From contig JAXLSP010000006.1 in assembly GCA_046330515.1 (NCBI GenBank), positions 55,068-119,067 on the forward strand: a stretch of 64,000 nucleotides of DNA, in the 5' to 3' direction. Shown one piece after another: positions 1 to 64,000 of the stretch (positions are counted from its first letter, which is position 1; each line of letters begins with the position of its first letter). The position numbers were made by a program, and so were the translations under genes. Under the pieces are notes generated by a model. That model was not told the DNA's origin. It did not search any database and saw only the letters and a program-made list of their open reading frames with translations. Source of the stretch: Nocardioidaceae bacterium. GTDB lineage: Bacteria > Actinomycetota > Actinomycetes > Propionibacteriales > Nocardioidaceae.

Positions 1-46
1 GCAGCGCTTCGCCGCCTGGGCGGGGGAGCGGGGTCTGGTCACGCTC

Positions 47-1132
47 GTGCGGGAGACCACCGACCTCGACCGGGTCATCGAGGGGCTCGGAGCACCGGGC
101 ACCCGCACCCAGGCCTCCGGCGGCGACGAGGCCGCGGAGGCCGTCGCCCGCGTCCGGGCGCTCGTGAGCGCCGACCGCCAGGACCGGGTCCCCGGGCCCG
201 GGGCCCCCCTCGTCCTCTATGTGGGTGGCTCGGGCCGCTCGGGCTCCACGCTGCTCGAGAGCATGCTCGCCCTGCTGCCCGGCGTGGTCGTCCTCGGGGA
301 GGTCGCCCATCTCTGGGAGCGCGGGATCCGCAACGACGAGCTGTGCGCCTGCGAGCGGCCGTTCAGCGAGTGCGCGTTCTGGACGCAGGTCGGCGAGCGT
401 GCCTTCGGTGGCTGGGACCAGGTCGACGTCGAGCGCGTCCTGTGGCTCAAGGACGCCGTCGACCGGCAGCGCCGGATGCCGCAGACGGCACGCCGACACC
501 CCGGCAGCGACCTTCGGGCCGAGCTCCTGGAGTACGCCGCCCACTACCGCCGCCTCTTCGCGGCCGCGCGCGACGTGGCCGGCGCCGACGTCGTGGTCGA
601 CTCGAGCAAGGTGGCCCCGACCGCGCTGGCCTACAGCCACGACCGGCACATCGACCTGCGGGTCATGCACATCATCCGGGACAGCCGTGGCGTCGCCTAC
701 AGCTGGTCCAAGGCCGTCGCGCGGCCCGAGACCGGCTCCGAGGAGCTCATGCCCCAGCTGTCGGCGCGGGAGTCGACGGCGCTCTGGCTGAGCCACAACT
801 ACAGCATCGGCCTGCTGCGCTACCGGCACGTGCCCGTCGCGCGGCTGCGCTACGAGGACCTCATGGAGGACCCGGCGTCCGTCGTACGCACCGCCTGGCG
901 GGCCCTGGACCTGCCCGGCGACGGGGAGCTCCCGATGATCGACCGGCACACCCTGGAGCTCGAGCCCACCCACTCCGTCGCCGGCAACCCGAGCAGGTTC
1001 CGGCACGGCGTCACGACCCTGCGGCCCGACACGGCCTGGAGGGACAACATGTCCGCGCATGACCGTCGGCTGGTGACGGCCCTGACCCTGCCGGCGCTCG
1101 CCTCCGCCGGCTACCTCCGGAGGAAGCGATGA
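47..1132 (+). CDS. PAPS-type sulfotransferase family protein (frame is open to window start, so the 5' end may be truncated)
   Basis: P-loop-like 5'-PSB motif YVGGSGRSGSTLLESML and 3'-PB-like IIRDSRGVAYSW. Stop overlaps the next start (ATGA at 1129). Confidence 0.8.
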   Translation: MRETTDLDRVIEGLGAPGTRTQASGGDEAAEAVARVRALVSADRQDRVPGPGAPLVLYVGGSGRSGSTLLESMLALLPGVVVLGEVAHLWERGIRNDELCACERPFSECAFWTQVGERAFGGWDQVDVERVLWLKDAVDRQRRMPQTARRHPGSDLRAELLEYAAHYRRLFAAARDVAGADVVVDSSKVAPTALAYSHDRHIDLRVMHIIRDSRGVAYSWSKAVARPETGSEELMPQLSARESTALWLSHNYSIGLLRYRHVPVARLRYEDLMEDPASVVRTAWRALDLPGDGELPMIDRHTLELEPTHSVAGNPSRFRHGVTTLRPDTAWRDNMSAHDRRLVTALTLPALASAGYLRRKR

Positions 1133-2040
1133 CGAGCTCGGTGACCGTGGTCATCGCCACCCGGGACCGCCCCGAGATGATGCGGGAGGCCCTGGCGTCG
1201 GTCCTCGAGCAGGACTATGCCGGTCCCGTCGAGGTGATCCTCGTCTTCGACCAGGCCGAGCCCGAGCTCGACCTGGCCACCGAGGCCGACCCGCTCCGCC
1301 GGGTGGTGGTCACGACCAACGGCCGCTCGCCCGGGCTGGCCGGGGCTCGCAACACCGGCATCACGGCGTCGCAGTCCGACTACGTCGCCTTCCTCGACGA
1401 CGACGACCTGTGGCTCCCGGGCAAGCTCGGCGCCCAGGTCGCGCTGCTGGATGCCGACCCCGAGGCCGTGCTGGCGACCACCGGGATCGTCGTGGACTAC
1501 GACGGCGAGCGGCACCCCCGGGTGCTGCCGCAGCCGACCGTCGGCCTCGCCGACCTGCTGCGCGACCGGCACACCGAGCTGCACCCCTCGACGTTCGTCG
1601 CGCGCCGCTCCGCGCTGCTCGGCCCGGTGGGTCTGGTCGACCAGGAGGTGCCGGGCGGCTTCGGGGAGGACTACGACCTGTTGCTGCGGGCGGCCAAGGT
1701 GCACCCGATCCTCAACGTCACCGAGCCGCTCACGCGGGTCCGGTGGGGCGCCCAGTCGTTCTTCTTCCGGCGCTGGCCGATGATGGCCGAGGGCCTGACC
1801 TGGATGCTCGCCCGGCATCCCGAGTTCGCCTCGTCGCCGCGTGGCTCGGCGCGCATCCGTGGCCAGATCGCCTTCGCGCACGCGGCCATGGGCCACCGAC
1901 GGGAGGCCCTGCGCTGGGCGGCCACCGCCGTCCGCCGCAGCCCGGTCGAGCCGCGGGTGCCCCTGGCGGTCGCCGTGGCCCTCGGGCTGTCGCCCGACCT
2001 GGTGATGACGAGGCTCCACAAGCACGGGAGGGGCATATGA
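1129..2040 (+). CDS. Family 2 glycosyltransferase
   Basis: N-terminal VTVVIATRDRPEMMREALASVLEQDY and a DDDD (DxD) motif typical of GT2. 4-nt overlaps with both neighbours. Confidence 0.85.
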   Translation: MTSSVTVVIATRDRPEMMREALASVLEQDYAGPVEVILVFDQAEPELDLATEADPLRRVVVTTNGRSPGLAGARNTGITASQSDYVAFLDDDDLWLPGKLGAQVALLDADPEAVLATTGIVVDYDGERHPRVLPQPTVGLADLLRDRHTELHPSTFVARRSALLGPVGLVDQEVPGGFGEDYDLLLRAAKVHPILNVTEPLTRVRWGAQSFFFRRWPMMAEGLTWMLARHPEFASSPRGSARIRGQIAFAHAAMGHRREALRWAATAVRRSPVEPRVPLAVAVALGLSPDLVMTRLHKHGRGI

Positions 2041-2573
2041 CCGACGAGCAGGCACCGGCCAACCCCGCCGCGGGCCTGGCGCTGGGGGAGCTCGTCCGCG
2101 CCGACCTGCGCGCCAACCGCGGCTACCCCAAGAGCGTCGTGGTGCTCCTCGGCTTCCGCGTGGCCCAGGCCGCCCGCGCCCGTGGGGGTCCGGTCGGCCG
2201 GGTCGCCTACCTCCTCGCCGGCACTCTCTACAAGCTGCTGGCCGAGTGGGTGCTCGGCGTCGAGCTCCCGCCGAGCACGCCCGTGGGGCCGGGACTCCGG
2301 CTGCGCCACGGGGTCGGGCTCGTGGTCAACCCGCACGCCCGGATCGGGGCCAACGTCATGCTGCGGCACGGTGTCACGATCGGCAACCGGCTCACCGAGA
2401 CCGACTGCCCGGTGATCGAGGACGACGTCGAGGTCGGCGCCGGGGCGATCCTGATCGGTGCCATCACCATCGGCCGTGGCGCCCTCGTGGGTGCGGGGGC
2501 CGTGGTGTCCCAGGACGTGCCGGCCGGAGCGGTGGTGCTCGGACCGCGCCCCACGATCAGAGAGCGCGACTGA
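2037..2573 (+). CDS. Hexapeptide-repeat O-acetyltransferase (WcaB/CysE-like)
   Basis: Inner ATG at 2037 of ORF 1410..2573. C-terminal left-handed beta-helix repeats: IGANVMLRHGVTIGN...VEVGAGAILIGAITIGRGALVGAGAVV. Confidence 0.8.
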   Translation: MTDEQAPANPAAGLALGELVRADLRANRGYPKSVVVLLGFRVAQAARARGGPVGRVAYLLAGTLYKLLAEWVLGVELPPSTPVGPGLRLRHGVGLVVNPHARIGANVMLRHGVTIGNRLTETDCPVIEDDVEVGAGAILIGAITIGRGALVGAGAVVSQDVPAGAVVLGPRPTIRERD

Positions 2574-3948
2574 GCCCGGCGTGGGGCGTCGGCTCCTCGC
2601 TGCGCAGGGCCAGCCCGGCGGCGATCATCAGGAGCGGCAGCCCATAGGGCAGCAGGCCGTAGTAGATGAACTCGACCAGCCCGACGAGCAGCATGCAGCT
2701 CACGGCCAGCCCGATCGCGTCGCGGCGCCGGAGCGAGCCGATGAAGGCCACCAGGAACCAGCCGAAGAAGCCGACGACCGCGGCCGGACCGTGGGAGTAG
2801 AGCACCAGCCAGAGCTGCCCCTGGGTGCCCACCGGAGGGTTCCCGGCCGACTCCGCCGGGCGTGGCGCGCCCATGCCGAACAGCGGTGAGTCGGCGGTCG
2901 ACTTGAGCACCTCGCCATAGAGCGTGGTCCGGCTCTCGTTGGTCGCGCTGTTCTCGAGCCGGTTGTCCAGGCGGTCGCCGACCGGCAGGACCAGCACCGC
3001 CACCACGGCCAGGACGCCGATGAGGGTGACCCCGAGGATGGCGCGGGCGTGGCGCAGGAGGGCGAGGCGGAGCGAGATGTAGGCCAGCGAGACGGCGAGC
3101 CCGAGGAACATGCCGCGGTTGAGGGTGAGGACGGCGGGGACGAACCCGATCGGGACCGCCAGCGCGAGCACCAGGAACCGCCGCTCCCGGCGCACCAGGA
3201 CCAGGTAGGCGATGACGAGGGGGAACAGCAGCGAGAAGACGTTGCCCCAGTTGTTGGTGTAGAGGAACGGCGCGCTGGGCCGGGGCGCGATCTGGAAGTA
3301 GGAGTCGGGGTTGTACTGGGCGAACCGCCGGATCACCATCTGGTTGACCAGCTCGTTGTTGGTCAGCGCCCCCGGCAGGACATAGGACAGCGGGGTGCGG
3401 ATCACGGTCTTGGGGAAGAACAGGCCCAGGAAGCCGCCCACGATCGTGGTCGCCCAGAAGACCACCGCGAGCCCCGCCACGAAGCGCGCCGAGAGCCGGT
3501 CCCTGCCGTTGTGCACATAGAGGAAGAGCACGGTGCAGGACAGGTAGATCGCCAGCCGGTAGCCGAAGCCCACGATGCGCAGCGCCGAGTCGAGCTCGAT
3601 CACCGAGACCGCCGACCAGGCCAGGAAGAACAGCCAGAGCCCGAAGCCCCGAGGGGCGCGCAGTGCCGAGCGCCGCCGCAGGTAGAGCAGCATGACCACG
3701 GCCATCGGGAACAGCATCATGTCGACGCAGCCGAGCGCCCACCACAGGGGGAACAGGCCGAACATCCCGACCATCGGCCAGCGTGGCAGCGGCGCCGCGG
3801 GCAGCGCCTGCTCGACGGCCGTGTCGACCTGCAGTGCCGGAGCGTGCGCCGGCGCTGGGCGGTCCACCTGGGAGGTCACGCGCACCAGTGTGACAGTTGT
3901 GGCCGGTCCCCAAAGCCGGAGCCGGTATCCTGGCCGCTGCCTCGCCAC
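2557..3948 (-). CDS. O-antigen ligase / Wzy-like polysaccharide polymerase (polytopic membrane protein); start uncertain (alternative Met near 3774)
   Basis: About 10 hydrophobic segments and a large loop, sitting in a Wzx/Wzz context. Called from topology and context only. Confidence 0.6.
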   Translation of the reverse strand: MARQRPGYRLRLWGPATTVTLVRVTSQVDRPAPAHAPALQVDTAVEQALPAAPLPRWPMVGMFGLFPLWWALGCVDMMLFPMAVVMLLYLRRRSALRAPRGFGLWLFFLAWSAVSVIELDSALRIVGFGYRLAIYLSCTVLFLYVHNGRDRLSARFVAGLAVVFWATTIVGGFLGLFFPKTVIRTPLSYVLPGALTNNELVNQMVIRRFAQYNPDSYFQIAPRPSAPFLYTNNWGNVFSLLFPLVIAYLVLVRRERRFLVLALAVPIGFVPAVLTLNRGMFLGLAVSLAYISLRLALLRHARAILGVTLIGVLAVVAVLVLPVGDRLDNRLENSATNESRTTLYGEVLKSTADSPLFGMGAPRPAESAGNPPVGTQGQLWLVLYSHGPAAVVGFFGWFLVAFIGSLRRRDAIGLAVSCMLLVGLVEFIYYGLLPYGLPLLMIAAGLALRSEEPTPHAGLSRAL

Positions 3949-3982
3949 CCGTCGGGGCAGCGTGCGCCATGGGGGGTAGCCG

Positions 3983-5818
3983 GTGTCCGACCAGATCGCC
4001 GAGAGCCAGTCTCTGGGTCTCGGCCGTTACGTCACCGTGCTCAAGCGGCGCCGCTACGTCGTGCTCCTGGGTGTCCTCCTCGGCCTCGCGGCGGGGGTGC
4101 TCTACCTCCAGGCGAAGCAGACGCACAGCACGGCCTACACCCTGGTCAACATCAACGTCATCTCCAGCGACCCGTTCACCTTCGTGAAGTCGCCGTCGGA
4201 GCTGCTCGACTCGCAGAACGAGATCCAGTCCGCGCGCTCCTCCGACGTCCTCAAGGCGGCGGCCACGACGCTCGGCACCGACCAGCCGATCCTCGACATG
4301 CGGGCCAACCTCGACGTCAGCCTGCTCCAGAACGGCACCGTCGTCCGCGTGACCTACCAGGCCGACACACCCCGCGCCGCACGTGAGGGCGCGGACGCGA
4401 TCGCGGAGTCCTACCTCGTCTACCGCGGTGCCCAGGCCGCCAAGCGTGCCGACACCATCGTGGGTCAGCTCGAGGCTCAGAAGACCGATGCGATCGCCGC
4501 GCTGACCGAGGCCAACAAGAAGGTCAGCAGCACGACCCCCGGGTCGAGCGCCCGGATCGACGCCGAGTCCGACCAGCAGGCGGCACTGGCTGAGATCAAC
4601 TCGATCTCGACGTCTCTCAACAGCCTCTACAGCCTCGACACCAACGGCGGAAACGTCTATGCGTCCGCCGCTGACAACCCGGTCACCACCAGCCCGCGCC
4701 GCGTGCTGACCCTCGCCTCGGGGCTGGGCGCGGGCCTCCTCCTCGGCCTCTCGCTCGCCTTCCTGGTCAACGTCATCGACCGCCGGGTCCGCGACGACTA
4801 CGACGTCGCCGGCGCCCAGGCCGGCCGGGTGATCCTGACGCTCCACGGTCGCCACGCGCTGCTGCCGGCCCAGGGCGACGACCGCGACTCCGTCGCCGCG
4901 GCGCGCGAGCGCCTGCTGGCCGACTTCGACCCCAACGGCGGCGTGCTGGCGATCCTCGACCTGAGCCGCGGGCACGGCCCCTCCGACGCGCCGGTCAACC
5001 TGGCCCTCGCCATCGCCGAGTCCCACGCCGGCTGCGACCTCATGCTCCCGGAGTGGCCGGTCGAGCACCTCGAGCAGCTGCTGGCGGCGCTGGGCGTCGA
5101 CGAGGTCCGCAGCGACCGCCCCGCCTTCATCGACGAGCTGGACATGCGGGTCATCACGCGGCCCGACATCGACCACTCGCTCAGCGGCGGCTGGATGAAC
5201 GTGCTGCGCGACAGCATCGCCGAGAACGACCCGACCCGCTGCCTGGTGATCGCCGTTCCGCCCAAGGCGTCGCGCGCGGTGCGGCTGGCGGCCGCCCGGC
5301 TCGCGGACGCGACGCTGCTGGTCGCCGAGCTGTCGGCCACCCGCATCGGCGACCTCGCCCAGCAGGCGACCGACCTGCAGGCCGTGCACTCCGACGTCAG
5401 CGGCACCATCCTGGTCGGCCACCGCAGGTCGACGGAGTATGTCCTCGCGCCCGAGCCGTTCGAGCACGAGGAGCACCACGAGCACGAGGAGCACCAGGAG
5501 CGCGAGGAGCACCAGGAGCGCGAGGTGCGCGGTCAGCACCAGGCGACCGAGCCCGTCGACCACGAGCCCGGCGACGACGAGCTCGAGCCGGACCTCCAGC
5601 AGCCCACCCACGTGGACACCGACGACGCTGCCGACGTCGACGCACGTCCTGTCGACGACCACGACGCCGCCGAGCCCGTCGAGCCGCACGGGGGCGAGGG
5701 CGGGCCGGCGGTCGAGGACACCGAGGTCGGGCAGTCGGCCGGGCGTGAGATGGCGCGTGTCTATGAGGCGGCCCGGAGGCTGGCGGAGCGCTCCTCCAAG
5801 CAGCGCGCCCGGAGCTAG
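3983..5818 (+). CDS. Wzz-like chain-length determinant fused to a degenerate BY-kinase-like domain and a His/Glu/Asp-rich tail
   Basis: GTG start. The N-terminus LGRYVTVLKRRRYVVLLGVLLGLAAGVLYL is Wzz-like and a second TM lies near aa 240. The C-domain aligns by eye to the BY-kinase fold, but Walker A reads GHGPSD. Tail is HEEHHEHEEHQEREEHQERE. Confidence 0.65.
   Translation: MSDQIAESQSLGLGRYVTVLKRRRYVVLLGVLLGLAAGVLYLQAKQTHSTAYTLVNINVISSDPFTFVKSPSELLDSQNEIQSARSSDVLKAAATTLGTDQPILDMRANLDVSLLQNGTVVRVTYQADTPRAAREGADAIAESYLVYRGAQAAKRADTIVGQLEAQKTDAIAALTEANKKVSSTTPGSSARIDAESDQQAALAEINSISTSLNSLYSLDTNGGNVYASAADNPVTTSPRRVLTLASGLGAGLLLGLSLAFLVNVIDRRVRDDYDVAGAQAGRVILTLHGRHALLPAQGDDRDSVAAARERLLADFDPNGGVLAILDLSRGHGPSDAPVNLALAIAESHAGCDLMLPEWPVEHLEQLLAALGVDEVRSDRPAFIDELDMRVITRPDIDHSLSGGWMNVLRDSIAENDPTRCLVIAVPPKASRAVRLAAARLADATLLVAELSATRIGDLAQQATDLQAVHSDVSGTILVGHRRSTEYVLAPEPFEHEEHHEHEEHQEREEHQEREVRGQHQATEPVDHEPGDDELEPDLQQPTHVDTDDAADVDARPVDDHDAAEPVEPHGGEGGPAVEDTEVGQSAGREMARVYEAARRLAERSSKQRARS
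5486..5521 (+). repeat. Perfect 18-bp tandem duplication (gaggagcaccaggagcgc x2) inside the Wzz-like gene
   Basis: Read directly: 5486-5503 equals 5504-5521. Encodes EEHQER EEHQER. Confidence 0.9.
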
Positions 5819-5822
5819 GGGC

Positions 5823-7334
5823 ATGGACCCCGAACCCAGCGGCTCGCGAGAGCTGCGCGCCGCCGCTCGCGGCGGGGCGCTGACCCTGGTCGGTTCCGCG
5901 CTCAGCGCGGCCCTGGGCTTCACCTTCGGCATCGTGCTCGCGCGCCTGCTCGGCGCCCACGACTCCGGCGTCGTCGTCCAGGCGATCGCGGCCTTCACCA
6001 TCGCGCTGAGCATCGGACGGATCGGTGCCGACACCTGCGCGGTCTGGATCCTGCCGCCGATGGTCGGCAGCGAGCCGCGACGGGTGCGGTCGACCACGGC
6101 CCTCCTGCTGGCGATGGCCGTCGCCGGGACCGGGGTGCTCGCCCTCGGGTGGTGGGTCGTGCAACGGCTGGCGGGGACCCCCGAGTCGAGCGGGCGCGCG
6201 GCCGTGGTCTCCGCGATGACGGCGACCGCCCCGTTCCTGCCCGCGGCCGCGGTCATGGTGGTCGCCCTGGCGGCGACCCGGGCGTTCGGCGGGGTGCTGC
6301 CCTTCAACCTGATCACCAACATGCTGACCCCCGGGCTCCGCGTCGTCCTCGTCGTGGTGGTCGTGCTGGCCGGTGGTGGCGTCGTCACCGTCAGCCTCAC
6401 CTGGGGCCTCGTCTGGGTGGCGGGAGCCGTCGCCGCGCTCGCGGTGCTGGTCCGCCAGATGCGCGCGGCCACGCCGCCCGGCTGGGGCGACCGGCCTCCC
6501 TACCGCGAGGTGCTGCGGTTCTCCCTCCCGCGGGCGGTGTCGTCGGCGCTCGAGCAGTCGGTGATCTGGTTCGACGTCCTGCTGGTCGGCCTCATCGCCG
6601 GCAACGGGCCGGCGGGTGTCTATGGTGCGGCGAGCCGGTTCGTCGCCGCCGGGATCATCGTCTCCACGGCCGTCCGCATCGTCGTCGCCCCGCGGTTCAG
6701 CGCGCTGCTCGCCCAGGGACGGCTGCCCGAGCTGCGCCAGCTCTACTCCGTCACCGCGCGGTGGATCCTCGTCTTCGGAGCCCCCATCTATCTCGGGCTG
6801 GCGATCTATGCGCCCACCGTGCTGTCCTGGCTGGGCCCCGGCTTCTCCAGCGGTGTCCCGGCGATGGTCATCCTGTGCCTGGGCTCGGTCGTGGTGCTCG
6901 CGGCGGGCAACGTGCAGTCGCTGCTGCTGATGAGCGGACGCAGCTCCTGGGCCGCGGTGAACAAGTCGATCGTGCTGGCCTTCAACGTGGTGGGGAACCT
7001 GATCCTCATCCCGCGCATCGGCATCACGGGCGCGGCGATCGTCTGGGCGGCGAGCATGCTGGTCGACACGGTCCTGGCCGCCTGGCAGACGCATCGCGCG
7101 ACCCAGGTGGCCGTCGAGGTGCGCGAGGTGCTGCGCACGGGCGCCCTCGTCGCGGTCTCCGTCATGGTCCCCGCCGGAGCGGTCGCCTGGCTGCTCGGCC
7201 AGGGCACCGTGTCCCTGCTGGTGGCGGCGGTCCTGAGCGTGACGGGGCTGCTCACGATGGCCTACCTGGACCGGGACAGGCTGCAGCTCTCGGAGCTCCG
7301 CGGCATCCGCGGCCGGTCGCGTCAGGTCGCGTAG
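5823..7334 (+). CDS. Wzx-type polysaccharide flippase (MOP superfamily)
   Basis: Inner ATG at 5823 of ORF 5439..7334. Polytopic, with N-terminus LTLVGSALSAALGFTFGIVLARLLG typical of polysaccharide biosynthesis (Wzx) proteins. Confidence 0.75.
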   Translation: MDPEPSGSRELRAAARGGALTLVGSALSAALGFTFGIVLARLLGAHDSGVVVQAIAAFTIALSIGRIGADTCAVWILPPMVGSEPRRVRSTTALLLAMAVAGTGVLALGWWVVQRLAGTPESSGRAAVVSAMTATAPFLPAAAVMVVALAATRAFGGVLPFNLITNMLTPGLRVVLVVVVVLAGGGVVTVSLTWGLVWVAGAVAALAVLVRQMRAATPPGWGDRPPYREVLRFSLPRAVSSALEQSVIWFDVLLVGLIAGNGPAGVYGAASRFVAAGIIVSTAVRIVVAPRFSALLAQGRLPELRQLYSVTARWILVFGAPIYLGLAIYAPTVLSWLGPGFSSGVPAMVILCLGSVVVLAAGNVQSLLLMSGRSSWAAVNKSIVLAFNVVGNLILIPRIGITGAAIVWAASMLVDTVLAAWQTHRATQVAVEVREVLRTGALVAVSVMVPAGAVAWLLGQGTVSLLVAAVLSVTGLLTMAYLDRDRLQLSELRGIRGRSRQVA

Positions 7335-7343
7335 AGTCTCGCC

Positions 7344-8237
7344 GTGGCAGCTTCCTTGAAGGACCGTTCCCCGCGCTGGCTGAAGTCGGGCGCCGACCAG
7401 CTGACGCGTCGCTACGCGATGGCCACGGTCGCCGACCGGCCCGCGCCCGACTTCCTCATCATCGGGACCAAGCGCGGCGGGACCACCTCGCTGTTCAACT
7501 ACCTGCTGCAGCACCCGGGCATCCTCGGGCTCTACCCGCAGAACCGCGGCAAGAAGAGCACCGACTACTTCTTCAAGGAGCTCCCGCGCGGCGACGCCTG
7601 GTATCGCTCGCACTTCCACAGCCGCACCTACCGCGCCACGCTGCGCAAGCGCCTGGGCTACACCCCCGTCGGGGGCGAGGCCTCGCCCTACTACATGTGG
7701 GACCCGCGGATCGCGCCCCTCGTGGCGCACGCCGCCCCCCAGGTCAAGGCGATCGCCCTCGTGCGCGACCCCGTCGAGCGGGCCTACTCGCACTACCAGG
7801 AGCGCAAGCAGAACGGCGTCGAGCCGCTCACCTTCACCGAGGCGCTGGCCGCCGAGGAGGAGCGCACCGCCGGCGAGGTCGACGCGATGATGGCCGACTC
7901 CCGCTACTACAGCTCGGCCCACGACTTCTACACCTACCGGGCACGCGGCCTCTATCTCCCGCAGCTGCAGCAGTGGGCCGACGCCCTGGGACGTGACCAG
8001 CTCCTGGTGCTGCGCAGCGAGGACATGTACGCCGACGTCAACGGCGTCTTCGCCGAGACCTGCCGCTTCCTGGGACTGCCCGAGCACCAGCTGGCCCGGC
8101 GGGGGCCCTTCAACGCCCGCCACCGGCAGTCGGACATGCCCGACGCCGACCGGGCGGAGCTGACGGCCTTCTATGCGCCGCACAACGCGGCCCTGGAGGA
8201 GTGGCTCGGGCGTCCGCTCGACTGGTCGAAGCCCTGA
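7344..8237 (+). CDS. PAPS-type sulfotransferase
   Basis: FLIIGTKRGGTTSLFNYL (5'-PSB) and LVRDPVERAYSHY (3'-PB). Alternative start ATG at 7419. Confidence 0.8.
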   Translation: MAASLKDRSPRWLKSGADQLTRRYAMATVADRPAPDFLIIGTKRGGTTSLFNYLLQHPGILGLYPQNRGKKSTDYFFKELPRGDAWYRSHFHSRTYRATLRKRLGYTPVGGEASPYYMWDPRIAPLVAHAAPQVKAIALVRDPVERAYSHYQERKQNGVEPLTFTEALAAEEERTAGEVDAMMADSRYYSSAHDFYTYRARGLYLPQLQQWADALGRDQLLVLRSEDMYADVNGVFAETCRFLGLPEHQLARRGPFNARHRQSDMPDADRAELTAFYAPHNAALEEWLGRPLDWSKP

Positions 8238-8249
8238 CCGGTCAGCCCG

Positions 8250-9500
8250 TCACGGACCGAGGAGCCGGCGGCCCTCGTCGACGACCCGCGACACCTCGGC
8301 GGGGGAGATCCAGGCGCGCTCCCAGCCCGACCGGGCAGCGAGCGTGAGCGCCCGCTCGGCGACCGTGAGGGCATAGGCGCCGGCGACCGCACCGTCGGCG
8401 CGCGCGCCGACACCGGCGGCGCGGAGGTGGTGGCGCGCGTCGGCGACGCAGTCGGCCAGGGCGACCCCCGCGATCCCGCCCGCGCGCTCGCGGCGCACGC
8501 TGAGCGCCCAGTGCAGCGCGTCCAGCCCGGCGAGCGCGTCGGGCTCACAGGTCTCCCAGTCCCAGCACCACAGGCCGCCCGCCTCGTCCCGCGCGCAGTT
8601 CCACGGGGTCAGGTCGCCGTGCCAACGGGCCACCACCGGGAGCTCGAGTTCCACCGCGGCCACGCTCCGTGCCAGGGACGCGACAGTGTCGACCAGGTCC
8701 GTGGGCCCCGCGCCGTCGAGGCCGCGGAGCCGGGCCAGGACGCCACCCAGCTGCTGGGTGCCCGCGGGAGTGTCACGTCGCACGACCGGGGTGAGCGCCA
8801 TCAGCTCCGTCGAGGTCACCGTGTCGTCCCGCCCGCGGAGGGCCCGGGCACCCTCGGGGAGCGGCTCGGTCACCACCCACGGGTGGCCGGCGACCGTGCC
8901 GGCGGCGAGGGCGCGCGGCACGCGCATGCCCGAGCCGCCCCCCTCCAGCTCGGTCAGCACCGACGTCTCGGTCGCGACGTAGGCGTCGGTGTGCGCGTTC
9001 CACCCGAGCTTCGCGTAGCCACGGTGCCTGCCCTCGCCGTCGAGCAGCTGCAGCGTGGGCTTGCCGTTGGGGCCGGGACGGACCCCGATGGCGGCGACGA
9101 GGGTCTCGTCGTCGAGGGCGCCTGCGATCACCGTCAGGGGGAGCTCCGGGTGCGCTCCGCGTCGGACCTGCAGGTCGACGCGGGCCGCTCCGGGCGGCAG
9201 TCCCGCCCGAGCGGCGACACCCAGTGCGCGTCGTACGGCGCGCTCCCTGCTCGGCCGCAGCCGGCGGTAGCCGTCGAGGGCCGCGGCGGTCACGTGGGGG
9301 TCGCCCGCCGGCACCAGCAGCCGCAGCCGCGCGAGCGAGGGCACGGCCCAGTAGCGCTCCCGGGTCTCCCAGCCCTCGTCGGGCTCGCCGGTCCGACCGG
9401 GGCGCCCCGGCACCAGCCGCGAGCTCCCCGCCGCCTCGGTGGCCGCCCACAGCTGGCGGCGCAGGATGTCGAGCCCGGGCGAACCGCTGGAGTCTGGCAC
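8250..9500 (-). CDS. Phosphotransferase-family (APH/choline-kinase-like) protein
   Basis: Catalytic-loop-like WHGDLTPWNCA followed by CWDWETC, as in aminoglycoside phosphotransferase-fold kinases. Confidence 0.65.
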   Translation of the reverse strand: MPDSSGSPGLDILRRQLWAATEAAGSSRLVPGRPGRTGEPDEGWETRERYWAVPSLARLRLLVPAGDPHVTAAALDGYRRLRPSRERAVRRALGVAARAGLPPGAARVDLQVRRGAHPELPLTVIAGALDDETLVAAIGVRPGPNGKPTLQLLDGEGRHRGYAKLGWNAHTDAYVATETSVLTELEGGGSGMRVPRALAAGTVAGHPWVVTEPLPEGARALRGRDDTVTSTELMALTPVVRRDTPAGTQQLGGVLARLRGLDGAGPTDLVDTVASLARSVAAVELELPVVARWHGDLTPWNCARDEAGGLWCWDWETCEPDALAGLDALHWALSVRRERAGGIAGVALADCVADARHHLRAAGVGARADGAVAGAYALTVAERALTLAARSGWERAWISPAEVSRVVDEGRRLLGP

Positions 9501-9703
9501 GCGAGCACCCTACCCAGCACCCGCCGAACCGGTCGTCGCGCGGAGCGCCTACCACAGGTGGTCAAGCACCGACACCCAAATGTCTGGAATGACTCGGACG
9601 ACTCTTGGTGGACACAGGTCCGCGGGTTACCCTGAGGCCGTCTGATGGCGTGCGGCTCGGGTCATGCCTTTGCGTCCAATGCTCAGTGGGGGAGCACGAC
9701 AAC

Positions 9704-12700
9704 ATGATTCGACGTGGGGTGACGTCGGCGCTTGCCGCCGGCGCGATGATTCTGACCGCCCTCGTGGCGACGAGCCCGAGCGCGACCGCCGCGATCAACC
9801 CGAGCGTCATCGGGACGAGCGCCGCGACCGCTGCCGGCTCCTGCTGGGAGATCAAGCAGCTGCGGCCGTCGGCGACCGACGGCGCCTACTGGCTCCTGAC
9901 GCCCAAGATGGTCGAGCCGCAGCAGTTCTACTGCGACATGACCACCGACGGTGGCGGCTGGGTGCTGGTCGGCAAGGGGCGCGAGGGCTGGACCAACGAG
10001 TACCAAGGCAAGGGCAGCGCCAGCGACCTGCTGACGCCGACGCTCAGCCCGATGTCCTCGGTGACCACCCAGCTCGGGGGCGACACGATCAACGCGCTGC
10101 TCAACGGCGGCCGCGTCGACGCGCTGTCCGAGGGCATCCGCCTGCGCCGGGCCACCAACACCACGGGCACCAGCTGGCAGGAGGTGCGCTTCAAGCTGTC
10201 CAGCCGCGACCGCTGGGCGTGGACCTTCGGCGCCGAGCACACGCTGGGCACCTGGTCCTTCGACAACTCCACCGGCTCCGGCGGCACCACGCCGTCCTTC
10301 GGCTCCAACAACAGCACGCGGCGCGTCGTGAACACGACGGCGCAGGCGCAGACCTACAAGCTCGGCTTCGCCTTCGGCTCCCAGGTCAGCGGCTCCAACT
10401 CCGACACGACCTACCTCTGGTCGGCCACCAACGGTGGTGGCGGCGCGCTGCCCTACACGATGGTCTACCTGCGGCCCCGCGTCCTCTCCACCGATGCCGG
10501 CTTCACGGCCATCCCCGACGGGGGCCTCGGCCAGAAGGTCAACATCAGCGTCGCCAAGAACAACGCGATCAGCCCGCCCTGGGGCGTGGCCGGCATGGCC
10601 GGTGCCGTCAGCATCGAGGGCAGCGTCGAGGTGCAGGCCTTCACGCAGTCCGGCAACAACATGTACGTCGGCGGCAACTTCGGTTATGTCCAGCGTGACG
10701 AGGCCGGCACCGACCGGGTCGACCAGCCGTTCCTGGCCGCGTTCGACGTCACGACCGGCGAGCTCGTGCAGAGCTTCCGGCCGGTGCTCAACGAGCAGGT
10801 CCGCGCCCTGACCACGCTGCCCAACGGCAACGTCGTCGCCGGTGGTGACTTCACGCAGGCCAACGGCGTCGCCGTCGGTGCGATGGTCGTGCTCGACCCG
10901 ACCACGGGGGCGACCGTGCCGGGCTGGAACACCAAGGTCCTCCAGAACGGCACCACCAACCCGCTGCGCGTCTGGACGCTCCAGGCCGCGCACGGCTGGA
11001 TCTATGTCGGCGGGACCTTCACCCACCTCCAGGGTGGGACCAAGCCCAACGTGCAGGTCGCCGCGAAGAACCTCGGCCGCATGGACAGCGCGACGTTCAC
11101 CCCCGACACGACGTGGCTGCCCAAGCCCAACGCGGGCGTCGAGGCTCTGGACGCGTCCGACGACGGCACCCGGCTCTACGCCGCCGGCCACTTCACCATC
11201 GTGACCGGCGTCTCCGCGGTCAGCGCTGCGGTGATCTCGACCTCCTCCGGTGCGGCGGTCACGCCGTGGGCGCCGGTCTGGAGCGCGTCGAAGACCTACC
11301 AGCAGGCCATCGACGAGGTCGGCGGTCGGCTCTGGGTCGGCGGGTCGGAGCACAACCTGTTCTCCTACGACACCCCGACGCTCAACCGCCTGTCCGGGAA
11401 CATCTTCCAGAAGAACGGTGACATCCAGGGGATCACCGACGACCGCGGTGTCGTCTACGCCGGCTGCCACTGCAACAACTTCAACTACTCCAACGCCTTC
11501 CGGTGGACGACGCCGGTGCCCGCCGGCTGGACCCAGGCCGACGCCCTCAACTGGTTCGGGGCCTGGGACGCCAACACCGGCCAGGTGATCCAGCAGTTCA
11601 CCCCGTCGTTCCGGATGCGGCTGGGATCGGGCATCTGGGCCCTGCAGGCCGACACGACGGGCACGCTGTGGGCCGGCGGCGACATCGAGGCGGTCAGGAC
11701 CGGCACCAAGGCCGCGGCCTGGGCCGGTGGGTTCGCGCGGTTCGCCCGCACGGACACCGAGCCGCCGCCGGTGCCGACCAACCTGCGGGTGAGCTCCTAT
11801 GACGACACCTCGGTGTCGCTGGCCTGGGGTGCCAACGGCGCCGGCGGCAGCACGCGCTACCTGGTGCTCCGCGACGACCGTCCGATCGCCACCACGTCGG
11901 CCACGTCGATCACGGTGCCTCGAGGCGGGTCCGACCGCTACTTCGTCCGCTCGATCGACACCGACGGCAACGCGTCGGCCACGACGTCGGTCACGGCGCT
12001 GCCGGCCAACACCAAGCCGACGGCCGCGTTCAGCTCGACCGTGGACGCGACGGGGGCGCACTTCGACGGGTCCGGCTCCAGCGACCCGGACGGCAGCGTC
12101 GTCAACTGGTCGTGGAGCTTCGGCGACGGCGGCACGGGCTCCGGTCAGAACGTTGACCACGTCTACGCCGCGCCGGGCACCTACCAGGTCACCCTGACGG
12201 TGCTGGACAACCTCGGCGCGACGGCGTCGGTCACCAACCCGGTCGTCATCAGCTCCGGGATCCAGACGCAGGTCAAGATCGCGCGCCTGTCCGGCTGGGC
12301 CTGGTACTACGCCGGGACGGCGCCGCCGGCCGGCTGGAACACCAACGGCTTCGACGACTCCGCCTGGTCGACGGGCAACGCCGTGCTCGGGTTCCCGTCC
12401 ACCGCGGTGGCGACCAACATCGACACCTTCGCCACGACGTCGCTGCGGGCCAAGACGGCCTACTTCCGCAAGACGTTCCAGGTGGCCGACGTGTCCAAGG
12501 TGACGAGGCTGGCCATCACGGCCGTCGCCAACGACGGTGCGGTGGTCTATGTCAACGGGGTCGAGGTGGCCCGGCAGAACATGCCGGCCGGCACGATCAC
12601 CTTCGACACCTTCGCCTCGACGGCGCGCAGCGCCGCCACGGCGAACGCCAACCCCATCGTGGTGGACATCCCGCTGAACCTGCTGGTCGACGGGACCAAC

Positions 12701-12787
12701 ACGGTGAGCGTCGAGACCCACCTCAACTACCGCAACACCCCCGACGTGACGTTCGACCTGGACGCCACGGCCTATGTGAACCAGTAG
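9704..12787 (+). CDS. Secreted multidomain protein: fibrinogen-related domain + beta-propeller-like repeats + FN3 + PKD + CBM-like C-terminal domain
   Basis: ATG at 9704 preceded by GGGGGAG. Signal peptide ends SATA/AINP. FReD motif is SCWEIK...FYCDMTTDGGGWVLVG...YTMVYLRP. Repeats carry a GG(N/D/T)F(T/G)xV signature. PKD signature is FDGSGSSDPDGSVVNWSWSFGDGGTG...YAAPGTYQVTLTV. Confidence 0.85.
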   Translation: MIRRGVTSALAAGAMILTALVATSPSATAAINPSVIGTSAATAAGSCWEIKQLRPSATDGAYWLLTPKMVEPQQFYCDMTTDGGGWVLVGKGREGWTNEYQGKGSASDLLTPTLSPMSSVTTQLGGDTINALLNGGRVDALSEGIRLRRATNTTGTSWQEVRFKLSSRDRWAWTFGAEHTLGTWSFDNSTGSGGTTPSFGSNNSTRRVVNTTAQAQTYKLGFAFGSQVSGSNSDTTYLWSATNGGGGALPYTMVYLRPRVLSTDAGFTAIPDGGLGQKVNISVAKNNAISPPWGVAGMAGAVSIEGSVEVQAFTQSGNNMYVGGNFGYVQRDEAGTDRVDQPFLAAFDVTTGELVQSFRPVLNEQVRALTTLPNGNVVAGGDFTQANGVAVGAMVVLDPTTGATVPGWNTKVLQNGTTNPLRVWTLQAAHGWIYVGGTFTHLQGGTKPNVQVAAKNLGRMDSATFTPDTTWLPKPNAGVEALDASDDGTRLYAAGHFTIVTGVSAVSAAVISTSSGAAVTPWAPVWSASKTYQQAIDEVGGRLWVGGSEHNLFSYDTPTLNRLSGNIFQKNGDIQGITDDRGVVYAGCHCNNFNYSNAFRWTTPVPAGWTQADALNWFGAWDANTGQVIQQFTPSFRMRLGSGIWALQADTTGTLWAGGDIEAVRTGTKAAAWAGGFARFARTDTEPPPVPTNLRVSSYDDTSVSLAWGANGAGGSTRYLVLRDDRPIATTSATSITVPRGGSDRYFVRSIDTDGNASATTSVTALPANTKPTAAFSSTVDATGAHFDGSGSSDPDGSVVNWSWSFGDGGTGSGQNVDHVYAAPGTYQVTLTVLDNLGATASVTNPVVISSGIQTQVKIARLSGWAWYYAGTAPPAGWNTNGFDDSAWSTGNAVLGFPSTAVATNIDTFATTSLRAKTAYFRKTFQVADVSKVTRLAITAVANDGAVVYVNGVEVARQNMPAGTITFDTFASTARSAATANANPIVVDIPLNLLVDGTNTVSVETHLNYRNTPDVTFDLDATAYVNQ

Positions 12788-12794
12788 CACGTTC

Positions 12795-12843
12795 GGGCCG
12801 GTCGGTGGTCCCGCCTCGCAGGTGCGGGACCGCTGACCGGCCC
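12795..12843 (+). terminator. Putative intrinsic terminator (compound GC-rich hairpin)
   Basis: GGGCCGGTC-ggt-GGTCCCGC-ctcgcaggt-GCGGGACC-gct-GACCGGCCC, beginning 8 nt after the stop at 12787. Confidence 0.5.
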
Positions 12844-13050
12844 GACCTCCTTTACACCCGGCCGCGCCGTCTGTCCGGCGAACGACCCGAATGAACCCGG
12901 TAACTGAGGAGATCTGCCCGATCGGGCAACCGCCTAGTCCACCATGACCAGCGGGAAATGGCAAGGCCTATCGATGCCCTTGCCGGGACCTTTCTGGAAG
13001 CGTTTGGGACGCACCACTCAGCTATCTCGGGAGCTTTTCGGAGGTCGTCC

Positions 13051-14742
13051 ATGCCCACAGAAGGCACGCGTCCCCGCAGGTCAGAACGTCTGTCCTGGGG
13101 GATGACCGTCGCTGCTTTGACCTTCGCCGGGGGAATCATCCCCGGCGTTTCTCTTGCCGCGGCGCAAACTGCTACGCCGGCGGTCACGAGCCATGCGGCC
13201 GTGACCACGGTCAGCCTGTCCAAGTCCGTCCGCGACCGGGTCATCCCGCACCGCGTGCGGAGGCCGGGCGACCTGGCGCGCAGCACCTATGACCGCAACA
13301 TCGTCTTCGTCACCGACCGCGTCCACGGTCGGTCCCGGCTCGTCGCCATCGGCCCCAAGGGCCGCGTGGTCGGCAGCATCGACGTCGCCGGCGCCCAGAC
13401 CCGCGCCTGGCGCTCGGTCGCGGCCGGCGGGTCTCACGGCCTGTGGATCGCCGACATCGGCGACCCGCAGCGCACCCGCAGCACCATCCAGCTCTTCCGC
13501 TTCCGCGAGCCGCGCAACCTCCGCGGCAACCGGCGGGTCACCCCGGTCCGCTATGACCTGCGCTACCCCGACGGTGCACACCCCGCGTCGGCCCTGCTCG
13601 TCAACCCCGCGACCAGCGACGTCTACGTCGTGACGCGCGACGCCTCCGGCGGCGGGATCTACCAGGCCCCGGACGCCCTGTCCTCCTCGGCCGTCAACGA
13701 CCTCGTGCGCGTCGCGGACGCCCCCGACCAGGTGACCGGCGGCGGCTTCTCGGCGGCCGGTCTGCGCGTCGTGCTCAGCAGCCCGCGCAAGATCCTCGTC
13801 GGCTCCTCGCTGACGGCACAGCCGGACGCCATCGCGGTGCCGGACGGCTTCGGCGCGGCCAACGCGGAGTTCTCGCGCACGGGCGACACCGTGCTCGTCA
13901 ACGGCGCCCCCGCCCGCCGGGTGATCGGCGCGCTCCGGTGGCACCGCCACCCGAAGCCGTCGCCCTCGCCGACCCCGACGGACCCGACCACGACGCCCCC
14001 GTCGTCCCCGCCGCCCACCACCACCCCGCCGACCGGCTGGACGCTGAACCTCGCCGAGGAGTTCGGCTCGCTCGACACCACGCGGTGGAAGCTGCGCGAC
14101 CACCAGTGCTACGCCCGCGACAGCGCCGCGGTGCTGGCCCGCAACGACACCGTGTCCGACGGCTCGCTGCGCGTCCAGGGCAAGCTGGAGTCCAGCGACG
14201 GCCGCAGCTACACCAGCGGCGACCTCGACACCTACGGCACCTACTCGCTGCCGAACTACTTCCGCATCGAGGTGCGCGCCAAGGTGCCGTTCGAACAGGG
14301 CATGTGGGCGGCCCCGCTGTGGATCCGCCCCAGCGACGGCTCGTCCGGCGAGATCGACCTCATCGAGACCTACGGCAGCGAGGCCGCGCGCCCGATCATC
14401 CACCAGACGATCCACTCGGCCTACGGCACGACCCACCAGCAGACGCACCTCCAGACGCCGTACTCCAAGGTGAGCACGCTCCCGGCCACGGACTGGCACA
14501 CCTACGTGGTGGAGAAGACCAAGGGTGAGATCCGGATGTGGGTCGACGGCACCCAGACGGCGCTCTTCAACACCAGCAACACGCCGTGGTTCAACACCTA
14601 CTACGAGGTCGGCAAGCGCTGGAGCCTCCGGGCGTCGCTGCAGATCGGCGGCGGTCAGGGCCTGCCCGACTCCACCACCGACTGGGCTCCGGACAAGACC
14701 GCCATGCTGGTCGACTACATCCGCACCTACACCCAGGGCTAG
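13051..14742 (+). CDS. Secreted protein: unknown N-terminal domain + Pro/Thr linker + GH16 glycoside hydrolase domain
   Basis: ATG at 13051 after GGAGG. Signal peptide ends SLAAAQT. Linker is PSPSPTPTDPTTTPPSSPPPTTTPPTG. GH16 catalytic motif is GEIDLIETYG. Confidence 0.8.
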   Translation: MPTEGTRPRRSERLSWGMTVAALTFAGGIIPGVSLAAAQTATPAVTSHAAVTTVSLSKSVRDRVIPHRVRRPGDLARSTYDRNIVFVTDRVHGRSRLVAIGPKGRVVGSIDVAGAQTRAWRSVAAGGSHGLWIADIGDPQRTRSTIQLFRFREPRNLRGNRRVTPVRYDLRYPDGAHPASALLVNPATSDVYVVTRDASGGGIYQAPDALSSSAVNDLVRVADAPDQVTGGGFSAAGLRVVLSSPRKILVGSSLTAQPDAIAVPDGFGAANAEFSRTGDTVLVNGAPARRVIGALRWHRHPKPSPSPTPTDPTTTPPSSPPPTTTPPTGWTLNLAEEFGSLDTTRWKLRDHQCYARDSAAVLARNDTVSDGSLRVQGKLESSDGRSYTSGDLDTYGTYSLPNYFRIEVRAKVPFEQGMWAAPLWIRPSDGSSGEIDLIETYGSEAARPIIHQTIHSAYGTTHQQTHLQTPYSKVSTLPATDWHTYVVEKTKGEIRMWVDGTQTALFNTSNTPWFNTYYEVGKRWSLRASLQIGGGQGLPDSTTDWAPDKTAMLVDYIRTYTQG

Positions 14743-14797
14743 GCCCCGGGCCACAACCCGGAGCGATACCCGGTCTAGACAGCAGCACGCAGCACCG

Positions 14798-14833
14798 CGA
14801 CCACGCCAGCCGGTTGTCCGGCTGGCGTGGTCG
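14798..14833 (+). terminator. Intrinsic terminator-like hairpin
   Basis: Perfect 16-bp stem CGACCACGCCAGCCGG / CCGGCTGGCGTGGTCG with loop TTGT, followed by GCTCTTCTCC. Confidence 0.6.
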
Positions 14834-14915
14834 GCTCTTCTCCGGACCCTCGGTGGCGTGTGATACTCCTCCCCAACGGGGTGGTGGGGACCCCCTTGAG
14901 CAGTGGGGACGTTTC

Positions 14916-17360
14916 ATGCGCCGGATGGGGACGGTGGTGGCGCTGCTGTGCGCCACGTTGATGATGGTCATGCCGGCGAGCCCGGCGTCCGCGGACGCCC
15001 AGGTCTTCGTCGACTCGACGCCCAGCCCGAGCTGGCAGGTCGACGGGACGGTCTACACGACGCTGATCGTGGGTGACACGGTCTTCGTGGGAGGCGAGTT
15101 CTCCAACGCGGTGAGCCCGACCGGCCAGCTGGTGGCCCGCAAGAACCTCGCGGCCTTCTCGATGGCCACCGGTGCGCTCATCACGACCTGGAAGGCCGAC
15201 GCGGGCAACGTCGTGCGTGGCCTGGTGTCCGACGGCACCTCGCTCTGGGTGGCCGGCAACTTCCTGAAGCTCGGCGGGCTCAACCGCTCGCGGCTCGCCA
15301 AGGTCGACGTCGCCTCGGGTGTGGTGGACCCCGCCTTCGCGCCCACCTTCGACAACTCGATCCGCGCGGTCGCACTCGACAACGGCTCGATCTATGCGGG
15401 TGGCCAGTTCCTGAACGTCAACGGTGTCGCCAAGAACCGGATCGCCAAGCTCAACGCGACCACCGGGAGCCTGGTCACGTCGTTCACGACGTCGGCCAGC
15501 AGTGCCGTCTACGCCGTCAAGGCGTCGCCGGTGTCGGACGCCGTCTACATCGCCGGCAACTTCGGCACGGTCAACTCGGTGACCCGCAACGGCGTGGCCG
15601 CCGTGACCAAGTCGACCGGAGCGATCACCGGCCCTGCCTTCGCCTCCTCGGCGAAGCCGACGTTCGGCCTCGACGTCTCGCCCGACGGCACCCAGCTGTT
15701 CGGTGCCGGCGGCGGGCCCACCAACGCCGCGGCGGCCTGGAACGCCGCCACCGGAACGCGCACGTGGCGCGTCGTGGCGGACGGCGACATCCAGGTCATC
15801 AAGTACTTCGGTGGCACGGCCTACTTCGGCTTCCACGACGGCTACCAGCTCGACCCGCACGTGCACGTCATGGCCGTCGACGCCAAGACCGGGGCGATCG
15901 ACACCAGCTTCTGGCCCTCGGTCATCGGCTTCTGGGGACTCTGGGCCCTCGACATCACCGACGAGGGCATGGCCATCGGCGGCGACTTCACCACGGTGGC
16001 CGGCATCCCCGCCCAGGGCTGGGCCCGGTTCCCGCGGTCGGGCGACCTGCCTCCGCCGCCGCCCGTCCAGACGGAGTACCTCGGCACCTCCACCGGCTGG
16101 AGCTACTGGGACAAGGGCACCATGCCGGCGGGGTGGAGCACCGAGGGCTTCGACGCGAGCTCCTGGGCCACCGGCCTCGCGCAGCTGGGCTACGGCGACG
16201 GCGACGAGTCCACGGTCGTGTCCTACGGCCCGTCGGCCTCGGCGAAGTACATCACCACCTACTTCCGGGCCACGTTCGACGTCACGACGGTCCCCGACCA
16301 GCTGAACCTCTACCTCGCCGCCGACGACGGCGCGGTGGCCTATGTCAACGGCACCGAGGTGGTGCGGGACAACATGCCCGCCGGCACGATCACCAACACC
16401 ACCCGGGCGAGCACCGGCCGCTCCGGCGGCGGCGAGAACGCGCTCCGGCAGTTCGCGGTCAACCCCGCGGTGCTGCACCCCGGCACCAACACGCTCGCGG
16501 TGGAGGTCCACCAGGACACCCCGACCTCAACGGACCTGACCTTCGACGGCAGCCTCGTCGGCATCGTCGTGCCTCCGTCCAACGACCCGCCGACAGCGTC
16601 GTTCACGTCCGCGGCGGCGGGCTACACCATCTCCTACGACGGCACCGCGTCGACCGACACCGACGGCGCGGTGACCGACTGGCACTGGGACTTCGGTGAC
16701 GGCAGCACCGGGACCGGCGCCACGGTCGACCACACCTACGCCGCGGAGGGCACCTACACCGTGACCCTGCGCGTCGCCGACAACGGCGGCGCCCACGGCA
16801 CGGTGGTGCAGTCCCAGCTGGTCCAGTCGCCGACGGTGACCACGACCGCCGTGGCGGCCAACGCGACGTGGTCGTGGCGCTATGCCACGGGCGAGCCTCC
16901 GGCCGGGTGGAACCAGGCCGGGTTCGACGACAGCACCTGGGGGAGCGGCGCCGCGCCGCTCGGGTTCGGCTCGGCGACCATCGCGACCAACGTCGACACG
17001 TTCGCCGACCCGGCGACGCGACCCAAGACCGCCTACTTCCGGCACGGGTTCGACATCGCGGACCTCGCCAAGGTGCAGCAGGTCACGGTCACCACCGTGG
17101 CCGACGACGGTGTCGCCGTCTATGTCAACGGGGTCGAGGTCGGCCGGTCCAACCTGCCCGCCGGGACGCTGACGAGCACGATCTCGGCCAGCTCGGCGCG
17201 ATCCACGACGACCGCCAACAACAACCCGGTGACCTTCACGATCCCCGTGGCACTGCTGGTCCAGGGCGCCAACGTGATCACGGCCGAGACCCACGTCAAC
17301 ACGCGGACGACCGCCGACCTCTCCTTCAAGGCGACGGTGGCGGTCACCGCGCTGCGCTGA
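14916..17360 (+). CDS. Secreted protein: beta-propeller-like repeats + CBM-like + PKD + CBM-like
   Basis: ATG at 14916. Signal peptide ends ASPASADA. About 7 repeats with (Y/W)(V/A)(G/A)G.F..(V/L).G. The W.Y...P.GW...GFD.S.W...A.LG(Y/F)G module occurs twice. PKD signature is YDGTASTDTDGAVTDWHWDFGDGSTG. Confidence 0.85.
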   Translation: MRRMGTVVALLCATLMMVMPASPASADAQVFVDSTPSPSWQVDGTVYTTLIVGDTVFVGGEFSNAVSPTGQLVARKNLAAFSMATGALITTWKADAGNVVRGLVSDGTSLWVAGNFLKLGGLNRSRLAKVDVASGVVDPAFAPTFDNSIRAVALDNGSIYAGGQFLNVNGVAKNRIAKLNATTGSLVTSFTTSASSAVYAVKASPVSDAVYIAGNFGTVNSVTRNGVAAVTKSTGAITGPAFASSAKPTFGLDVSPDGTQLFGAGGGPTNAAAAWNAATGTRTWRVVADGDIQVIKYFGGTAYFGFHDGYQLDPHVHVMAVDAKTGAIDTSFWPSVIGFWGLWALDITDEGMAIGGDFTTVAGIPAQGWARFPRSGDLPPPPPVQTEYLGTSTGWSYWDKGTMPAGWSTEGFDASSWATGLAQLGYGDGDESTVVSYGPSASAKYITTYFRATFDVTTVPDQLNLYLAADDGAVAYVNGTEVVRDNMPAGTITNTTRASTGRSGGGENALRQFAVNPAVLHPGTNTLAVEVHQDTPTSTDLTFDGSLVGIVVPPSNDPPTASFTSAAAGYTISYDGTASTDTDGAVTDWHWDFGDGSTGTGATVDHTYAAEGTYTVTLRVADNGGAHGTVVQSQLVQSPTVTTTAVAANATWSWRYATGEPPAGWNQAGFDDSTWGSGAAPLGFGSATIATNVDTFADPATRPKTAYFRHGFDIADLAKVQQVTVTTVADDGVAVYVNGVEVGRSNLPAGTLTSTISASSARSTTTANNNPVTFTIPVALLVQGANVITAETHVNTRTTADLSFKATVAVTALR

Positions 17361-17361
17361 C

Positions 17362-18252
17362 ATGGCGGACGGCAGGCAGTCCCGGGACGGCGGCGGGTCC
17401 GCCCGCGCTCGCGTGCTCCCGCTCGTCCTCGGGGCCGTGGTGGTCGCGGTCCTCCTCGGAGTCGTGTTCGCCACCCTGCGCCAGCCGGGCTCCCGGCCGG
17501 CCGCCGCGGGACCCGGCTCGGGCCAGCCGCTGCCCGGGCTCACCGGCTGGGAGCCCGACCTGACCGAGGACTTCACCTCGCTCGACCCGTCGGTGTGGAA
17601 CGTCCGGAACCGTCAGCACTACGAGCGCGACGACGCCGAGGTGCTCGCCGCCAACGTCGCCACGCAGGACGGGGCGATCCGGATCCAGGCCAGGCAGCAG
17701 GCCGTCGACGGCCGCAGCTTCACCTCCGGCGACCTGGACACGTTCGGGACCTACTCGCTGCCGAACTACTTCCGGATCGAGGTGAGGGCCAAGGTGCCCT
17801 TCCAGCAGGGCATGTGGGCGGCCCCGCTCTGGATCCGGCCGGCCGACGGATCGGCGGGCGAGATCGACCTCGTCGAGACCTACGGCAGCGAGCGGGACCG
17901 GCCCATCATCCACCAGACGATCCACGGGGACTATGCCGTGCCGGGGCAGCTGACACACCTCCAGACACCGTTCGCAGCGGTGGGCGGTTCGGCCACCGAC
18001 TGGCACACCTACGTGGTGGAGAAGACCCCCGGAGCGATCCGGATGTGGGTCGACGGCGTGCCGACGGCGACCTTCGATGATTCGACCACTCCGTGGTTCG
18101 GCTCCTACTATGAGGCCGGTAAGCGGTGGAGCCTGCGCATGTCGCTGCAGGTAGGCGGCAACCAGGGTCTACCGGACTCGACGACGGACTGGAGCCCGGA
18201 CACGACCTCGATGCTGGTCGACTACGTGCATACCTACGTTCCCCAGAGCTGA
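17362..18252 (+). CDS. GH16 family glycoside hydrolase (membrane-anchored or secreted)
   Basis: ATG starts 2 nt after the previous stop. GEIDLVETYG motif. By eye roughly three quarters identical to the GH16 domain of 13051..14742. Confidence 0.85.
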   Translation: MADGRQSRDGGGSARARVLPLVLGAVVVAVLLGVVFATLRQPGSRPAAAGPGSGQPLPGLTGWEPDLTEDFTSLDPSVWNVRNRQHYERDDAEVLAANVATQDGAIRIQARQQAVDGRSFTSGDLDTFGTYSLPNYFRIEVRAKVPFQQGMWAAPLWIRPADGSAGEIDLVETYGSERDRPIIHQTIHGDYAVPGQLTHLQTPFAAVGGSATDWHTYVVEKTPGAIRMWVDGVPTATFDDSTTPWFGSYYEAGKRWSLRMSLQVGGNQGLPDSTTDWSPDTTSMLVDYVHTYVPQS

Positions 18253-18305
18253 ACCGCGTAGACATCCGCGGACGTCCCAGGAGAGCCGTCACCTAACCCC
18301 CGAAG

Positions 18306-19289
18306 GTGATTCTCGTGGCAACACCCCCCCACAACAGATCCCTGCGCGCCTCGTTGGCCATCGCGGCCACCACGGCTGCCTCCCTCGTGGTGCCCCTGCT
18401 GGGCACCGGGGCAGCTCCCGTGGCGTCCGCGGCGGCGCCCACGCCCTCGGCGCGACTGTCGGCCGCCTGTCTGGCACCCACGCCGGCCAAGCTCGCCGAC
18501 CCGCACTTCGGCGTCAGCCTCTCGGCGAACCCCACGCTCGCCGACGACCGCGCCACCGAGCAGCGGAGGTTCGGCAGGCTGCCGATCGCCCGCATCTACG
18601 ACCCGTCCATCCCGCCGTCGAACGCCTGGGAGCGACGCAAGCCCCAGCTGAAGGGGATGAGCGTCATCACCTCCTTCCGGATGGCGCCCCAGGAGGTGCT
18701 GGCCGGACGCTACGACTCCCAGCTGCGCCAGTTCTTCGCCACCGCGCCGCGCAAGCGCGACGTGTTCTGGAGCTACTTCCACGAGCCCGAGCCCAACATC
18801 GACGCCGGCCAGTTCACCGCGCGCCAGTACCGCCGGGCCTGGCGGCACATCGCCACCATCGCCGGCTCGCTGTGCCGGCCCCGCCTCTACCCGACGCTCA
18901 TCCTCACCGGATGGACCGCCGAGAGTGCGTCCGGGCGCAGCTGGCGCGACTACTACGCGGGCGACCGCTTCGTGTCGGTGCTCGGGTGGGACCCCTACAA
19001 CCAGGCCGTCGGCACCCCGCGCACCTATCGCGCGCCGCGCGATGTGTTCGGCGCGGTCGTGCGCGCCTCGCACCGGTCCGGCAAGCCCTGGGGACTCGCC
19101 GAGACCGGCACCGCGCGGGTGTCGGGCGACGGCGGCGCGGGACGCGCCAGGTGGATCGCCCGGTCGGGCCGCTACCTCATGCGCAAGGACCCGCTGTTCG
19201 TGAGCTACTTCCAGTCGACGAACAAGGGGGACTTCGAGCTGCGCGACAGCCCGTCGATCCGCGCCTACCGCAAGCTGGTGCAGTCCTGA
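18306..19289 (+). CDS. Secreted putative clan GH-A glycoside hydrolase (GH26/GH5-like); family unassigned
   Basis: Signal peptide. Candidate acid/base motif WSYFHEPE and nucleophile motif WGLAETG, with spacing typical of (beta/alpha)8 GH-A enzymes. By-eye call only. Confidence 0.5.
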   Translation: MILVATPPHNRSLRASLAIAATTAASLVVPLLGTGAAPVASAAAPTPSARLSAACLAPTPAKLADPHFGVSLSANPTLADDRATEQRRFGRLPIARIYDPSIPPSNAWERRKPQLKGMSVITSFRMAPQEVLAGRYDSQLRQFFATAPRKRDVFWSYFHEPEPNIDAGQFTARQYRRAWRHIATIAGSLCRPRLYPTLILTGWTAESASGRSWRDYYAGDRFVSVLGWDPYNQAVGTPRTYRAPRDVFGAVVRASHRSGKPWGLAETGTARVSGDGGAGRARWIARSGRYLMRKDPLFVSYFQSTNKGDFELRDSPSIRAYRKLVQS

Positions 19290-19296
19290 CCGGTCT

Positions 19297-19320
19297 GGAC
19301 CAGCCGTGACCGGCTGGACC
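19297..19320 (+). terminator. Possible terminator hairpin after the GH-A-like gene
   Basis: GGaCCAGCCG-tgac-CGGCTGGaCC, 8 nt after the stop at 19289. Confidence 0.35.
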
Positions 19321-19499
19321 GAGCGTGGCTCCCCCCAGGTAAACGCAGGCTTGCCTACGTGACCCGCATTACCCCACTTTGCCCGGCAAGAACAGACCCC
19401 TAGGGGCGCTGACTTCCACGCCGGGGTGACTTACGATCGATCCACTCGCCTCGGGGCGATCGTCATGTTCGTATGCGTCACGCTTGTGGGGAGCCACGC

Positions 19500-21863
19500 A
19501 TGTCAGCTCGCTTTTCGTCGTCCCGTGCCCTCGGCACGCTCCTTCTGGCCGTGGCAACGGCCGTCACGGGGTTCATCACTCTGCCCGCCTCGGGCGCGGC
19601 TCCGGCGGCGATGGCCGCCGGACCGTTCGACCCGGTCATGAGCGGCACCGCGTCGCCCATGTGGCAGACCAACAACAGCGTCAAGACCATCGAGTCCCGC
19701 AACGGCATCGTCTATGCCGGCGGCCTCTTCACCGCGGTCCGCCCGCCGGGTGCCGCCGCAGGCACCAACCAGACCACGCGCACCTATCTCGCGGCGTTCA
19801 ACGCCAACACCGGTGCTCTCGTCACGGGGTTCAACGTCACCCTCAACGGAGCCGTCAACCGGATGGCGTTCTCGCCGGACGGCTCCAAGCTCTACATCGC
19901 CGGCGCCTTCACGACCGTCAACGGCGTGTCGCGCCGCCGGTTCGCCGCCATCAACCTGCCCAGCGGCACCCTCAACACCCAGTTCAACCCGAACTCCGGT
20001 GCGGTCGGCACGGCCATCGCCGCCTACGGCAACCGGGTCTATGTCTCGGGTGACTTCCTCACCATCGGTGGGGTCTCGAAGATGCGCACCGCCATGCTCG
20101 ACGCGACGACCGGTGCCGTGCTGCCCGGCTTCGTGGCCGACATCGACGCGCGTGCCAACATCATCAAGATGGCGCCGGACGGCTCGAGGGTGCTGATGGG
20201 CGGCAACTTCACCACCGTCAACGGCACGTTCATCGGCGGCATGTCCTCGCTCGACCCCGACACCGGGGCGCTGGAGCAGTGGGACGCCAACACCGACCAG
20301 CCGATCAACACCAACTGCTCTGGCCGGGTCTCCGACCTAGTGGTCGGCGGCGACACCGCCTACGTGACCGGCGAGGGCGACCCGCCGGGCTGCTACGAGG
20401 GCACCTACTCCGCGCGCATCAGCGACGGGCACATGAACTGGAACAGCTCGTGCCTCGGCGCCTCGCAGGGCATCGCGCTCATCGGCAACGTCCTCTACAA
20501 GGGCTCGCACGAGCACGACTGCGCGTTCAACCCCGGCGACGCCCGCGGCGGGTTCGTCGGCGGTCTGTCGCGCGAGACGTTCCAGCACTGGCACATGGTC
20601 GCGCAGGACGTGTCCGACGGCTCGTTCCTGCACTGGACCCCCGACACCAACGGTGGCAAGGTCGGCCCGCTCGCGATGGGCACCGACGGCTCGCAGATCT
20701 TCGTGGGCGGCGACTTCCGCCAGGTCGAGGGCGTCAACCAGCAGGGTCTGGCGCGCTTCGCTCCGAACGGCAGCACCGCGACGCCCAAGCGTCCGGGCGT
20801 GTCCTACCTCGGCGACCCCTTCGAGAACGCGACGCCGATCATCGTGTCGAACCTGGCCATCACCGTGCAGCCGACCGCACCCGGGACGCTCTCGGTCGAG
20901 GTGCCGACCGTCGAGGACGTCGACAGCGGCACGCTGACCTACCGGATCTTCCGGGACGGCAGCTCGACGGCGGCCTTCACCACGACGGTGGAGTCCTACC
21001 CGTGGAGCCGCCCGGTCATCCGCTGGAACAACACCGGCCTGGCGCCGGGGTCGACCCACTCCTACCGGGTGAGCGCCAGCGACGGCGTCCGGACCAGTGC
21101 GCTGTCCACGGCCGTGTCCGGGACGGTGGCCACGGTGGCACCGCCGGCCTTCGCCGACTCGATGTCCGGCCTCACGCCCAGCCTGTGGTGGCGGCTCGAC
21201 GACAGCGACGGCACCGCTGCCGACAGTGGCTCGGGCGGCAACCCCGGCTCCTACCAGGGCGGCGTGACGCTGGGCCAGCCCGGCATCGCCGGCAACGCGG
21301 CACCGGAGTTCGACGGTTCGACCGGCTATGTCGCCTCGTCGACGCCGATCGTCGCCCCGTCGGTGTTCTCGATGTCGGCATGGTTCAAGACGTCGTCGAT
21401 CCGGGGCGGCACGATCGTCGCCCAGTCCACGCTGCAGACCGGCCCCGGTGGCACCACCGACCGGCTCATCGCGATGGACAACAACGGCGGCATCGCGTTC
21501 GGCATCCGCTCGGGCCGGCGGGCCATCCTGTTCCGCAACCAGGGCCCGATCTGGAACGACGGCCAGTGGCACCAGGTCGTCCTCACCTATGACGGCAACC
21601 TGACCGCCAACCTCTATGTCGACGGCAAGCTCCAGGGCAGCCCCGTGCTGACCCAGGCGCTGCCGTTGGCGGCCGACGGCTACCTCCGGGTGGGCTACGC
21701 CGACCTGGCCGGCATCCAGCTGGTGTTCGGTCGCAACTACTACAACCGGCACTGGCCGACCAGCGACTACTTCACCGGCAACATCGACGAGGTCGCCTTC
21801 TACCCGACGGCCCTGACGGCCGACCAGGTGCAGGGCATGTACGCCTCCGGGATGACCGGCTGA
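19500..21863 (+). CDS. Secreted protein: beta-propeller-like repeats + FN3-like + LamG (Laminin_G_3 / concanavalin-like) domain
   Basis: ATG at 19500. Signal peptide ends PASGAAPAAMA. Same repeat family as 9704 and 14916. C-terminus WWRLDDSDGTAADSGSGGNPG...FSMSAWFK...NIDEVAFYPTALTADQVQ is typical of LamG_3. Confidence 0.85.
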   Translation: MSARFSSSRALGTLLLAVATAVTGFITLPASGAAPAAMAAGPFDPVMSGTASPMWQTNNSVKTIESRNGIVYAGGLFTAVRPPGAAAGTNQTTRTYLAAFNANTGALVTGFNVTLNGAVNRMAFSPDGSKLYIAGAFTTVNGVSRRRFAAINLPSGTLNTQFNPNSGAVGTAIAAYGNRVYVSGDFLTIGGVSKMRTAMLDATTGAVLPGFVADIDARANIIKMAPDGSRVLMGGNFTTVNGTFIGGMSSLDPDTGALEQWDANTDQPINTNCSGRVSDLVVGGDTAYVTGEGDPPGCYEGTYSARISDGHMNWNSSCLGASQGIALIGNVLYKGSHEHDCAFNPGDARGGFVGGLSRETFQHWHMVAQDVSDGSFLHWTPDTNGGKVGPLAMGTDGSQIFVGGDFRQVEGVNQQGLARFAPNGSTATPKRPGVSYLGDPFENATPIIVSNLAITVQPTAPGTLSVEVPTVEDVDSGTLTYRIFRDGSSTAAFTTTVESYPWSRPVIRWNNTGLAPGSTHSYRVSASDGVRTSALSTAVSGTVATVAPPAFADSMSGLTPSLWWRLDDSDGTAADSGSGGNPGSYQGGVTLGQPGIAGNAAPEFDGSTGYVASSTPIVAPSVFSMSAWFKTSSIRGGTIVAQSTLQTGPGGTTDRLIAMDNNGGIAFGIRSGRRAILFRNQGPIWNDGQWHQVVLTYDGNLTANLYVDGKLQGSPVLTQALPLAADGYLRVGYADLAGIQLVFGRNYYNRHWPTSDYFTGNIDEVAFYPTALTADQVQGMYASGMTG

Positions 21864-21891
21864 CGGATCGCTCCAGCTAGGGTGGGGCATC

Positions 21892-22674
21892 GTGACGACC
21901 AACCACGATGCCCCACCTGCTGCTGCCGCGACGGACGACCACGTCCTCGCCGCCTGGCTCGCGACGAGCGCCGGCCACCGCCTGCTGGAGGTGCGGGAGG
22001 AGGGGCTGGTCGGGCGAGAGCTCAAGGACGCCGGGGACCTGGCGGCCCACGAGCTGCTCATGGACCTGCTCGCCGAGCATCGTCCCGGTGACGCCGTCCT
22101 GTCCGAGGAGGGCAAGGACGACAAGGCCCGCCTGACGGCCGACCGGGTGTGGATCGTCGACCCGCTCGACGGGACCCGGGAGTTCTCCGAGCCGCCCCGC
22201 GACGACTGGGCGGTGCACGTCGCCCTGTGGGAGCGCGGTGAGCTGGTCGCAGGCGCGGTGGCGCAGCCAGCCCTCGGCGAGACCTTCAGCACCGCCTCGC
22301 CGCCCACCCTGCCCCCGCGCACGTCGGCCCGACCGCGCATCGCGGTCTCGCGCACGCGGCCGCCGGCCTTCGTCGAGGCCCTCGCCGCGGAGATCGACGC
22401 CGAGCTCGTGCCGATGGGCTCCGCCGGCGTCAAGGTCATCTCGGTGACGCGCGACGTCACCGACGCCTACGTCCACGCGGGCGGACAGTACGAGTGGGAC
22501 AACGCTGCTCCCGTGGCCGTCGCCCGGGCCGCCGGCCTCTTCTGCTCGCGCGTCGACGGATCCGAGCTGGTCTACAACCAGGAGGACGTGTCCCTGCCCG
22601 ACCTCGTCGTCTGCCGACCGGAGCTGTCCGAGGCCATCCTCGACTTCGTCCGTCGGCACGGGACCGACGCATGA
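21892..22674 (+). CDS. cysQ: 3'(2'),5'-bisphosphate nucleotidase (PAP phosphatase), IMPase superfamily
   Basis: WIVDPLDGTREF, GSAGVKV and YEWDNAAP motifs. Collinear by eye with the M. tuberculosis CysQ sequence as I recall it. Confidence 0.8.
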   Translation: MTTNHDAPPAAAATDDHVLAAWLATSAGHRLLEVREEGLVGRELKDAGDLAAHELLMDLLAEHRPGDAVLSEEGKDDKARLTADRVWIVDPLDGTREFSEPPRDDWAVHVALWERGELVAGAVAQPALGETFSTASPPTLPPRTSARPRIAVSRTRPPAFVEALAAEIDAELVPMGSAGVKVISVTRDVTDAYVHAGGQYEWDNAAPVAVARAAGLFCSRVDGSELVYNQEDVSLPDLVVCRPELSEAILDFVRRHGTDA

Positions 22675-23075
22675 CCAGCCTCGTCTCGCACACGACCGTC
22701 GACTGCGCGAACGCCTTCGAGCTGTCGGAGTGGTGGAAGCAGGTGCTCGGCTACGCCGACCTCGAGGGCGACCCCAACGAGCCGGGGCACGAGGAGTGCA
22801 TGATCCGGGACCCCGAGACCGACCACCAGATCCTGTTCATCGAGGTGCCCGACACCAAGTCGGTCAAGAACCGGCTGCACTTCGACCTGCGCCCTCGCAC
22901 CGGCACCCGCGACGACGAGGTCGAGCGCCTGCTCGCCCTCGGTGCGAGACAGGTGCTCGACATGCGTGGCGAGTTCGGCCCCGGCACCGGCTGGGTCCAG
23001 CTCGCCGACCCCGAGGGCAACGAGTTCTGCGTCCTCCGGTCACCGGACGAGCTGGCCGCGAACCCGCCCGGCTGA
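22671..23075 (+). CDS. VOC/glyoxalase-like (Glyoxalase_6-type) protein
   Basis: ATGA overlap with cysQ. Motifs VDCANAFELSEWW...RLHFDL...LADPEGNEFCV. Confidence 0.7.
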   Translation: MTSLVSHTTVDCANAFELSEWWKQVLGYADLEGDPNEPGHEECMIRDPETDHQILFIEVPDTKSVKNRLHFDLRPRTGTRDDEVERLLALGARQVLDMRGEFGPGTGWVQLADPEGNEFCVLRSPDELAANPPG

Positions 23076-23240
23076 CCCGGTCCCGGCCCCGTCCGGCCCT
23101 CGGCCCGGCCCTCGGCGCGGCCGTCGCGTATCACGAACGCGCGACGACCCTCCTCTTCTGCGTCATCACCCGATGAGACGCCCGTCACTCAAGTGACGGC
23201 ATCGGCTGCCGAACGGAATGAGCAGAAGGGAGGCCCGACC

Positions 23241-23390
23241 ATGTGGGACCACGTCGACGAGCGGCACACGCAGCTCACCCGCGACCGCCCGTGCGTCGCC
23301 TGCGGCCATGCCCTGCACCTGTTCCTGCCGTGCTCGGACACCTGCGACTGCCGGCCCGAGCTGCCCGGTCCGCCCGGGTTCGCCGCCTGA
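23241..23390 (+). CDS. Small (49 aa) Cys-rich hypothetical protein
   Basis: Strong SD GAAGGGAGG 7 nt upstream of the ATG. Cys pattern CxxC...CxxxCxC. No family recognised. Confidence 0.35.
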   Translation: MWDHVDERHTQLTRDRPCVACGHALHLFLPCSDTCDCRPELPGPPGFAA

Positions 23391-23445
23391 CCGGGGTCAC
23401 GCTCGCCACCCGGAACCGGCTCGGCGTCGGGGCCGTCCCACCGGC

Positions 23446-24786
23446 ATGACCGCACGGCTCCACCCTCTCGCCCGACGCGACCTGCTCCGCCTCCTCGTCG
23501 CCACGGCCGCCGCCGGGGGACTGGCCCCGCTCCTCGCCGCCTGCGGGTCCGACCCGGCCGTCAGCGGCTCGGGGGACCTGGACCTCGTCGTCTCCGGCGC
23601 CCGGCGCGAGGACGGCGACCCGGCCGCCGTCGGTGCCGTGGTGGCGGCGATGTCGGCGTTCGCGGGTGACCTCTACGGCCGGCTGGCGGCCGGCGACGGC
23701 AACCTGGCGCTGTCGCCGTACTCCGTCACCGCCGCGCTGGGGATGACGCTCAACGGCGCCGGTGGGCGCACGGCCCAGCAGATGAGCGAGGTCCTCGGCC
23801 TGGGGGACCGGCTGGACCTGGCCGCCTTCAACGCCGGGCTCAACGCCCTCACCGCGTCCGCGGAGTCGCTCGCCGGGCCGGTGCGCCGCGCCGACGGCAG
23901 CGCCGCGACCGTGGACCTGGCCGCCGCCAACCAGCTGTTCGGCGACCGCTCCCTGGCCTGGGCCAAGCCGTTCCTCGACGTGCTCGCGACGCAGTACGGC
24001 GCCGGCATGCGCGTCGTCGACTTCGCCGAGGACACCGAGGCGGCGCGCGGGCTCGTCAACGCGTGGACCGCCGAGCAGACCCACGACCGGATCCCGCAGA
24101 TCATCCCTCCGGGAGTCCTCGACGCCCTCACTCGGCTGGTGCTGGTCAACGCGCTCTATCTCAAGGCGCCGTGGGAGACGCCGTTCGAGAAGGGCTCGAC
24201 CCGTCCCGGCGACTTCCACCGGCTCGACGGGTCGGTCGTGCGGACCGACCTGATGCAGGGGGCGGTGGGTGGCTCGCTGCTGGTCGCGGACGGCTGGCAG
24301 GCGCTCCGGATCCCCTACGCCGGCGGCGCGCTCGCGATGACCGTCGTGCTGCCCGACCGTGGGCGGCTCCCCGCTGTCGAGACCCTCCTGCGCGAGCAGG
24401 GCGTGGCCGGCTTCCTCGCCGACGGGGCCGCCGGTGAGGTGCAGCTGACGCTGCCGTCCTGGACCTTCCGGTCCGACACGCCGCTCGGGGACGTGCTGGT
24501 CGCCCTGGGCATGACCGACGCCTTCGACGCCGAGGCGGCCGACTTCGACCCCATGACCGAGGATCCCAACGGGCTGTTCGTCTCGGCCGTCCTCCACCAG
24601 ACCTTCATCGCCGTCGACGAGGACGGCACCGAGGCGGCGGCGGCTACCGCCGTGGTGATGCAGGACTCGGCGGTCCTGGTCTCCGACCGGCTCGTCGTGG
24701 ACCGGCCGTTCCTGTTCGTGGTCCACGACACCGCGCACGGGACGCCGTACTTCCTCGGACGGGTGCTCGACCCCAGCGCCACGTAG
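23446..24786 (+). CDS. Serpin-family protease inhibitor with Tat-like/lipobox signal
   Basis: RRDLLRLLVATAAAGGLAPLLAACGS signal. Serpin signatures SPYSVTAALGMTLNGAGGRT and VVDRPFLFVVHD...PYFLGRVLDP. Hinge-like segment EDGTEAAAATAVVM. Confidence 0.85.
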   Translation: MTARLHPLARRDLLRLLVATAAAGGLAPLLAACGSDPAVSGSGDLDLVVSGARREDGDPAAVGAVVAAMSAFAGDLYGRLAAGDGNLALSPYSVTAALGMTLNGAGGRTAQQMSEVLGLGDRLDLAAFNAGLNALTASAESLAGPVRRADGSAATVDLAAANQLFGDRSLAWAKPFLDVLATQYGAGMRVVDFAEDTEAARGLVNAWTAEQTHDRIPQIIPPGVLDALTRLVLVNALYLKAPWETPFEKGSTRPGDFHRLDGSVVRTDLMQGAVGGSLLVADGWQALRIPYAGGALAMTVVLPDRGRLPAVETLLREQGVAGFLADGAAGEVQLTLPSWTFRSDTPLGDVLVALGMTDAFDAEAADFDPMTEDPNGLFVSAVLHQTFIAVDEDGTEAAAATAVVMQDSAVLVSDRLVVDRPFLFVVHDTAHGTPYFLGRVLDPSAT

Positions 24787-24862
24787 ACTCGGGAGTCGCA
24801 CGTCACCCCCTGGCCGACGCCGGCAGGGGGCTGTCGTGCTGTCCCCCTCACCAGGAGCCACC

Positions 24863-27800
24863 GTGACCCTGACCGGCCTCACCGCCGCCGTCCTCACCGA
24901 CCCCGTCCTCGCCGAGGCGATGGCCGACGCCCGCTCCGGCCTGCTGCCCGAGCTCGACCTGACCGGGCCCTCGGCCGTCCGGCCGTTCGTGGTCGCGGGC
25001 CTGGTCGAGGCCGGCCGGACGGTCCTCGCCGTCACCGCCACCGCCCGTGAGGCCGAGGACCTGGTCGAGTCGCTCGCGGACCTGGTGGATCCCACGGCGG
25101 TCGCCTACTACCCGAGCTGGGAGACGCTGCCGCACGAGCGGCTGAGCCCGAGGTCCGACACGGTCGGCCGGCGGCTGGCCGTGCTCCGCCGGCTGCGGCA
25201 CCCCGGGTCCGACGCCACGAACGGCCCGGTCAGCGTGGTCGTGGCGCCGGTCCGATCGGTGCTCCAGCCCCAGGTCGCGGGCCTCGGCGACCTCGAGCCC
25301 GTCGAGCTCGAGCCGGGCGACACCGCCCCGCTGGAGGACGTCGTACGGCGCCTCGCCGCCGCGGCCTACACCCGCGTCGACCTGGTCGAGAAGCGCGGCG
25401 AGTTCGCGGTGCGGGGCGGCATCGTCGACGTCTTCCCGCCCACCGAGGAGCACCCGCTGCGCGTGGAGTTCTGGGGCGACGACGTCGAGGAGATCCGCAG
25501 CTTCGCCGTGGCCGACCAGCGCACCCTCGAGTCGGTCGAGCGCCTCTGGGCACCGCCCTGTCGCGAGCTGCTGCTCACCGACGACGTCCGCCGCCGGGCC
25601 GCCGCCCTCGGCCAGGCGCATCCGCAGCTGCTCGAGCTCACCGACCGGATCGCGGCCGGGGTGGCCGTCGAGGGCATGGAGTCGCTGTCGCCGGTGCTCG
25701 TGGACCACATGGAGCTGCTCGTCGACGTCATGCCCGAGGACACCACGGTCGTCGTGCTCGACCCCGAGCGGGCCCGCACGCGTGCCCACGACCTGGTCGC
25801 CACGAGCGAGGAGTTCCTCGGAGCGAGCTGGGCCGCGGCGGCCGGCGGCGGCAAGGCGCCGATCGACCTGGGGGCGGCGTCCTACCGCGGCCTCGGCGAG
25901 GTCCGGGCCCACAGCCTCGCCCACGGCAAGCCGTGGTGGTCGGTCAGCCCGTTCGGCATCGCCGACGACGCGCCCGCCACGACGATCCTCGACGAGGGCG
26001 CGCCCAGCCGGCCGCTCGCGGCGACGCCGACCGAGGAGTACCGCGGCGACCTCGAGGCCGCGGTCCGGGACATGAAGGGCTGGCTCGCCGACGGCTTCCG
26101 CGTCGTCGTCGTCCAGCAGGGGCACGGCACGGCCCAGCGCACCGTCGAGGCGCTGGGGGAGCGCGACGTGGCGGCGCGGCTCGTCGACGCGGTCGCCGAC
26201 GAGCCGGCCGTGGGAGTCGTGACCGTGACGACCGGCTGCCTCCAGCACGGTCTGGTCGACGCCGAGCGCCGCCTGGTCGTGCTGACCGGCGACGACCTCT
26301 CGGGCCAGTCGTCCTCGACGCGCGACATGCGCAAGATGCCGGCGCGGCGCAAGCGGCAGATCGACCCGCTGGAGCTCAAGGCCGGCGACTACGTGGTCCA
26401 CGAGCAGCATGGCGTGGGCAGGTTCGTGGAGATGCGGCAGCGCGAGGTGCACGGAGCTACCCGCGAGTACCTCGTGCTGGAGTACGGCGCCTCCAAGCGC
26501 GGCGGGCCGCCCGACCGGTTGTTCGTGCCCGCCGACTCGCTGGACCAGGTCACCCGCTATGTCGGCGGCGAGCAGCCGTCCCTCGACCGTCTGGGAGGCG
26601 CCGACTGGGCCAAGCGCAAGGGCCGGGCGCGCCGCGCCGTACGCCAGATCGCGGCGGAGCTGATCAAGCTCTACGCAGCCCGGCAGGCCACGCAAGGGTT
26701 CGCCTTCGGGCCGGACACACCGTGGCAGCGCGAGCTCGAGGACGCCTTCCCGTTCACCGAGACGCCCGACCAGCTCACGACCGTCGACGAGGTCAAGGCC
26801 GACATGCGCCGGACCGTGCCGATGGACCGGCTCGTGTGCGGCGACGTGGGCTACGGCAAGACCGAGATCGCCGTACGCGCGGCGTTCAAGGCCGTCCAGG
26901 ACGGCAAGCAGGTCGCGGTCCTCGTGCCCACCACCCTGCTCGTGCAGCAGCACTTCTCGACCTTCGCCGAGCGGATGGGCGCGTTCCCCGTCACCCTCCA
27001 GGCCCTCTCGCGCTTCCAGACCGACAAGGAGGCGCGCGAGGTCATGGAGGGGATGGCCGACGGCTCGGTCGACATCGTCATCGGCACCCACCGGCTGCTC
27101 AACCCCGACGTGCGGTTCAAGAACCTCGGGCTCATCGTCGTGGACGAGGAGCAGCGCTTCGGCGTCGAGCACAAGGAGCAGATGAAGCGGCTGCGCACCT
27201 CCGTCGACGTGCTGTCGATGTCGGCCACCCCGATCCCGCGCACGCTCGAGATGGCGATCACCGGCATCCGGGAGATGTCGACGATCACCACGCCGCCCGA
27301 GGAGCGTCACCCGGTGCTGACCTACGTCGGCGCCTACGAGGACCGGCAGGTCGTCGCCGCCATCCGGCGCGAGCTGCTCCGCGACGGCCAGGTGTTCTTC
27401 ATCCACAACCGGGTGAACTCCATCGAGAAGGCCGCCGCGCGGATCCGCGAGCTGGTCCCGGAGGCGAGGGTCGCCGTGGGCCACGGCCAGATGAGCGAGC
27501 ACCAGCTCGAGCAGGTGATGCTCGACTTCTGGGAGAAGCGCTTCGACGTCCTGGTGTGCACCACCATCGTCGAGTCGGGCCTCGACGTGTCCAACGCCAA
27601 CACGATGATCATCGAGCGGGCCGACATGCTCGGCCTGTCCCAGCTGCACCAGCTCCGCGGCCGGGTCGGCCGGTCCCGCGAGCGGGCCTACGCCTACTTT
27701 CTCTACCCGGCGGAGAAGCCGCTCACCGAGACGGCGCACGAGCGCCTGGCCACGCTGGCCCAGCACTCCGACCTCGGCGGCGGCATGGCGATCGCCATGA

Positions 27801-28408
27801 AGGACCTCGAGATCCGCGGCGCCGGCAACCTGCTCGGCGGCGAGCAGTCGGGCCACATCGCCGACGTCGGCTTCGACCTCTATGTCCGCCTCGTCGGGGA
27901 GGCCGTCTCGGAGTTCCGCGGCGACAAGGAGGAGGAGCTCGCCGAGGTGCGGATCGAGCTGCCCGTCGACGCGCACCTCCCGCACGACTACATCCCCTCC
28001 GAGCGGCTGCGGCTGGAGATCTACAAGCGGCTCGCCGAGGTCCGGACCGACGAGGACGTCGACCAGATCCGCGAGGAGCTCGTCGACCGCTATGGCGAGC
28101 CGCCGCAGGAGGTGGCCTCGCTGCTCCTCGTCGCGCGGTTCCGGGCCCGGGCCCGCCGCGCAGGCGTCGGCGAGGTCACGATCTCCGGGAAGTTCGTGCG
28201 GTTCGCGCCCGTCGAGCTGCCCGACTCGCGCGTCGTACGCCTCCAGCGGCTCTATCCCAAGAGCGTCGTCAAGGCGCCCGTGCGCACCATCCTGGTGCCC
28301 CGCCCCCACACCGGAGGGGTCGGGGGGCATCCGGTCGCGGGCATCGCCCTGCTTGAATGGGCCCGGACGGTTCTCGACTCCGTCATCGACCCCGAGGAGC
28401 ATTCGTGA
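24863..28408 (+). CDS. mfd: Transcription-repair coupling factor
   Basis: GTG at 24863 with AGGAG 5 nt upstream (the ORF also opens at 24836). CarD-like domain, DEAD/DEAH helicase motifs (GDVGYGKTE, DEEQRFG) and a TRCF C-terminal domain. Confidence 0.95.
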   Translation: MTLTGLTAAVLTDPVLAEAMADARSGLLPELDLTGPSAVRPFVVAGLVEAGRTVLAVTATAREAEDLVESLADLVDPTAVAYYPSWETLPHERLSPRSDTVGRRLAVLRRLRHPGSDATNGPVSVVVAPVRSVLQPQVAGLGDLEPVELEPGDTAPLEDVVRRLAAAAYTRVDLVEKRGEFAVRGGIVDVFPPTEEHPLRVEFWGDDVEEIRSFAVADQRTLESVERLWAPPCRELLLTDDVRRRAAALGQAHPQLLELTDRIAAGVAVEGMESLSPVLVDHMELLVDVMPEDTTVVVLDPERARTRAHDLVATSEEFLGASWAAAAGGGKAPIDLGAASYRGLGEVRAHSLAHGKPWWSVSPFGIADDAPATTILDEGAPSRPLAATPTEEYRGDLEAAVRDMKGWLADGFRVVVVQQGHGTAQRTVEALGERDVAARLVDAVADEPAVGVVTVTTGCLQHGLVDAERRLVVLTGDDLSGQSSSTRDMRKMPARRKRQIDPLELKAGDYVVHEQHGVGRFVEMRQREVHGATREYLVLEYGASKRGGPPDRLFVPADSLDQVTRYVGGEQPSLDRLGGADWAKRKGRARRAVRQIAAELIKLYAARQATQGFAFGPDTPWQRELEDAFPFTETPDQLTTVDEVKADMRRTVPMDRLVCGDVGYGKTEIAVRAAFKAVQDGKQVAVLVPTTLLVQQHFSTFAERMGAFPVTLQALSRFQTDKEAREVMEGMADGSVDIVIGTHRLLNPDVRFKNLGLIVVDEEQRFGVEHKEQMKRLRTSVDVLSMSATPIPRTLEMAITGIREMSTITTPPEERHPVLTYVGAYEDRQVVAAIRRELLRDGQVFFIHNRVNSIEKAAARIRELVPEARVAVGHGQMSEHQLEQVMLDFWEKRFDVLVCTTIVESGLDVSNANTMIIERADMLGLSQLHQLRGRVGRSRERAYAYFLYPAEKPLTETAHERLATLAQHSDLGGGMAIAMKDLEIRGAGNLLGGEQSGHIADVGFDLYVRLVGEAVSEFRGDKEEELAEVRIELPVDAHLPHDYIPSERLRLEIYKRLAEVRTDEDVDQIREELVDRYGEPPQEVASLLLVARFRARARRAGVGEVTISGKFVRFAPVELPDSRVVRLQRLYPKSVVKAPVRTILVPRPHTGGVGGHPVAGIALLEWARTVLDSVIDPEEHS

Positions 28409-29133
28409 CCACCACTCGCCGCCGCCTGACCTCGACCCCCGCCGCGCGACTCCGCTCGCTCGGCGTCGTCGGCGCCGCGTCGTTGCTGATGCTGACCGGC
28501 TGCTCCGGGTGGCACCCGGGCGTGGCGGCCGATGTCAACGGCACCACGATCTCGGTGTCCGAGGTCGACCAGCTGGCCGACAGCTTCTGCACCGGCTACA
28601 AGCCGCAGCTCGGCAGCACGGGCGCGAGCGGCCAGGTGCCCGGCGCCCTGTCGCTGAGCTCGCTGCGCGTCGGCGTGCTCCAGCAGCTGGTCGCGCGCGA
28701 GGTCGCCGACGAGGTCGGCCGCGACTTCGACGTCACCCCCGGCGTCACCTACAAGCGCGCCGTGCAGAGCGCACGGGCCGCGGCGGCGGCCGTGCCCGAG
28801 GCCGTGCGCGACGACTTCGTCGACGTGCAGACGACCGGCGACTACATCAGCGACATCGTCACCCAGGCCGCGCAGAAGGACCTGGTCGCCTCGGGGACGG
28901 CGAACCCGACCCAGCAGCAGATCAGCGACCACGCGTCCGAGATGTTCGCGGCCTACCTCGACAAGGCCGACATCGAGATCGACCCCCGCTTCGGCATGGG
29001 GTCCGACCTCCAGGCCAAGGACGGCAGCGTCTCCTTCGCGGTGAGCAAGGTCGCCACCGGAGGCGAGAAGTCGGCGGACGACGACGAGGCCTACGCCCAG
29101 TCGCTGCCGGCGTCCCTGCGCTGCGAGAAGTGA
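28405..29133 (+). CDS. Lipoprotein, SurA N-terminal-domain-like
   Basis: GTGA overlap with the mfd stop. Lipobox LMLTGCSG. The family call is weak. Confidence 0.55.
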   Translation: MTTTRRRLTSTPAARLRSLGVVGAASLLMLTGCSGWHPGVAADVNGTTISVSEVDQLADSFCTGYKPQLGSTGASGQVPGALSLSSLRVGVLQQLVAREVADEVGRDFDVTPGVTYKRAVQSARAAAAAVPEAVRDDFVDVQTTGDYISDIVTQAAQKDLVASGTANPTQQQISDHASEMFAAYLDKADIEIDPRFGMGSDLQAKDGSVSFAVSKVATGGEKSADDDEAYAQSLPASLRCEK

Positions 29134-29774
29134 CCGACCCCGCTGGCGACCGCCTCCTGGAGTTCCTCCAGGTGATGCGGCGCCTGCGGGTCGAGTGCGG
29201 GTGGAAGTCCGCGCAGACCCATCGGTCCCTCGTGCGCTACCTCCTCGAGGAGGCCCACGAGACCGCCGAGGCGATCGAGTCCGGCGATCCGGCGCACCTG
29301 CGCGAGGAGCTCGGCGACCTGCTGCTCCAGATCTGGTTCCACGCGGTCATCGCCGAGGAGGCCGGTGAGTTCACCCTCGACGACGTGGCGGCCGAGATCA
29401 TCGCCAAGATGCACCGCCGCAACCCGCACGTGTTCGGCGCGGACGCCTCCGGTGACACCCTCGACCCCGCGACCATCAACGAGGTCTGGGAGTCCATCAA
29501 GGCGACGGAGAAGGAGCGGACGTCGCCGACCGATGGGCTGCCGACCTCGCTCCCGGCGCTGCTCTATGCCGACAAGGTGCTCGACCGGCTGAGCCGCGAG
29601 CGCGGCGAACCCGTCGGGGCGCCCCGACCCGGGACTCCTCCCGGCTCGGAGCGGACCCCTCCCACCCCGGCGGAGGTCGGGGACCGGCTGCTCGGCGTGG
29701 TCGCCGAGGCGCGGGAGGCGGGGGTGGACCCCGAGCAGGCGCTCCGCGACGCCGTACGACGCCTCCTCGGCTGA
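29130..29774 (+). CDS. mazG: MazG nucleoside triphosphate pyrophosphohydrolase
   Basis: GTGA overlap with the previous stop. Motif EEAHETAEAIESGD...ELGDLLLQIWFHA...RRNPHVF. Confidence 0.85.
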   Translation: MTDPAGDRLLEFLQVMRRLRVECGWKSAQTHRSLVRYLLEEAHETAEAIESGDPAHLREELGDLLLQIWFHAVIAEEAGEFTLDDVAAEIIAKMHRRNPHVFGADASGDTLDPATINEVWESIKATEKERTSPTDGLPTSLPALLYADKVLDRLSRERGEPVGAPRPGTPPGSERTPPTPAEVGDRLLGVVAEAREAGVDPEQALRDAVRRLLG

Positions 29775-29779
29775 TTCCC

Positions 29780-31565
29780 TATTGGGGATCGGGCGTCAAG
29801 TGGCGGTTGTTTGACGTCGCCGATGCCGGTTGTCAGGATCGTTGGTGGGGAAGGTCGCCTCGTGTTGCCGACGCCGTTGGGTGTCTGGCTTTGCATGCCC
29901 CGCTGGGGCTTGGTGAGGGGCCTTCCCCGCCTTCTTGCTGCGGCGGCGCGAGCGGACCTCGGGCGGCACGGTCCACTGCTGGGCGATGATCCGTTTTGCC
30001 TGCTCTGGGGTCACCGGGGTGCCGTCGGTGTCGCAGATGACGTAGGGCATGCCGCGGCGCATGACGGCCCAGAAGCGTTCGGCGAGGTGGCCGGCAACGA
30101 CGCAGTTGGCCTTGAGGTGGTCCGCGCCGCGTTCGACCATCTGCTGGTAGTAGACCCGCGCCAACTGGGGGTCGTGTTTGCGGGCGTGATCGGCGGCCCG
30201 GATCAAGGTGACGCGCAGCAGGCTCGACCCGGCCTTGCTCATCGGCTGGCCCTTGCGGTCGGTCTCTCCGGTCTCACTCGCCCTGGGGGCAAGCCCGGCG
30301 AAGGACTTGAAGTGCCTGCCGCTGGGGAACCGCCGCGGGTCCCCGATCGCTGCGGCCAACACGGGACCGCTGACGTCGGCGACACCGGGCAGGGTGCGGG
30401 CGAGCTGTCCGACGTCGACCCATCGGTAGGCCTCCTCGCGGGCGGCCGCGTGCTGGACGAGCTGGGCCTGAACCGCGCGCAGCAGGGCGACCTCGGTGAC
30501 GATCTCGGCGGCCAGGTCGGACCATGCGATCGCGGGATGGTCGCCGTAGAGCTCGACCGCGGCAGCCGCAGCTTCGCGCCACTGCTCGGCACGAGCGGCG
30601 CCCAGGTGGTTGTGGGACGCCTTCACGATGACCGCCGTCAACCGGGCCCGCCCGGCCCTGAGCAGTGCGCGTGGGTCGGCCCACCGTTCCAAGACCGCCA
30701 GATCGGCTGCGCCCAAGTCGCCGGTCAGCGGCGTCATCGGCATCAGCTGCCGGACCAGGTCCTTGATCCGGACCTTGTGCTCGGACGCGAGCCGGGTGAG
30801 CCGGTCGACGGCACGGACCCGTCGGTCCAGCGCAGCAACCTCGACATCAGGCAGCTGCAGCGGGCGCACCGAGTCCGGCGCGACCAGCGGAAGCCGGGCC
30901 AGAGTGTCGGCGTCGATGCCGTTGCTCTTCGCGTGCCGGGACAAGAACCGGCGCAGGTCCGCGGCCTTGGCCGAGGACACCCGGAACACCAGATGGCCCC
31001 GAGCGGTGAAGAACACCGCGATCGGCAGCCAGGCCGGCCCGGTCGGCTCGAAGACCACCTCCAACCGCGTGCCCGGATCCGCGCCGGCCAACGCCGCCTG
31101 CTCGATCAGCGTCAGGCTCTCCACCGTCGGGCGGCATCGTCGTCGACACACCTCGCGCCCGTCCTCGGCCAGCACCCGCACCGTGTGGTCGCTGGCGATA
31201 CCCAGGTCGATCCCGACCAGCCTCCTGGACCCCATTGCTCACCTTCTTGTCGTGTCCTCGATATCGACTCCGACAGGTCCGCCGAGCGGGCTACCTCACG
31301 GCCACGGTCCCAAGAGCGGGCGAGCGATCTGACGACGGCTCCCACTCATGCGCTGAAACCGGACCCGACCTCGCTGGGCCGGTCCACTTCCCTCATCCGG
31401 GGCATCCGTGGCCAGACCAGCGATGGCAATCAGCCGAACGGGGCCACCGACCCGCAGGCCGACACCCCAGAGCCCGTCTCGACGCCACTCACCGGACCAG
31501 CCGGGACACTCACCATCCCGGGACCCGCGACGGTGATCAACCGCCGGAGCTCCTTACATGAGCTC
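29780..31565 (-). mobile_element. IS110-family insertion sequence (boundaries approximate)
   Basis: Transposase gene plus ~330 nt of upstream non-coding DNA, wedged between the convergent 3' ends of mazG and the 31575..33032 gene. Flanks are locally lower in GC. Confidence 0.55.
29796..31235 (-). CDS. IS110-family transposase (DEDD recombinase)
   Basis: N-terminus VGIDLGIASDHTVRV (DEDD_Tnp_IS110-like). C-terminal Transposase_20-like LRAVQAQL...LARTLPGVADVSGPVLAAAIGDPRRFPSGRHFKSFAGLAP. Confidence 0.9.
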   Translation of the reverse strand: MGSRRLVGIDLGIASDHTVRVLAEDGREVCRRRCRPTVESLTLIEQAALAGADPGTRLEVVFEPTGPAWLPIAVFFTARGHLVFRVSSAKAADLRRFLSRHAKSNGIDADTLARLPLVAPDSVRPLQLPDVEVAALDRRVRAVDRLTRLASEHKVRIKDLVRQLMPMTPLTGDLGAADLAVLERWADPRALLRAGRARLTAVIVKASHNHLGAARAEQWREAAAAAVELYGDHPAIAWSDLAAEIVTEVALLRAVQAQLVQHAAAREEAYRWVDVGQLARTLPGVADVSGPVLAAAIGDPRRFPSGRHFKSFAGLAPRASETGETDRKGQPMSKAGSSLLRVTLIRAADHARKHDPQLARVYYQQMVERGADHLKANCVVAGHLAERFWAVMRRGMPYVICDTDGTPVTPEQAKRIIAQQWTVPPEVRSRRRSKKAGKAPHQAPAGHAKPDTQRRRQHEATFPTNDPDNRHRRRQTTAT

Positions 31566-31574
31566 GCGCGCCTG

Positions 31575-34474
<2,900 letters not shown>

Positions 34475-34493
34475 TCCTTGTCATGATGGGGCG

Positions 34494-35069
34494 GTGACCC
34501 GTCCCCGCCGACCGCACTCCGGGCCGGGCCGCAGCAGGCGGCCCGGCGACCGGGGCGGCCAGCGCCCGGTCGCGCAGCCGACGGCGGCCGTGTCGGGCGA
34601 CGGCGCACGCCCGCGCTCGCGGGTGACCGGACGCGCGGTCATCCTCGGGCTCGTGCTCGCCGTGCTGACGATCTCCTATGCCTCGTCCATGCGCGCCTAC
34701 CTGCAGCAGCGCTCGCACATCACCGACCTCAAGGCGCAGATCGCCGCCAAGGAGTCGAGCATCGCCGACCTGGAGCGCGAGAAGGCCCGCTGGGACGACC
34801 CGGCGTTCGTGCGCGAGCAGGCGCGCAAGCGCTTCGGCTACATGGAGCCCGGCGAGACGGCCTGGGTCGTCGTCGGGGCCGACGGCAAGCCCCTCGACGA
34901 CGGCGCCGGACTGAGCGACCCCGCGGACATCGCGCCCCAGGAGCCCACGGCCTGGTGGGACAAGGCCTGGGGCTCGGTCGAGCTGGCCGGTCACCCGCCG
35001 CCGGTCGAGGACCCGCCGGCCACCCGGATCCGCCAGCCCGCCGACAAGATCACCTCGGGGTCGCGGTGA
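34494..35069 (+). CDS. Septum formation initiator (FtsB/DivIC-like)
   Basis: Single TM then a coiled coil: LQQRSHITDLKAQIAAKESSIADLEREKARWDDPAFVREQARKRFGY. Start is approximate. Confidence 0.7.
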   Translation: MTRPRRPHSGPGRSRRPGDRGGQRPVAQPTAAVSGDGARPRSRVTGRAVILGLVLAVLTISYASSMRAYLQQRSHITDLKAQIAAKESSIADLEREKARWDDPAFVREQARKRFGYMEPGETAWVVVGADGKPLDDGAGLSDPADIAPQEPTAWWDKAWGSVELAGHPPPVEDPPATRIRQPADKITSGSR

Positions 35070-35545
35070 TCGAGGAGGCCGACGAGGCGGCGGTCGCCGC
35101 GCAGCTCGGTCGGTCGCCGCGGGCGATCCACGATGTGGGCCACCGGTGCCCCTGCGGTCGACCGGACGTGGTCGTCACCGAGCCACGGCTGCCCGACGGC
35201 ACGCCGTTCCCCACGACGTTCTATCTCACCTGCCCGCGCGCCGCCTCGCGCATCGGCAGCCTCGAGGGGTCCGGGCTGATGCGCGAGATGCAGGACCGCC
35301 TGGGCGAGGACGCCGAGCTGGCCAGCGCCTACGCCGCGGCGCACGACGCCTACCTCGCCGCCCGCGCGGCGCTGGGCGAGGTCCCCGAGATCGAGGGCAT
35401 CTCGGCCGGGGGGATGCCCGACCGGGTCAAGTGCCTCCACGTGCTCGCGGGCCAGGCGCTGGCCCAGGGACGCGGCGTCAACCCGCTCGGCGACGAGGTG
35501 CTCGACCTCCTGGGCGCGTGGTGGGCCGACGGGCCGTGCGTGTGA
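35066..35545 (+). CDS. DUF501 domain protein
   Basis: GTGA overlap. CPCGRPDVVVTEPRLPDGTPFPTTFYLTCP motif. Position matches Rv1025-type synteny. Confidence 0.75.
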   Translation: MIEEADEAAVAAQLGRSPRAIHDVGHRCPCGRPDVVVTEPRLPDGTPFPTTFYLTCPRAASRIGSLEGSGLMREMQDRLGEDAELASAYAAAHDAYLAARAALGEVPEIEGISAGGMPDRVKCLHVLAGQALAQGRGVNPLGDEVLDLLGAWWADGPCV

Positions 35546-36483
35546 CCGGCGCCGCGGGCGAAGGCCGGGAGCGGCCCGTGATCGCCGCGGTCGACTGCGG
35601 GACCAACACCATCAAGCTGCTCATCGGCCGGTTGCCCGAGGTGTTCGTCCGCGAGTCGCGGACGGTCCGGCTGGGCCAGGGCGTCGACCGCTCCGGCCGG
35701 CTCGCGGACGAGGCCCTCGACCGGGCGTTCGCGGCCATCGACGACTATGCCGAGCTGGTGGCGGCCCACCCGGTGGAGCGGATCCGGTTCTGCGCCACCT
35801 CGGCGACCCGCGACGCCTCCAACGCCGCGGTGTTCGCCGCCGGGGTCCGTGCGCGACTGGGCGTCGACCCCGAGGTCGTCTCGGGCGACGAGGAGGCGCG
35901 GCTGACCTTCGACGGCGCGGTCCGCAACCTGCGCGAGGACCCGGCCGAGCCCGTCCTGGTCGTCGACATCGGCGGCGGCTCCACCGAGCTCGTGCTCGGC
36001 AGGAGGGCCGACGACCGCACCCTCGTCGAGGCGGCGGTGTCGCTCGACATCGGCTCGGTGCGCCTCTTCGAGCGCCACCTCCACTCGGACCCGCCCTCCC
36101 CGGATGAGCTGCGGGCGTGCGTCGCCGACGTCGACGCCGCCCTCGACACGACCGAGGTCCCGCTCGCCGCGGCACGCACCGTGGTCGGCGTGGCCGGCTC
36201 GATCATCACCGTGGGCGCCGGGGTCCTCGACCTCCCCGCCTATGACCCCCGGCGGACCGACCAGGCGGTCGTCGCCGTCGACGAGGTGCACGCCTATGTC
36301 GAGCGGCTCGGCCGGATGACGCACGCCGAGCGCCTCGCCCTTCCCTACATGCACCCCGGCCGTGCCGACGTCATCGTCGCCGGCGCCCTGATCCTCGACC
36401 GGGTGCTCCGCCGGACGACCCTGGCGTCGATGACCGTGTCCGAGGCCGACATCCTCGACGGCATCGCCTGGTCGATCGCATGA
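35542..36483 (+). CDS. ppx: Ppx/GppA family exopolyphosphatase
   Basis: GTGA overlap. IAAVDCGTNTIKLLIG and VVDIGGGSTELV ASKHA-fold motifs. Confidence 0.85.
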   Translation: MTGAAGEGRERPVIAAVDCGTNTIKLLIGRLPEVFVRESRTVRLGQGVDRSGRLADEALDRAFAAIDDYAELVAAHPVERIRFCATSATRDASNAAVFAAGVRARLGVDPEVVSGDEEARLTFDGAVRNLREDPAEPVLVVDIGGGSTELVLGRRADDRTLVEAAVSLDIGSVRLFERHLHSDPPSPDELRACVADVDAALDTTEVPLAAARTVVGVAGSIITVGAGVLDLPAYDPRRTDQAVVAVDEVHAYVERLGRMTHAERLALPYMHPGRADVIVAGALILDRVLRRTTLASMTVSEADILDGIAWSIA

Positions 36484-36494
36484 GACGCGGTGCC

Positions 36495-36561
36495 GGGATA
36501 GTCCGCTACGTAAAGCACCTCGGCGGCCCCGATCGAGGTGCTTTACGTAGCGGACTATCCC
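36495..36561. terminator. 28-bp perfect inverted repeat (hairpin) between ppx and udg
   Basis: GGGATAGTCCGCTACGTAAAGCACCTCG - 11 nt - CGAGGTGCTTTACGTAGCGGACTATCCC, read directly. The stem is conspicuously less GC-rich than its surroundings. Confidence 0.6.
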
Positions 36562-36580
36562 GCCGAGGGGGGAGGCGAGC

Positions 36581-37399
36581 GTGCTCCCGCACCCGCTGAC
36601 GGGGCAGGAGTTCGGGAGCCCGGTGGCGCCGGGGACGGGGTGGCCGGACGACCCGGCGGCTCCGGGAACGCCCGTCGCCGCGACCGCGGCCGCCGTACGT
36701 CGCCTGGCGCGCACGGCCGACCTGGCCGAGCTCGACGCCCGCGTCTCGGTGTGCCGCGCCTGTCCGCGCCTCGTGCGGTGGCGCGAGGACGTGGCGGTGG
36801 CCAAGCGTGCGTCCTTCGCCGACCAGCCCTACTGGGGCCGCCCGATCTCCGGGTGGGGCGACGACGCGCCGCGGGTGCTCATCGTGGGCCTGGCGCCGGC
36901 CGCCAACGGCGGCAACCGGACCGGGCGGGTCTTCACCGGTGACTCCTCGGGCGACTGGCTCTTCGCCAGCCTGCACCGCGTCGGCCTCGCCACCCTGCCC
37001 ACCAGCGTGCACGCGGGGGACGGGCAGGCCCTGCTGGGAGCCCGGATGGTCGCCACGGTGCGCTGCGCCCCGCCGGAGAACAAGCCGACCCCGGAGGAGC
37101 GCGACACCTGCGCGCCGTGGCTGCTGCGGGAGATCGAGCTCGTCGCCCCGACCCTTCGGGCCGTCGTGGCGCTCGGCGCCTACGGCTGGGACGCCGCGCT
37201 GCGCGCCTTCGCCGCCGTGGGGTTCGCGGTCCCGCGGCCCAAGGCCCGGTTCGGCCACGGCGCCGAGGTCGCCCTCGTCCGGGAGGGTGCCGAGGTGAGC
37301 CTCCTGGGCTGCTACCACCCCAGCCAGCACAACACGTTCACCGGCCGGCTCACGCCGGCGATGCTCGACGACGTGCTCGGCCGGGCCGCGGCCCACTGA
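36581..37399 (+). CDS. Uracil-DNA glycosylase superfamily protein (family 5/UdgB-like)
   Basis: [30 protein letters not shown] and CYHPSQHN motifs. GTG start after GGGGGAGG. Confidence 0.85.
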
Positions 37400-37429
37400 G
37401 GGCGCGACCCGACCGGGCCGGGAGGTCGG

Positions 37430-38029
37430 TCAGCGGTTCCCGGGACGCGACGCCTTCACGACCGGCTGGATCGCGCCGTTGATCTCGGCGTTCGTGGGCG
37501 GCTTGCCGACTCCGTTGAAGGGCACGAACTCGACCTGGAGGGTCGTCTCGTCGAAGATCGTCGTGGTCTCGCCCGGGTCTGCCATGAACTTGACGACGTG
37601 CGGACCGGCCTTGACGGGGATGGACACGTTGGTGTCGCAGTTCTCCTCCTGATTGGTGCCCGGGTCCAGCTCGATCGAGCGCTCGGTCCCGAACACGTAG
37701 GCGGGGCCGAGGTTGATGCTGCAGTTGGCGAACGTCGCGCTCGACGAGTCGAAGACGTCGGACGACGCGACGGTCACCAGATAGCCCTTGGTCGGTGCGA
37801 CGATCTTGACCTTCAGCGCGACGGTCTGGCCGGTCACGCCGGAGACGGCGTCGTCGTCCACCTGGGCCGAGGCGACGCGGACCAGGAGGTCGTTGGGCCC
37901 GAGGGTCTTGTCCTTGATGTCTCCACCGGTGATCTGTCCGGCGGCATAGCTGGTGCCGCCGACGGCTGCGAGGGCGAGCGCGCAGCCGGCGACGGTGAGC
38001 ACGGTCTTGCGCGAGGAGGAACGGGTCAT
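37430..38029 (-). CDS. Secreted hypothetical protein (~199 aa)
   Basis: Inner ATG at 38029 with GGAG upstream. Signal peptide ends SYAAGQ. Distant paralog of 42915..43496. Confidence 0.55.
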   Translation of the reverse strand: MTRSSSRKTVLTVAGCALALAAVGGTSYAAGQITGGDIKDKTLGPNDLLVRVASAQVDDDAVSGVTGQTVALKVKIVAPTKGYLVTVASSDVFDSSSATFANCSINLGPAYVFGTERSIELDPGTNQEENCDTNVSIPVKAGPHVVKFMADPGETTTIFDETTLQVEFVPFNGVGKPPTNAEINGAIQPVVKASRPGNR

Positions 38030-38218
38030 CTGCACTCCAGGGGTGAGCCGGGTCTCGGGTGCCCGGACACTTGGCAAGGTAAGGCTCGGCTTCCCCGAGC
38101 ACAATGGCCCGATCCGGTCTGGACGCGGCCGCGCCGGCCATCCGGGCGTCTCCCGCGAGACGTCATACGATGCGGTGGTCCGGGTGACCAGGTCGTACGA
38201 CGTCCCGCGGTGACCGAC

Positions 38219-38292
38219 GCCCCCGTATCCCAACCGGCAGAGGAAGTCGCCTTAAAAGCGACTGAGTGTGGGTTCGACCCCCACCGGGGGCA
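38219..38292 (+). tRNA. 74-nt class I tRNA with anticodon UAA (Leu by anticodon; architecture atypical for tRNA-Leu)
   Basis: Manual fold: GCCCCCG-TA-TCCC-AACCGGCAG-AGGA-A-GTCGC-CTTAAAA-GCGAC-TGAGT-GTGGG-TTCGACC-CCCAC-CGGGGGC-A. U8, A14, G18G19, A21, U33, T54-T55-C56 and G53:C61 are present. CCA is not encoded. Confidence 0.75.
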
Positions 38293-38449
38293 CCTCGCAC
38301 CTCCGCGTCCAGCCGAGCCCGCGCGACGCCCGTCCGGGAACACCGCCCCGCGGTCGCTCGTTGTGGAAGGTGAGCCTCGGTAGGATCTGAGGCTCAGACG
38401 CGTTCCCAGGGTGGGAACCGTCCCAGGCCTCCGAGGAGGGAGACCAGCC

Positions 38450-39322
38450 ATGCGCAGCAACAACCCGGTGTTCAACCGGTCGCCGCAGTTCAACGGTCAG
38501 TACACCGACACCCAGGTCCACCCGGGCTCCGGTGCGACCTACCCGGGGTACGGCGCTCCGCAGCAGGGCTACAGCGACCCCTCCACCTGGAGCGTCGGCA
38601 GCCCCTCGACGGTGGCGAGTGCCCCCATGACCATCGACTCGGTGGTCCAGAAGTCCGCGATGACCCTGGGTCTCGTGATGGTGATGGCCGCAGTCACCTG
38701 GTGGTGGATCGGTGACATCACCTACGGCGAGGGCATCGCCAACCAGAAGAACCTCGGCCAGCTCGGGATGGCGGCGCTCGTCGGTTCGGGCGGCGCGTTC
38801 GTCCTGTCCCTCGTCAACTCCTTCAAGCGCGTGGTGAGCGCCCCGCTGGTGCTCGCGTTCGCGGCCCTCGAGGGCGTGGCCCTGGGCGCCATCAGCAAGC
38901 TGTTCGACGCCCAGTTCGGTGGCGGCATCGTCACCACGGCCGTCCTCGGCACCTTCGCCGCGTGCGCCGGCACCCTGGCCGCCTACCGCTTCTTCGACAT
39001 CAAGGTCGGCAACAAGTTCCGGATGATGGTGATGGCCGCGGTCTTCGGCATGGTGGGCCTCAGCCTGCTGAGCCTGGTGCTCAGCCTGTTCGGCATCGAG
39101 ACCGGCCTCTTCGGCTTCGGCGGCCTCGGCCTGCTGACCGCCGTCGCCGGCCTGGTGCTCGGTGTCTTCATGCTGGTGCTCGACTTCGACTTCGTCGAGC
39201 GCGGCATCGCCGCACGGCTGCCGGAGCAGGAGTCCTGGCGGGCCGCGTTCGCGCTGACCGTCAGCCTGGTCTGGATCTACACCAACCTGCTGCGCCTGCT
39301 GGCGATCCTGCAGCGCGACTGA
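38450..39322 (+). CDS. Bax inhibitor-1/YccA family membrane protein
   Basis: ATG at 38450 after GAGGAGGG. Unstructured N-terminal tail followed by 7 TM segments. Confidence 0.8.
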   Translation: MRSNNPVFNRSPQFNGQYTDTQVHPGSGATYPGYGAPQQGYSDPSTWSVGSPSTVASAPMTIDSVVQKSAMTLGLVMVMAAVTWWWIGDITYGEGIANQKNLGQLGMAALVGSGGAFVLSLVNSFKRVVSAPLVLAFAALEGVALGAISKLFDAQFGGGIVTTAVLGTFAACAGTLAAYRFFDIKVGNKFRMMVMAAVFGMVGLSLLSLVLSLFGIETGLFGFGGLGLLTAVAGLVLGVFMLVLDFDFVERGIAARLPEQESWRAAFALTVSLVWIYTNLLRLLAILQRD

Positions 39323-39393
39323 CCCTCGACCTGGAGCCCTCGGAGACCTCGCGCTCCGGGGGCTCCGTCATGCCCGGACGTGATGCGCGGCCC

Positions 39394-40428
39394 TCAGGCC
39401 TGGGCGGTCAGGTCCACCGCGGCGTCCGGGTCGCTCTCGGGGCTCTCCACGTCGCCCTGCGGGCTGCTCGAACGGCGCCGCAGCTGCACCCAGCGGCCCC
39501 GGAGCCCACGCTGCGCGCCGGCCACCTCGGTGCCGTCCAGCTCGGTGCCCGGCAGCCGGGCCGCCTCGACGGCGGCGGCGGCCACGGGCAGCACGACGTC
39601 GCCGCGACGGATCGCGAGCGCATCGGTCTCGGCCGGCAGCATGTCGAGCGCCGCGAGCACCGAGGGCAGCAGCACGGACGCGAGCTGGTGGTAGCCGTCG
39701 GCCGACGGGTGGAACTGGTCGGGCCCGAACAGCAGGGCCGGGGCGGCGGCGAACTCGGGGCCCAGGATCGAGCCGAGCGAGACGCTCCGCCCGCCGGCCT
39801 CGACGACCGCGATCGCCTGGGCCGCGGCCAGCCGGCGCGACCAGGACCGCGCGACCTGCTTGAGCGGTGGGGCGATCGGCTTGATGGTCCCCAGATCGGG
39901 GCAGGTGCCGACCACCACCGCCACACCGGCCTCGCGGAGGCGGCGTACGCCCTCACCCAGCCGCTGCACCGACTGCGAGGGCAGCACCGTGTGGGTCACG
40001 TCGTTGGCGCCGATGAGGACCACCGCGACGTCGGGGTCGGTCGGCAGCGCCCGGTCGATCTGTGCGTCGAGGTCGGAGGTCTGGGCCCCGATGACGCCGA
40101 ACGAGCGGAGATAGACACGCCGGTCCCCGTTGGTGGCCACGCCGGAGGCGAGCAGCGCACCCGGGGTCGCCTCGACGCGGTCGACGCCATAGCCGGCGGC
40201 GCTGGAGTCCCCGAGCAGCGCGATCTTGACGCCGGGACCGGGGCGGCCGCGGCCATACCAGCCGGTGGCGTCGGGCGGCCGTCGCCCGCCCGGCTCGCCG
40301 ATCGTGCGGCGGGCCAGCTTGGCCTCGGCGCGGAGCAGGCCATAGAGCGCGCCGCCGAGCAGCGAGACGCCGCCACCGCCGTAGGCCGCGGCGGAGGCCA
40401 GCCTGCGGGCGGCGGAGGCCTTGCTCAT
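39394..40428 (-). CDS. SGNH/GDSL hydrolase family protein
   Basis: Block I IALLGDSSAAGYG, block III-like GANDVTH, block V-like region, N-terminal TM. Confidence 0.8.
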   Translation of the reverse strand: MSKASAARRLASAAAYGGGGVSLLGGALYGLLRAEAKLARRTIGEPGGRRPPDATGWYGRGRPGPGVKIALLGDSSAAGYGVDRVEATPGALLASGVATNGDRRVYLRSFGVIGAQTSDLDAQIDRALPTDPDVAVVLIGANDVTHTVLPSQSVQRLGEGVRRLREAGVAVVVGTCPDLGTIKPIAPPLKQVARSWSRRLAAAQAIAVVEAGGRSVSLGSILGPEFAAAPALLFGPDQFHPSADGYHQLASVLLPSVLAALDMLPAETDALAIRRGDVVLPVAAAAVEAARLPGTELDGTEVAGAQRGLRGRWVQLRRRSSSPQGDVESPESDPDAAVDLTAQA

Positions 40429-40481
40429 GTCGACACTCTACGGATGCGGCCAGCATCGGTCGCACGCGTTAGGTTGACCCG

Positions 40482-41897
40482 ATGGAGTACGTCGACTCGC
40501 TGCTCGAGCTCATCGGTGACACCCCCCTGCTGCGGCTCGCGCCCGTGCTCGAGGGCCCGGGCCACGAGGGCCTCGGCACGGCCGTCGGCCCGGTCGTGCT
40601 GGCCAAGCTGGAGTACCTCAACCCCGGCGGGTCGGTGAAGGACCGCATCGCGCTGCGCATGGTCGAGGCCGCCGAGGAGTCCGGGGAGCTCCAGCCGGGA
40701 GGCACGATCGTCGAGCCCACGTCGGGCAACACCGGCATCGGCCTCGCGCTGGTCGCCCAGGAGCGCGGCTACCACTGCGTCTTCGTGTGCCCCGACAAGG
40801 TGAGCGAGGACAAGCGCAGCGTCCTCAAGGCCTACGGCGCCGAGGTCGTGGTCTGCCCGACCGCCGTCGCGCCCGAGCACCCCGACTCCTACTACAGCGT
40901 CAGCGACCGGCTCGTCCGCGAGACGCCGGGCGCCTGGAAGCCCGACCAGTACTCCAACCAGCAGAACCCCCGCTCCCACTACGAGTCCACCGGCCCCGAG
41001 ATCTGGCGGCAGACCGAGGGCCGCGTGACGCACTTCGTGTCCGGCGTCGGCACCGGCGGCACGATCAGCGGCACCGGCCGCTTCCTCAAGGAGCAGAACC
41101 CCGGCGTCCAGGTGGTCGGCGCCGACCCCGCCGGGTCGGTCTACTCCGGCGGCACCGGTCGCCCCTATCTCGTCGAGGGCGTCGGCGAGGACTTCTGGCC
41201 GACCACCTACGACCGCGAGGTCGCCGACCGGATCATCGAGGTCAGCGACGCCGACTCCTTCGCCATGACCCGGCGGCTCGCGCGCGAGGAGGGACTGCTG
41301 GTCGGCGGCTCCTCCGGCATGGCGGTGCACGCCGCGGTCCAGCTGGCACACGAGCTCGCCGGCACTCCCGAGGGGGAGGGGGCCGTGATCGTCGTGCTCC
41401 TGCCCGACGGCGGACGGGGCTACCTGTCGAAGGTCTTCAGCGACGCCTGGCTGGCGCAGTACGGCTTCGACGTCAACGGTGCCGCCCGCGCCGCGCAGAC
41501 CGTCGGCGAGGTGCTCCGCGGCAAGTCCGGCGGTCTGCCCGACCTGGTGCACACCCACCCCAACGAGACGATCGCCGAGGCGGTCGCCATCCTCCAGGAG
41601 TACGGCGTCTCCCAGATGCCGGTCGTCCGCGCGGAGCCGCCGATCGTGGCGGCCGAGGTGGCCGGCTCGGTGTCCGAGCGCACGCTCCTCGAGGCGCTGT
41701 TCACCGGCGACGCGCGGCTGACCGACCCGGTCGAGTCCCACATGTCCGCGCCGCTGCCGACGATCGGCGCCACGGAGCCGGCGAGCGCGGCCGTCGACCT
41801 GCTCGAGAGCGCCGACGCCGTCCTCGTGCACGACGACGGCAAGCCGGTCGGCGTGCTGACCCGGCAGGACCTCCTGGCCTACGTGGCCCGGAGCTGA
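40482..41897 (+). CDS. cbs: Cystathionine beta-synthase (PLP domain + CBS pair)
   Basis: IGDTPLLRL...NPGGSVKDR...EPTSGNTGIGLA, then a tandem CBS domain at the C-terminus. Confidence 0.9.
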   Translation: MEYVDSLLELIGDTPLLRLAPVLEGPGHEGLGTAVGPVVLAKLEYLNPGGSVKDRIALRMVEAAEESGELQPGGTIVEPTSGNTGIGLALVAQERGYHCVFVCPDKVSEDKRSVLKAYGAEVVVCPTAVAPEHPDSYYSVSDRLVRETPGAWKPDQYSNQQNPRSHYESTGPEIWRQTEGRVTHFVSGVGTGGTISGTGRFLKEQNPGVQVVGADPAGSVYSGGTGRPYLVEGVGEDFWPTTYDREVADRIIEVSDADSFAMTRRLAREEGLLVGGSSGMAVHAAVQLAHELAGTPEGEGAVIVVLLPDGGRGYLSKVFSDAWLAQYGFDVNGAARAAQTVGEVLRGKSGGLPDLVHTHPNETIAEAVAILQEYGVSQMPVVRAEPPIVAAEVAGSVSERTLLEALFTGDARLTDPVESHMSAPLPTIGATEPASAAVDLLESADAVLVHDDGKPVGVLTRQDLLAYVARS

Positions 41898-41899
41898 CC

Positions 41900-42925
41900 G
41901 TGCCGGGCCTCCGGGGGAGCGCGCCGCGGCTGCGGCGGGCCGCCCTGGGTGCGCTGATCTCGGCCGTCGTCGTCACCGCGGTGATGGGGCTGGCGCTCGG
42001 CGACCGCCTGCACCTGCCGCGTCCCGGCGGGCGCTCGCCCGCCTATGTCGACGCGTCCGTCGTGCCGCGGGCGTGCGACCCGCTGCCCGACGACGTGCGA
42101 CAGCGTGCCGTCTGCCGCGGGGTGTGGGTGCACGCGGCGAGGCGCGTGTTCGTCCCCCAGGGACTGGCGTTCGGGCCCGGCGGCGTCGCCTTCGTCTCCG
42201 GCTACCACCGCGGTCGCCCGGGCACCCGGCTCTGCGAGGTGCTGGTCGTGGACCCGCGCACCGGCCGGACGCTGCACCGGGTCCGCGAACTGCGCGGGTC
42301 GGTCGGGACCGCGGCCCCGATCGGCTGCCGGCACGGAGGTGGCCTCGCCCGCACGTCCGACGGTCTCTGGATCGCGCACTCGCGGCACCTGTGGCTCGTC
42401 GACGAGGACGCGCTGCTCGACGGCCGGTCGGTGGTGCTCCGGGGCTGGCGCATCCAGGCCCCGGTGCGCGGCTCGGCCCTGGTCAGCAGGGGAGCCTCCG
42501 TGGGGCTGGTGGGCTGGTCGGCGCGCCGCCCGATGCACGTCGACTGGCTGCGGGTCGCGGACCTGCTGGCTCCCGGCGTCACCGACGTGCGGCGCGAGGC
42601 CGCGCCGGCCAGCGCGTCGCCCTACGCTGTGCGCAAGGCCCCGTTCCTGGTCCAGGGCGCGACCTGGGGTCCGGGCGGGCTGTGGTTCGCCAGCAGCACG
42701 ACTTACTGCGGGGTGCTGCACGAGCCGGGTGGCCGGACCCTCGCCTTCATCCCGGGCGCCGAGGGGATCGCGTTCCGCGGCCGCCGGCTGTGGGCGGTCA
42801 GCGAGTCGGGATCGGGCAGCTACCAGCACCAGGGTGGGCGCCCGAAGGTGCCCACCCTGGTGTCGTTGGTGCCTCGGCGGCTGGACCCGCGGACGCGGCC
42901 CGGCTGCTCCTGGCTCAGCGGTTGA
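41900..42925 (+). CDS. Membrane-anchored hypothetical protein
   Basis: GTG 3 nt after the cbs stop. N-terminal TM ALGALISAVVVTAVMGLAL. The upstream part of ORF 40787..42925 is an out-of-frame shadow of cbs. Confidence 0.5.
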   Translation: MPGLRGSAPRLRRAALGALISAVVVTAVMGLALGDRLHLPRPGGRSPAYVDASVVPRACDPLPDDVRQRAVCRGVWVHAARRVFVPQGLAFGPGGVAFVSGYHRGRPGTRLCEVLVVDPRTGRTLHRVRELRGSVGTAAPIGCRHGGGLARTSDGLWIAHSRHLWLVDEDALLDGRSVVLRGWRIQAPVRGSALVSRGASVGLVGWSARRPMHVDWLRVADLLAPGVTDVRREAAPASASPYAVRKAPFLVQGATWGPGGLWFASSTTYCGVLHEPGGRTLAFIPGAEGIAFRGRRLWAVSESGSGSYQHQGGRPKVPTLVSLVPRRLDPRTRPGCSWLSG

Positions 42926-43496
42926 CCGAGACCTTCGCCTTGCCGACCGGCGGGGTCGCGGGCGCGGCGCCGAACGGCGAGAAGGTGGCGACCATGGACT
43001 CGGCGTGGATGAACGCCATGCCGGGACCGCACTCCTCGACCTTCAGCTCGAGGGTGTGCACTCCCCGGCCGACGACGCGGGCGCCGATCGGGTTGATGGC
43101 GCTGTCCTTGGTGCCGTCGTTCTCCAGGTTGGTGCTGGTGTCGGTGCCGGCGCGGAGGCCGTCGATCTCGACGTGACCGGTGAGGGTGCCCTCGTTGGCG
43201 TTGTCGGTGTCGCGGGCGGCGCCGACCTGACCGACGACCGAGACGACGCCGGTGCGGGGCGCCTTGAAGGTGCGGCTCAGCACGGTGGTGTAGGCGCAGG
43301 TGTCGAAGTCGTCGAAGACGGTGTCGTCGGCGAAGGACTGGATCTTGGTGAGCTGCCCGGCCTTCATGCCGCCGAGCTTCTCGGCGTTGTGCGCGTCGAA
43401 GAGGCCGTTGGCCATGGTCGGCGTGGTGAAGGCGAGAGCGCCGGCGGCCACGACGGCGGCGGCGGCGATGGTGGTGCGGCGAACCTTGGTGAGCAT
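42915..43496 (-). CDS. Secreted hypothetical protein (~193 aa)
   Basis: Inner ATG at 43496. Signal peptide ends TMANG. The C-terminal FSPFGAAPATPP resembles FVPFNGVGKPP of 37430..38029. Confidence 0.5.
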   Translation of the reverse strand: MLTKVRRTTIAAAAVVAAGALAFTTPTMANGLFDAHNAEKLGGMKAGQLTKIQSFADDTVFDDFDTCAYTTVLSRTFKAPRTGVVSVVGQVGAARDTDNANEGTLTGHVEIDGLRAGTDTSTNLENDGTKDSAINPIGARVVGRGVHTLELKVEECGPGMAFIHAESMVATFSPFGAAPATPPVGKAKVSVNR

Positions 43497-43617
43497 GAGG
43501 TGGTCCTCTCGTGGCTCCGGCACTCCGCCGGAGTGGTGTACCCCTGGACTCGGGGTGCTGACGGGGACATGAGGCCTCGGCCGGGCCGTCAGATACACGC
43601 TGCCTAGGATCGGCACC

Positions 43618-44427
43618 ATGACCTGGGTCGCGGCGGTGGGCAGCGACCTGGCCGATCCCGGGGTCTCCGTGACCCTCCTGCTGGCGCTCGCGGCGCTGTG
43701 CGCCGGCTTCGTCGACGCCGTCGTCGGCGGAGGAGGGCTCATCCAGCTCCCGGCGCTCCTCGTGGGTCTTCCGGGGGCCGCGCCGGTGCAGGTGCTGGCG
43801 ACCAACAAGCTCGCCTCGATCTGCGGCACGTCGGCCGCGGCGACCACCTATCTGCGCCTGGTGCGCCCCGATCCGCGCACCTTCGGGCCGCTGATGGCGC
43901 TCGCGTTCCTCGGGTCCCTGGGCGGGGCGCTGCTGGCCACCCGCATCCCGAAGTCGGCGTTCGACCCGCTCGTGCTGGCGGTGCTCGTCCTGGTGGGCGG
44001 CTGGGTGCTCCTGCGCCCGCAGCTGGGCGAGCTCACGGCGCTGCGCTTCGAGGGCCGCCGGCACCTCGCGGCGGCGATGGCGACCGGTGCCGTCGTCGGC
44101 TGCTGGGACGGTGCACTCGGCCCGGGCACCGGCTCGTTCTTCGTGATCTCCCTGGTCGGCCTGCTCGGCTATGGCTTCGTCGAGGCCTCCGCCAAGGCCC
44201 GGCTCGCCAACTGGGCCACCAACCTCGCGGCGCTGTGCGTCTTCGTCCCGCACGGAGCCGTGCTCTGGCGGGTGGGCCTGGTGATGGGTGCCGCCAACCT
44301 GGTCGGCGGCTACCTGGGTGCCCGCACGGCGGTGGCCCGCGGGTCCAGGTTCGTGCGAGGCTTCTTCATCGTCGTGGTGGCGGCGTTCGTCGTGCGCATC
44401 GGAGGGCAGGTGGCCGGGCTGTGGTGA
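43618..44427 (+). CDS. TSUP (TauE/SafE sulfite-exporter-like) family membrane transporter
   Basis: FVDAVVGGGGLIQLPALL and LATNKLASICGT motifs, polytopic. Confidence 0.8.
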   Translation: MTWVAAVGSDLADPGVSVTLLLALAALCAGFVDAVVGGGGLIQLPALLVGLPGAAPVQVLATNKLASICGTSAAATTYLRLVRPDPRTFGPLMALAFLGSLGGALLATRIPKSAFDPLVLAVLVLVGGWVLLRPQLGELTALRFEGRRHLAAAMATGAVVGCWDGALGPGTGSFFVISLVGLLGYGFVEASAKARLANWATNLAALCVFVPHGAVLWRVGLVMGAANLVGGYLGARTAVARGSRFVRGFFIVVVAAFVVRIGGQVAGLW

Positions 44428-45053
44428 CCAGCTATCTCACCGTGGCCCGGCGCGGCGAGGCCGAGATCGAGGTCAAGCGCTCGCGGTTCCGGTGCACGCT
44501 GGCCCGGGTCCAGGACGAGGCCGCGGCCCGCGCCGTCGTCGACGACGCCCGGCGGCGGTTCTGGGACGCGCGGCACCACTGCTCGGCCTTCGTGCTCGGC
44601 CCGGACGCGTCGGTCATGCGGTCCAGCGACGACGGCGAGCCGGCCGGGACCGCCGGCGGCCCGATGCTCGCGGCCCTGCACGGACGCGAGGTGAGCGACG
44701 TCGTCGCCGTGGTGACGCGGTGGTTCGGCGGGGTCCTGCTCGGCGCCGGCGGCCTGGTCCGTGCGTACGGCGACGCCGTGCGGGCGGGGCTCGACGAGGT
44801 CGGGCTGCAGCGCCGTCAGCTCATGGGGGAGTGGTCGATGTCGCTGCACCACGCGGACGCCGCCCGGCTGGAGAGCGAGCTGAGGTCCCGAGGCGTCGGG
44901 ATCGTCGACGTCGACCATGCGGCGCGGGTCGCGCTGCGCGTCGTCGTCCCCTCGGGCGGCGAGGAGGAACTGCACGCTCTCGTGGCCGAGCTGACCGGTG
45001 GTCGGGCCATCCCCGTTGCCGCCGGTGAGCGGTGGGTCGACGTTCCGGAGTGA
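44424..45053 (+). CDS. YigZ/IMPACT family protein
   Basis: GTGA overlap. EIEVKRSRFRCTLARV...HHCSAFVLG...SDDGEPAGTAGGPML. Confidence 0.8.
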   Translation: MTSYLTVARRGEAEIEVKRSRFRCTLARVQDEAAARAVVDDARRRFWDARHHCSAFVLGPDASVMRSSDDGEPAGTAGGPMLAALHGREVSDVVAVVTRWFGGVLLGAGGLVRAYGDAVRAGLDEVGLQRRQLMGEWSMSLHHADAARLESELRSRGVGIVDVDHAARVALRVVVPSGGEEELHALVAELTGGRAIPVAAGERWVDVPE

Positions 45054-45093
45054 CGGGCGACAGGCCAGGAGCGTTGGGGCGTAGCCTCGGCTC

Positions 45094-45453
45094 ATGAGCA
45101 TCCCGGTGGACGTCGCGCGGCTCGACGAGGCCCTGGCGCACTTCGGCGCCGGCTATCTCCTGACGGTGACTCCCGAGGCGCGGACCAAGGTGCTGACGGT
45201 GGACGCGGTGGTCGAGGACGGTCGCCTGCGTGTCACCGGGCCGAGCTCGGGCTCGGCCCGCAACCTCGAGGCGAACCCGGCGGTGACCCTGGTGTTCCCG
45301 CCCGCGGAGGCGCACGGCTTCACGCTGATCGTCGACGGGACCGGCGCGTCGCGCGGCGAGGACTTCGTCGTGACGCCGGCGTCGGCGATCCTGCACCGTC
45401 CCTCGGCGCATGCCGACGGACCACCGCAGCCCGCCTTCACGCTCAGCCCGTGA
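45094..45453 (+). CDS. Pyridoxamine 5'-phosphate oxidase-like (split-barrel) family protein
   Basis: Size and the NLEANPAVTLVF pattern. Weak by-eye call. Confidence 0.45.
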   Translation: MSIPVDVARLDEALAHFGAGYLLTVTPEARTKVLTVDAVVEDGRLRVTGPSSGSARNLEANPAVTLVFPPAEAHGFTLIVDGTGASRGEDFVVTPASAILHRPSAHADGPPQPAFTLSP

Positions 45454-46942
45454 TGTAGACGAGCCCGGGTCCCTCGTCGCGGTAGGGGATCCCGACCGCG
45501 TCGAGCGCCTCGCGCCAGGAGCCCGTGCAGTCGGGGGCCGAGCCCTCGAAGCCGTGGTCGGCGGTCAGCAGGATCGTGACGTCGTCGAGGACCCCCAACG
45601 ACTCGAGGTGGTCGAGGAAGGCCGACAGACGGGCGTCGGCCTGGCGCAGCGCGTCGCGCGCCATGTCGGAGCGAGGTCCGCCACCGTGGTGGCCGCAGTC
45701 GGTGACCACGTTGGCCCACCACGTCAGCACCGGTGCGGCCGACGGGTCGGCGAAGAGGTCCTTGACCTGCTGGAGCCCGAGGTCGTCGACGCGGACACCC
45801 CAGCGGAAGTAGCTGTCCTCGAGGTAGTCAGGGTTGCGCAGGAACGGAGAGGTGTGGGGATCGGGCAGGGCGTCGTCGAGGGCGTCCGCCCCGCTCTCGC
45901 CACTGGCGCGGATGAGTGCCATGGTGGAGTAGTCGGCGCCCCGGTCGATCGCCTCGTCGACGCTCGCGGTGCGCAGCCCGCCGGTGTCGCCCAGGTGGTC
46001 GGCCACCATCTCGAAGACCGTCCGGGCGCCGGGCAGCAGCCACTCCGCGCTGCGGTGCCAGGTGCTCTCGTCGTTGGGCACGACCCGCTCGCCCGTGCGG
46101 CGGTCGAAGTAGACGTTGCCCATCACGCCGTGCCGGCCCGGTCCGACGCCGGTCAGGATCGCGGTGTGGTTGGTCAGCGTGATGCTCGGGAACTCCGCGA
46201 CCGCGCCGCCCCGGAAGGCCACGCCGCGCTCGACGAGCCGGGCGATGCCCGGCAGCTCGCCGGTCTCGGCGAGGTGGAGCAGGTCGCCGCAGTGGCCGCC
46301 GTCCCACAGGATGCCGATGACGTGGGTCCGGCTCGCCCCCGCCTCGAGGTGGCCGGTCTGCGGGCTGCCGTCGAGGGGGAGCCCGTCGGCGTCGCGGAGC
46401 TCCTCGTCGGCGACCCCCACGAGGTGGGCCAGGGTCGGGCCGACGTCCACCAGCCGCGCGTACTCCTCGACGAAGCCGCTGCGCCGGACGCCGGCACCGC
46501 TCAGGATGAACGGCGCGCGCGACTGGATGACGTCGAGGCTGCCGTGCTCCCCGACGTGGCCGCCCTCGTCGGGGAAGAAGTGCCGCGGCGTGTGCACGAT
46601 CGCGAGGTCCGGGCTGCGGTCGGGGTTGGCGAAGAACGACAGCAGCCGGGTGGCCGCCAAGGGGTAGGCGTTCTCGGTCGACCGCGCCGGGGAGGGGGTG
46701 GCGACCTCCTTGTCATAGGGCAGGAACGCGAGGGGGTCCTCGCTGCCGAGGGGGTTGTCGCCGTCGATCACCTCGGCCGGCCCGTCGACGTGCAGGCGGA
46801 CGCGTCCGACGCTGTTGGCGGCGTACGCCGTCCTGCCGCTCGCGGCGTCGCCCTCGACCCAGCAGACCAGGTCCACGATGTCGGCCAGGCCGGGGTCGCA
46901 CAGGGCACGGACGAACGCCTCGCGCTGCTCGGGGGTTGCCAT
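45443..46942 (-). CDS. Alkaline phosphatase superfamily / nucleotide pyrophosphatase-phosphodiesterase-like protein
   Basis: TLTNHTAILTG, DCGHHGGGP and LLTADHGF metal-site-like motifs. Confidence 0.7.
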   Translation of the reverse strand: MATPEQREAFVRALCDPGLADIVDLVCWVEGDAASGRTAYAANSVGRVRLHVDGPAEVIDGDNPLGSEDPLAFLPYDKEVATPSPARSTENAYPLAATRLLSFFANPDRSPDLAIVHTPRHFFPDEGGHVGEHGSLDVIQSRAPFILSGAGVRRSGFVEEYARLVDVGPTLAHLVGVADEELRDADGLPLDGSPQTGHLEAGASRTHVIGILWDGGHCGDLLHLAETGELPGIARLVERGVAFRGGAVAEFPSITLTNHTAILTGVGPGRHGVMGNVYFDRRTGERVVPNDESTWHRSAEWLLPGARTVFEMVADHLGDTGGLRTASVDEAIDRGADYSTMALIRASGESGADALDDALPDPHTSPFLRNPDYLEDSYFRWGVRVDDLGLQQVKDLFADPSAAPVLTWWANVVTDCGHHGGGPRSDMARDALRQADARLSAFLDHLESLGVLDDVTILLTADHGFEGSAPDCTGSWREALDAVGIPYRDEGPGLVYITG

Positions 46943-46980
46943 GGCGCCACCGTAGTGTCCTGGCCGTAGATTTGCCCGGC

Positions 46981-47724
46981 ATGACGCCGTTCTGGCTGAC
47001 CGCCTTCCTCGACTTCGCGGACGCCGACTTCGAGCGCGGGGTGCGCTTCTGGCGCGATGTCACCGGCTTCACCGTGTCAGCGCCGCGCGGTGGGTCCTCC
47101 GAGTTCGCGACGCTGGTGCCGCCGGACGGGGACGACTACCTGCGGGTGCAGCGTCTGGGCACCGGCCGGTCGCGCCTCCACCTGGACGTGCACGTCACCG
47201 ACCCGCGGGCGGCCGCCGACCGAGCGGTGTCGCTGGGCGCGGAGGAGGTCTGCGACGTCGGGCACGTCGTCCTGCGCTCGCCGGGCGGCGTGACGTTCTG
47301 CTTCGTGACGCACCCGTCGTCGTCGCGGCCGACGCCGGTGGCGTGGCCCGGCGGGCACCGGTCGATGGTCTACCAGGTGTGCCTCGACCTGCCCCGCGCG
47401 TCCTATGACGCCGAGGCCCGCTTCTGGGCCGCCGTGCTGGCGGCCGACCCGGAGGTGCTGCCGCGCCGGCCCGAGTTCTCCTGGCTGCGTCCGGGACGGC
47501 AGCTGGCCCTCGACGTCCTGATGCAGCGGCTGGACCGCGTCTCGGGGCCTGCGGGGCTGCACCTCGACCTGGGCACGGACGTCCGGGAGCGGGAGGTGGC
47601 GCGGCACGTGGCGCTCGGGGCGGAGGCCTCGGTGGTCGAGGAGTTCTGGACCGTGATGCGCGACCCGGTCGGGACGACCTACTGCATCACCGACCGCGAC
47701 CCCGCCACCGGCCGGCTCGTCTGA
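46981..47724 (+). CDS. Tandem VOC/glyoxalase-like (Glyoxalase_6 x2) protein
   Basis: Two repeats of the FLDF...FW...RLHLD(V/L)...LGA...P.G..(F/Y)C pattern. Confidence 0.6.
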   Translation: MTPFWLTAFLDFADADFERGVRFWRDVTGFTVSAPRGGSSEFATLVPPDGDDYLRVQRLGTGRSRLHLDVHVTDPRAAADRAVSLGAEEVCDVGHVVLRSPGGVTFCFVTHPSSSRPTPVAWPGGHRSMVYQVCLDLPRASYDAEARFWAAVLAADPEVLPRRPEFSWLRPGRQLALDVLMQRLDRVSGPAGLHLDLGTDVREREVARHVALGAEASVVEEFWTVMRDPVGTTYCITDRDPATGRLV

Positions 47725-47781
47725 GCCCTCCCGGTCGTGCACAGATCGGCCGGAGGCCTTGGCGCGCGTTCGCTCTCCTAC

Positions 47782-47787
47782 TATAAT
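47782..47787 (+). promoter_or_regulatory. Consensus -10 hexamer TATAAT positioned for a leaderless transcript of the HNH gene
   Basis: TATAAT ends 8 nt before the A of ATG 47795. No SD in between. The surrounding patch is AT-rich. Confidence 0.4.
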
Positions 47788-47794
47788 CGGTAGT

Positions 47795-49153
47795 ATGTTC
47801 GACTATCTGTCATCTGCAAGCCCCGGCCGGGTCGCCGGGGTCGCAGACGTGGCCGCCTGGGGGGCTGCCCTGGCCGCGATCGAGCAGACGCCCGGCACCG
47901 GTGACCCCGCGGTCCTGGTCGACCTGCTGTCGGCGTTGGAGGACCTCAAGTCCGCCGCCTGTGCGGCCCAGGCGCGGGCCGCCGTCGCGTTCGCGGAGTC
48001 CTGCGAGCGGGCCGAGGCGGACGCCGGCGTCCCCGCGCGGCGACGCGGGGCCGGGATCGCCGCCCAGGTCGCGCTCGCCCGGCGGGAGTCCCCCCACCGC
48101 GGTGGCCGGCTCCTCGGGCTCGCCAGGGCCCTGGTCCGCGAGATGCCCGAGACCCTGGCCGCCCTCGACGCCGGCCTGCTCAACGAGTGGCGCGCCACCC
48201 TCGTCGTCCGCGAGACGGCATGCCTGGCCCTGGAGGACCGGGTCGCCATCGACACCGAGCTGTGGACGGACCCGACCGCCGTCGCGACCCTCGGTGACAA
48301 GGCGCTCGCCGCCCACGTGCGGGCGATGGCCTACCGGCTCGACCCGCACTCCGTGGTCGACCGCGCCGCCCGAGCCGCCTCGGAGCGGACGGTCACCCTG
48401 CGGCCGGCACCGGACACCATGACCTACCTGACCGCGCTGCTGCCGGTCGCCGAGGGCGTCGCCACCTACGCGGCCCTCACCCGCGCCGCGGACGGCCTCC
48501 GCGCCGAGGGCGACCCGCGCGGGCGTGGCCAGGCGATGGCCGACACCCTGGTCGAGCGCGTCACCGGACAGGCGAAGGCCTCCGACGTGCGGGTGCGCGT
48601 CAACCTGGTCATGACCGACACCACGCTGCTCGCCGGCTCTCCCGAGCCCGGCCTGGTCCCCGGCTTCGGACCCATCCCCGCGGCGGTCGCCCGTGACCTG
48701 ACGCTGCGCGACCCGGCGCTGGCGACGCTGAGGCGCCTCTACACACATCCCGGGACCGGGCGGCTGGTCGCCATGGAGTCGCGGTCCCGGCTCTTCCCCG
48801 CCGCGCTCGCCGAGTTCGTGACGCTGCGGGACCAGACGTGCCGCACACCCTGGTGCGACGCACCGATCCGGCACCGTGACCACGTCGAGGACCATGCCCG
48901 CGGCGGCCCCACGACCGCGGTCAACGCCCAGGGGCTCTGCGAGGCCTGCTCCTATGCCAAGCAAGCACGAGGGTGGCGCTGCCGGCCCGGTGCCGGAGGC
49001 ACCGTGGTGACGCGCACCCCCACCGGTCACTGCTACACCTCCCACACCCCCGACCCGCCCGGGCGACCACCACCGCGGCTCCGGTCCTCTCCGGAGGTCG
49101 AGGTCGTCACATCTCCCCTGAGGCTCGAGCTCGCCTACGACGCTGCCGCCTAG
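47795..49153 (+). CDS. DUF222 + HNH endonuclease (REP13E12-type protein)
   Basis: DQTCRTPWCDAPIRHRDHVEDHARGGPTTAVNAQGLCEACSYAK HNH motif, with an Ala-rich DUF222-like N-terminal part. Confidence 0.85.
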   Translation: MFDYLSSASPGRVAGVADVAAWGAALAAIEQTPGTGDPAVLVDLLSALEDLKSAACAAQARAAVAFAESCERAEADAGVPARRRGAGIAAQVALARRESPHRGGRLLGLARALVREMPETLAALDAGLLNEWRATLVVRETACLALEDRVAIDTELWTDPTAVATLGDKALAAHVRAMAYRLDPHSVVDRAARAASERTVTLRPAPDTMTYLTALLPVAEGVATYAALTRAADGLRAEGDPRGRGQAMADTLVERVTGQAKASDVRVRVNLVMTDTTLLAGSPEPGLVPGFGPIPAAVARDLTLRDPALATLRRLYTHPGTGRLVAMESRSRLFPAALAEFVTLRDQTCRTPWCDAPIRHRDHVEDHARGGPTTAVNAQGLCEACSYAKQARGWRCRPGAGGTVVTRTPTGHCYTSHTPDPPGRPPPRLRSSPEVEVVTSPLRLELAYDAAA

Positions 49154-49162
49154 GGTGGGCGC

Positions 49163-50890
49163 ATGTCGATCTTTGCCGAGCTGACGCCCCGGGTGTCCGA
49201 GGCCATCGAGCGCGCGCTCGGCCCGGAGTTCGGCGGGCAGGACCCGGTGCTGCGTCCCAGCCAGTTCGGCGACGTCCAGGCCAACGCCGCGCTGGCGCTG
49301 GCCAAGCGCGTCGGCCGGTCCCCGCGTGACCTGGCCGCCAGCATCGTGCGCGAGCTGGACCTCGACGGCCTGTGCGACACGGTCGAGGTCAGCGGTCCCG
49401 GCTTCGTCAACCTGGTGCTGAGCGACTCCTGGATCTCGCGGCTCGTGTCGGCCCAGGCTGCCGACCCTCGCCTGGGCGTCCCGGTGCAGGACCGCCAGCA
49501 CATCCCCATCGACTACTCCGCCCCCAACGTCGCCAAGGAGATGCACGTCGGTCACCTCCGGACCACCGTGGTCGGTGACGCGCTCGCGCGGGTGCTCGAG
49601 CACCTCGGCCACCACGTGGTCCGGCAGAACCACATCGGCGACTGGGGCACCCCCTTCGGGATGCTCATCGAGCACCTCCTGGACGCCGGCGAGGACAGCG
49701 ACGAGGCGCGGCTGGTGGAGTCCGACCCCAACGCGTTCTACCAGGCGGCCCGCACGGCCTTCGACGCCGACGAGGAGTTCGCCCGGCGCGCACGAGCGCG
49801 CGTGGTCCTGCTGCAGGGAGGCGACCCGGAGACGCTGCGGCTCTGGGGCGAGCTCGTCGAGCTGTCCAAGCACTACTTCAACCGCATCTACGGCCGGCTC
49901 GGGGTGACCCTGACCGACGACGACCTCGCCGGTGAGTCGTCCTACAACGCCGACCTGGCCGGCATCTGCGACGAGCTCGAGGCCGCCGGGCTCGCGACGG
50001 TCAGCGACGGGGCGCTCTGTGTGTTCCTCGACGGCTACACCGGCCGTGAGGGCAGGCCGGTGCCCCTGATCATCCGCAAGTCCGACGGCGGCTACGGCTA
50101 TGCGACGACCGACCTGGCCACCGTCCGCCACCGGGTCGAGAGGCTGCACGCGGACCGCATCCTCTATGTGATCGGGGCGCCCCAGGCGCTGCACCTCACC
50201 ATGGTCTGGGAGACCGCCCGTCGCGCCGGCTGGCTGCCCGACACCACGACCGTCGTCCACGTGCAGATCGGCAACGTGCTGGGCGACGACCGCAAGCTGC
50301 TCCGCACCCGCTCGGGTGCGCCGCTGCGCCTCATGACCCTCCTGGACGAGGCGGAGTCGACGGCCCGCGCGGTCATCGACGAGGCGCGGCCGGACCTCGA
50401 CGAGCGGACGCGCGCCGCGATCGCGCCGCAGGTGGGCATCGGGGCGGTGAAGTACGCCGACCTCTCGGTGGCCCACGACAGCGAGTACGTCTTCGACCTC
50501 GACCGCATGGTGGCGCTGACCGGCAACACCGGCCCCTACCTGCAGTACGCCGCCGCCCGGATCCGGTCGATCTTCCGGACGGCCGGGCTGCGGGCCGGCG
50601 AGGTGGCGGACGGGATCGTCGTGGCCGCTCCCGAAGAACGGGCGCTCGCCCTGCTCCTCACCGAGTTCGCGACGGTCGTCGAGCAGGTCGGAGACCACCT
50701 CGAGCCCCACCGGCTGTGCGCCTACCTCTTCCAGCTGGCCCAGGCGTTCTCGGCGTTCTATGAGGCCTGCTCGGTGCTCAAGGCCGAGCCCGAGGTCCGC
50801 GCCTCCCGGCTCGCGCTGTGCGGTCTGACGCTGCGGGTCCTCGAGACGGGTCTCGACCTGCTGGGCCTGGAGTCGCCCGAGCGGATGTAG
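49163..50890 (+). CDS. argS: Arginine--tRNA ligase
   Basis: SAPNVAKEMHVGHLR (HIGH motif), full-length class I ArgRS architecture, C-terminal DALR-like anticodon-binding domain. Confidence 0.95.
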   Translation: MSIFAELTPRVSEAIERALGPEFGGQDPVLRPSQFGDVQANAALALAKRVGRSPRDLAASIVRELDLDGLCDTVEVSGPGFVNLVLSDSWISRLVSAQAADPRLGVPVQDRQHIPIDYSAPNVAKEMHVGHLRTTVVGDALARVLEHLGHHVVRQNHIGDWGTPFGMLIEHLLDAGEDSDEARLVESDPNAFYQAARTAFDADEEFARRARARVVLLQGGDPETLRLWGELVELSKHYFNRIYGRLGVTLTDDDLAGESSYNADLAGICDELEAAGLATVSDGALCVFLDGYTGREGRPVPLIIRKSDGGYGYATTDLATVRHRVERLHADRILYVIGAPQALHLTMVWETARRAGWLPDTTTVVHVQIGNVLGDDRKLLRTRSGAPLRLMTLLDEAESTARAVIDEARPDLDERTRAAIAPQVGIGAVKYADLSVAHDSEYVFDLDRMVALTGNTGPYLQYAAARIRSIFRTAGLRAGEVADGIVVAAPEERALALLLTEFATVVEQVGDHLEPHRLCAYLFQLAQAFSAFYEACSVLKAEPEVRASRLALCGLTLRVLETGLDLLGLESPERM

Positions 50891-50942
50891 GACGGCGCGC
50901 CAAATCTCTGGCCGAGGCCCGACTGCTGCCGATAGCAGGTGC

Positions 50943-51173
50943 ATGAGCGAAGCGACCGTGGCCGGCCCCGACCGTGCGCGCCGTCACCGGGCCGGCCGGA
51001 TGGTCTGGTTCCTCGGGGTGGCGCTGCTCGCGGCCCGTGCCCTCTCCACCTGGATCGGCCAGCATCCGCCCGAGTGGGCCGCCAACGGGCTCCTGGCGGC
51101 GGCCGACGCCCTCATGTTCGTGGGGATCCTGCTGATGCCGCCCGTCTGGCGCAAGAAGCCGAAGAAGGCCTGA
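50943..51173 (+). CDS. Small two-TM membrane protein (76 aa), hypothetical
   Basis: Two hydrophobic segments and a basic tail RKKPKKA. Confidence 0.4.
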   Translation: MSEATVAGPDRARRHRAGRMVWFLGVALLAARALSTWIGQHPPEWAANGLLAAADALMFVGILLMPPVWRKKPKKA

Positions 51174-51268
51174 GCCTAGGGTTGGCCCATGACCGACGAG
51201 GTCGTCGCCGCCGACCCGGACCACGAGCGCACGCCGAGGCCCAGGGGCCGGGAGCCCGGGGACGTGAC

Positions 51269-51784
51269 GTGATCCTCCCCAAGGTCCGCGACCCGCGTTT
51301 CGTGACCATCCGCCGCGGCGGCACCCTCACCGACGACGACCACCGTCGGCTGGCGCTCTGGGCGGCGACCAGCGCCGAGCACGTGCTGCCGCTCTTCGAG
51401 GCGGAGCGGCCCGAGGACCCCCGGCCGCGGGAGGCGATCGAGGCGGCCCGGGCCTGGGTGCGCGGCGAGCTGCCGATGATGCGGGCGCGGGCCGCCGGTG
51501 GTCACGCGATGGCGGCGGCTCGGGACCTGACGGGTGCGGCGCGGCATGCGGCGTTCGCCGCCGGTCAGGCCGGTGCGGTCGCGCATGTCGCGGCCCACGA
51601 GCTCGGCGCGGCGGCCTACGCGATCAAGGCCGCGCGCGCCGCCGTACCGACCGGGCAGAGTCACGTGGCGGGGCAGCGGGAGTGCGCGTGGCAACGTGAG
51701 CAGCTCCCGCCGGAGATCCGTGAGCTGGTGCTCGACGACCAGCGGCTGCGCAACGAGATCTGCTGGTCGGTCTTCGACTGCTGA
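51269..51784 (+). CDS. Ala-rich helical-repeat hypothetical protein (possibly Imm-5-like)
   Basis: GTG at 51269. LALWAATSAEHVLPLFE...AIEAARAWVRGE... is the pattern I associate with Imm-5-like proteins. Not verified. Confidence 0.45.
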   Translation: MILPKVRDPRFVTIRRGGTLTDDDHRRLALWAATSAEHVLPLFEAERPEDPRPREAIEAARAWVRGELPMMRARAAGGHAMAAARDLTGAARHAAFAAGQAGAVAHVAAHELGAAAYAIKAARAAVPTGQSHVAGQRECAWQREQLPPEIRELVLDDQRLRNEICWSVFDC

Positions 51785-51804
51785 GCGAGGCTCGGTCTCG
51801 AACC

Positions 51805-52212
51805 TCAGCCGACCTCGGCGTCACCGGTCTCGACGCGGGCGCGGATGCGCCGGAGGCCCACGCCGACCACGGGCAGGTAGGCGGGCGCCCACCACGGCAC
51901 CGCGATCTCCACGCGGCACCGGCCGGGTCCCGTGGCCGTCACCGTGTGCGCGGTCGCCGGGACGCCGAGGACCTCCCACGACCAGGAGCGGCGCGAACCC
52001 GTGTCGTGCCAGTCGGTGACTCGGAAGCCGACCCAGGCTCCCACCGGCGTCCGCACCGAGCCGGTCGCCCCGGCCTTGAGGCGCCGGGTGCCGTCGTCGA
52101 GTCTCGCCGCCCGCACGCTCGGACCCCACGCCGGCCAGCGGTCGAGGTCGACCAGCTCCAGCCAGGCGCGCTCCGCGCCCCCCGCGATGTCGATGCCCAG
52201 CCGTGGTCCCAC
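51805..52212 (-). CDS. SRPBCC (polyketide cyclase/dehydrase-like) family protein
   Basis: Size and the WLELVDLDRWPAWGPSV...W.W.V pattern. Confidence 0.6.
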   Translation of the reverse strand: MGPRLGIDIAGGAERAWLELVDLDRWPAWGPSVRAARLDDGTRRLKAGATGSVRTPVGAWVGFRVTDWHDTGSRRSWSWEVLGVPATAHTVTATGPGRCRVEIAVPWWAPAYLPVVGVGLRRIRARVETGDAEVG

Positions 52213-52458
52213 GGGTCGACGCTACGTCGCCGCCGAAGGGCCGGCCGCGGCCCGGTCTCCGGCGGTGAGGGCGGCAGGCCGGACACGCGACGCCCCCAGC
52301 AAGCGTCCCTCAGCAGCGTCAACCCGAGGACACCCGCCGCGCGGTGTGGGTCTGCCGCCCTCACCGGCTGCCTCAGCCAACCGCTGAGCGCCGGTGCCGC
52401 GCCACGGTCGGGAGGCCCCTGCCTGACGGGTCGAACGTCCCGGGAGACGGTCCAGACC

Positions 52459-52472
52459 GGGACCAAAGACCC
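52459..52472. promoter_or_regulatory. Dos-box-like half-degenerate palindrome GGGACCAAAGaCCC
   Basis: One mismatch from GGGACnnnnGTCCC. Lies 72 nt upstream of ATG 52544. Confidence 0.35.
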
Positions 52473-52543
52473 TTCGCGGCGGGGGACGGCAGGGGCAGAC
52501 TGAACGCCTGCAGGGGGACGGGCAACCGTGGACGGGAGAACAC

Positions 52544-52813
52544 ATGACAGCCTCCTGGCAGGTGAGCAGGACCGATGTGATGACCGCGACCGAGCGGGCC
52601 AACCGCCGGCTTCTCGTCATCGCGGAGCAGCTCGTCACCGAGTACGACGACGTCCCGACCGGATCGGTGCTGCGCTGCCTCTCCCGTGCGGTCGGCGCCG
52701 CCCGTGCCAAGGCGTGTGCCCCCGACGAGGTGCCGGAGCTGGCCGAAAGGCTGGCCCGAGACATGCTCGGCCGACGCCTCGAGCCCTGGGTCCCGGGGCC
52801 GCGTCCGAGCTGA
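52544..52813 (+). CDS. Hypothetical 89-aa protein
   Basis: ORF with GGGAGAA 7 nt upstream. Convergent with the response regulator. No family recognised. Confidence 0.35.
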   Translation: MTASWQVSRTDVMTATERANRRLLVIAEQLVTEYDDVPTGSVLRCLSRAVGAARAKACAPDEVPELAERLARDMLGRRLEPWVPGPRPS

Positions 52814-52819
52814 GCCGCG

Positions 52820-53473
52820 TCACTCCCGGTGCGTCACCGAGAAGACGGCGGCCTGCGTCCGCCGCTCGAGGCCCAGCTTGGCCAGGATCGAGGAGACGTA
52901 GTTCTTGACGGTCTTCTCCGCGAGGAAGATCTCCTGGGCGATCTGCCGGTTGGTCAGGCCCTGTCCGATCAGCTCGAGGATCCGGCGCTCCTGGGGGGTC
53001 AGCGTGGCCAGCGCCGGGTCGGCGTCGGGCCCGCGGCGCAGGCGTTCGAGCACCTGGCCGGTGAGCGCCGGGTCGATGAGCGACTGCCCGGAGGCCACCC
53101 GGCGGACGGCCTCGACCAGGTCGTCGCCCCGGACCTGCTTGAGCAGGTAGCCCGCTGCGCCGGCCATGATGGCCTCGAAGAGGGCCTCGTCGTCGTCGTA
53201 GGACGTGAGGATCAGCGCGGTGACCGACGGACAGTGCGACCGCACCTCTCGGCACACGTCGATGCCCGAGCCGTCGGGGAGCCGGGTGTCCAGGATGGCG
53301 ATGTCGGGGAGCACGGCGGGGATGCGCGCGACGGCCTCGCCTGCCGTGCCCGACTCTCCGACAACCGTCATGTCGGGCTCGTTCTCGAGCAGCTGGCGCA
53401 GCCCGCGGCGGACCAGCTCGTGGTCGTCGACCAGATAGACCGTGAGCGGATCTGGTCGCTTCGTGTCATTCAC
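52820..53473 (-). CDS. NarL/LuxR-family response regulator, DevR/DosR-like
   Basis: REC domain VYLVDDHELVRRGL...DIAILDTRLPDGSGI. HTH LTNRQIAQEIFLAEKTVKNYVSSILAKLGLERRTQAAVF closely resembles M. tuberculosis DevR as I recall it. Confidence 0.9.
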   Translation of the reverse strand: MNDTKRPDPLTVYLVDDHELVRRGLRQLLENEPDMTVVGESGTAGEAVARIPAVLPDIAILDTRLPDGSGIDVCREVRSHCPSVTALILTSYDDDEALFEAIMAGAAGYLLKQVRGDDLVEAVRRVASGQSLIDPALTGQVLERLRRGPDADPALATLTPQERRILELIGQGLTNRQIAQEIFLAEKTVKNYVSSILAKLGLERRTQAAVFSVTHRE

Positions 53474-53550
53474 GGGGACCTACTCCTGAGATCTTCTGGG
53501 CGTGATGCTACGCGCGCCGGGGCCTTCCCCGCGGTTACTCGGGTCACATC

Positions 53551-53570
53551 CACGGGACCAAAGTCCCGAG
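53551..53570. promoter_or_regulatory. Dos-box-type palindrome CACGGGACCAAAGTCCCGAG in the RR/HK divergent intergenic region
   Basis: Perfect GGGAC-N4-GTCCC core at 53554-53567. Compare the published DevR box TTSGGGACTWWAGTCCCSAA. Confidence 0.6.
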
Positions 53571-53636
53571 TCCGACGGGACGAGTGCTCATCCGTCGGCG
53601 ACCCGATGAGGGGAGGGTGGAGGCGATGACCCGTCG

Positions 53637-54785
53637 ATGCTCGAGGCGCGGTGGGTCCGCGGGCGAACGGATGGCGAGATGAGTCGGCGCGCACAGCCCC
53701 AGCCAGGATGGCCGCTCCCCGGTGACGCGGCCGCCGAGGTGCGGCTGCTCGCCGAGCTGCTCGACGCGATCCCGGACCGCGTGGGCTATGTCGACCGGCA
53801 CCGGGTGAGCCGCTACCGCAACCGTGCGATGCAGCAATTCCTGGGTCGCCCGGAGGACGACCGGCAGGGCGTCCCACTGCCAGAGCTGCTGGGACCGTCG
53901 CACTTCGCGGCCGTGGAGCGCTACGTCGACGGTGCCGTGGCCGGCGAGACCCAGTCGTTCGAGCGGACCATCGTGTCCTCCAGCGGCGACGAACGGCGCA
54001 GCGAGACGACCTACCTCCCCCGCGTGGGTCCGGACGGACCCGACGGCTTCTTCGTGGTGGTGGCCGACACCTCGCGGCGGGCGGAGGGCGAGTCGACGCG
54101 GGCCCGGGCCCTGATCCGCACCACGCTCCTCGAGGAGCGGGCCAGGATGGCGATCGCGATGCACGACGACGTCCTCCAGCGGCTCTTCGCCGTCGGGCTG
54201 GACCTGGAGCTCGTGACCGGACTGCCCGACGAGGCGGACCGCCGGGTGGAGGCCGCGCGCGCAGCGCTCCAGGACTGCATCGAGGGACTGCGCCTGACCA
54301 TCAAGGAGCTGTCGCGCGGGGGAGGGCCCGCGTCGCCTCTGGGCGCTGTGGACACCCTGGTGAGCAACGTGGCTCAGCCGCTCGGAATCGAGCCGACCGT
54401 GGAGCACCGCGGGTCTTTCGACACGATGCCGGACCACCTCACCGAGCAGCTGCTGACGGTGCTCGCCGAAGCGCTCGACAACGTGGTGTGCCACGCGAAC
54501 GCGACCGAGCTGGCGGTGACCCTGGTCGCCGAGGGGGGGGAGGTGGTGCTCACCGTGGCCGACAACGGGGTCGGCCTGGGGCACAGCATCCGGCTGGCCG
54601 GGGACAGCCCCGCCGCCGCCCGCAGCCTCGGTGTGATGCTCAACCAGGCCGTGCGGCTGGGCGGCACCCTGACGGCCGTCGACAACGACCCGCGCGGGAC
54701 CGTCCTGACCTGGCGGGTTCCGCTGCCCGAGGCCCCGGCGAGGCCGCCCGAAACTCGAGCGACGCCGACGCTCTCACCCGGCTAG
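53637..54785 (+). CDS. Cytoplasmic PAS-domain sensor histidine kinase (HisKA_3 + HATPase_c)
   Basis: PAS-like LLDAIPDRVGYVDR..., H-box MHDDVLQRLFAVGL, ATPase N/G boxes (VVCHANATE...VADNGVGLG). Alternative start at 53679. Confidence 0.85.
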   Translation: MLEARWVRGRTDGEMSRRAQPQPGWPLPGDAAAEVRLLAELLDAIPDRVGYVDRHRVSRYRNRAMQQFLGRPEDDRQGVPLPELLGPSHFAAVERYVDGAVAGETQSFERTIVSSSGDERRSETTYLPRVGPDGPDGFFVVVADTSRRAEGESTRARALIRTTLLEERARMAIAMHDDVLQRLFAVGLDLELVTGLPDEADRRVEAARAALQDCIEGLRLTIKELSRGGGPASPLGAVDTLVSNVAQPLGIEPTVEHRGSFDTMPDHLTEQLLTVLAEALDNVVCHANATELAVTLVAEGGEVVLTVADNGVGLGHSIRLAGDSPAAARSLGVMLNQAVRLGGTLTAVDNDPRGTVLTWRVPLPEAPARPPETRATPTLSPG

Positions 54786-54795
54786 GTTGCGGGGC

Positions 54796-55329
54796 ATGTC
54801 GACTCCCCGCACCGACCCACCGCTCGCCGCCGACGAGGTGACGATGCTCCGCTCGTTCCTCGACTTCTACCGCGCCACCCTGCGCCGCCAGGCCGAGGGG
54901 CTGACCCGTGAGCAGCTGGCGATCGCCCTGGCCCCGTCCACGATGACGTTGGGCGGCATGCTCAAGCACCTGGCGCTCGTCGAGGAGAGCTGGCTCGTCG
55001 AGACCTTCGGCGGGGAGCAGCTCGGCGCGCCCTGGGCCGACGTCGACTGGGAGGCCGACCCGGACTGGGACTGGCACTCGGCGGCCGACGACGACGCCTC
55101 CTCCCTCCTCGACCTGCATGCGCGCGCCGCCGCCGAGGTCGACCGACGGGTCGACGACGCCCTCGGCGGGGAAGGGCTCGACAGCCTGTCGGTCAAGCAC
55201 AGCCGGCGGCGCCCCGACGAGCGCTTCTCGCTGCGCTGGATCCTCGTCCACCTGATCGAGGAGTACGCGCGGCACGCGGGCCACGCCGACCTCATCCGGG
55301 AGTCGATCGACGGCGCCACCGACCTGTGA
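54796..55329 (+). CDS. DinB-family (DUF664, mycothiol-transferase-like) protein
   Basis: LRSFLDFYRATL...WILVHLIEEYARHAGHADLIRE. Confidence 0.8.
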   Translation: MSTPRTDPPLAADEVTMLRSFLDFYRATLRRQAEGLTREQLAIALAPSTMTLGGMLKHLALVEESWLVETFGGEQLGAPWADVDWEADPDWDWHSAADDDASSLLDLHARAAAEVDRRVDDALGGEGLDSLSVKHSRRRPDERFSLRWILVHLIEEYARHAGHADLIRESIDGATDL

Positions 55330-55391
55330 GGACCTCCTCGTGAGCGGGACGATCCGGCCGGCCACCGCTGCCGACTGACGTCGACCAGCGC

Positions 55392-55886
55392 TCAGACCCT
55401 CATCGAGCCGGACAGCTCGGGCGCCCAGGTCAGCGCTGCGGCCTCGGCTGCCAGGTCGTCGAGTGCGCGGGCGGCGGACTCGGGGAAGGGCGCGAGCCGA
55501 CGGGTGCCGAAGTCGACCCAGCCCTCGAGCGCCTCCATGCAGCCGGCGACCTCGGAGCGCGTGTCGTTGGCCAGATAGCTGACGAGGTGCAGCAGGGCTC
55601 CTGCGCGCCCGACGACCCGCAGCCGCACGGTGACGCGGTCCCCGACCAGCACCTCGCGCCGGTAGGTGATGTGCTGCTCGAGCGCGAACACGCCACCGAT
55701 GCCCGCCTCGGCCTCGGCGGCCCCGATCCCCATGCCGCCATAGATCGCCCACTCGGCGTCGTCGTAGATGCCGAGATAGCTGCGGACGTTCATGTGACCG
55801 TTGAGGTCGCCGTACTCGGGCGGGACGGTCACCGGGGGAGCGGACGGGAGGTCCGACACGTCGTCGTACGACGGCAGTCTGCGCAT
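55392..55886 (-). CDS. Hotdog-fold thioesterase family protein
   Basis: DLNGHMNVRSYLGIYDDA, size ~160 aa. Confidence 0.65.
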   Translation of the reverse strand: MRRLPSYDDVSDLPSAPPVTVPPEYGDLNGHMNVRSYLGIYDDAEWAIYGGMGIGAAEAEAGIGGVFALEQHITYRREVLVGDRVTVRLRVVGRAGALLHLVSYLANDTRSEVAGCMEALEGWVDFGTRRLAPFPESAARALDDLAAEAAALTWAPELSGSMRV

Positions 55887-55938
55887 GCGCCGATTGTGCC
55901 GTGCGGAAAGGGGTTGCGCGCGGGGCTAGCGTGATCGG

Positions 55939-57342
55939 GTGACCCTTGAAGGCTCCCTCACGGCACCCACGATCGGAACGCTCGGCGAGCTGCGCGCGTC
56001 GGGACACGTCCAGAAGCACCTCCGCCAGGAGATCCGCGACAACCTGCTGGCCAAGCTGCGCACCGGCGAGGACCCGTGGCCGGGCCTGCACGGCTTCGAG
56101 GGGACCGTCATCCCGCAGCTCGAGCGGGCGCTGATCGCCGGCCACGACGTCGTGCTGCTGGGCGAGCGCGGCCAGGGCAAGACCCGGCTGCTGCGCACGC
56201 TGGTGGGGCTCCTGGACGAGTGGACCCCGGTCATCGGCGGCAGCGAGATCGCCGAGCACCCCTTCGAGCCGATCACCGTGGAGTCCCGACGCCGCGCCGA
56301 GGAGCTCGGCGACGAGCTGCCGGTGGCGTGGCGGCACCGGGACGAGCGCTACGCCGAGAAGCTCGCCACCCCGGACACCTCGGTGGCCGACCTGATCGGT
56401 GACGTCGACCCGATCAAGGTCGCCGAGGGGCGTAGCCTGGGCGACCCGGAGACCATCCATTTCGGGCTCATCCCACGCTCGCACCGCGGCATCGTGGCCA
56501 TCAACGAGCTGCCCGATCTCGCCGAGCGGATCCAGGTCGCGATGCTCAACGTGATGGAGGAGCGCGACATCCAGATCCGCGGCTATGTCCTGCGGCTGCC
56601 GCTCGACGTGCTGGTCGTGGCCTCGGCCAACCCCGAGGACTACACCAACCGCGGCCGCATCATCACCCCCCTCAAGGACCGGTTCGGCGCGGAGATCCGC
56701 ACCCACTACCCCGTCGAGCTCGACGACGAGCTCGCGGTGATCCGGCAGGAGGCGCACCTGGTGGCCCGGGTGCCCGACCACCTGATCGAGATCCTCGCCC
56801 GGTTCACCCGCGCGCTGCGCGAGTCCAACGCGGTCGACCAGCGGTCCGGCGTGAGCGCGCGCTTCGCCATCGCCGGTGCCGAGACGATCGCGGCCGCCGC
56901 GCTGCGTCGCGCCACGTCGACCGGTGAGGACGAGGCGGTGGCGAGGGTCGTCGACCTCGAGACGGCCGTCGAGGTGCTCGGCGGCAAGGTCGAGTTCGAG
57001 ACGGGGGAGGAGGGCCGCGAGCGCGAGATCCTCACCCACCTGCTCCGGACGGCCACCGCCGAGGCGGTCCGCGAGCACTTCCGCGGCCTCGACTTCCGGC
57101 TGCTCGTCGACGCGATCGAGAGCGGCTCGATGGTCGTGACGGGCGACCGGGTGCGGGCCCGGGACTTCCTGGCCGGGCTGCCCGTGCTGGGGGAGTCCGA
57201 GCTCTACGACCAGGTCTGCGACCGGCTCCAGGCGGGCAACGACGGTGAGCGTGCGGGCGCCATCGAGCTCGCTCTGGAGGGGCTCTACCTCGCGCGCAAG
57301 ATCGGCAAGGAGTCCGACGGCGGGGAGACGGTCTACGGATGA
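55939..57342 (+). CDS. AAA+ ATPase (Mg-chelatase ChlI / sigma-54-interaction-domain-like)
   Basis: Walker A LLGERGQGKTRL, Walker B-like GIVAINELPDL. GTG start. Confidence 0.8.
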   Translation: MTLEGSLTAPTIGTLGELRASGHVQKHLRQEIRDNLLAKLRTGEDPWPGLHGFEGTVIPQLERALIAGHDVVLLGERGQGKTRLLRTLVGLLDEWTPVIGGSEIAEHPFEPITVESRRRAEELGDELPVAWRHRDERYAEKLATPDTSVADLIGDVDPIKVAEGRSLGDPETIHFGLIPRSHRGIVAINELPDLAERIQVAMLNVMEERDIQIRGYVLRLPLDVLVVASANPEDYTNRGRIITPLKDRFGAEIRTHYPVELDDELAVIRQEAHLVARVPDHLIEILARFTRALRESNAVDQRSGVSARFAIAGAETIAAAALRRATSTGEDEAVARVVDLETAVEVLGGKVEFETGEEGREREILTHLLRTATAEAVREHFRGLDFRLLVDAIESGSMVVTGDRVRARDFLAGLPVLGESELYDQVCDRLQAGNDGERAGAIELALEGLYLARKIGKESDGGETVYG

Positions 57343-59372
57343 CAGGTCGCGACCTGCACCGCTCCCGCTACGGCCGCTATCTCGGCGGCGACCCGCTCGC
57401 GCCGCCGGTCGACCTCGCCGAGGCCCTGGACGCGATCGGCCAGGACGTGATGGCGGGCTACAGCCCCGAGCGGGCGATGCGCGAGTTCCTCCGCCGCGGA
57501 GGAGCCGGGCAGGACGGCCTCGACGACCTGGCCGCCCGCGTCGCCGCCAAGCGGCGCGAGCTGCTGCGCGAGCACCGGATGGACGGCACGCTGCAGGAGG
57601 TGCGCGAGCTGCTCGACCGAGCCGTCCTCAACGAGCGCAAGCAGCTGGCGCGGGACGTCACCATGGACGAGGGCGACCGGGCCCTGCGCGAGATGCAGAT
57701 GGACGCGCTGCCTCCGAGCACGGCCGCGGCGGTCAACGAGCTGTCGACGTACGACTGGCAGAGCAGCGAGGCCCGTGAGGACTTCGAGCGCATCAAGGAC
57801 CTGCTCGGCCGTGAGCTGCTCGACCAGCGCTTCGCCGGGATGAAGCAGGCCCTCGAGAACGCGACGGACGAGGACCGGGCCGCCGTCAACGCGATGCTCC
57901 AGGACCTCAACGAGCTCCTCGAGGCACACGGGCGGGGCGAGGACACCGCCGAGCAGTTCCAGGACTTCATGGACAAGCACGGCGCCTTCTTCCCGGAGAA
58001 CCCCCAGAACGTCGAGGAGCTCGTCGACGCGCTCGCCTCGCGTGCGGCGGCCGCCCAGCGGATGCTCAACTCGATGACGGCAGCGCAGCGCGCGGAGCTG
58101 ATGGCTCTGTCGGAGCAGGCGTTCGGGTCGCCCGAGCTCATGCAGTCGCTGTCCCAGCTGGACGCCAACCTGCGCGGCCTGCGGCCGGGCGAGGACTGGT
58201 CCGGCTCGGAACGGTTCGACGGCGAGCAGGGCATGGGCCTCGGCGACGGCACCGGCGTCCTCCAGGACCTCGCCGACCTCGACGCCCTGGCCGAGCAGCT
58301 CGCACAGTCCTACCCCGGCGCCCGGATGGACGACGTCGACCTCGACCTGCTGGCCCGCCAGCTCGGTGACGAGGCGGCCGTCGACGCACGGACGCTGGCC
58401 GAGCTCGAGCGCGCGCTGCGCGACTCGGGCTACCTCAAGCGCGGCAGCGACGGCCAGCTGCGGCTGTCGCCCAAGGCGATGCGACAGCTCGGCAAGGCGC
58501 TGCTGCGCGACGTCGCCGCGCGGATGTCGGGTCGCACGGGCCAGCGCGACATGCGGCAGGCCGGCGCGGCCGGGGAGCGCTCCGGTGCGACCCGCGAGTG
58601 GGCGTTCGGCGACACCGAGCCGTGGGACGTGACGCGGACGATGACCAACGCCGTACGGCGCTCCGCCGCCGAGGGTCGCGACCCGCGCGACCTCCGTCTC
58701 GACGTCCGCGACGTGGAGGTGCAGGAGACCGAGGCCCGCACGCAGGCCGCCGTCGCGCTGCTCGTGGACACGTCGTTCTCGATGGCGATGGACGGCCGCT
58801 GGGTGCCGATGAAGCGCACCGCCCTGGCGCTGCACACCCTCATCCGCTCGCGCTTCCGTGGCGACCACCTCCAGCTCATCGGCTTCGGCCGGCACGCCCA
58901 GGTGATGGACATCGAGGAGCTGACCGCGCTCGACGCGATGTGGGACAAGGGCACCAACCTGCACCACGCGCTGCTCCTGGCCAACCGACACTTCCGCAAG
59001 CACCCCTCGGCGCAGCCGGTGCTCCTCGTGGTCACCGACGGCGAGCCGACGTCCCACCTGGAGCCGGACGGTGAGGTGTTCTTCTCCTACCCGCCGCATC
59101 CCCTGACGGTGGCCTATGCCGTGCGCGAGCTCGACGCGGCGGGCCGGCTCGGCGCCCAGGCGACGTTCTTCCGGCTGGGCGAGGACCCCGGTCTCGCCCG
59201 GTTCATCGACCAGATGGCCAAGCGCGTCGACGGCCGGGTCGTCTCCCCCGAACTCGACGACCTCGGCGCGGCCGTGGTCGGGTCCTACCTCGGGTCGCGC
59301 GGCCCGGCATCGGCCTATCGCGAGCAGTTCGGCGGATGGTTCGGCTCGCGCGGCTTCTGGGTCGGCGACTGA
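57339..59372 (+). CDS. von Willebrand factor A domain protein
   Basis: ATGA overlap with the ATPase gene. MIDAS-like VALLVDTSFSM...TNLHHAL...LLVVTDGEPT. Confidence 0.8.
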   Translation: MTGRDLHRSRYGRYLGGDPLAPPVDLAEALDAIGQDVMAGYSPERAMREFLRRGGAGQDGLDDLAARVAAKRRELLREHRMDGTLQEVRELLDRAVLNERKQLARDVTMDEGDRALREMQMDALPPSTAAAVNELSTYDWQSSEAREDFERIKDLLGRELLDQRFAGMKQALENATDEDRAAVNAMLQDLNELLEAHGRGEDTAEQFQDFMDKHGAFFPENPQNVEELVDALASRAAAAQRMLNSMTAAQRAELMALSEQAFGSPELMQSLSQLDANLRGLRPGEDWSGSERFDGEQGMGLGDGTGVLQDLADLDALAEQLAQSYPGARMDDVDLDLLARQLGDEAAVDARTLAELERALRDSGYLKRGSDGQLRLSPKAMRQLGKALLRDVAARMSGRTGQRDMRQAGAAGERSGATREWAFGDTEPWDVTRTMTNAVRRSAAEGRDPRDLRLDVRDVEVQETEARTQAAVALLVDTSFSMAMDGRWVPMKRTALALHTLIRSRFRGDHLQLIGFGRHAQVMDIEELTALDAMWDKGTNLHHALLLANRHFRKHPSAQPVLLVVTDGEPTSHLEPDGEVFFSYPPHPLTVAYAVRELDAAGRLGAQATFFRLGEDPGLARFIDQMAKRVDGRVVSPELDDLGAAVVGSYLGSRGPASAYREQFGGWFGSRGFWVGD

Positions 59373-59391
59373 GCCGAGCCGTCCGGCCGGG

Positions 59392-59757
59392 TCAGCTCAC
59401 GCAGAGGCAGAACGGGTGACCGGCCGGGTCGAGGAAGACCCGGAAGGTCGTGCCGGGCTGGTGGTCGGCCTTCGTCGCGCCCAGCTCGAGGACCTCCGGC
59501 TCGCTGGACTCGAAGTCGAGGACCATGACGTCGAGGTGCAGCTGCTGGGGCCGCTCCTGCCCCGGCCAGACCGGGGGCTGGTAGCCCTCGACCCGCTGGA
59601 AGCAGATGCAGGAGCTCTGGTCCTCGGGCCGGATGTCGGCCCAGCCGCCGTCGTCGTCGACACTGACCTGCCAGCCGAGGAGGGCGCCATAGAACGCCGC
59701 CAGCGTGCCCGGGTCGGGGCAGTCGAACACGAACGAGGGATAACGTGCGATCGCCAT
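59392..59757 (-). CDS. VOC/glyoxalase-like (Glyoxalase_6-type) protein
   Basis: FVFDCPDPGTLAAFYGALLGW...QLHLDV...LDPAGHPFCL. Confidence 0.7.
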   Translation of the reverse strand: MAIARYPSFVFDCPDPGTLAAFYGALLGWQVSVDDDGGWADIRPEDQSSCICFQRVEGYQPPVWPGQERPQQLHLDVMVLDFESSEPEVLELGATKADHQPGTTFRVFLDPAGHPFCLCVS

Positions 59758-59766
59758 CCGGCCACC

Positions 59767-61040
59767 CTAGACGGGTGCTCCGACAGTGCTGTCCGGCTCG
59801 CGCGCACGGTCCATCGCACGGAAGGACGGCAGCACGAGCGGGGCCATCGTCGCGGCGAAGTAGGCGATGCCGATGACCAGCAGGCCGGGGGAGAGGCCGA
59901 TGCCCGCCACGACCAGGCCGCCCGTGAGGCCGCCGAGCGGCATCAGCCCCCAGGCGAGGGACGACGCCAAGGAGCTCACCCGGCCATAGACGTGGGCGGG
60001 GATCCGCTCATAGAACACCGCACCCAGGATCGGGTTGAGGAAGCCCGAGGCGAAGCCCCCGACGACACAGACGGCCAGCACGGCGCCGAGCGGGGCGCCG
60101 ACGGCGAGCACGACGAAGCGCGGCAGTCCGGTGACGAGGAAGGCGAGCACATAGAGCTTGAAGCGCGGCAGGCGCTCGCCGTACGCCGCCGCCGCGAGCG
60201 CGCCGACGATGGAGGCGCCGGCGAACACCGAGAACACCAGGCCGACGGTGCCCGCGCCGCGCCCGGAGTCGTGGGCCCAGACCGGCACCAGGACCGCGCT
60301 GTAGGCGAGGTCGAGCAGGTTGGTGACCGCGACCATGAGCGAGAGCGCCAGCACCACGCTCTCCTGGCGCAGGAACCGCCACCCGGTGCGCAGCTGCGCC
60401 CAGTAGCCCTCCGCTGTACCCTCGTCGCGGTCGGCGGGCGGCCGCGCGACCAGCCGCCGAGTCGTCCAGCCGAGCACCAGCGCGCTGAGGCCGAAGGACG
60501 CCGCGTCGACCAGCAGTGCCGGGGCCGGGCCGATCAGGGCCACGAGCCCGCCGGCGAACGCGGCGCCGAGCATCGACGCCGTGCGCTCGACCCCACTGGT
60601 GAGACCGGTGGTCCGCTCCAGCGGGACGCCGGCCTCGGCCGAGACGGCCGGCACGAGGGTGTATTTCGCGGCGTCGCCCGGCCCGCGCAGAGCGCCGCCC
60701 AGGGCGACGAGCCCGAGGAGGACCGGGAGGGTGAGCAGGCCGACCGCGTGCAGCAACGGCACGAGCCCGACGGCCACCACGCTGGCCGCGTCGCACACGA
60801 TGGCCACGCGTCGTCCGCCGACCCGGTCGATGACGGGCCGCCGAGCGCCTTGACCAGGACCAGCGGGGTCATCTCGGCGAACGCGACGAGACCCGTCTGG
60901 GTCGCCGAGCCGGTGGTGGTGAGGACGAACCAAGGCAGCGCGATCATCGACACCCGGGTGCCGGTCATCGAGATCGCCTCGGCGGTCAGCAGGCCGCGCA
61001 GCGGCAGCCTCGACGACGTCGCCGTCCCCGCTCGGGTCAC
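59767..61040 (-). pseudogene. MFS transporter interrupted by a single-base frameshift near 60836-60842 (or a sequencing error)
   Basis: The N-terminal 66 codons (VTRAG...LVLVKALGG) are in the frame of ORF 60534..61367. The rest (PVIDRVGGRRVAIV...) is in the frame of ORF 59767..61170. Junction reads GGC GGC CC-G TCA TCG. GTGA overlap with the arsR stop. Confidence 0.7.
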
Positions 61041-61594
61041 GACAGCGCCTGCCCGGGCAGCGGGAACGTCGAGAGCTGGACGACGAACGGGGCCGCGCCC
61101 TCGGTGTCCTCCGGCTCGTCGGGCTCGGCCTCGACGACGGCGACCAGCGCCTTGAGGAGCGCCCGGGCACGCTGCGGTGTCAGGCGCACCGCCCAGTCGC
61201 TGATCGTGCTCGCCCGGCTCCAGTCCTCGGGAAGGAAGGGTCGTTCGTCGAGCGCCCGGTGCTGCTGCTCGGCATACATGACGGCGACCGCTCGCACATA
61301 GGCCGACATGGCCTCGGGGTCGCCGCCGTCGCCCTGGGTGCGGGTGCTCTGGTGAGCCGCCCGCCACCAGCGCTCACGGCCGTTGCCGAGCCCGGGGTCG
61401 TCGGCGATGAAGCCGTGCTGGGCGAGCTGACGCAGGTGGTAGGACGTGGCGCCCGTGTTGAGCCCGAGCCGCTCGGCGAGGGTGGTGGCCGTCGCGGGGC
61501 CCTCGATGCGCAGCATCCCGAGCATCCGCAGCCGGACCGGGTGTGCCAGGGCCTTGAGGCCGCTGGGGTCGGGGGAGACGGCGGAGGAGTCCAT
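61037..61594 (-). CDS. ArsR-family winged-helix transcriptional regulator
   Basis: LKALAHPVRLRMLGMLRIEGPATATTLAERLGLNTGATSYHLRQLAQHGFI. Confidence 0.85.
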   Translation of the reverse strand: MDSSAVSPDPSGLKALAHPVRLRMLGMLRIEGPATATTLAERLGLNTGATSYHLRQLAQHGFIADDPGLGNGRERWWRAAHQSTRTQGDGGDPEAMSAYVRAVAVMYAEQQHRALDERPFLPEDWSRASTISDWAVRLTPQRARALLKALVAVVEAEPDEPEDTEGAAPFVVQLSTFPLPGQALS

Positions 61595-61620
61595 GTCCCC
61601 AGGCTAGATCACAAAGAAAC

Positions 61621-61630
61621 CTTTGCAAAG
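61621..61630. promoter_or_regulatory. AT-rich perfect palindrome CTTTGCAAAG upstream of arsR (candidate operator)
   Basis: 27-36 nt upstream of ATG 61594, followed by a TTTGCAA repeat at 61636-61642. It is the most AT-rich patch in this part of the window. Confidence 0.3.
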
Positions 61631-61631
61631 A

Positions 61632-62516
61632 TCAGTTTGCAATCTCCGCGGCTGCGTCGTCCTCGTCGGGGTCCTCGCCGTCCTCGGATCCGTCCTCCCG
61701 GGCGCCGCCACGCTCGCGACGGGGTCGGAACGAGTGGTGCACCCCGAGGACGCCCCGCACGGCCTCCTCGTCGAACGGCTCACCGAGCCACGCGAACAGC
61801 CCACGGAGGACGGTCGGGTCGGCGATGAACTCGTCGTAGACGATGTGGTAGGCCGCGTCCCCGAGCTCGTCGCGCAGGCGAAGCAGCATGGCCTCGCGCT
61901 CCCGGAGCTCCATGAGGGCCGCCGGGTCGTCGCCCCACCAGGCGCTTCGCGAGACCGAGCTCAGGTCCCGGGTGTTGACGACGAACCGGGCCTCGGGGAA
62001 CACCTCCCGCAGCCAGGCCACGAACTCCGGCGTGTCGGGCTCGCCCCAGAGGATCTCCTTGAAGCCGGTCACCCGGGTGTCGGGCTCGGGCCTCAGGATG
62101 GTGGCGACCGCCAGCTTGCGGGCGAAGCGCAGCGCGGCGCGGTGGGCGTAGTTGTCCATCCCGAACAGGGGCGACGTCGTGTCGGAGGTGCCCTCCTCGG
62201 CGCCCCGCAGTCGCTGCTTGCGGCGCTGCACCCGGCGCTCGGCGACGCCGGTGGCGTCGTAGGCCCACACGTGCCGCAGGATCTGCCGGTTCTCACCCCG
62301 GATGAGGTAGCCCGGGATGCTGTTGAGGATGCCCTGCACCAGCGTCGAGCCCGAGCGGCCGTAGGTCACCACGAAGACGTAGCCGAGCTGTCGGTCGCGC
62401 TCGAACTCCGCGATCCGGGCGCGCGCCTGGTCACGCTCGGCGGTCAGTCGGGCGATCAGCTCGTCGCGCGGACGGAGGTGGCTGCGGGCCAGGCGGCGCG
62501 TGATGCGGCTCCACAC
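61632..62516 (-). CDS. PAPS-type sulfotransferase (third in window)
   Basis: GTG at 62516 (GGAAGGGA upstream). FVVTYGRSGSTLVQGIL 5'-PSB motif and VVNTRDLSSVSRSAW. Acidic tail. The upstream part of ORF 61632..63665 is a shadow frame of the propeller gene. Confidence 0.75.
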   Translation of the reverse strand: MWSRITRRLARSHLRPRDELIARLTAERDQARARIAEFERDRQLGYVFVVTYGRSGSTLVQGILNSIPGYLIRGENRQILRHVWAYDATGVAERRVQRRKQRLRGAEEGTSDTTSPLFGMDNYAHRAALRFARKLAVATILRPEPDTRVTGFKEILWGEPDTPEFVAWLREVFPEARFVVNTRDLSSVSRSAWWGDDPAALMELREREAMLLRLRDELGDAAYHIVYDEFIADPTVLRGLFAWLGEPFDEEAVRGVLGVHHSFRPRRERGGAREDGSEDGEDPDEDDAAAEIAN

Positions 62517-62575
62517 GGCAGCGAGCCTAGTCCCTTCCGAGGCGAGGCTGCCCTCACCCTGCCGGGCGTGGGCGG

Positions 62576-63706
62576 TCAGCGGAAGAACGCGAGGTAGCGC
62601 TGCCGGTGGCCCTCCATCGTGGAGAAGTTCCCACCGACCACCACCCCCGTGGCGGTGACCGCGATGGTGCGCACGCCCCACACGCTGTTGACGACCGGCG
62701 CGAAGGTCGGGTCGGCGACACCGGTGGCGGCGTCGAGGACCTGCAGGCGCGAGGTCGAGGAGTCGAGCGCGCCCTCGGCGAACCCCGTCCAGACCTTGCC
62801 GCCGGCGTAGGTGACCTCGTGGACGTCGCCGACGACCTTGTGCCGCCACAGCCGCTGACCGGTCGCCGTCGACCAGGCGACGGCGCTGTTGATGTCGCCG
62901 CCGATGGCCCCGAAGAGCACCGTCCCGTCGGGGCTGATGTCCAGCGCGCGGGTGGTCGCGGGCTTCTCGACCCTGAAGGGCTTGAGGTTGCCGTTGGCCG
63001 CGTTGACGAGCGCCACCTTGGGCTGGGCCACGCCGTCGTAGGCGACGAAGTTGCCGGCGACATAGAGGTCGTTGCCGCTGCCGGCGGGGGGCGCGACGAT
63101 CGCCCTGACCATGTCCTCCAGGACCGGCTTGAAACCGCCGGGTACGGCGCCCGACGTGGCAGCGACCTTGGTCAGGTAGGCCTGGCGCTTGCCGTTCACG
63201 CAGGTGAAGGTCCCGCCGACATAGAGCATGCCGTGGTCGACCTCGAGGGCTCGCACGGTGTTGTTCAGGTGGACGTCGAACTTCTTGTCCACGGCTCCCG
63301 TGCTCGCCGACAGCTTGACGAGCCGCTCCTCGTCCCGGCCGCCGACCGAGGTGAACTCGCCACCCGCCCACACGGTGTCGCCCTGCGCCTCGAGAGCCCA
63401 GACGACACCGTCGGCGTTGGGGCTCCACGGCAGCAGGGCACCCGTGGACGCCGAGAAGGCCGCGAGGTGCGGCCGCATCTGGGTCTGGCCCTTGGGGTCG
63501 ACGACCTCGGTGAACCGTCCACCGACATAGACCGTGTCGCCGATCACAGTGGAGGCATAGACGGGACCGTTGACCTGCCACGAGGTCTCCGGGGTGTCGT
63601 CGATCACTCCGGCGTGTGCGGGAGCCGACACGGCGGACAGGGCAAGCAGGAGGGGCACGGCGCACAGGGCGCTACGCCCCGAGACAGTGAGGCGCATGTC
63701 GACCAT
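62576..63706 (-). CDS. Secreted beta-propeller-like repeat protein (fourth paralog, propeller only)
   Basis: Signal peptide ends VSAPAHA. SWQVNGPVYASTVIGDTVYVGGRFTEV... matches the N-termini of the 14916 and 19500 proteins. Start is 63706 or 63697. Confidence 0.75.
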   Translation of the reverse strand: MVDMRLTVSGRSALCAVPLLLALSAVSAPAHAGVIDDTPETSWQVNGPVYASTVIGDTVYVGGRFTEVVDPKGQTQMRPHLAAFSASTGALLPWSPNADGVVWALEAQGDTVWAGGEFTSVGGRDEERLVKLSASTGAVDKKFDVHLNNTVRALEVDHGMLYVGGTFTCVNGKRQAYLTKVAATSGAVPGGFKPVLEDMVRAIVAPPAGSGNDLYVAGNFVAYDGVAQPKVALVNAANGNLKPFRVEKPATTRALDISPDGTVLFGAIGGDINSAVAWSTATGQRLWRHKVVGDVHEVTYAGGKVWTGFAEGALDSSTSRLQVLDAATGVADPTFAPVVNSVWGVRTIAVTATGVVVGGNFSTMEGHRQRYLAFFR

Positions 63707-64000
63707 TCTTGGGCGGGACACACGGGCTCCGCAGGCAAACAGGGATTTCGTGCCGGCGTGACTTCGACCGCCTCGCGTCCCGTCCACCGGCATGCAAACG
63801 GACGGATGTGGCAGGACCCGCCCGGGCCGGGTCGGCATGAGACGACTACGGACGAGGGTGGGCGTCAGCGGCGTGATCACCCTCACGGTTTGAGAGAAGC
63901 CCTTGTTTCATTGAGGATTCTCGCCCGGAACAGCCTTGAAACGGGCTCGTAACCTCGCCTGGGTAGCGTCGTCGACGACCCGCAAGATCTCCCCGTCCTC

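What the first reader, a model, noticed from the sequence alone, without database searches (positions are those of the whole stretch)
47..9500. Wzx/Wzy polysaccharide locus carrying two PAPS-type sulfotransferases and an APH-like kinase: a candidate sulfated (and phosphorylated?) actinobacterial surface glycan
The Wzx flippase, Wzy-like polymerase, Wzz-like co-polymerase, GT2 and O-acetyltransferase form a classic Wzy-dependent pathway. Embedded in it are two proteins with clear PAPS-binding motifs (GRSGSTLL / RDSRGVAYS and KRGGTTSL / RDPVERAYS) and a kinase-fold phosphotransferase. A PAP phosphatase (cysQ, 21892) closes the adjacent block. PAP is the inhibitory by-product of sulfotransferases, and CysQ is known to support sulfolipid synthesis in M. 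tuberculosis.

Sulfated glycolipids are known in mycobacteria. Sulfated Wzy-type polysaccharides are, to my knowledge, essentially undescribed in actinobacteria. Only one GT is visible, so the locus probably continues upstream of the window.
Basis: partly seen in the sequence, partly recalled or inferred. Interest (0 to 1): 0.7.

Follow-up and report, generated by a model that had tools for sequence, protein, structure and literature searches.

The report
Conserved actinobacterial sulfated-glycan gene cassette
This stretch of a Nocardioidaceae genome is one copy of a gene cassette shared by many actinobacteria that very probably makes a sulfate-decorated surface or secreted polysaccharide, a kind of polymer not yet shown chemically in this phylum.

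Summary
Window 1-9500 encodes a GT2, a hexapeptide acetyltransferase, Wzy, a Wzz-type co-polymerase, Wzx, two sulfotransferases with intact PAPS-binding and catalytic residues, and a kinase-fold protein. A true CysQ lies at 21892.

Corrections and additions:
- ORF 47..1132 is the tail of a 483-aa fusion of an Alg13-like glycosyltransferase half with sulfotransferase 1.
- Alg14 and a Bac_transf priming transferase lie just upstream of the window.
- A GH26 hydrolase (18306..19289) also belongs to the locus.

The locus is not a one-off. In 49 related genome loci with full flanks:

| Gene | Loci |
|---|---|
| Sulfotransferase 2 | 46 |
| Wzy, Wzz, kinase | 43 each |
| Wzx, GT2 | 42 each |
| GH26 | 30 |
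| cysQ | 14 |

Where cysQ is present it sits with cysD and cysN.

A June 2026 paper on the Actinoplanes missouriensis wps-1 cluster describes a matching gene set, predicts a sulfated polysaccharide from knockouts, and gives no chemistry.

New here are the glycosyltransferase-sulfotransferase fusion, the breadth of conservation, and the embedded sulfate-activation genes. Sulfation and phosphorylation remain unproven.

The parts
1..1132 (+). 3' part (376 codons) of a 483-aa fusion gene: an Alg13-like glycosyltransferase half (Glyco_tran_28_C) fused to sulfotransferase 1 (Sulfotransfer_3 type). The first ~107 codons lie upstream of the window.
   Evidence: The frame is open from base 2. The full gene is in L002:852-2303, which is 99.9% identical DNA. 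Pfam PF13469 and PF00685. The family alignment has invariant HGGPGT, GEHVDDHQ, GRSGST, GE and RD...S. A profile matches CurM ST (2e-8) and TPST. The AF2 model's top fold matches are all PAPS sulfotransferases.
1129..2040 (+). GT2-family glycosyltransferase; its start overlaps the fusion gene's stop by 4 bp.
   Evidence: PF00535 E=7e-23. ATGA junction. Present in 42 of 49 related loci with full flanks. Fused to the Alg13-sulfotransferase protein in some organisms (P0012, P0022, P0027, P0028).
2037..2573 (+). Hexapeptide-repeat acyltransferase (probable O-acetyltransferase); an accessory gene.
   Evidence: PF00132 E=3e-11. 4-bp overlap with GT2. Present in only 8 of 49 related loci.
2557..3885 (-). 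Wzy_C-family polytopic membrane protein (probable repeat-unit polymerase).
   Evidence: PF04932 E=5e-9. About 10-12 hydrophobic segments. Called as 442 aa in identical contigs. Present in 43 of 49 loci.
3983..5818 (+). Polysaccharide co-polymerase (Wzz/Wzc-like). It has an N-terminal Wzz domain, two TM helices, a cytoplasmic BY-kinase-like domain with a degenerate Walker A, and a His/Glu-rich tail.
   Evidence: PF02706 at 19 bits, below the cut-off; partial hits to TIGR03017 and TIGR01005. TM helices at 26-44 and 247-265. Walker A reads GHGPSD here but GEGKST in some homologues. Present in 43 of 49 loci by iterated profile.
5823..7334 (+). Wzx-type flippase (Polysacc_synt).
   Evidence: PF01943 E=3e-10. 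503 aa as called in L001. About 12-14 hydrophobic segments. Present in 42 of 49 loci.
7344..8237 (+). Sulfotransferase 2, of the heparan-sulfate 3-OST/NDST-like type (Sulfotransfer_1).
   Evidence: PF00685 and PF13469, both about 7e-12. PDB 3rnl E=4e-24; 3-OST-3 and NST about 7e-10, with KRGGTT, the catalytic Glu (GGEASP versus MEKTP) and RDPVERAYS aligned. No TM segment. Present in 46 of 49 loci.
8250..9500 (-). Kinase-fold protein (APH / eukaryotic-like-kinase superfamily) with an N-terminal extension of about 130 aa; substrate unknown.
   Evidence: No Pfam or NCBIfam hit. Invariant A163-K164, E178, H294-G-D296-x4-N301 and D314. AF2 pLDDT 93.7. Foldseek matches fructosamine-3-kinase, Cph, homoserine kinase II and APH(2''), TM 0.43/0.56. 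Present in 43 of 49 loci. 1,315 cluster representatives at E<=1e-30.
9605..12787 (+). Secreted beta-propeller (DUF5122) / PKD / CBM-like protein; a frequent neighbour of the cassette. The real start is probably the internal Met before the signal peptide.
   Evidence: PF18911 E=5e-21. Signal-peptide-like segment. Homologues in 19 of 80 loci.
12958..14742 (+). Secreted GH16-domain protein; specific to this organism's version of the locus.
   Evidence: PF00722 E=2e-10. No homologue in the 80 related loci.
14538..17360 (+). Second secreted propeller / PKD / CBM-like paralogue. The real start is probably downstream of 14742.
   Evidence: PF18911 E=3e-21 and DUF5122. Homologues in 22 of 80 loci.
17362..18252 (+). 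Membrane-anchored GH16-domain protein.
   Evidence: PF00722 E=2e-12. TM helix at 18-36.
18306..19289 (+). Secreted GH26 glycoside hydrolase; a conserved accessory gene of the cassette and the counterpart of WpsE in wps-1.
   Evidence: No Pfam hit. A profile of 14 homologues matches CtLic26A (2vi0) at E=1e-25; H159 and E266 are invariant and E160 is conserved in at least 90% of sequences. Signal peptide. Present in 30 of 49 loci.
19473..21863 (+). Secreted propeller / Laminin_G_3 protein.
   Evidence: PF13385 E=3e-23 and DUF5122. Homologues in 21 of 80 loci and in L089.
21892..22674 (+). CysQ, a 3'-phosphoadenosine-5'-phosphate (PAP) phosphatase.
   Evidence: PDB 5djf (M. tuberculosis CysQ) E=1e-63 over residues 7-251. 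PF00459. TIGR01331 at 104.6 bits is the best NCBIfam hit but below the equivalog cut-off. 57% identical to the CysQ that sits with cysD and cysN inside the Arthrobacter cassette.

Best explanation
The region is one copy of a conserved actinobacterial Wzx/Wzy/co-polymerase cassette that makes a polysaccharide whose repeat unit is sulfated on the cytoplasmic side before export.

Proposed pathway (inferred unless stated otherwise):
1. A Bac_transf phosphoglycosyl transferase primes undecaprenyl phosphate. Its presence just upstream of the window is shown.
2. The Alg14 / Alg13-like pair adds the second sugar.
3. Sulfotransferase 1, which is covalently fused to the Alg13-like half, sulfates the nascent lipid-linked glycan using PAPS.
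4. GT2 adds a further sugar.
5. The hexapeptide acyltransferase, sulfotransferase 2 (3-OST-like) and the kinase-fold enzyme add acetyl, a second sulfate and probably phosphate.
6. Wzx flips the decorated unit. Wzy polymerises it under control of the Wzz/Wzc-like co-polymerase.
7. The secreted GH26 enzyme, and in this organism the GH16 enzymes, trim or release the polymer.
8. CysQ hydrolyses PAP, the inhibitory by-product of sulfotransfer.

What is shown: gene content, intact cofactor and catalytic motifs, cytoplasmic location of the modifying enzymes, and conserved co-occurrence. What is inferred: the order of steps, the sugars involved, the kinase's substrate and the polymer's destination.
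For: -
- PAPS-binding and catalytic residues are conserved and align to solved PAPS enzymes for both sulfotransferases.
- The sulfotransferases, the kinase, GT2 and CysQ have no TM or signal sequence. Wzx, Wzy and Wzz are polytopic or bitopic.
- 4-bp start/stop overlaps join the fusion gene, GT2 and the acetyltransferase.
- Co-occurrence in 49 loci with full flanks: ST2 46; Wzy, Wzz and kinase 43 each; Wzx and GT2 42 each; GH26 30.
- A cysQ-cysD-cysN block lies inside or next to the cassette in about 20 of the 82 related loci searched, from Nocardiopsaceae, Arthrobacter, Pilimelia, Pseudokineococcus and Mycobacteriales MAGs. It lies between Bac_transf and Alg14 in Arthrobacter.
- Triple fusions Alg13-ST-GT2 exist. 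Fusions or merged gene calls joining GT14 or GT26 to the kinase exist.
- In A. missouriensis, knockouts of the Wzx, Wzy, Wzz, HS-type sulfotransferase and kinase-like genes, and of the neighbouring CysN/C-family gene, give the same sporangium defect (PMC13390465).
Against: - No chemistry exists for this organism or any carrier of the cassette. The A. missouriensis authors say that sulfation 'awaits experimental verification'.
- The window has no cysD, cysN or cysC, so PAPS supply in this MAG is unverified.
- CysQ is 12 kb from the kinase gene and separated from it by six secreted-protein genes.
- The Wzz Pfam score is below the cut-off.
- The Wzy_C Pfam family also contains ligases and O-oligosaccharyltransferases.
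- Sequence orthology to the wps-1 proteins could not be tested, because no Actinoplanes sequence was retrievable.
- The 80 loci were chosen by similarity to the fusion protein, so their Alg14 and ST1 content is true by construction.
Confidence: 0.7

Rival explanations
1. The Wzy_C protein is a ligase or O-oligosaccharyltransferase (WaaL/PglL-like) rather than a polymerase. On this reading the cassette attaches a short sulfated oligosaccharide to secreted proteins, such as the neighbouring PKD/propeller proteins, or to a lipid or wall acceptor.
For: PF04932 covers ligases and PglL-type transferases as well as polymerases (established knowledge of the family; hit). Secreted propeller/PKD/LamG proteins neighbour the cassette in about 20 of 80 loci and in L088 and L089. 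Only two or three glycosyltransfer steps are encoded.
Against: A Wzz/Wzc-type co-polymerase is a core member of the cassette, present in 43 of 49 loci. Some homologues keep an intact BY-kinase Walker A, which is typical of polymerising Wzy systems. The secreted proteins are much less conserved than the core genes. A secreted GH26 endo-hydrolase fits a polymer substrate.
Confidence: 0.12
2. The kinase-fold protein does not phosphorylate the glycan. Instead it phosphorylates a protein, for example standing in for the degenerate BY-kinase domain of the co-polymerase, or it makes a sugar-1-phosphate precursor as NahK and AmgK do. If so, the product is sulfated but not phosphorylated.
For: The co-polymerase's Walker A is degenerate in the window and in many other lineages. 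Protein kinases such as PknB appear among the fold matches. APH-fold anomeric sugar kinases are known (established knowledge).
Against: TM-scores are higher to small-molecule kinases (0.41-0.44 on the query) than to protein kinases (0.24-0.27). No nucleotidyltransferase partner for a salvage route is present in the locus. The kinase also occurs in loci whose co-polymerase keeps an intact Walker A (L028, L036, L065, L071, L080). Fusions or merged gene calls join it to GT14 and GT26 glycosyltransferase domains.
Confidence: 0.25
3. The sulfotransferases act on something other than the Wzx/Wzy glycan, such as a small molecule, a lipid like mycobacterial sulfolipid, or a peptide, and are merely neighbours of a polysaccharide locus.
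For: ST1's nearest solved relatives are a polyketide-pathway sulfotransferase (CurM) and the tyrosylprotein sulfotransferases, not carbohydrate enzymes.
Against: ST1 is physically fused to a glycosyltransferase half, and in some genomes also to GT2. ST2 lies within 10 kb of the fusion gene, alongside Wzx and the kinase, in 46 of 49 loci. ST2's nearest functionally named relatives are heparan-sulfate sulfotransferases. No PKS, NRPS or lipid genes are in the locus.
Confidence: 0.05

Closest known systems
wps-1 cluster of Actinoplanes missouriensis (AMIS_7280-7380, WpsA-K; PMC13390465, Appl Environ Microbiol, June 2026)
   Same: It is an actinobacterial Wzx/Wzy/Wzz cluster with two sulfotransferases of different families: a Gal/GlcNAc-type (WpsB) and a heparan-sulfate-type (WpsH). 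It also has a kinase-like protein (WpsI) next to the HS-type sulfotransferase, a GT2 (WpsA) and a GH26 (WpsE). A neighbouring sulfate-activation gene is needed for the same phenotype. The Wzx-ST-kinase-Wzy-Wzz adjacency is the same as in the Micromonosporaceae members of the cassette found here (L019, L021, L022, L025, L056, L081). A GT26-type variant with clear sequence homology to the window's GT2, Wzy, Wzx, ST2 and kinase exists (L089).
   Different: wps-1 has a GT26 (WpsC), a methyltransferase and a DUF4262 protein. It has no reported Alg14/Alg13 pair, its first sulfotransferase is stand-alone rather than fused, and no acetyltransferase or priming transferase is listed. Gene order in the window differs: Wzy(-), Wzz, Wzx, ST2, kinase(-). 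Sequence-level orthology to the AMIS proteins was not tested here. The paper gives genetics only and did not survey other genomes.
xss (synechan) cluster of Synechocystis sp. PCC 6803 (PMC8205485)
   Same: It is a Wzx/Wzy/PCP gene cluster carrying two sulfotransferases from distinct subfamilies. The product was shown chemically to be a sulfated exopolysaccharide, and the model is cytoplasmic modification of the lipid-linked repeat unit.
   Different: It is cyanobacterial and plasmid-borne, with eight glycosyltransferases and a dedicated regulatory system (XssS/R/Q) and an OPX export protein. It has no kinase-like gene, no GT-sulfotransferase fusion, no GH26 and no CysQ. There is no evidence of orthology; the similarity is one of pathway logic.
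Mycobacterial sulfoglycolipid pathway (Stf0 / sulfolipid-1) with CysQ
   Same: An actinobacterial PAPS-dependent sulfotransferase acts on a sugar. CysQ, to which the window's protein matches at E=1e-63, removes PAP. Stf0 and Stf1 appear among ST1's distant fold matches.
   Different: The substrate is trehalose glycolipid, not a Wzx/Wzy polymer. There is no Wzx, Wzy or Wzz. Stf0 belongs to a different sulfotransferase subfamily, and the genes are not clustered in this way.
Bacterial Alg13/Alg14-like split glycosyltransferases of capsule and EPS loci (for example Cps14F/G-type pairs)
   Same: A small Alg14-like protein is followed by an Alg13-like Glyco_tran_28_C protein. The HGGPGT and E..DDHQ motifs are conserved and there is a weak match to the C-terminal half of MurG. 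The pair sits directly after the priming transferase.
   Different: Here the Alg13-like half carries a C-terminal sulfotransferase domain. I found no description of such a fusion in the searchable literature. The sugar transferred is unknown.

Membership tests
PAPS-dependent sulfotransferases (PF00685 / PF13469), ST2 at 7344..8237 | Pfam score above the gathering threshold | tested here: met
   PF00685 45.7 bits (cut-off 22) and PF13469 46.6 bits (cut-off 27).
PAPS-dependent sulfotransferases (PF00685 / PF13469), ST2 at 7344..8237 | 5'-phosphosulfate-binding loop, 3'-phosphate-binding motif and catalytic base aligned to a solved enzyme | tested here: met
   Alignment to 3-OST-3 (1t8t): KRGGTTSL versus KKGGTRAL; GGEASP versus MEKTP (Glu on Glu); VRDPVERAYSHY versus VRDPVTRAISDY.
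PAPS-dependent sulfotransferases, ST1 domain (window 1..1132) | Pfam score above the gathering threshold | tested here: met
   PF13469 39.3 bits (cut-off 27) and PF00685 23.3 bits (cut-off 22).
PAPS-dependent sulfotransferases, ST1 domain (window 1..1132) | PSB loop, PB motif and catalytic Glu conserved, plus a sulfotransferase fold | tested here: met
   In the alignment of 14 fusions, S187, G188, E207, R333 and D334 are invariant; R186, S189, T190 and S341 are conserved in at least 90%. The profile aligns these to CurM ST and TPST. The AF2 model has pLDDT above 90 over the domain, and the best 26 Foldseek hits are sulfotransferase-fold enzymes, nearly all PAPS-dependent sulfotransferases. A family-specific insertion of about 75 residues with an H/C/C/C cluster has no counterpart in the solved relatives.
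PAPS-dependent sulfotransferases (both) | Sulfuryl transfer from PAPS to an acceptor | not testable with these tools
   This needs an enzyme assay.
Wzx/Wzy-dependent polysaccharide pathway | Priming phosphoglycosyl transferase | tested here: met
   It lies outside the window. The C-terminal 99 aa in L002 (99.9% identical DNA) are 81% identical to the Bac_transf protein of L087.
Wzx/Wzy-dependent polysaccharide pathway | Wzx flippase (polytopic, Polysacc_synt/MOP) | tested here: met
   PF01943 40.3 bits (cut-off 28.2). About 12-14 hydrophobic segments.
Wzx/Wzy-dependent polysaccharide pathway | Wzy polymerase, as opposed to a ligase | tested here: inconclusive
   PF04932 36.6 bits (cut-off 31.7) and a polytopic topology. 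The Pfam family does not separate polymerases from ligases. Co-occurrence with a co-polymerase favours a polymerase.
Wzx/Wzy-dependent polysaccharide pathway | Polysaccharide co-polymerase (Wzz/Wzc) | tested here: inconclusive
   PF02706 scores 19 bits, below the 25.5 cut-off. The two-TM topology fits, the L087 homologue carries PF02706, and the C-terminal domain aligns with BY-kinase P-loop domains that are intact in some homologues.
wps-1-type cluster (A. missouriensis) | Two sulfotransferases of different families plus a kinase-like protein plus Wzx/Wzy/Wzz plus GT2 plus GH26 | tested here: met
   All are present in the window.
wps-1-type cluster (A. missouriensis) | GT26 (WpsC), methyltransferase (WpsF), DUF4262 (WpsD) | tested here: not met
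   None is present in window 1-24000. The window uses Alg14/Alg13 instead. A GT26-type variant exists elsewhere (L089).
wps-1-type cluster (A. missouriensis) | Sequence orthology to the AMIS_7280-7380 proteins | not tested
   No Actinoplanes sequence could be fetched.
CysQ (PAP phosphatase), 21892..22674 | Close full-length similarity to a biochemically and structurally characterised CysQ | tested here: met
   5djf (M. tuberculosis CysQ) E=1e-63, residues 7-251. TIGR01331 is the best NCBIfam hit but scores 104.6 bits against an equivalog cut-off of 228.8.
APH / eukaryotic-like kinase superfamily, 8250..9500(-) | Catalytic residues: AxK Lys, helix-C Glu, HxDxxxxN, Mg-binding Asp | tested here: met
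   K164, E178, H294, D296, N301 and D314 are invariant in 32 sequences.
APH / eukaryotic-like kinase superfamily, 8250..9500(-) | Membership of Pfam PF01636 (APH) | tested here: not met
   The window protein has no Pfam hit at E<=0.01. Only some homologues have weak PF01636 hits. The similarity is at fold level only, TM 0.43/0.56 with 9-17% identity.

The most novel reading that the evidence does not exclude
Many Actinomycetota share one conserved sulfated, and possibly phosphorylated, envelope or matrix polysaccharide. The carriers span Nocardioidaceae, Micrococcales, Micromonosporaceae, Nocardiopsaceae, Acidimicrobiia, Gaiellales and Euzebya. On this reading the polymer is made by a fixed cassette whose hallmark is a glycosyltransferase-sulfotransferase fusion that couples sugar addition to sulfation on the lipid carrier. 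A dedicated glycan kinase of a large uncharacterised family takes part, and in some lineages the cassette has its own sulfate-activation genes (cysQ, cysD, cysN). This would be a bacterial, glycosaminoglycan-like 'common antigen' in a phylum where sulfated polysaccharides have never been shown.
Probability: 0.45. Interest if true: 0.78.

Novelty: new variant of a known kind. Interest (0 to 1): 0.6.

Why it matters
Sulfated polysaccharides are textbook products of animals and algae. Among bacteria they are best established in cyanobacteria and some marine Gram-negatives. In actinobacteria there is only a genetic hint, from one species in 2026.

This analysis shows that the locus is a conserved cassette found in many culturable genera, sometimes with its own sulfate-activation genes. 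That makes the question directly testable in isolates such as Arthrobacter, Nocardiopsis, Catellatospora, Ornithinimicrobium and Nocardioides.

If the prediction is confirmed, it would:
- add a new class of envelope or matrix polymer to a phylum important for soil ecology and antibiotics;
- give a function to a kinase-fold family of more than 1,300 sequence clusters;
- provide a natural glycosyltransferase-sulfotransferase fusion of interest for making sulfated glycans in microbes.

Tried and rejected
1. ORF 1671..2369(-) has coding-like GC3 but no family hit, and it overlaps GT2 and the acetyltransferase. I rejected it as spurious.
2. A single-sequence PDB search with ST1 found nothing significant. 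The family profile was needed.
3. The exact source contig could not be fetched. P0121 is 'not on record' in the contig index, and the genome scan's best locus is only 60% identical. The upstream sequence therefore comes from 99.9%-identical metagenome contigs.
4. I tried to link the window to wps-1 by sequence through a Catellatospora kinase homologue. No Actinoplanes protein was returned by name.
5. Literature searches for Alg13-sulfotransferase fusions, and for sulfate in EPS of Nocardiopsis, Arthrobacter or Nocardioides, found nothing relevant. A general search on actinobacterial sulfated polysaccharides returned mainly algal papers.
6. I considered the kinase-like protein as a substitute APS kinase. 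This is unlikely. A. missouriensis needs both WpsI and a CysN/C-family gene, several loci have both a CysC-like hit and the kinase, and the fold is not that of P-loop APS kinases.
7. tblastn alone undercounted the Wzz, kinase and GH26 genes (8, 36 and 17 of 80). Iterated profile HMMs corrected this.
8. The window has no cysD, cysN or cysC. The CysC probe was the E. coli sequence recalled from memory, so those six hits are indicative only.

Full report
**Source and gene calling.** The window is 72% G+C, so raw ORF lists are full of false frames. I picked genes by third-position GC and confirmed them with Pfam and NCBIfam. The kinase-like protein is 100% identical to a protein from an NCBI MAG labelled Nocardioidaceae bacterium (locus tag U0R80_16535, contig 163 kb).

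| Coordinates | Gene | Evidence |
|---|---|---|
| 1129..2040 | GT2 | PF00535, 7e-23 |
| 2037..2573 | Hexapeptide acyltransferase | PF00132, 3e-11 |
| 2557..3885(-) | Wzy_C protein | PF04932, 5e-9 |
| 3983..5818 | Wzz-like protein | PF02706 below cut-off; classic two-TM topology |
| 5823..7334 | Wzx | PF01943, 3e-10 |
| 7344..8237 | Sulfotransferase 2 | PF00685 and PF13469, about 7e-12 |
| 8250..9500(-) | Kinase-like protein | No family hit; HGDLTPWN...DWE motif |
| 21892..22674 | IMPase-family protein | E=1e-63 to M. tuberculosis CysQ (5djf) |

The quoted PAPS motifs are in the sequence as written.

**Main correction.** ORF 47..1132 is an edge artefact. The frame is open from base 2. Six metagenome contigs that are 99.9% identical to the window show a 483-aa gene. 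Its N-terminal 150 residues or so are an Alg13-like Glyco_tran_28_C domain, and its C-terminal two-thirds are the sulfotransferase. Upstream lie an Alg14-like gene and the C-terminus of a Bac_transf priming transferase, which is 81% identical to that of a relative.

In the closest relative on a long contig (69% identity, L087), the locus begins right after glmU-prs-rplY-pth with Bac_transf-Alg14-fusion-GT2-hexapeptide-Wzy(-)-Wzz...ST2-kinase(-). Downstream in the window come a serpin, mfd, an IS110 transposase and eno. The glycan locus therefore fills the gap between two housekeeping blocks.

**Are the sulfotransferases functional?**
- ST2 aligns to a bacterial sulfotransferase structure (3rnl, 4e-24) and to heparan-sulfate 3-OST-3 and NST (about 7e-10). 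The PSB loop (KRGGTT), the catalytic Glu and the 3'-PB motif (RDPVERAYS) are in register.
- ST1 alone finds nothing in the PDB. A profile of 14 fusion proteins hits the CurM/OLS sulfotransferase domains (2e-8, 4e-6) and the tyrosylprotein sulfotransferases (about 1e-4). The xRSGSTLL, GE and VRDxRA..S motifs align.
- These ST1 residues are invariant or nearly so in the family.
- An AlphaFold model of the window's ST1 portion has pLDDT above 90 over the domain. Its best fold matches are all PAPS sulfotransferases: CurM ST, TPST1/2, Stf0, 3-OST and Stf1.

ST1 has a family-specific insertion of about 75 residues with a conserved His and three Cys. It has no counterpart in the solved relatives and I cannot explain it.

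**The kinase-like protein.**
- It has no Pfam or NCBIfam hit.
- In 32 homologues, K164 (AxK), E178, H294-G-D296-x4-N301 and D314 are invariant.
- The model is confident (pLDDT 93.7, pTM 0.91).
- The model resembles small-molecule kinases of the APH type: fructosamine-3-kinase, capreomycin phosphotransferase, homoserine kinase II and APH(2''). TM is about 0.43 on the query and 0.56 on the target, with 9-17% identity. It resembles these more than it does protein kinases (TM about 0.26).
- An exhaustive profile search finds 1,315 cluster representatives at E<=1e-30, nearly all about 400-430 aa.
- Two long forms join it to GT14 or GT26 glycosyltransferase domains.

The substrate is unknown. I favour the lipid-linked glycan, but this is inference.

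**Is it a one-off?** No.
- The fusion protein has thousands of homologues. They include stand-alone sulfotransferases and Alg13-ST-GT2 triple fusions.
- A genome scan returned 80 loci. They come from Ornithinimicrobium, Actinotalea, Nocardioides, Catellatospora, Pilimelia, Nocardiopsis, Marinactinospora, Allonocardiopsis, Streptomyces specialis, Arthrobacter and Pseudokineococcus. MAGs of Acidimicrobiia, Gaiellales, Euzebya, Jiangellales and Frankiaceae are also represented.
- Iterated profile HMMs were run against all ORFs of these loci. Hit E-values were mostly 1e-80 to 1e-180.

| Gene | Loci with the gene, of 49 with full 10-kb flanks |
|---|---|
| ST2 | 46 |
| Wzy | 43 |
| Wzz | 43 |
| Kinase-like | 43 |
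| Wzx | 42 |
| GT2 | 42 |
| GH26 | 30 |
| CysQ | 14 |
| Acetyltransferase | 8 |

The loci were selected through the fusion protein, so Alg14 and ST1 are present by construction. The other genes are not. This is a conserved cassette, unlike hypervariable capsule or O-antigen loci.

**GH26.** The unannotated protein at 18306..19289 is a secreted GH26 hydrolase. A profile of its homologues matches CtLic26A at 1e-25, and the two catalytic Glu are conserved.

**Link to sulfate activation.**
- In Arthrobacter sp. Hor0625 the order is Bac_transf-cysQ-cysD-cysN-Alg14-fusion-GT2...kinase-ST2-Wzx-Wzz-like-Wzy.
- A cysQ-cysD-cysN block, 55-100% identical to that one, lies within 10 kb of the fusion gene in about 20 loci from at least six lineages. 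Six loci also give a CysC-like hit, though that probe was recalled from memory.
- The window has only CysQ. It is 57% identical to the Arthrobacter one, lies 29 nt after the last secreted-protein gene, and has no cysD, cysN or cysC nearby.

PAPS supply in this MAG remains unverified.

**Mechanism.** ST1, ST2, the kinase, GT2 and CysQ lack TM or signal sequences. Wzx and Wzy are polytopic. Wzz has two TM helices and a cytoplasmic domain of about 345 aa. The downstream hydrolases and propeller proteins have signal peptides. 4-bp overlaps join the fusion gene, GT2 and the acetyltransferase.

The most economical reading runs as follows:
1. The repeat unit is assembled on undecaprenyl phosphate by Bac_transf, then Alg14/Alg13, then GT2.
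2. It is modified in the cytoplasm by the two sulfotransferases, the acetyltransferase and the kinase.
3. It is flipped by Wzx.
4. It is polymerised by Wzy and Wzz.
5. It is processed outside the cell by GH26 and GH16 enzymes.
6. CysQ removes PAP.

The fusion of ST1 to a glycosyltransferase half is the strongest single argument that the sulfate acceptor is the nascent glycan.

The Wzz C-terminal domain is BY-kinase-like. Some lineages keep an intact Walker A (GEGKST), while the window and many others have a degenerate one (GHGPSD).

**Comparison with what is known.** The closest described system is wps-1 of Actinoplanes missouriensis (PMC13390465, June 2026).
- Its genes are GT2, a Gal/GlcNAc-type sulfotransferase, GT26, DUF4262, GH26, a methyltransferase, Wzx, an HS-type sulfotransferase, a kinase-like protein, Wzy and Wzz.
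- All but wpsD were needed for normal sporangia. So was a neighbouring CysN/C-family gene.
- The authors predict a sulfated polysaccharide, state that verification is pending, and did not survey other genomes.
- Eight wps-1 gene types have counterparts in the window.
- The Wzx-ST-kinase-Wzy-Wzz order matches the Micromonosporaceae members of the cassette.
- A GT26-type variant that is homologous in sequence to the window's GT2, Wzy, Wzx, ST2 and kinase exists (L089).
- I could not obtain the AMIS sequences, so orthology is inferred from architecture and order, not tested.

The functional analogue with chemistry behind it is the synechan xss cluster of Synechocystis, which has Wzx, Wzy, a PCP and two sulfotransferases. 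Neither the 2024 review of polysaccharide sulfotransferases nor my searches mention actinobacterial polysaccharide enzymes or an Alg13-sulfotransferase fusion.

**Verdict.** Novelty is reduced by the 2026 paper but not removed. The GT-ST fusion, the wide conservation, the embedded cysQ-cysD-cysN genes, and the size and conservation of the kinase family are not in the literature I could search. No one has yet shown the sulfate. I rate this a new variant of a known kind, interest 0.6.

Noticed in passing
window 300..560 (ST1 residues about 205-283 in fusion numbering): ST1 carries a family-specific insertion of about 75 residues between the PSB loop and the rest of the fold. It has an invariant His and three Cys (H210, C222, C224, C231) plus AFGGW and VDRQRR motifs. 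It does not align to CurM ST or TPST. It could be a zinc site or an acceptor-binding lid.
   Followed up: partly
window 4900..5818: The co-polymerase's cytoplasmic domain is BY-kinase-like, but its Walker A is degenerate (GHGPSD). Some homologues keep GEGKST. The protein ends in a His/Glu-rich low-complexity tail (EHEEHHEHEEHQEREEHQ...).
   Followed up: partly
window 9605..12787, 14538..17360, 19473..21863 and 62576..63886(-): Four paralogous secreted proteins carry DUF5122 beta-propeller repeats with PKD, CBM-like or Laminin_G_3 domains. Three lie in the locus and one lies 40 kb away. Relatives flank the cassette in about 20 of 80 loci, and giant versions occur in Arthrobacter (L088). Their function is unknown.
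   Followed up: partly
window 12958..14742 and 17362..18252: Two GH16-domain proteins, one secreted and one membrane-anchored, have no homologue in any of the 80 related loci. They look like a lineage-specific addition to the locus.
   Followed up: partly
window 23218..24786: A bacterial serpin (PF00079, E=3e-90) lies directly after cysQ. The ORF as called has a long Arg/Pro-rich N-terminal extension before the serpin domain.
   Followed up: no
window 29796..31235 (-): An IS110-family transposase (DEDD_Tnp_IS110 plus Transposase_20) is inserted between mfd and eno. It is followed by a 566-aa ORF (31575..33275, -) with no family hit that overlaps the start of eno.
   Followed up: no
window 40482..44427: Sulfur-related genes unrelated to PAPS: a cystathionine-beta-synthase-like PALP+CBS protein (40482..41897) and a TauE/SafE sulfite exporter (43618..44427).
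   Followed up: no
window 55939..59372: A MoxR-like AAA+ ATPase (467 aa) is followed by a 677-aa VWA-domain protein with a 4-bp overlap, the typical MoxR-VWA pair.
   Followed up: no
window 38219..38294: A tRNA-Leu (anticodon TAA) is the only RNA gene detected in the window.
   Followed up: yes
L033 and L050: Two contigs carrying the full Alg14 / Alg13-ST / GT2 core are binned as Verrucomicrobiales and Burkholderiales MAGs. This is either mis-binning or horizontal transfer out of Actinomycetota.
   Followed up: no
P0012, P0022, P0027, P0028 (proteins of 733-818 aa): These are triple fusions, Alg13-like plus sulfotransferase plus GT2 in one polypeptide. They merge the first two genes of the window's operon.
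   Followed up: no
L087 15989..17520: In the 69%-identical relative, no Wzx gene is called between Wzz and ST2; there is only a gap and a 156-aa ORF. This is probably a frameshifted or decayed flippase, or an assembly error.
   Followed up: no

What the first reader, a model, noticed from the sequence alone, without database searches (positions are those of the whole stretch)
9836..10480. Full-length fibrinogen-related domain (FReD) at the N-terminus of an actinobacterial secreted protein
Right after the signal peptide the protein reads SCWEIKQLRPSATDGAYWLLTPKMVEPQQFYCDMTTDGGGWVLVGKGREGW ... LGGDTINALLNGG...IRLRR ... ALPYTMVYLRP. This tracks the animal ficolin/fibrinogen C-terminal domain landmarks: (S)C.(E/D)I...G....G.Y.I.P......V.CDM.TDGGGWTV.QRR ... 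LGN..I..L......LR..L ... MK.RP.

FReDs are typical of metazoan innate-immune lectins (ficolins, tachylectins, FREPs) and are rare in bacteria. Here the domain is fused to a propeller, FN3, PKD and CBM-like module. That suggests either lateral acquisition or an ancient bacterial lectin lineage. The animal Ca/ligand-site region (the P subdomain) looks divergent and Ser/Thr/Gly/Asn-rich.
Basis: partly seen in the sequence, partly recalled or inferred. Interest (0 to 1): 0.7.

Follow-up and report, generated by a model that had tools for sequence, protein, structure and literature searches.

The report
Diverged fibrinogen-like domain, actinobacterial secreted protein
The stretch encodes a real but strongly diverged fibrinogen-like domain at the start of a secreted Nocardioidaceae protein; public databases already annotate it, the family is common in Actinomycetota, and it probably acts as a sugar-polymer-binding module tied to a surface-polysaccharide gene cluster.

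Summary
Window 9836-10480 encodes residues 45-259 of a 1027-aa secreted protein (ATG 9704 to stop 12787). The SCWEIK...YCDMTTDGGGW...LRP landmarks are present.

A high-confidence AlphaFold model (pLDDT 93) matches only fibrinogen-related domains (FReDs) in the PDB: probability 1.0, E about 2e-7. The fit is loose, with TM 0.40-0.48. Significant sequence similarity covers only the first 55-65 residues. The animal calcium loop and second disulfide are absent. It is therefore FReD-like over its full length, but about as diverged as I recall intelectins to be.

It is neither rare nor new. The exact protein is NCBI MFN8195872.1, "fibrinogen-like YCDxxxxGGGW domain-containing protein". NCBIfam NF040941 scores 78 bits. 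At least 388 tblastn-confirmed matches were found in species-representative genomes. All but one of the 79 loci kept are titled Actinomycetota.

In 94 of 98 long relatives the domain sits directly before one particular beta-propeller. In 48 of 79 loci it lies within 6 kb of Wzy, Wzx, Wzz or GT2 polysaccharide genes.

Best reading: a lectin-like targeting module for a cell-surface glycopolymer. This is inferred, not shown. Composition (GC3 0.98) and conserved gene order argue against recent transfer from animals. Interest is modest.

The parts
9704..12787 (+). Gene for the 1027-aa secreted multidomain protein (stop codon included). Identical to NCBI MFN8195872.1.
   Evidence: ORF. GC3 0.96. Exact-sequence look-up. 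SD-like GGGGGAG upstream of ATG 9704.
9704..9793 (+). Predicted Sec signal peptide (MIRRGVTSALAAGAMILTALVATSPSATAA). The cleavage site is approximate.
   Evidence: Read from the sequence. Homologues have equivalent basic-then-hydrophobic N-termini, and the domain starts at residue 35-65 in most of 128 relatives. No signal-peptide predictor was run.
9821..9985 (+). FReD A subdomain plus the first B strand (residues 40-94). Holds SCWEIK...YCDMTTDGGGWVLVGKGR, and the Cys47-Cys77 pair is invariant in the family.
   Evidence: NF040941 at residues 46-89, 78 bits. PF00147 profile positions 14-56. XEEL/intelectin E 7e-10 to 5e-9 and tenascin 4e-6 with the family profile. hhalign probability 97% to ITLN1.
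9986..10279 (+). B-subdomain-like region (residues 95-192): helix DTINALL, then strands IRLRRA, WQEVRFKL, TLGTWSF.
   Evidence: DSSP of the model. Colinear low-stringency hhalign to ficolins. Foldseek alignments span about 250 columns. No significant sequence similarity on its own.
10280..10456 (+). P-subdomain-like hypervariable region (residues 193-251), rich in Ser, Thr, Gly and Asn. No calcium-loop aspartates and no cysteine pair.
   Evidence: Domain positions 154-195 within this part have mean column entropy 2.61 bits and 5.4 inserted residues per sequence, against 1.19 bits and 0 for the A subdomain. The model is confident here, pLDDT 93-98. FGSNNSTRRV aligns with ficolin FSTKDQDNDL.
10457..10480 (+). 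Final strand of the domain (YTMVYLRPR), the counterpart of the animal ...MK(V/I)RP ending.
   Evidence: Strand E213-217 in the model. R218 and P219 are nearly invariant. A sub-threshold HMMER pairing with tenascin-R PFVEMKMRP and hhalign.
10550..11773 (+). Beta-propeller (residues 283-690), constantly paired with the FReD-like domain. Conserved GGSEH, GDxQ and GCHC motifs.
   Evidence: Weak DUF5122 and Rax2 hits. 94 of 98 long relatives have this propeller, with a median gap of 8 residues after the FReD-like domain. Alignments A3 and A4. No relative of solved structure by sequence.
11774..12007 (+). FN3-like module (residues 691-768).
   Evidence: Sequence pattern PTNLRV...SLAW...YLVLRD...YFVRSIDTDGN. 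11 of 41 aligned relatives hit PF00041. The query itself is below the Pfam reporting level.
12011..12238 (+). PKD domain (residues 770-845).
   Evidence: PF18911 at 4.3e-21 and PF00801 at 3.4e-14.
12281..12784 (+). C-terminal jelly-roll, CBM-like module (residues about 860-1027).
   Evidence: PF14683 'PL4 domain III CBM-like' at E 0.0055, below threshold. The same module hits at 1.7e-6 in the neighbouring paralogue and in 5 of 41 relatives.
47..8237 (.). Upstream polysaccharide genes: sulfotransferase (47-1132 +), GT2 (1129-2040 +), Wzy-like (2557-3948 -), Wzz/EpsF-like (3983-5818 +), Wzx flippase (5439-7334 +), second sulfotransferase (7344-8237 +).
   Evidence: Pfam and NCBIfam hits. Homologues of these genes lie within 6 kb of a family member in 48 of 79 genome loci.
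12958..22674 (+). Downstream same-strand run: GH16 (12958-14742), propeller-CBM-PKD-CBM paralogue (about 14916-17360), GH16 (17362-18252), unknown (18306-19289), propeller-LamG paralogue (19473-21863), CysQ-like phosphatase (21892-22674).
   Evidence: Propeller paralogy at 29% and 23% identity in A4. Start positions checked.

Best explanation
Residues 40-259 form a strongly diverged fibrinogen-related (FReD-like) domain. It is the N-terminal module of a secreted protein with no LPXTG anchor motif.

The family is old and abundant in Actinomycetota. Its invariable core is signal peptide, FReD-like domain, a particular beta-propeller, and usually FN3. Variable carbohydrate-binding-type modules follow; here they are PKD and a CBM-like jelly roll.

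Most likely mechanism (inferred): the FReD-like domain is a lectin-type recognition module. Its conserved A and B subdomains are the scaffold. Its hypervariable P-like region contacts the ligand, as in animal FReD lectins. The ligand is probably the strain-specific, possibly sulfated, cell-surface or exopolysaccharide made by the adjacent Wzx/Wzy-dependent cluster. Binding would hold or position the propeller and the other modules on that polymer.

Shown: the fold, the family membership, the domain pairing and the gene neighbourhood. Inferred: ligand binding, the identity of the ligand and the role of the propeller.
For: Fold:
- Two independent models (pLDDT 84 and 93.4) match only FReDs in the PDB. 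Probability is 1.00, E is 2e-7 to 7e-6, and alignments span about 250 columns.
- TMq of 0.40-0.46 cannot come from the 50-residue A subdomain alone.
- Cyanophage fibre-like 'fibrinogen C-terminal domain' proteins match at TMq 0.50-0.53.

Sequence:
- NF040941 scores 78 bits.
- Both A-subdomain cysteines, the GGGW motif and the terminal RP are invariant or nearly so.
- A relaxed hhalign to ficolins is colinear to the last residue.

Module logic:
- The domain starts within about 125 residues of the N-terminus in 125 of 128 relatives.
- 94 of 98 relatives are followed at once by the same propeller.
- Partner domains are binding-type (fn3, PKD, CBM-like, LamG, RGI_lyase beta-sheet, BetaGal-binding) and no catalytic Pfam family appears.
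- None of 139 relatives has LPXTG in its last 60 residues.

Ligand-site logic: the P-like region is the most variable and the most indel-rich part.

Context:
- Wzy homologues occur in 42 of 79 loci, Wzx in 29, GT2 in 27 and sulfotransferase in 14, all within 6 kb and across many genera.
- In the window the gene sits between Wzz/Wzx/sulfotransferase and GH16 enzymes related to EPS-trimming ExoK/EglC.
Against: - No binding data exist for any member.
- TM stays below 0.5 against every solved FReD.
- Profile similarity to animal FReDs is significant only for the first 55-65 residues.
- The calcium loop, the second disulfide and the residues that line the animal acetyl pocket are not conserved. Animal-type ligand chemistry therefore cannot be assumed.
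- High variability in the P-like region could simply reflect weak constraint.
- Gene neighbourhood shows association, not physical interaction. 31 of 79 loci showed none of the four marker genes, though many of those are short contigs.
- The propeller has conserved His, Asp and Gln residues. It might be the functional centre, with the FReD-like domain in a structural role.
Confidence: 0.5

Rival explanations
1. Carbohydrate-binding module of an enzyme. The conserved propeller would be a polymer-specific lyase or hydrolase of the kind most EPS operons encode, and the FReD-like domain would be its substrate-targeting module.
For: The FReD-like domain and the propeller are always paired. The propeller has near-invariant polar residues: GGSEH, GDxQ and the His of GCHC. 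GDxQ and that His are also kept in the two FReD-less paralogues. Relatives carry PL4-type accessory domains, RGI_lyase beta-sheet and CBM-like. GH16 genes are not conserved next to relatives (4-5 of 79 loci), so another enzyme could be needed.
Against: The propeller matches no catalytic family in Pfam or NCBIfam and no PDB sequence. Its only hits are the non-enzymatic DUF5122 and Rax2 repeat models.
Confidence: 0.25
2. Cell-wall retention module. The FReD-like domain would bind acetylated sugars of peptidoglycan or a wall polymer, as ficolins, tachylectin-5A and FIBCD1 bind acetyl groups, and so keep an otherwise anchorless protein on the cell.
For: None of 139 relatives has LPXTG in its last 60 residues. 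The domain sits directly after the signal peptide. The FReDs matched by Foldseek are acetyl-group lectins, solved with GlcNAc, GalNAc or ManNAc.
Against: Acetyl-pocket and calcium-site residues are not conserved. A conserved ligand such as peptidoglycan would predict a conserved, not hypervariable, P-like region.
Confidence: 0.15
3. Recent horizontal acquisition of an animal FReD or intelectin gene fragment by this bacterium.
For: The A subdomain is 52-54% identical to vertebrate intelectin-1 and XEEL over 46 residues.
Against: GC3 is 0.98, like host genes such as mfd at 0.97. There are hundreds of diverged actinobacterial relatives. Gene order is conserved, including proximity to mfd here and in Rothia. 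Overall structure-based identity to animal FReDs is only 15-19%.
Confidence: 0.03
4. Only the 46-residue YCDxxxxGGGW motif is fibrinogen-like, and the remaining 170 residues are an unrelated fold.
For: All significant sequence similarity is confined to that part. Other bacterial proteins carry the B+P-like part without the motif, so the two parts can occur apart.
Against: TMq of 0.40-0.53 over about 250 aligned columns, with FReDs the only strong PDB hits, needs more than 100 superposed residues. The helix and strand order after the motif and the terminal strand match ficolins colinearly.
Confidence: 0.07

Closest known systems
NCBIfam NF040941 (GGGWT_bact), 'fibrinogen-like YCDxxxxGGGW domain-containing protein'
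   Same: The protein scores 78 bits against a cut-off of 30. The identical sequence already carries this name in NCBI, as do relatives from Mycetocola, Propionicimonas and Actinomadura.
   Different: The model covers only 46 residues. It says nothing about the other 170 residues of the domain, the constant propeller partner or function. No paper using the name was found in the library searched.
Animal fibrinogen-related domains: ficolins, tachylectin-5A, FIBCD1, angiopoietins, tenascins (Pfam PF00147)
   Same: Same overall fold by Foldseek (probability 1.0). Same A-subdomain disulfide and CDM-x-TDGGGW motif. Same order of secondary-structure elements. Same C-terminal ...RP strand. Similar size, about 215 residues.
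   Different: TM is only 0.40-0.48 with 15-19% identity. The Pfam hit is partial and borderline. There are no calcium-loop aspartates, no P-subdomain disulfide and no conserved acetyl-pocket residues. The domain is N-terminal rather than C-terminal, and it is fused to a propeller rather than to collagen or coiled-coil stalks.
Intelectins / X-type lectins (human ITLN1, Xenopus XEEL)
   Same: These are the best sequence matches of the A subdomain: E 7e-10 to 5e-9 with the family profile, hhalign probability 97%, and 52-54% identity over 46 residues. From my own knowledge, not tested here, intelectins are also FReD-like only at the N-terminus and diverged elsewhere.
   Different: No alignment beyond about residue 67. 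The PDB chains matched are longer, 279-333 residues. From my own knowledge, intelectins use calcium to bind exocyclic diols. No intelectin appears among the 50 Foldseek hits listed.
Cyanophage fibre-like 'fibrinogen C-terminal domain' proteins (Prochlorococcus phage P-SSM4 Q58LR8, Synechococcus phages S-ShM2 and S-CAM8)
   Same: These give the highest TM scores of any comparison, TMq 0.50-0.53 at probability 1.0. They are prokaryote-world FReD-like domains in presumed receptor-binding proteins.
   Different: They are predicted structures only, with 17-19% identity. The domain sits in a different setting, in proteins of 341-358 residues, one of them named a collagen NC1 domain protein. Their function is also untested.

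Membership tests
NCBIfam NF040941 (bacterial fibrinogen-like YCDxxxxGGGW domain) | Score above the curated cut-off of 30 bits | tested here: met
   78.1 bits for the whole protein and 79.0 bits for the excised domain, at residues 46-89. The identical protein is named accordingly in NCBI.
Canonical FReD (Pfam PF00147 Fibrinogen_C) | Profile match above the gathering threshold over most of the 221-position model | tested here: not met
   21.4 bits for the whole protein against a threshold of 22, and 24.3 bits for the domain alone. Only profile positions 14-57 are matched. Only 10 of 41 relatives reach E<1e-3.
Canonical FReD (Pfam PF00147 Fibrinogen_C) | A-subdomain disulfide and the CDM-x-x-(D/G)GGGW motif | tested here: met
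   C8, C38, G44, G45 and G46 are invariant, and D39 and W47 are at least 90% conserved, in 47 diverse relatives. The motif is aligned to ficolin, tenascin and intelectin.
Canonical FReD (Pfam PF00147 Fibrinogen_C) | Three-subdomain FReD fold (A, B, P) | tested here: inconclusive
   Foldseek returns FReDs at probability 1.00 and E about 2e-7 over about 250 columns. But TM is 0.40-0.48 and rmsd is 7-10 A with a pLDDT-93 model. Per-residue superposition was not available, so which subdomains fit could not be shown directly.
Canonical FReD (Pfam PF00147 Fibrinogen_C) | Calcium site in the P subdomain (Asp-rich loop, DxDxD type) | tested here: not met
   The region aligned to ficolin-2 FSTKDQDNDL reads FGSNNSTRRV. 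No acidic column is conserved there in 128 sequences. The alignment in this region has low confidence.
Canonical FReD (Pfam PF00147 Fibrinogen_C) | Second (P-subdomain) disulfide flanking the ligand pocket | tested here: not met
   The domain has only two cysteines, both in the A subdomain (sequence). No other conserved Cys column exists.
Canonical FReD (Pfam PF00147 Fibrinogen_C) | Binding of acetylated or sulfated ligands, or of peptide knobs | not testable with these tools
   Needs recombinant protein and glycan arrays or ITC.
Intelectin / X-type lectin | Similarity across the whole intelectin domain, including its calcium and ligand-site residues | tested here: not met
   Alignments to ITLN1, XEEL and lamprey serum lectin stop at query residue 54-67. 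The bacterial domain is about 215 residues, and the intelectin-family chains matched are 279-333 residues.
Actinobacterial FReD-like + propeller core family (defined here) | N-terminal position after a signal peptide, followed immediately by the GGSEH/GDxQ/GCHC propeller | tested here: met
   The domain starts at residue 40 and the propeller follows from about residue 283. The same arrangement holds in 94 of 98 long relatives.

The most novel reading that the evidence does not exclude
FReD-like + propeller + FN3 proteins may be a so far unrecognised, dedicated extracellular component of Wzx/Wzy-dependent surface-glycopolymer pathways across Actinomycetota. The hypervariable P-like region of the FReD-like domain would read the strain-specific polymer, which in some members may be sulfated. 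On this reading, bacterial and phage FReD-like domains of this kind, rather than animal proteins, are the deep root of the fibrinogen/ficolin/intelectin lectin fold.
Probability: 0.25. Interest if true: 0.6.

Novelty: new member of a known kind. Interest (0 to 1): 0.35.

Why it matters
As a discovery it is minor. The protein and its fibrinogen-like motif are already annotated, and the family is common.

What this check adds:
- The whole 215-residue unit is FReD-like, not just the 46-residue motif. It lacks the animal calcium site and second disulfide.
- It is locked to one propeller type.
- It travels with Wzx/Wzy polysaccharide genes in many actinobacterial genera, including culturable and human-associated ones such as Rothia and Actinomyces.

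That gives a concrete, testable idea for an uncharacterised but widespread family. It also bears on where a fold best known from animal innate-immune lectins came from.

Tried and rejected
- Profile-to-sequence and profile-to-profile searches meant to extend significant similarity beyond the A subdomain did not succeed. The family profile against PDB, and hhalign against ficolin-2 and ITLN1, stop at residue 54-67. Only a relaxed hhalign (mact 0.05) runs to the end, and its score comes from the N-terminus.
- I spent one large protein search on ficolin-2 to build a diverse animal FReD profile. It returned only mammalian ficolins at 74% identity or more. It confirmed the recalled sequence but gave a shallow profile.
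- The propeller found no relative of solved structure and no catalytic family.
- The look-up of encoding contigs did not find the exact gene.
- Literature searches for bacterial FReDs, the NCBIfam name or characterised actinobacterial members found nothing relevant. Doolittle et al. 2012 on FReD evolution is not held.
- Consensus promoter and terminator scans around the gene found nothing.
- A second copy of the domain in the window was looked for in all six frames and not found.
- The long antisense ORF 9683-12964 was set aside because it fails the GC3 test that the sense frame passes.
Full report
**What is at the coordinates**

The window is high-GC (0.69-0.75). A single long ORF on the + strand (9605-12787) covers the finding. 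Its frame has GC3 0.96, while the long antisense ORF fails that test. NCBI holds the identical sequence as a 1027-aa protein, which fits a start at ATG 9704. A GGGGGAG run ends 9 nt upstream of that ATG.

The finding's 9836-10480 is residues 45-259, from G-SCWEIK to YLRPR. It lies directly after a basic-then-hydrophobic N-terminus ending in ATAA. I read that as a Sec signal peptide from the sequence alone.

**Is it fibrinogen-like, and over what length?**

Sequence evidence is strong only for the N-terminal quarter.
- NCBIfam NF040941 ('fibrinogen-like YCDxxxxGGGW domain') scores 78 bits against a cut-off of 30, at residues 46-89.
- Pfam PF00147 is borderline: 21.4 bits against a gathering threshold of 22, or 24.3 bits for the excised domain. 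It matches only profile positions 14-57 of 221.
- phmmer against PDB sequences finds intelectin-1 (7.8e-8) and XEEL, then tenascins, angiopoietins, FIBCD1 and fibrinogen beta. All are aligned only to query residues 37-108.
- A 47-sequence family profile (A2) sharpens this to XEEL 6.8e-10, intelectin-1 about 5e-9 and tenascin-R 4e-6. It still stops at position 56-67.
- hhalign of A2 against ficolin-2 and ITLN1 gives 86% and 97% probability over 36 and 49 columns. One search verified the ficolin-2 sequence (99% identity, full coverage to chimpanzee ficolin-2). The aligned ITLN1 segment matches the 4wmq chain printed.
- With a relaxed alignment setting, hhalign against 26 ficolins runs colinearly to the last residue. 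GFAFG falls opposite GAWWY, TYLW opposite GINW, and VYLRP opposite MKVRP. The probability is 89%, but the score comes from the N-terminus.
- HMMER also printed a sub-threshold pairing of the family's C-terminal consensus with tenascin-R's PFVEMKMRP.

Structure evidence covers the whole unit.
- AlphaFold with a 24-sequence alignment gave pLDDT 84. With the 47-sequence alignment it gave pLDDT 93.4 and pTM 0.91, including 93-98 across the P-like region.
- Against the PDB the second model has 150 hits at E<=0.001. All 50 listed for each model are FReDs: angiopoietin, M-, L- and H-ficolin, tenascin, FIBCD1, tachylectin-5A, ANGPTL and fibrinogen.
- Probability is 1.00, E is 2e-7 to 7e-6, and about 250 columns are aligned.
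- However, TM is only 0.40-0.48, rmsd is 7-10 A and identity is 15-19%.
- A TMq near 0.45 needs well over 100 residues to superpose. It cannot come from the 50-residue A subdomain alone. It also falls short of the usual 0.5 rule of thumb for the same fold.
- The order of helices and strands in the model follows that of ficolins: helix CWEIKQL, strands GAYWL, QQFYCD and WVLVGKG, helix DTINALL, strands IRLRRA, WQEVRFKL and TLGTWSF, and a final TMVYL. This mapping rests and my knowledge of FReD sequences.

What is missing is the animal P-subdomain chemistry. The stretch opposite the ficolin calcium loop FSTKDQDNDL reads FGSNNSTRRV, with no conserved acidic column. The domain has only the two A-subdomain cysteines, so the second disulfide is absent.

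I conclude that this is FReD-like over its full length, with the A and B subdomains recognisable and the P subdomain rebuilt. From what I recall of intelectins, it is roughly as far from canonical FReDs as they are.

**How common and how old**

- The exact protein is NCBI MFN8195872.1, 'MAG: fibrinogen-like YCDxxxxGGGW domain-containing protein [Nocardioidaceae bacterium]'.
- A profile search of 1.84 billion cluster representatives found 307 clusters at E<1e-30 and 979 at E<1e-10.
- All but one of the 79 loci kept are titled Actinomycetota: Nocardioides, Arthrobacter, Microbacterium, Rothia, Actinomyces/Schaalia, Amycolatopsis, Planobispora, Acidimicrobiia and others. The exception is one MAG labelled Acidobacteria. 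The best match is a Nocardioidaceae MAG at 73% identity.
- Some genomes hold two or three copies.
- GC3 of the domain is 0.98, like mfd at 0.97.

'Rare in bacteria' and recent transfer from animals are therefore not supported.

Other bacterial arrangements turned up among the representatives:
- giant proteins with 14-15 recognisable repeats of the motif, most spaced about 200-260 residues apart;
- giant proteins carrying the B+P-like part without the A motif.

Cyanophage fibre-like 'fibrinogen C-terminal domain' proteins gave the best TM of all, 0.50-0.53.

**Anatomy of the family**

- In 128 relatives with a complete domain, it starts within about 125 residues of the N-terminus in 125, mostly at residue 35-65.
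- In 94 of 98 relatives long enough to tell, the same beta-propeller follows, with a median gap of 8 residues.
- Conservation runs through the propeller (GGSEH, GDxQ, GCHC) into an FN3-like module (A3).
- A Pfam census of 41 full-length members lists only binding-type partners and no catalytic family: DUF5122/Rax2 propeller repeats, fn3, PKD, PL4 CBM-like, RGI_lyase beta-sheet, LamG and beta-galactosidase-binding domains.
- None of 139 relatives has LPXTG in its last 60 residues.
- Within the FReD-like domain, column entropy is lowest in the A subdomain (1.19 bits). It is highest in the P-like region (2.61 bits), which also takes 5.4 inserted residues per sequence against 0-0.9 elsewhere.

**Neighbourhood**

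Upstream genes:
- a sulfotransferase, a GT2 and a Wzy-like protein;
- a Wzz/EpsF-like protein and a Wzx-type flippase;
- a second sulfotransferase;
- an unassigned 416-aa gene on the minus strand.

Downstream genes, all on the same strand and tightly spaced:
- a GH16 whose best NCBIfam matches are the endo-beta-glycanases EglC and ExoK;
- a propeller-CBM-PKD-CBM paralogue;
- a second GH16 and an unknown gene;
- a propeller-LamG paralogue;
- an inositol-monophosphatase-family protein whose best match is CysQ, below cut-off.

The three propellers are homologous, at 29% and 23% identity. They share an invariant Gln (in GDxQ), a nearly invariant Asp two residues before it, and an invariant His.

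Across 79 genome loci (6 kb either side), tblastn with the window's proteins found homologues as follows:

| Gene | Loci with a homologue |
|---|---|
| Wzy | 42 |
| Wzx | 29 |
| GT2 | 27 |
| Sulfotransferase | 14 |
| Wzz | 12 |
| At least one of Wzy, Wzx, Wzz, GT2 | 48 |

These loci span many genera, and many contigs are short. mfd lies about 12 kb downstream in the window and next to the gene in Rothia, which points to an old, positionally conserved locus. A genome holds only a few Wzy-like genes, so this frequency is far above what a random gene would show. That is my estimate, not a computed control.

**Mechanism**

I favour a lectin-type targeting role. The conserved A and B scaffold would present a variable P-like surface that recognises the polymer made by the adjacent Wzx/Wzy pathway. 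This would place the propeller and the other binding modules on that polymer.

This is inference from fold, architecture, the variability pattern and gene neighbourhood. No binding was tested.

The main rival is that the propeller is a polymer-specific enzyme and the FReD-like domain is its carbohydrate-binding module. A peptidoglycan or acetyl-sugar retention role is a further option. It fits less well with a hypervariable contact region and the loss of the animal pocket residues.

**Verdict**

The item is an already annotated member of a large, uncharacterised actinobacterial family within the FReD superfamily. Interest is modest. The useful outputs are the whole-domain fold assignment, the fixed FReD-like/propeller pairing and the link to polysaccharide loci.

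Noticed in passing
window 47-8237 and 21892-22674: The polysaccharide cluster holds two sulfotransferases (47-1132 and 7344-8237) and an IMPase-family protein whose best NCBIfam match is the PAP phosphatase CysQ (104.6 bits, below the cut-off of 228.8). Together with Wzx, Wzy, Wzz and GT2 this suggests a sulfated surface polysaccharide. To my knowledge such polymers are rarely described in Actinomycetota.
   Followed up: partly
window 10550-11773, about 14916-17360, 19473-21863: Three paralogous beta-propeller proteins sit in one gene run. Only the first carries the FReD-like domain. All share an invariant Gln (in GDxQ), a nearly invariant Asp and an invariant His. There is no PDB sequence relative and no catalytic family hit, so a metal or active site on the propeller is possible.
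   Followed up: partly
window 12958-14742 and 17362-18252: Two GH16 genes whose best NCBIfam matches are the endo-1,3-1,4-beta-glycanases EglC and ExoK, well below cut-off. From memory, ExoK is a succinoglycan-trimming enzyme of rhizobia. They are interleaved with the propeller proteins. The first has a roughly 400-residue N-terminal extension with no family hit.
   Followed up: no
window 8250-9500 (- strand): A 416-aa protein with no Pfam or NCBIfam hit. It carries an HGDLTPWN motif (around 8621) that resembles the catalytic loop of aminoglycoside/choline-kinase-type phosphotransferases. Six of its seven homologue-bearing loci also hold the sulfotransferase homologue.
   Followed up: partly
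window 23218-24786: A bacterial serpin (PF00079, E 3.4e-90) with an N-terminal extension of about 140 residues. It lies between the CysQ-like gene and mfd.
   Followed up: no
proteins P0157, P0175, P0179 and P0155, P0183, P0194: Other bacterial giant proteins (3100-6500 aa) carry either 14-15 recognisable repeats that each start with the SC..IK...YCDM.TDGGGW motif, most about 200-260 residues apart, or 2-3 copies of the B+P-like part without that motif. FReD-like modules are therefore used in several architectures beyond this family.
   Followed up: partly
BFVD hits Q58LR8, E3SJT6, R9TQT3: Predicted structures of Prochlorococcus and Synechococcus myophage fibre-like proteins match the model slightly better (TMq 0.50-0.53) than any solved animal FReD. 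Two of them are named fibrinogen C-terminal or collagen NC1 domain proteins.
   Followed up: no
window 24836-28408; loci L041, L045, L055, L057-L062, L064, L065, L071: mfd (TIGR00580, 1072 bits) lies about 12 kb downstream of the gene here and directly beside the family member in Rothia genomes. This suggests an ancestral chromosomal position for the locus.
   Followed up: partly
window 14538-14915: The mechanical ORF for the second propeller protein overlaps the end of the GH16 gene. An internal start at 14916 (MRRMGTVVALLCATLMMVMPASPASA) gives a signal-peptide-like N-terminus and removes the overlap.
   Followed up: partly

What the first reader, a model, noticed from the sequence alone, without database searches (positions are those of the whole stretch)
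38219..38292. Well-formed class I (short variable loop) tRNA carrying the Leu anticodon UAA
The 74-nt sequence folds into a canonical cloverleaf:
- a 7-bp all-GC acceptor stem and a 5-bp anticodon stem
- loop CUUAAAA, which gives anticodon UAA
- a 5-nt variable loop TGAGT
- a GTGGG/TTCGACC/CCCAC T-arm and discriminator A

Bacterial tRNA-Leu are class II with a long variable arm. This one has none, although its D-loop (AACCGGCAGA) is Leu-like. UUA is the rarest codon in high-GC actinobacteria, and its tRNA (bldA) is a developmental regulator in Streptomyces.

A class I tRNA reading UUA could be a degenerate Leu tRNA, a non-Leu isoacceptor with a switched anticodon (codon reassignment or deliberate mistranslation), or a regulatory tRNA. 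Conservation of all the tertiary-interaction nucleotides argues against a dead pseudogene.
Basis: seen in the sequence. Interest (0 to 1): 0.65.

Follow-up and report, generated by a model that had tools for sequence, protein, structure and literature searches.

The report
Ordinary short-armed leucine tRNA (UAA)
This is a real, conserved leucine tRNA that reads the rare UUA codon and lacks the usual long extra arm, but that short form is the normal one at this chromosomal spot in several actinomycete groups and is a known kind of tRNA, so it is ordinary.

Summary
Window 38219-38292(+) is a 74-nt cloverleaf tRNA with anticodon UAA and a 5-nt variable loop (ARAGORN; Rfam 55.9 bits).

It is not an oddity. 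The same short tRNA(UAA) sits upstream of the BaxI gene in 62 of 80 Nocardioides/Nocardioidaceae loci. Covariation is strong: 99.6% of cells paired, and 11 of 20 pairs show compensatory changes.

The same type I tRNA(UAA) occupies the same neighbourhood (eno-…-ppx-…-tRNA) in Nonomuraea and Nocardia, and lies about 4 kb downstream of ppx in Arthrobacter. In Streptomyces that neighbourhood holds the 85-nt class II bldA. The window tRNA is therefore the positional counterpart of bldA, built on a different scaffold.

Type I tRNA-Leu is already documented. S. coelicolor tRNALeu(CAA) has a 5-nt variable loop and is leucylated by the single LeuRS (Fan et al. 2019, PMC6614811).

In viral contigs this scaffold carries almost only Leu anticodons (137 of 141). 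The few real TTA codons in related loci mostly align with Leu.

Best reading: a functional tRNA-Leu(UAA). There is no sign of reassignment, mistranslation or decay. Whether Nocardioides also has a CAA or a class II UAA isoacceptor could not be settled. Low interest; a new member of a known kind.

The parts
38219..38292 (+). tRNA-Leu(UAA) gene, type I (short variable loop), 74 nt from position 1 to discriminator A73. C74 and C75 follow at 38293-38294; A76 is not encoded.
   Evidence: ARAGORN; Rfam RF00005 at 55.9 bits, full length; sequence; covariation in 49 distinct relatives
38219..38225 (+). Acceptor stem, 5' half (GCCCCCG). It pairs with 38285-38291 (CGGGGGC).
   Evidence: pairs 5-69, 6-68 and 7-67 show compensatory changes
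38228..38244 (+). D arm UCC-CAACCGGCAGA-GGA. It has a 3-bp stem, a C13.A22 mismatch, A14, A15 and G18G19. This is the Leu-type D loop.
   Evidence: 10-25 U-A to G-C and 11-24 C-G to A-U changes; the same D arm occurs on type I tRNAs with Leu anticodons in viral contigs
38246..38262 (+). Anticodon arm GUCGC-CUUAAAA-GCGAC, with anticodon UAA at 38253-38255 and A37, A38
   Evidence: 4 of 5 stem pairs show compensatory changes
38263..38267 (+). Variable loop UGAGU (5 nt; no long arm)
   Evidence: the family consensus is NCAGU; S. coelicolor type I tRNALeu(CAA) has ACAGC, and 5 nt is the minimum for good leucylation (PMC6614811)
38268..38284 (+). T arm GUGGG-UUCGACC-CCCAC (T54, psi55, C56 and A58 positions are canonical)
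33050..36483 (+). Synteny anchor upstream: eno (33050-34474), divIC/ftsB (34356-35069), DUF501 (34955-35545) and ppx/gppA (35146-36483). Start codons are approximate.
   Evidence: Pfam; the same block precedes the type I tRNA(UAA) in Nonomuraea and Nocardia (eno and ppx matched by tblastn), while in Arthrobacter only ppx was matched; the same block precedes class II bldA in Streptomyces-type loci
36581..37399 (+). Uracil-DNA glycosylase superfamily gene, between ppx and the tRNA
   Evidence: Pfam; same order in Nonomuraea L306
37430..38029 (-). Small gene with no Pfam match, divergent from the tRNA. Its N terminus looks like a signal or lipoprotein leader; this is read from the sequence and was not tested.
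38450..39322 (+). BaxI_1/YccA family membrane protein gene, 157 nt downstream of the tRNA. It was used as the synteny handle.
   Evidence: Pfam; homologues named Nocardioides; 80 related loci

Best explanation
It is the organism's regular tRNA-Leu(UAA), built on the type I (short variable loop) Leu scaffold that many Actinomycetes and many phages use. By position it is the counterpart of Streptomyces bldA.

Shown here:
- The gene is a canonical cloverleaf.
- It is conserved with compensatory changes across the genus.
- It keeps anticodon UAA in all 62 Nocardioides loci that have it.
- It lies downstream of eno-divIC-DUF501-ppx, as do the type I tRNA(UAA) of Nonomuraea and Nocardia and the class II bldA of Streptomyces. 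In Arthrobacter only ppx was seen upstream.

Inferred from the S. coelicolor type I tRNALeu(CAA) biochemistry and from bacterial LeuRS biology:
- The single LeuRS charges it with leucine without reading the anticodon. It would use U8-A14, the D/T elbow, a variable loop of at least 5 nt and the A73-CCA end.
- A76 is added after transcription.
- On the ribosome it reads UUA and, by U34 wobble, probably UUG.

UUA is almost unused in these genomes, so its workload in housekeeping genes is tiny unless it also serves UUG.
For: - Prediction: ARAGORN and Rfam both call it.
- Conservation: a 73-75-nt tRNA(taa), measured to the discriminator, lies upstream of BaxI on the same strand in 62 of 80 Nocardioides/Nocardioidaceae loci.
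- Covariation: 99.6% of cells pair, 11 of 20 pairs have changes on both sides, and 0 of 500 shuffles reach the observed values. Slid controls fall to 41-54% paired.
- Known kind: S. coelicolor type I tRNALeu(CAA) has a 5-nt variable loop (ACAGC) and is leucylated by ScoLeuRS. U8-A14 is an identity element and at least 5 nt of variable loop is required (PMC6614811).
- Family: the window tRNA is 74-80% identical to type I tRNAs of Nonomuraea (UAA and CAA), Nocardia and Arthrobacter. It is only 51-60% identical to class II UAA tRNAs.
- Synteny: Nonomuraea L306 has eno, ppx, UDG, type I tRNA(UAA), BaxI and GDSL in the window's order. Nocardia L307 has eno, ppx and type I tRNA(UAA). Arthrobacter L201 has ppx and type I tRNA(UAA).
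- bldA position: S. avermitilis-type loci have eno, DivIC, DUF501, Ppx, an ABC transporter and then an 85-nt tRNA-Leu(taa). So do metagenome contigs whose Ppx is 72-77% identical to Streptomyces Ppx.
- Leu identity of the scaffold: of 141 distinct viral-contig tRNAs with this D arm and type I spacing, 137 carry Leu anticodons (TAA 62, TAG 31, CAA 30, CAG 7, GAG 6, AAG 1). The sample is enriched for YAA by the first scan.
- Annotation: relatives are annotated tRNA-Leu in deposited phage genomes.
- Codon meaning: TTA at the last codon of a peptide-deformylase-like gene (4 loci) aligns with CTG/CTC in the other 6 orthologues. TTA in a UDG gene aligns with Leu in 16 orthologues.
Against: - No direct evidence of expression or charging. 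The only metatranscriptome holding this region has no contig over the tRNA, which is uninformative.
- No isotype-specific tRNA models were available.
- The TTA sample is very small. One TTA (L025) aligns with TTC (Phe) in 4 orthologues.
- The LeuRS of this organism, and whether it has the leucine-specific-domain features needed for type I substrates, was not examined.
- E. coli LeuRS does not charge the S. coelicolor type I tRNA (PMC6614811), so charging depends on the host enzyme.
Confidence: 0.88

Rival explanations
1. A bldA-like regulatory tRNA. It is a normal Leu tRNA whose availability gates translation of the few TTA-containing genes, as bldA does for development and antibiotic production in Streptomyces. 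This is an added role on top of the best explanation, not an alternative identity.
For: - It occupies the bldA position.
- TTA is nearly absent: there is no bona fide TTA codon in the window's genes, and only a handful in about 214,000 codons of related loci.
Against: - No expression data were obtained.
- The set of TTA genes could not be listed, because only 64 kb plus 8-9-kb loci were available.
- If the tRNA also reads UUG (4.7 per 1000 codons) and no CAA isoacceptor exists, it would be needed constitutively.
- The TTA sites actually seen are C-terminal residues of housekeeping-type genes.
Confidence: 0.2
2. A non-Leu tRNA carrying a Leu anticodon: codon reassignment or deliberate mistranslation, as with the tRNAProX/ProRSx pairs of some Streptomyces.
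For: - None positive.
- One TTA codon aligns with Phe codons in 4 orthologues.
Against: - The scaffold carries Leu anticodons in 137 of 141 viral examples.
- It is homologous to a tRNA shown to accept Leu.
- The TTA sites with the most orthologues align with Leu.
- The neighbours are UDG, a small gene of unknown function, BaxI and GDSL lipase. The only synthetase in the window is a standard ArgRS about 11 kb away.
Confidence: 0.03
3. A decaying Leu tRNA gene (pseudogene) that lost its variable arm.
For: It lacks the long arm. A76 is not encoded.
Against: - 49 distinct sequences keep 99.6% pairing through compensatory changes.
- The anticodon, D loop, T loop and A73 are invariant or nearly so.
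- The same form occurs in four orders.
Confidence: 0.02
4. A tRNA reserved for a non-ribosomal aminoacyl-transfer reaction (cell wall or natural-product synthesis).
For: None beyond its unusual shape.
Against: - It has canonical G18G19 and T54-psi55-C56 elements.
- No Fem-type, cyclodipeptide-synthase or similar gene lies nearby.
- The context is housekeeping and is conserved across orders.
Confidence: 0.03

Closest known systems
Type I tRNALeu(CAA) of Streptomyces coelicolor (Fan, Huang, Ji and Wang 2019, NAR 47:6369; PMC6614811)
   Same: - Both come from an actinomycete.
- Both have a 5-nt variable loop (Sco ACAGC; the family here is NCAGU).
- Both have the U8-A14, G18G19, U54-A58 and A73 elements named in the paper.
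- Both carry a Leu anticodon of the UUR box.
- A type I CAA tRNA of this family in Nonomuraea is 78% identical to the window tRNA.
   Different: - The anticodon here is UAA, not CAA.
- Here the tRNA sits at the bldA position.
- Charging was shown for the S. coelicolor tRNA only.
- The S. coelicolor sequence itself was not available for alignment; only the features stated in the paper's text could be compared.
bldA, the class II tRNALeu(UAA) of Streptomyces
   Same: - Both have anticodon UAA.
- Both read the rarest codon of a high-GC genome.
- Both lie in the same neighbourhood downstream of eno-divIC-DUF501-ppx.
   Different: - bldA is 85 nt with a long variable arm and a different D arm (GGUGGAAUGCAGACAC).
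- It is only 51-60% identical to the window tRNA.
- The regulatory role of bldA is not demonstrated for the type I form.
Animal mitochondrial tRNALeu(UUR)
   Same: It is a type I Leu tRNA with anticodon UAA. Human mitochondrial LeuRS charges the S. coelicolor type I tRNA (PMC6614811).
   Different: - It is not charged by ScoLeuRS.
- Mitochondrial tRNAs have relaxed elbows, whereas this one has fully canonical D/T elements.
Phage-encoded short tRNA-Leu genes (Mycobacterium cluster C1, Gordonia, Enterococcus, cyanophage, Pseudomonas and Bacillus phages)
   Same: They are 76-82% identical to the window tRNA over 82-100% of its length. They have the same D arm and short variable loop, and they are annotated tRNA-Leu.
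   Different: They are carried by phages of many hosts and GC contents, and with all six Leu anticodons. Their function in infection is unknown.

Membership tests
Canonical elongator tRNA (Rfam RF00005) | Full cloverleaf scoring above the curated threshold | tested here: met
   55.9 bits against 29, model positions 1-71 of 71; ARAGORN agrees
Canonical elongator tRNA (Rfam RF00005) | Helices maintained by compensatory substitutions among relatives | tested here: met
   99.6% paired, 11 of 20 pairs with double changes, 0 of 500 shuffles
Type I bacterial tRNA-Leu (S. coelicolor tRNALeu(CAA) type) | Short variable loop of 5 nt, including nucleotide 48 | tested here: met
   UGAGU at 38263-38267; requirement stated in PMC6614811
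Type I bacterial tRNA-Leu (S. coelicolor tRNALeu(CAA) type) | U8-A14, G18G19, U54-A58 and discriminator A73 | tested here: met
   All are present. U8, A14, G18G19, T54, A58 and A73 are invariant in the 49 distinct sequences of alignment A2
Type I bacterial tRNA-Leu (S. coelicolor tRNALeu(CAA) type) | Leucine anticodon on this scaffold | tested here: met
   UAA here. 137 of 141 scaffold members in viral contigs carry Leu anticodons. CAA in Nonomuraea; CAG on an M. alvei plasmid
Type I bacterial tRNA-Leu (S. coelicolor tRNALeu(CAA) type) | Sequence homology to a member with proven Leu acceptance | tested here: inconclusive
   The S. coelicolor sequence was not obtainable. Homology was shown only to Nonomuraea type I CAA (78%) and to the features printed in the paper
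Type I bacterial tRNA-Leu (S. coelicolor tRNALeu(CAA) type) | Leucylation by the host LeuRS (dependent on the leucine-specific domain) | not testable with these tools
   This needs an aminoacylation assay. The LeuRS gene is not in the window.
bldA (Streptomyces tRNALeu(UAA)) | Anticodon UAA | tested here: met
bldA (Streptomyces tRNALeu(UAA)) | Class II structure with a long variable arm (17 nt in S. coelicolor) | tested here: not met
   The variable loop is 5 nt. Identity to class II UAA tRNAs is 51-60%
bldA (Streptomyces tRNALeu(UAA)) | Location downstream of eno-divIC-DUF501-ppx | tested here: met
   Window; Streptomyces-type loci L309/L310 and L221
bldA (Streptomyces tRNALeu(UAA)) | Dispensable for growth, with TTA confined to developmental and secondary-metabolism genes | not testable with these tools
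   Only rarity was shown: no TTA in the window's genes. Listing the TTA genes needs whole genomes; dispensability needs genetics.
Mistranslating tRNA with a dedicated synthetase (tRNAProX/ProRSx type) | Anticodon that contradicts the identity of the tRNA body | tested here: not met
   The body is the Leu scaffold and the anticodon is a Leu anticodon
Mistranslating tRNA with a dedicated synthetase (tRNAProX/ProRSx type) | Paralogous synthetase gene adjacent to the tRNA | tested here: not met
   The neighbours are UDG, a small gene of unknown function, BaxI and GDSL lipase. The only synthetase is a standard ArgRS at 49163-50887

The most novel reading that the evidence does not exclude
The UUA-reading tRNA-Leu at the conserved eno-divIC-DUF501-ppx locus exists in two structural classes. 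It is type I in Nocardioides, Nonomuraea, Nocardia and Arthrobacter, and class II (bldA) in Streptomyces.

If type I is the ancestral state for Actinomycetes, then bldA is a secondary replacement at that locus, and LeuRS (its leucine-specific domain) co-evolved with the switch.

Together with the abundance of the same scaffold in phages with all six Leu anticodons, type I tRNA-Leu would then be a widespread second Leu scaffold in bacteria. It would not be the rarity the 2019 paper assumed.
Probability: 0.35. Interest if true: 0.45.

Novelty: new member of a known kind. Interest (0 to 1): 0.25.

Why it matters
For this window it matters little. It is the normal tRNA-Leu(UAA) gene and should be annotated as such.

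The comparative picture is mildly useful to tRNA and Streptomyces biologists in three ways:
- The only paper on bacterial type I tRNA-Leu treats it as a Streptomyces curiosity with anticodon CAA. Here the type I scaffold with UAA is the regular occupant of the bldA locus in at least four actinomycete orders.
- The scaffold is common in phage contigs.
- This gives a natural system for asking how LeuRS accommodates both scaffolds, and whether rare-codon control of the bldA kind exists outside Streptomyces.

Tried and rejected
**Searches that gave nothing**
- A metagenome scan used a pattern derived from the variable-arm nucleotides printed in PMC6614811 plus CTTAAAA. It gave 0 hits. The S. avermitilis-type bldA later showed loop CUUAAAC and a different arm.
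- A literature search for descriptions of phage type I tRNA-Leu found nothing. The M. tuberculosis LeuRS paper mentions only class II tRNALeu(CAG).

**Looking for other UUR decoders in Nocardioides isolates**
- I laid three Nocardioides isolate assemblies (X22, X24, X26) on the type I tRNA. Each gave one identical UAA copy and no CAA paralogue at 80% likeness or above.
- Laying them on a class II bldA-type reference gave nothing.
- The controls also gave nothing: a tRNA-Cys, class II UAG and UAA tRNAs, and type I CAA and CAG tRNAs from other taxa. In Nonomuraea the UAA and CAA type I paralogues are only 76% identical.
- These negatives therefore say nothing about whether Nocardioides has other UUR decoders. 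I withdrew the idea that this tRNA is the sole UUR reader.

**Expression**
- One metatranscriptome holds part of the region but has no contig over the tRNA. This is uninformative.

**Signals and synteny**
- The promoter/terminator consensus scan found no promoter-like site. It found one terminator-like site on the minus strand, inside the start of the BaxI gene.
- The Nonomuraea type I CAA locus (L200) shares no genes with the window, so the CAA gene is not the positional counterpart.

**TTA codon count**
- Most of the 26 TTA codons in stop-to-stop ORFs lie in non-coding 5' extensions, in antisense shadow ORFs or in the tRNA itself.

Full report
**1. The observation**

The 74 bases at 38219-38292(+) read GCCCCCG-UA-UCC-CAACCGGCAGA-GGA-A-GUCGC-CUUAAAA-GCGAC-UGAGU-GUGGG-UUCGACC-CCCAC-CGGGGGC-A.
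- ARAGORN reports tRNA-Leu(taa), the only tRNA in the window.
- Rfam's tRNA model matches end to end at 55.9 bits, against a threshold of 29.
- The D stem has three Watson-Crick pairs and a C13.A22 mismatch.
- C74 and C75 are encoded; A76 is not.

**2. Organism and context**

The window is 70-75% G+C. Pfam gives the following genes:

| Coordinates | Gene |
|---|---|
| 24836-28405 | mfd |
| 29799-31235 (-) | IS110 transposase |
| 33050-34474 | eno |
| from 34356 | divIC |
| from 34955 | DUF501 |
| 35146-36483 | ppx/gppA |
| 36581-37399 | UDG-family gene |
| 37430-38029 (-) | small gene, no Pfam match |
| 38219-38292 | the tRNA |
| 38450-39322 | BaxI_1/YccA |
| 39394-40428 (-) | GDSL lipase |
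| 40482-41897 | cystathionine beta-synthase |
| 49163-50887 | standard ArgRS |

This is core chromosome. The BaxI protein's named relatives are all Nocardioides. The DNA is found in wastewater and activated-sludge metagenomes.

**3. Conservation**

An alignment of BaxI proteins retrieved 80 Nocardioides/Nocardioidaceae loci from the species-representative genome collection.
- In 62 of them ARAGORN finds a short tRNA(taa) upstream of BaxI on the same strand. It is 73-75 nt to the discriminator.
- The other 18 loci showed no tRNA within the roughly 4 kb (or less) of upstream sequence retrieved. The tRNA-to-BaxI distance varies from 100 nt to 3.75 kb, so these are not evidence of absence.
- Covariation was counted on alignment A2: 47 distinct 74-nt Nocardioides/Nocardioidaceae sequences, plus the Nonomuraea CAA and Arthrobacter UAA tRNAs (49 in all). 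The cloverleaf pairs in 99.6% of cells. Eleven of 20 pairs change on both sides. No shuffle reaches the observed values. Sliding the partners drops pairing to 41-54%.
- U8, A14, A15, G18G19, the T loop and A73 are invariant across the alignment. U34 is invariant in the Nocardioides sequences and in Arthrobacter; the Nonomuraea CAA tRNA has C34.

This is a gene under purifying selection for tRNA function.

**4. What kind of tRNA**

The literature search found Fan et al. 2019 (PMC6614811).
- S. coelicolor has four class II Leu tRNAs, including bldA (UAA), and one type I tRNALeu(CAA) with variable loop A44-C45-A46-G47-C48.
- Its single LeuRS charges both types. U8-A14 is an identity element for both, and five variable-loop nucleotides are the minimum.
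- The leucine-specific domain of LeuRS enables type I charging. E. coli LeuRS does not charge the type I tRNA.

A short-armed bacterial Leu tRNA is therefore an established kind.

The window tRNA has the same loop length, a near-identical family consensus (NCAGU) and the named elements. It is 74-80% identical to type I tRNAs of other actinomycetes and only 51-60% identical to class II UAA tRNAs.

**5. Is the scaffold Leu-specific?**

I scanned viral contigs for the D arm CCCAAnnGGyAGAGG with type I spacing to the T loop, leaving the anticodon free. I pooled these hits with an earlier YAA-restricted scan.
- This gave 141 distinct tRNAs from contigs of 28-71% G+C.
- Their anticodons are TAA 62, TAG 31, CAA 30, CAG 7, GAG 6 and AAG 1, against GTG 3 and ACA 1.
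- The pooling over-represents YAA, but the point stands: all six Leu anticodons ride on this body and almost nothing else does. That is what a synthetase that ignores the anticodon predicts.

Deposited phage genomes annotate such genes as tRNA-Leu. An M. alvei plasmid carries a type I Leu(CAG) beside a class II Leu(CAA).

**6. Codon evidence**

In about 214,000 codons of GC3-supported ORFs from the window and the 80 loci, TTA occurs 26 times and TTG 1016 times.
- Most TTA hits are artefacts: 5' extensions, shadow ORFs, or the tRNA read as protein.
- The window's genes contain no bona fide TTA.
- The clearest real sites are:
  - the last codon of a peptide-deformylase-like gene in four loci, where the other 6 orthologues have CTG or CTC;
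  - a near-terminal codon of UDG in L072, where 16 orthologues have Leu;
  - one site in L025 that aligns with TTC (Phe) in four orthologues.

The sample favours Leu but is small.

**7. Position**

This changed the picture.
- Class II UAA tRNAs recovered from metagenomes lie downstream of ftsB/divIC-DUF501-ppx.
- The Ppx of one such contig is 72-77% identical to Streptomyces Ppx proteins.
- In assemblies carrying the S. avermitilis Ppx the order is eno, DivIC, DUF501, Ppx, two enzymes, an ABC transporter, then an 85-nt tRNA-Leu(taa). So bldA sits in the neighbourhood where the window has its type I tRNA.
- The Nonomuraea gerenzanensis chromosome (filed among plasmids) has eno, ppx, UDG, a 73-nt type I tRNA(UAA), BaxI and GDSL lipase in the window's order. 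It has a separate type I tRNA(CAA) elsewhere.
- Nocardia farcinica has eno, ppx and a type I tRNA(UAA).
- Arthrobacter sp. StoSoilB13 has ppx and a type I tRNA(UAA).

The type I UAA tRNA is thus the regular occupant of this locus in four orders, and the class II form was seen there only in Streptomyces-type sequences. Which state is ancestral was not determined.

**8. Mechanism**

Shown: gene structure, selection, homology and synteny.

Inferred:
- transcription as its own unit between divergent genes;
- 3' maturation with addition of A76;
- leucylation by LeuRS through the elbow, U8-A14, the 5-nt loop and the acceptor end;
- decoding of UUA and probably UUG.

Not resolved:
- Whether Nocardioides also has a CAA or a class II UAA isoacceptor. 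My attempts with isolate assemblies were uninformative, because the control tRNAs were not detected either.
- Expression.
- Any regulatory role.

**9. Verdict**

This is an ordinary, functional tRNA-Leu(UAA) of the known type I kind.

The residual interest is comparative. The bldA position carries a type I tRNA outside Streptomyces, and the scaffold is abundant in phages.

Noticed in passing
L173 and L174 carry the same D arm on class II (84-85 nt) tRNAs. I found no paper describing this.
   Followed up: partly
L001-L080, between the tRNA and BaxI (locus position about 4001): The spacer downstream of the tRNA ranges from 100 nt to 3.75 kb. In different Nocardioides species it holds unrelated genes. 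By eye these look like a histidine kinase, glycosyltransferase, aminopeptidase, TetM-like GTPase, SulP transporter and RTX-like repeats. This looks like a tRNA-adjacent variable region or insertion hot spot.
   Followed up: partly
L207 (S. anulatus plasmid pYINM00001, 310219-310305) and about 10 other Streptomyces plasmids (H43-H52): bldA-like class II tRNA-Leu(UAA) copies are carried on large Streptomyces plasmids. On pYINM00001 the copy lies just after a ScbR-family autoregulator-receptor gene. An AfsA-like gene also lies near the chromosomal bldA in L309. The plasmid copy has an A.C mismatch in its anticodon stem.
   Followed up: no
L229:4894-5761 (metagenome contig, 57% G+C): A cluster of four Leu tRNAs mixes scaffolds: type I CAA, class II UAA, class II UAG and type I CAG.
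   Followed up: no
L231 (Mycolicibacterium alvei plasmid pJCM12272): A tRNA array on a 304-kb plasmid holds class II Leu(CAA), type I Leu(CAG), Lys(UUU) and Lys(CUU).
   Followed up: no
L022:713-715, and the equivalent sites in L029, L036 and L062: A peptide-deformylase-like gene ends with a TTA codon. In L022 that codon lies 17 nt upstream of the tRNA-Leu(UAA) gene; the spacing in the other three loci was not measured. The other orthologues use CTG or CTC at that position.
   Followed up: partly
window 38371-38396: An 8-bp inverted repeat (TGAGCCTC ... GAGGCTCA, 10-nt loop) lies between the tRNA and the BaxI start, with no T run after it. It could be a tRNA 3' processing or termination signal, or a BaxI leader element.
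   Followed up: no
window 29799-31235 (-): An IS110-family transposase is inserted between mfd and eno in an otherwise conserved housekeeping stretch.
   Followed up: no
window 23218-24783 (+): A full-length bacterial serpin gene (Pfam Serpin, E 3e-90) lies next to mfd.
   Followed up: no
window 1-21900: A polysaccharide-type cluster (two sulfotransferases, a GT2 and a Wzy-like ligase) is followed by several very large secreted proteins with PKD, GH16, Laminin_G_3 and beta-propeller domains.
   Followed up: no
NZ_LT559118.1, NZ_LN868939.1, NZ_AP024648.1 (plasmid collection): Records filed as plasmids carry the core eno-ppx housekeeping region: Nonomuraea 11.85 Mb, Nocardia farcinica 2.66 Mb and Arthrobacter 1.35 Mb. 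They appear to be chromosomes or chromosome pieces.
   Followed up: no
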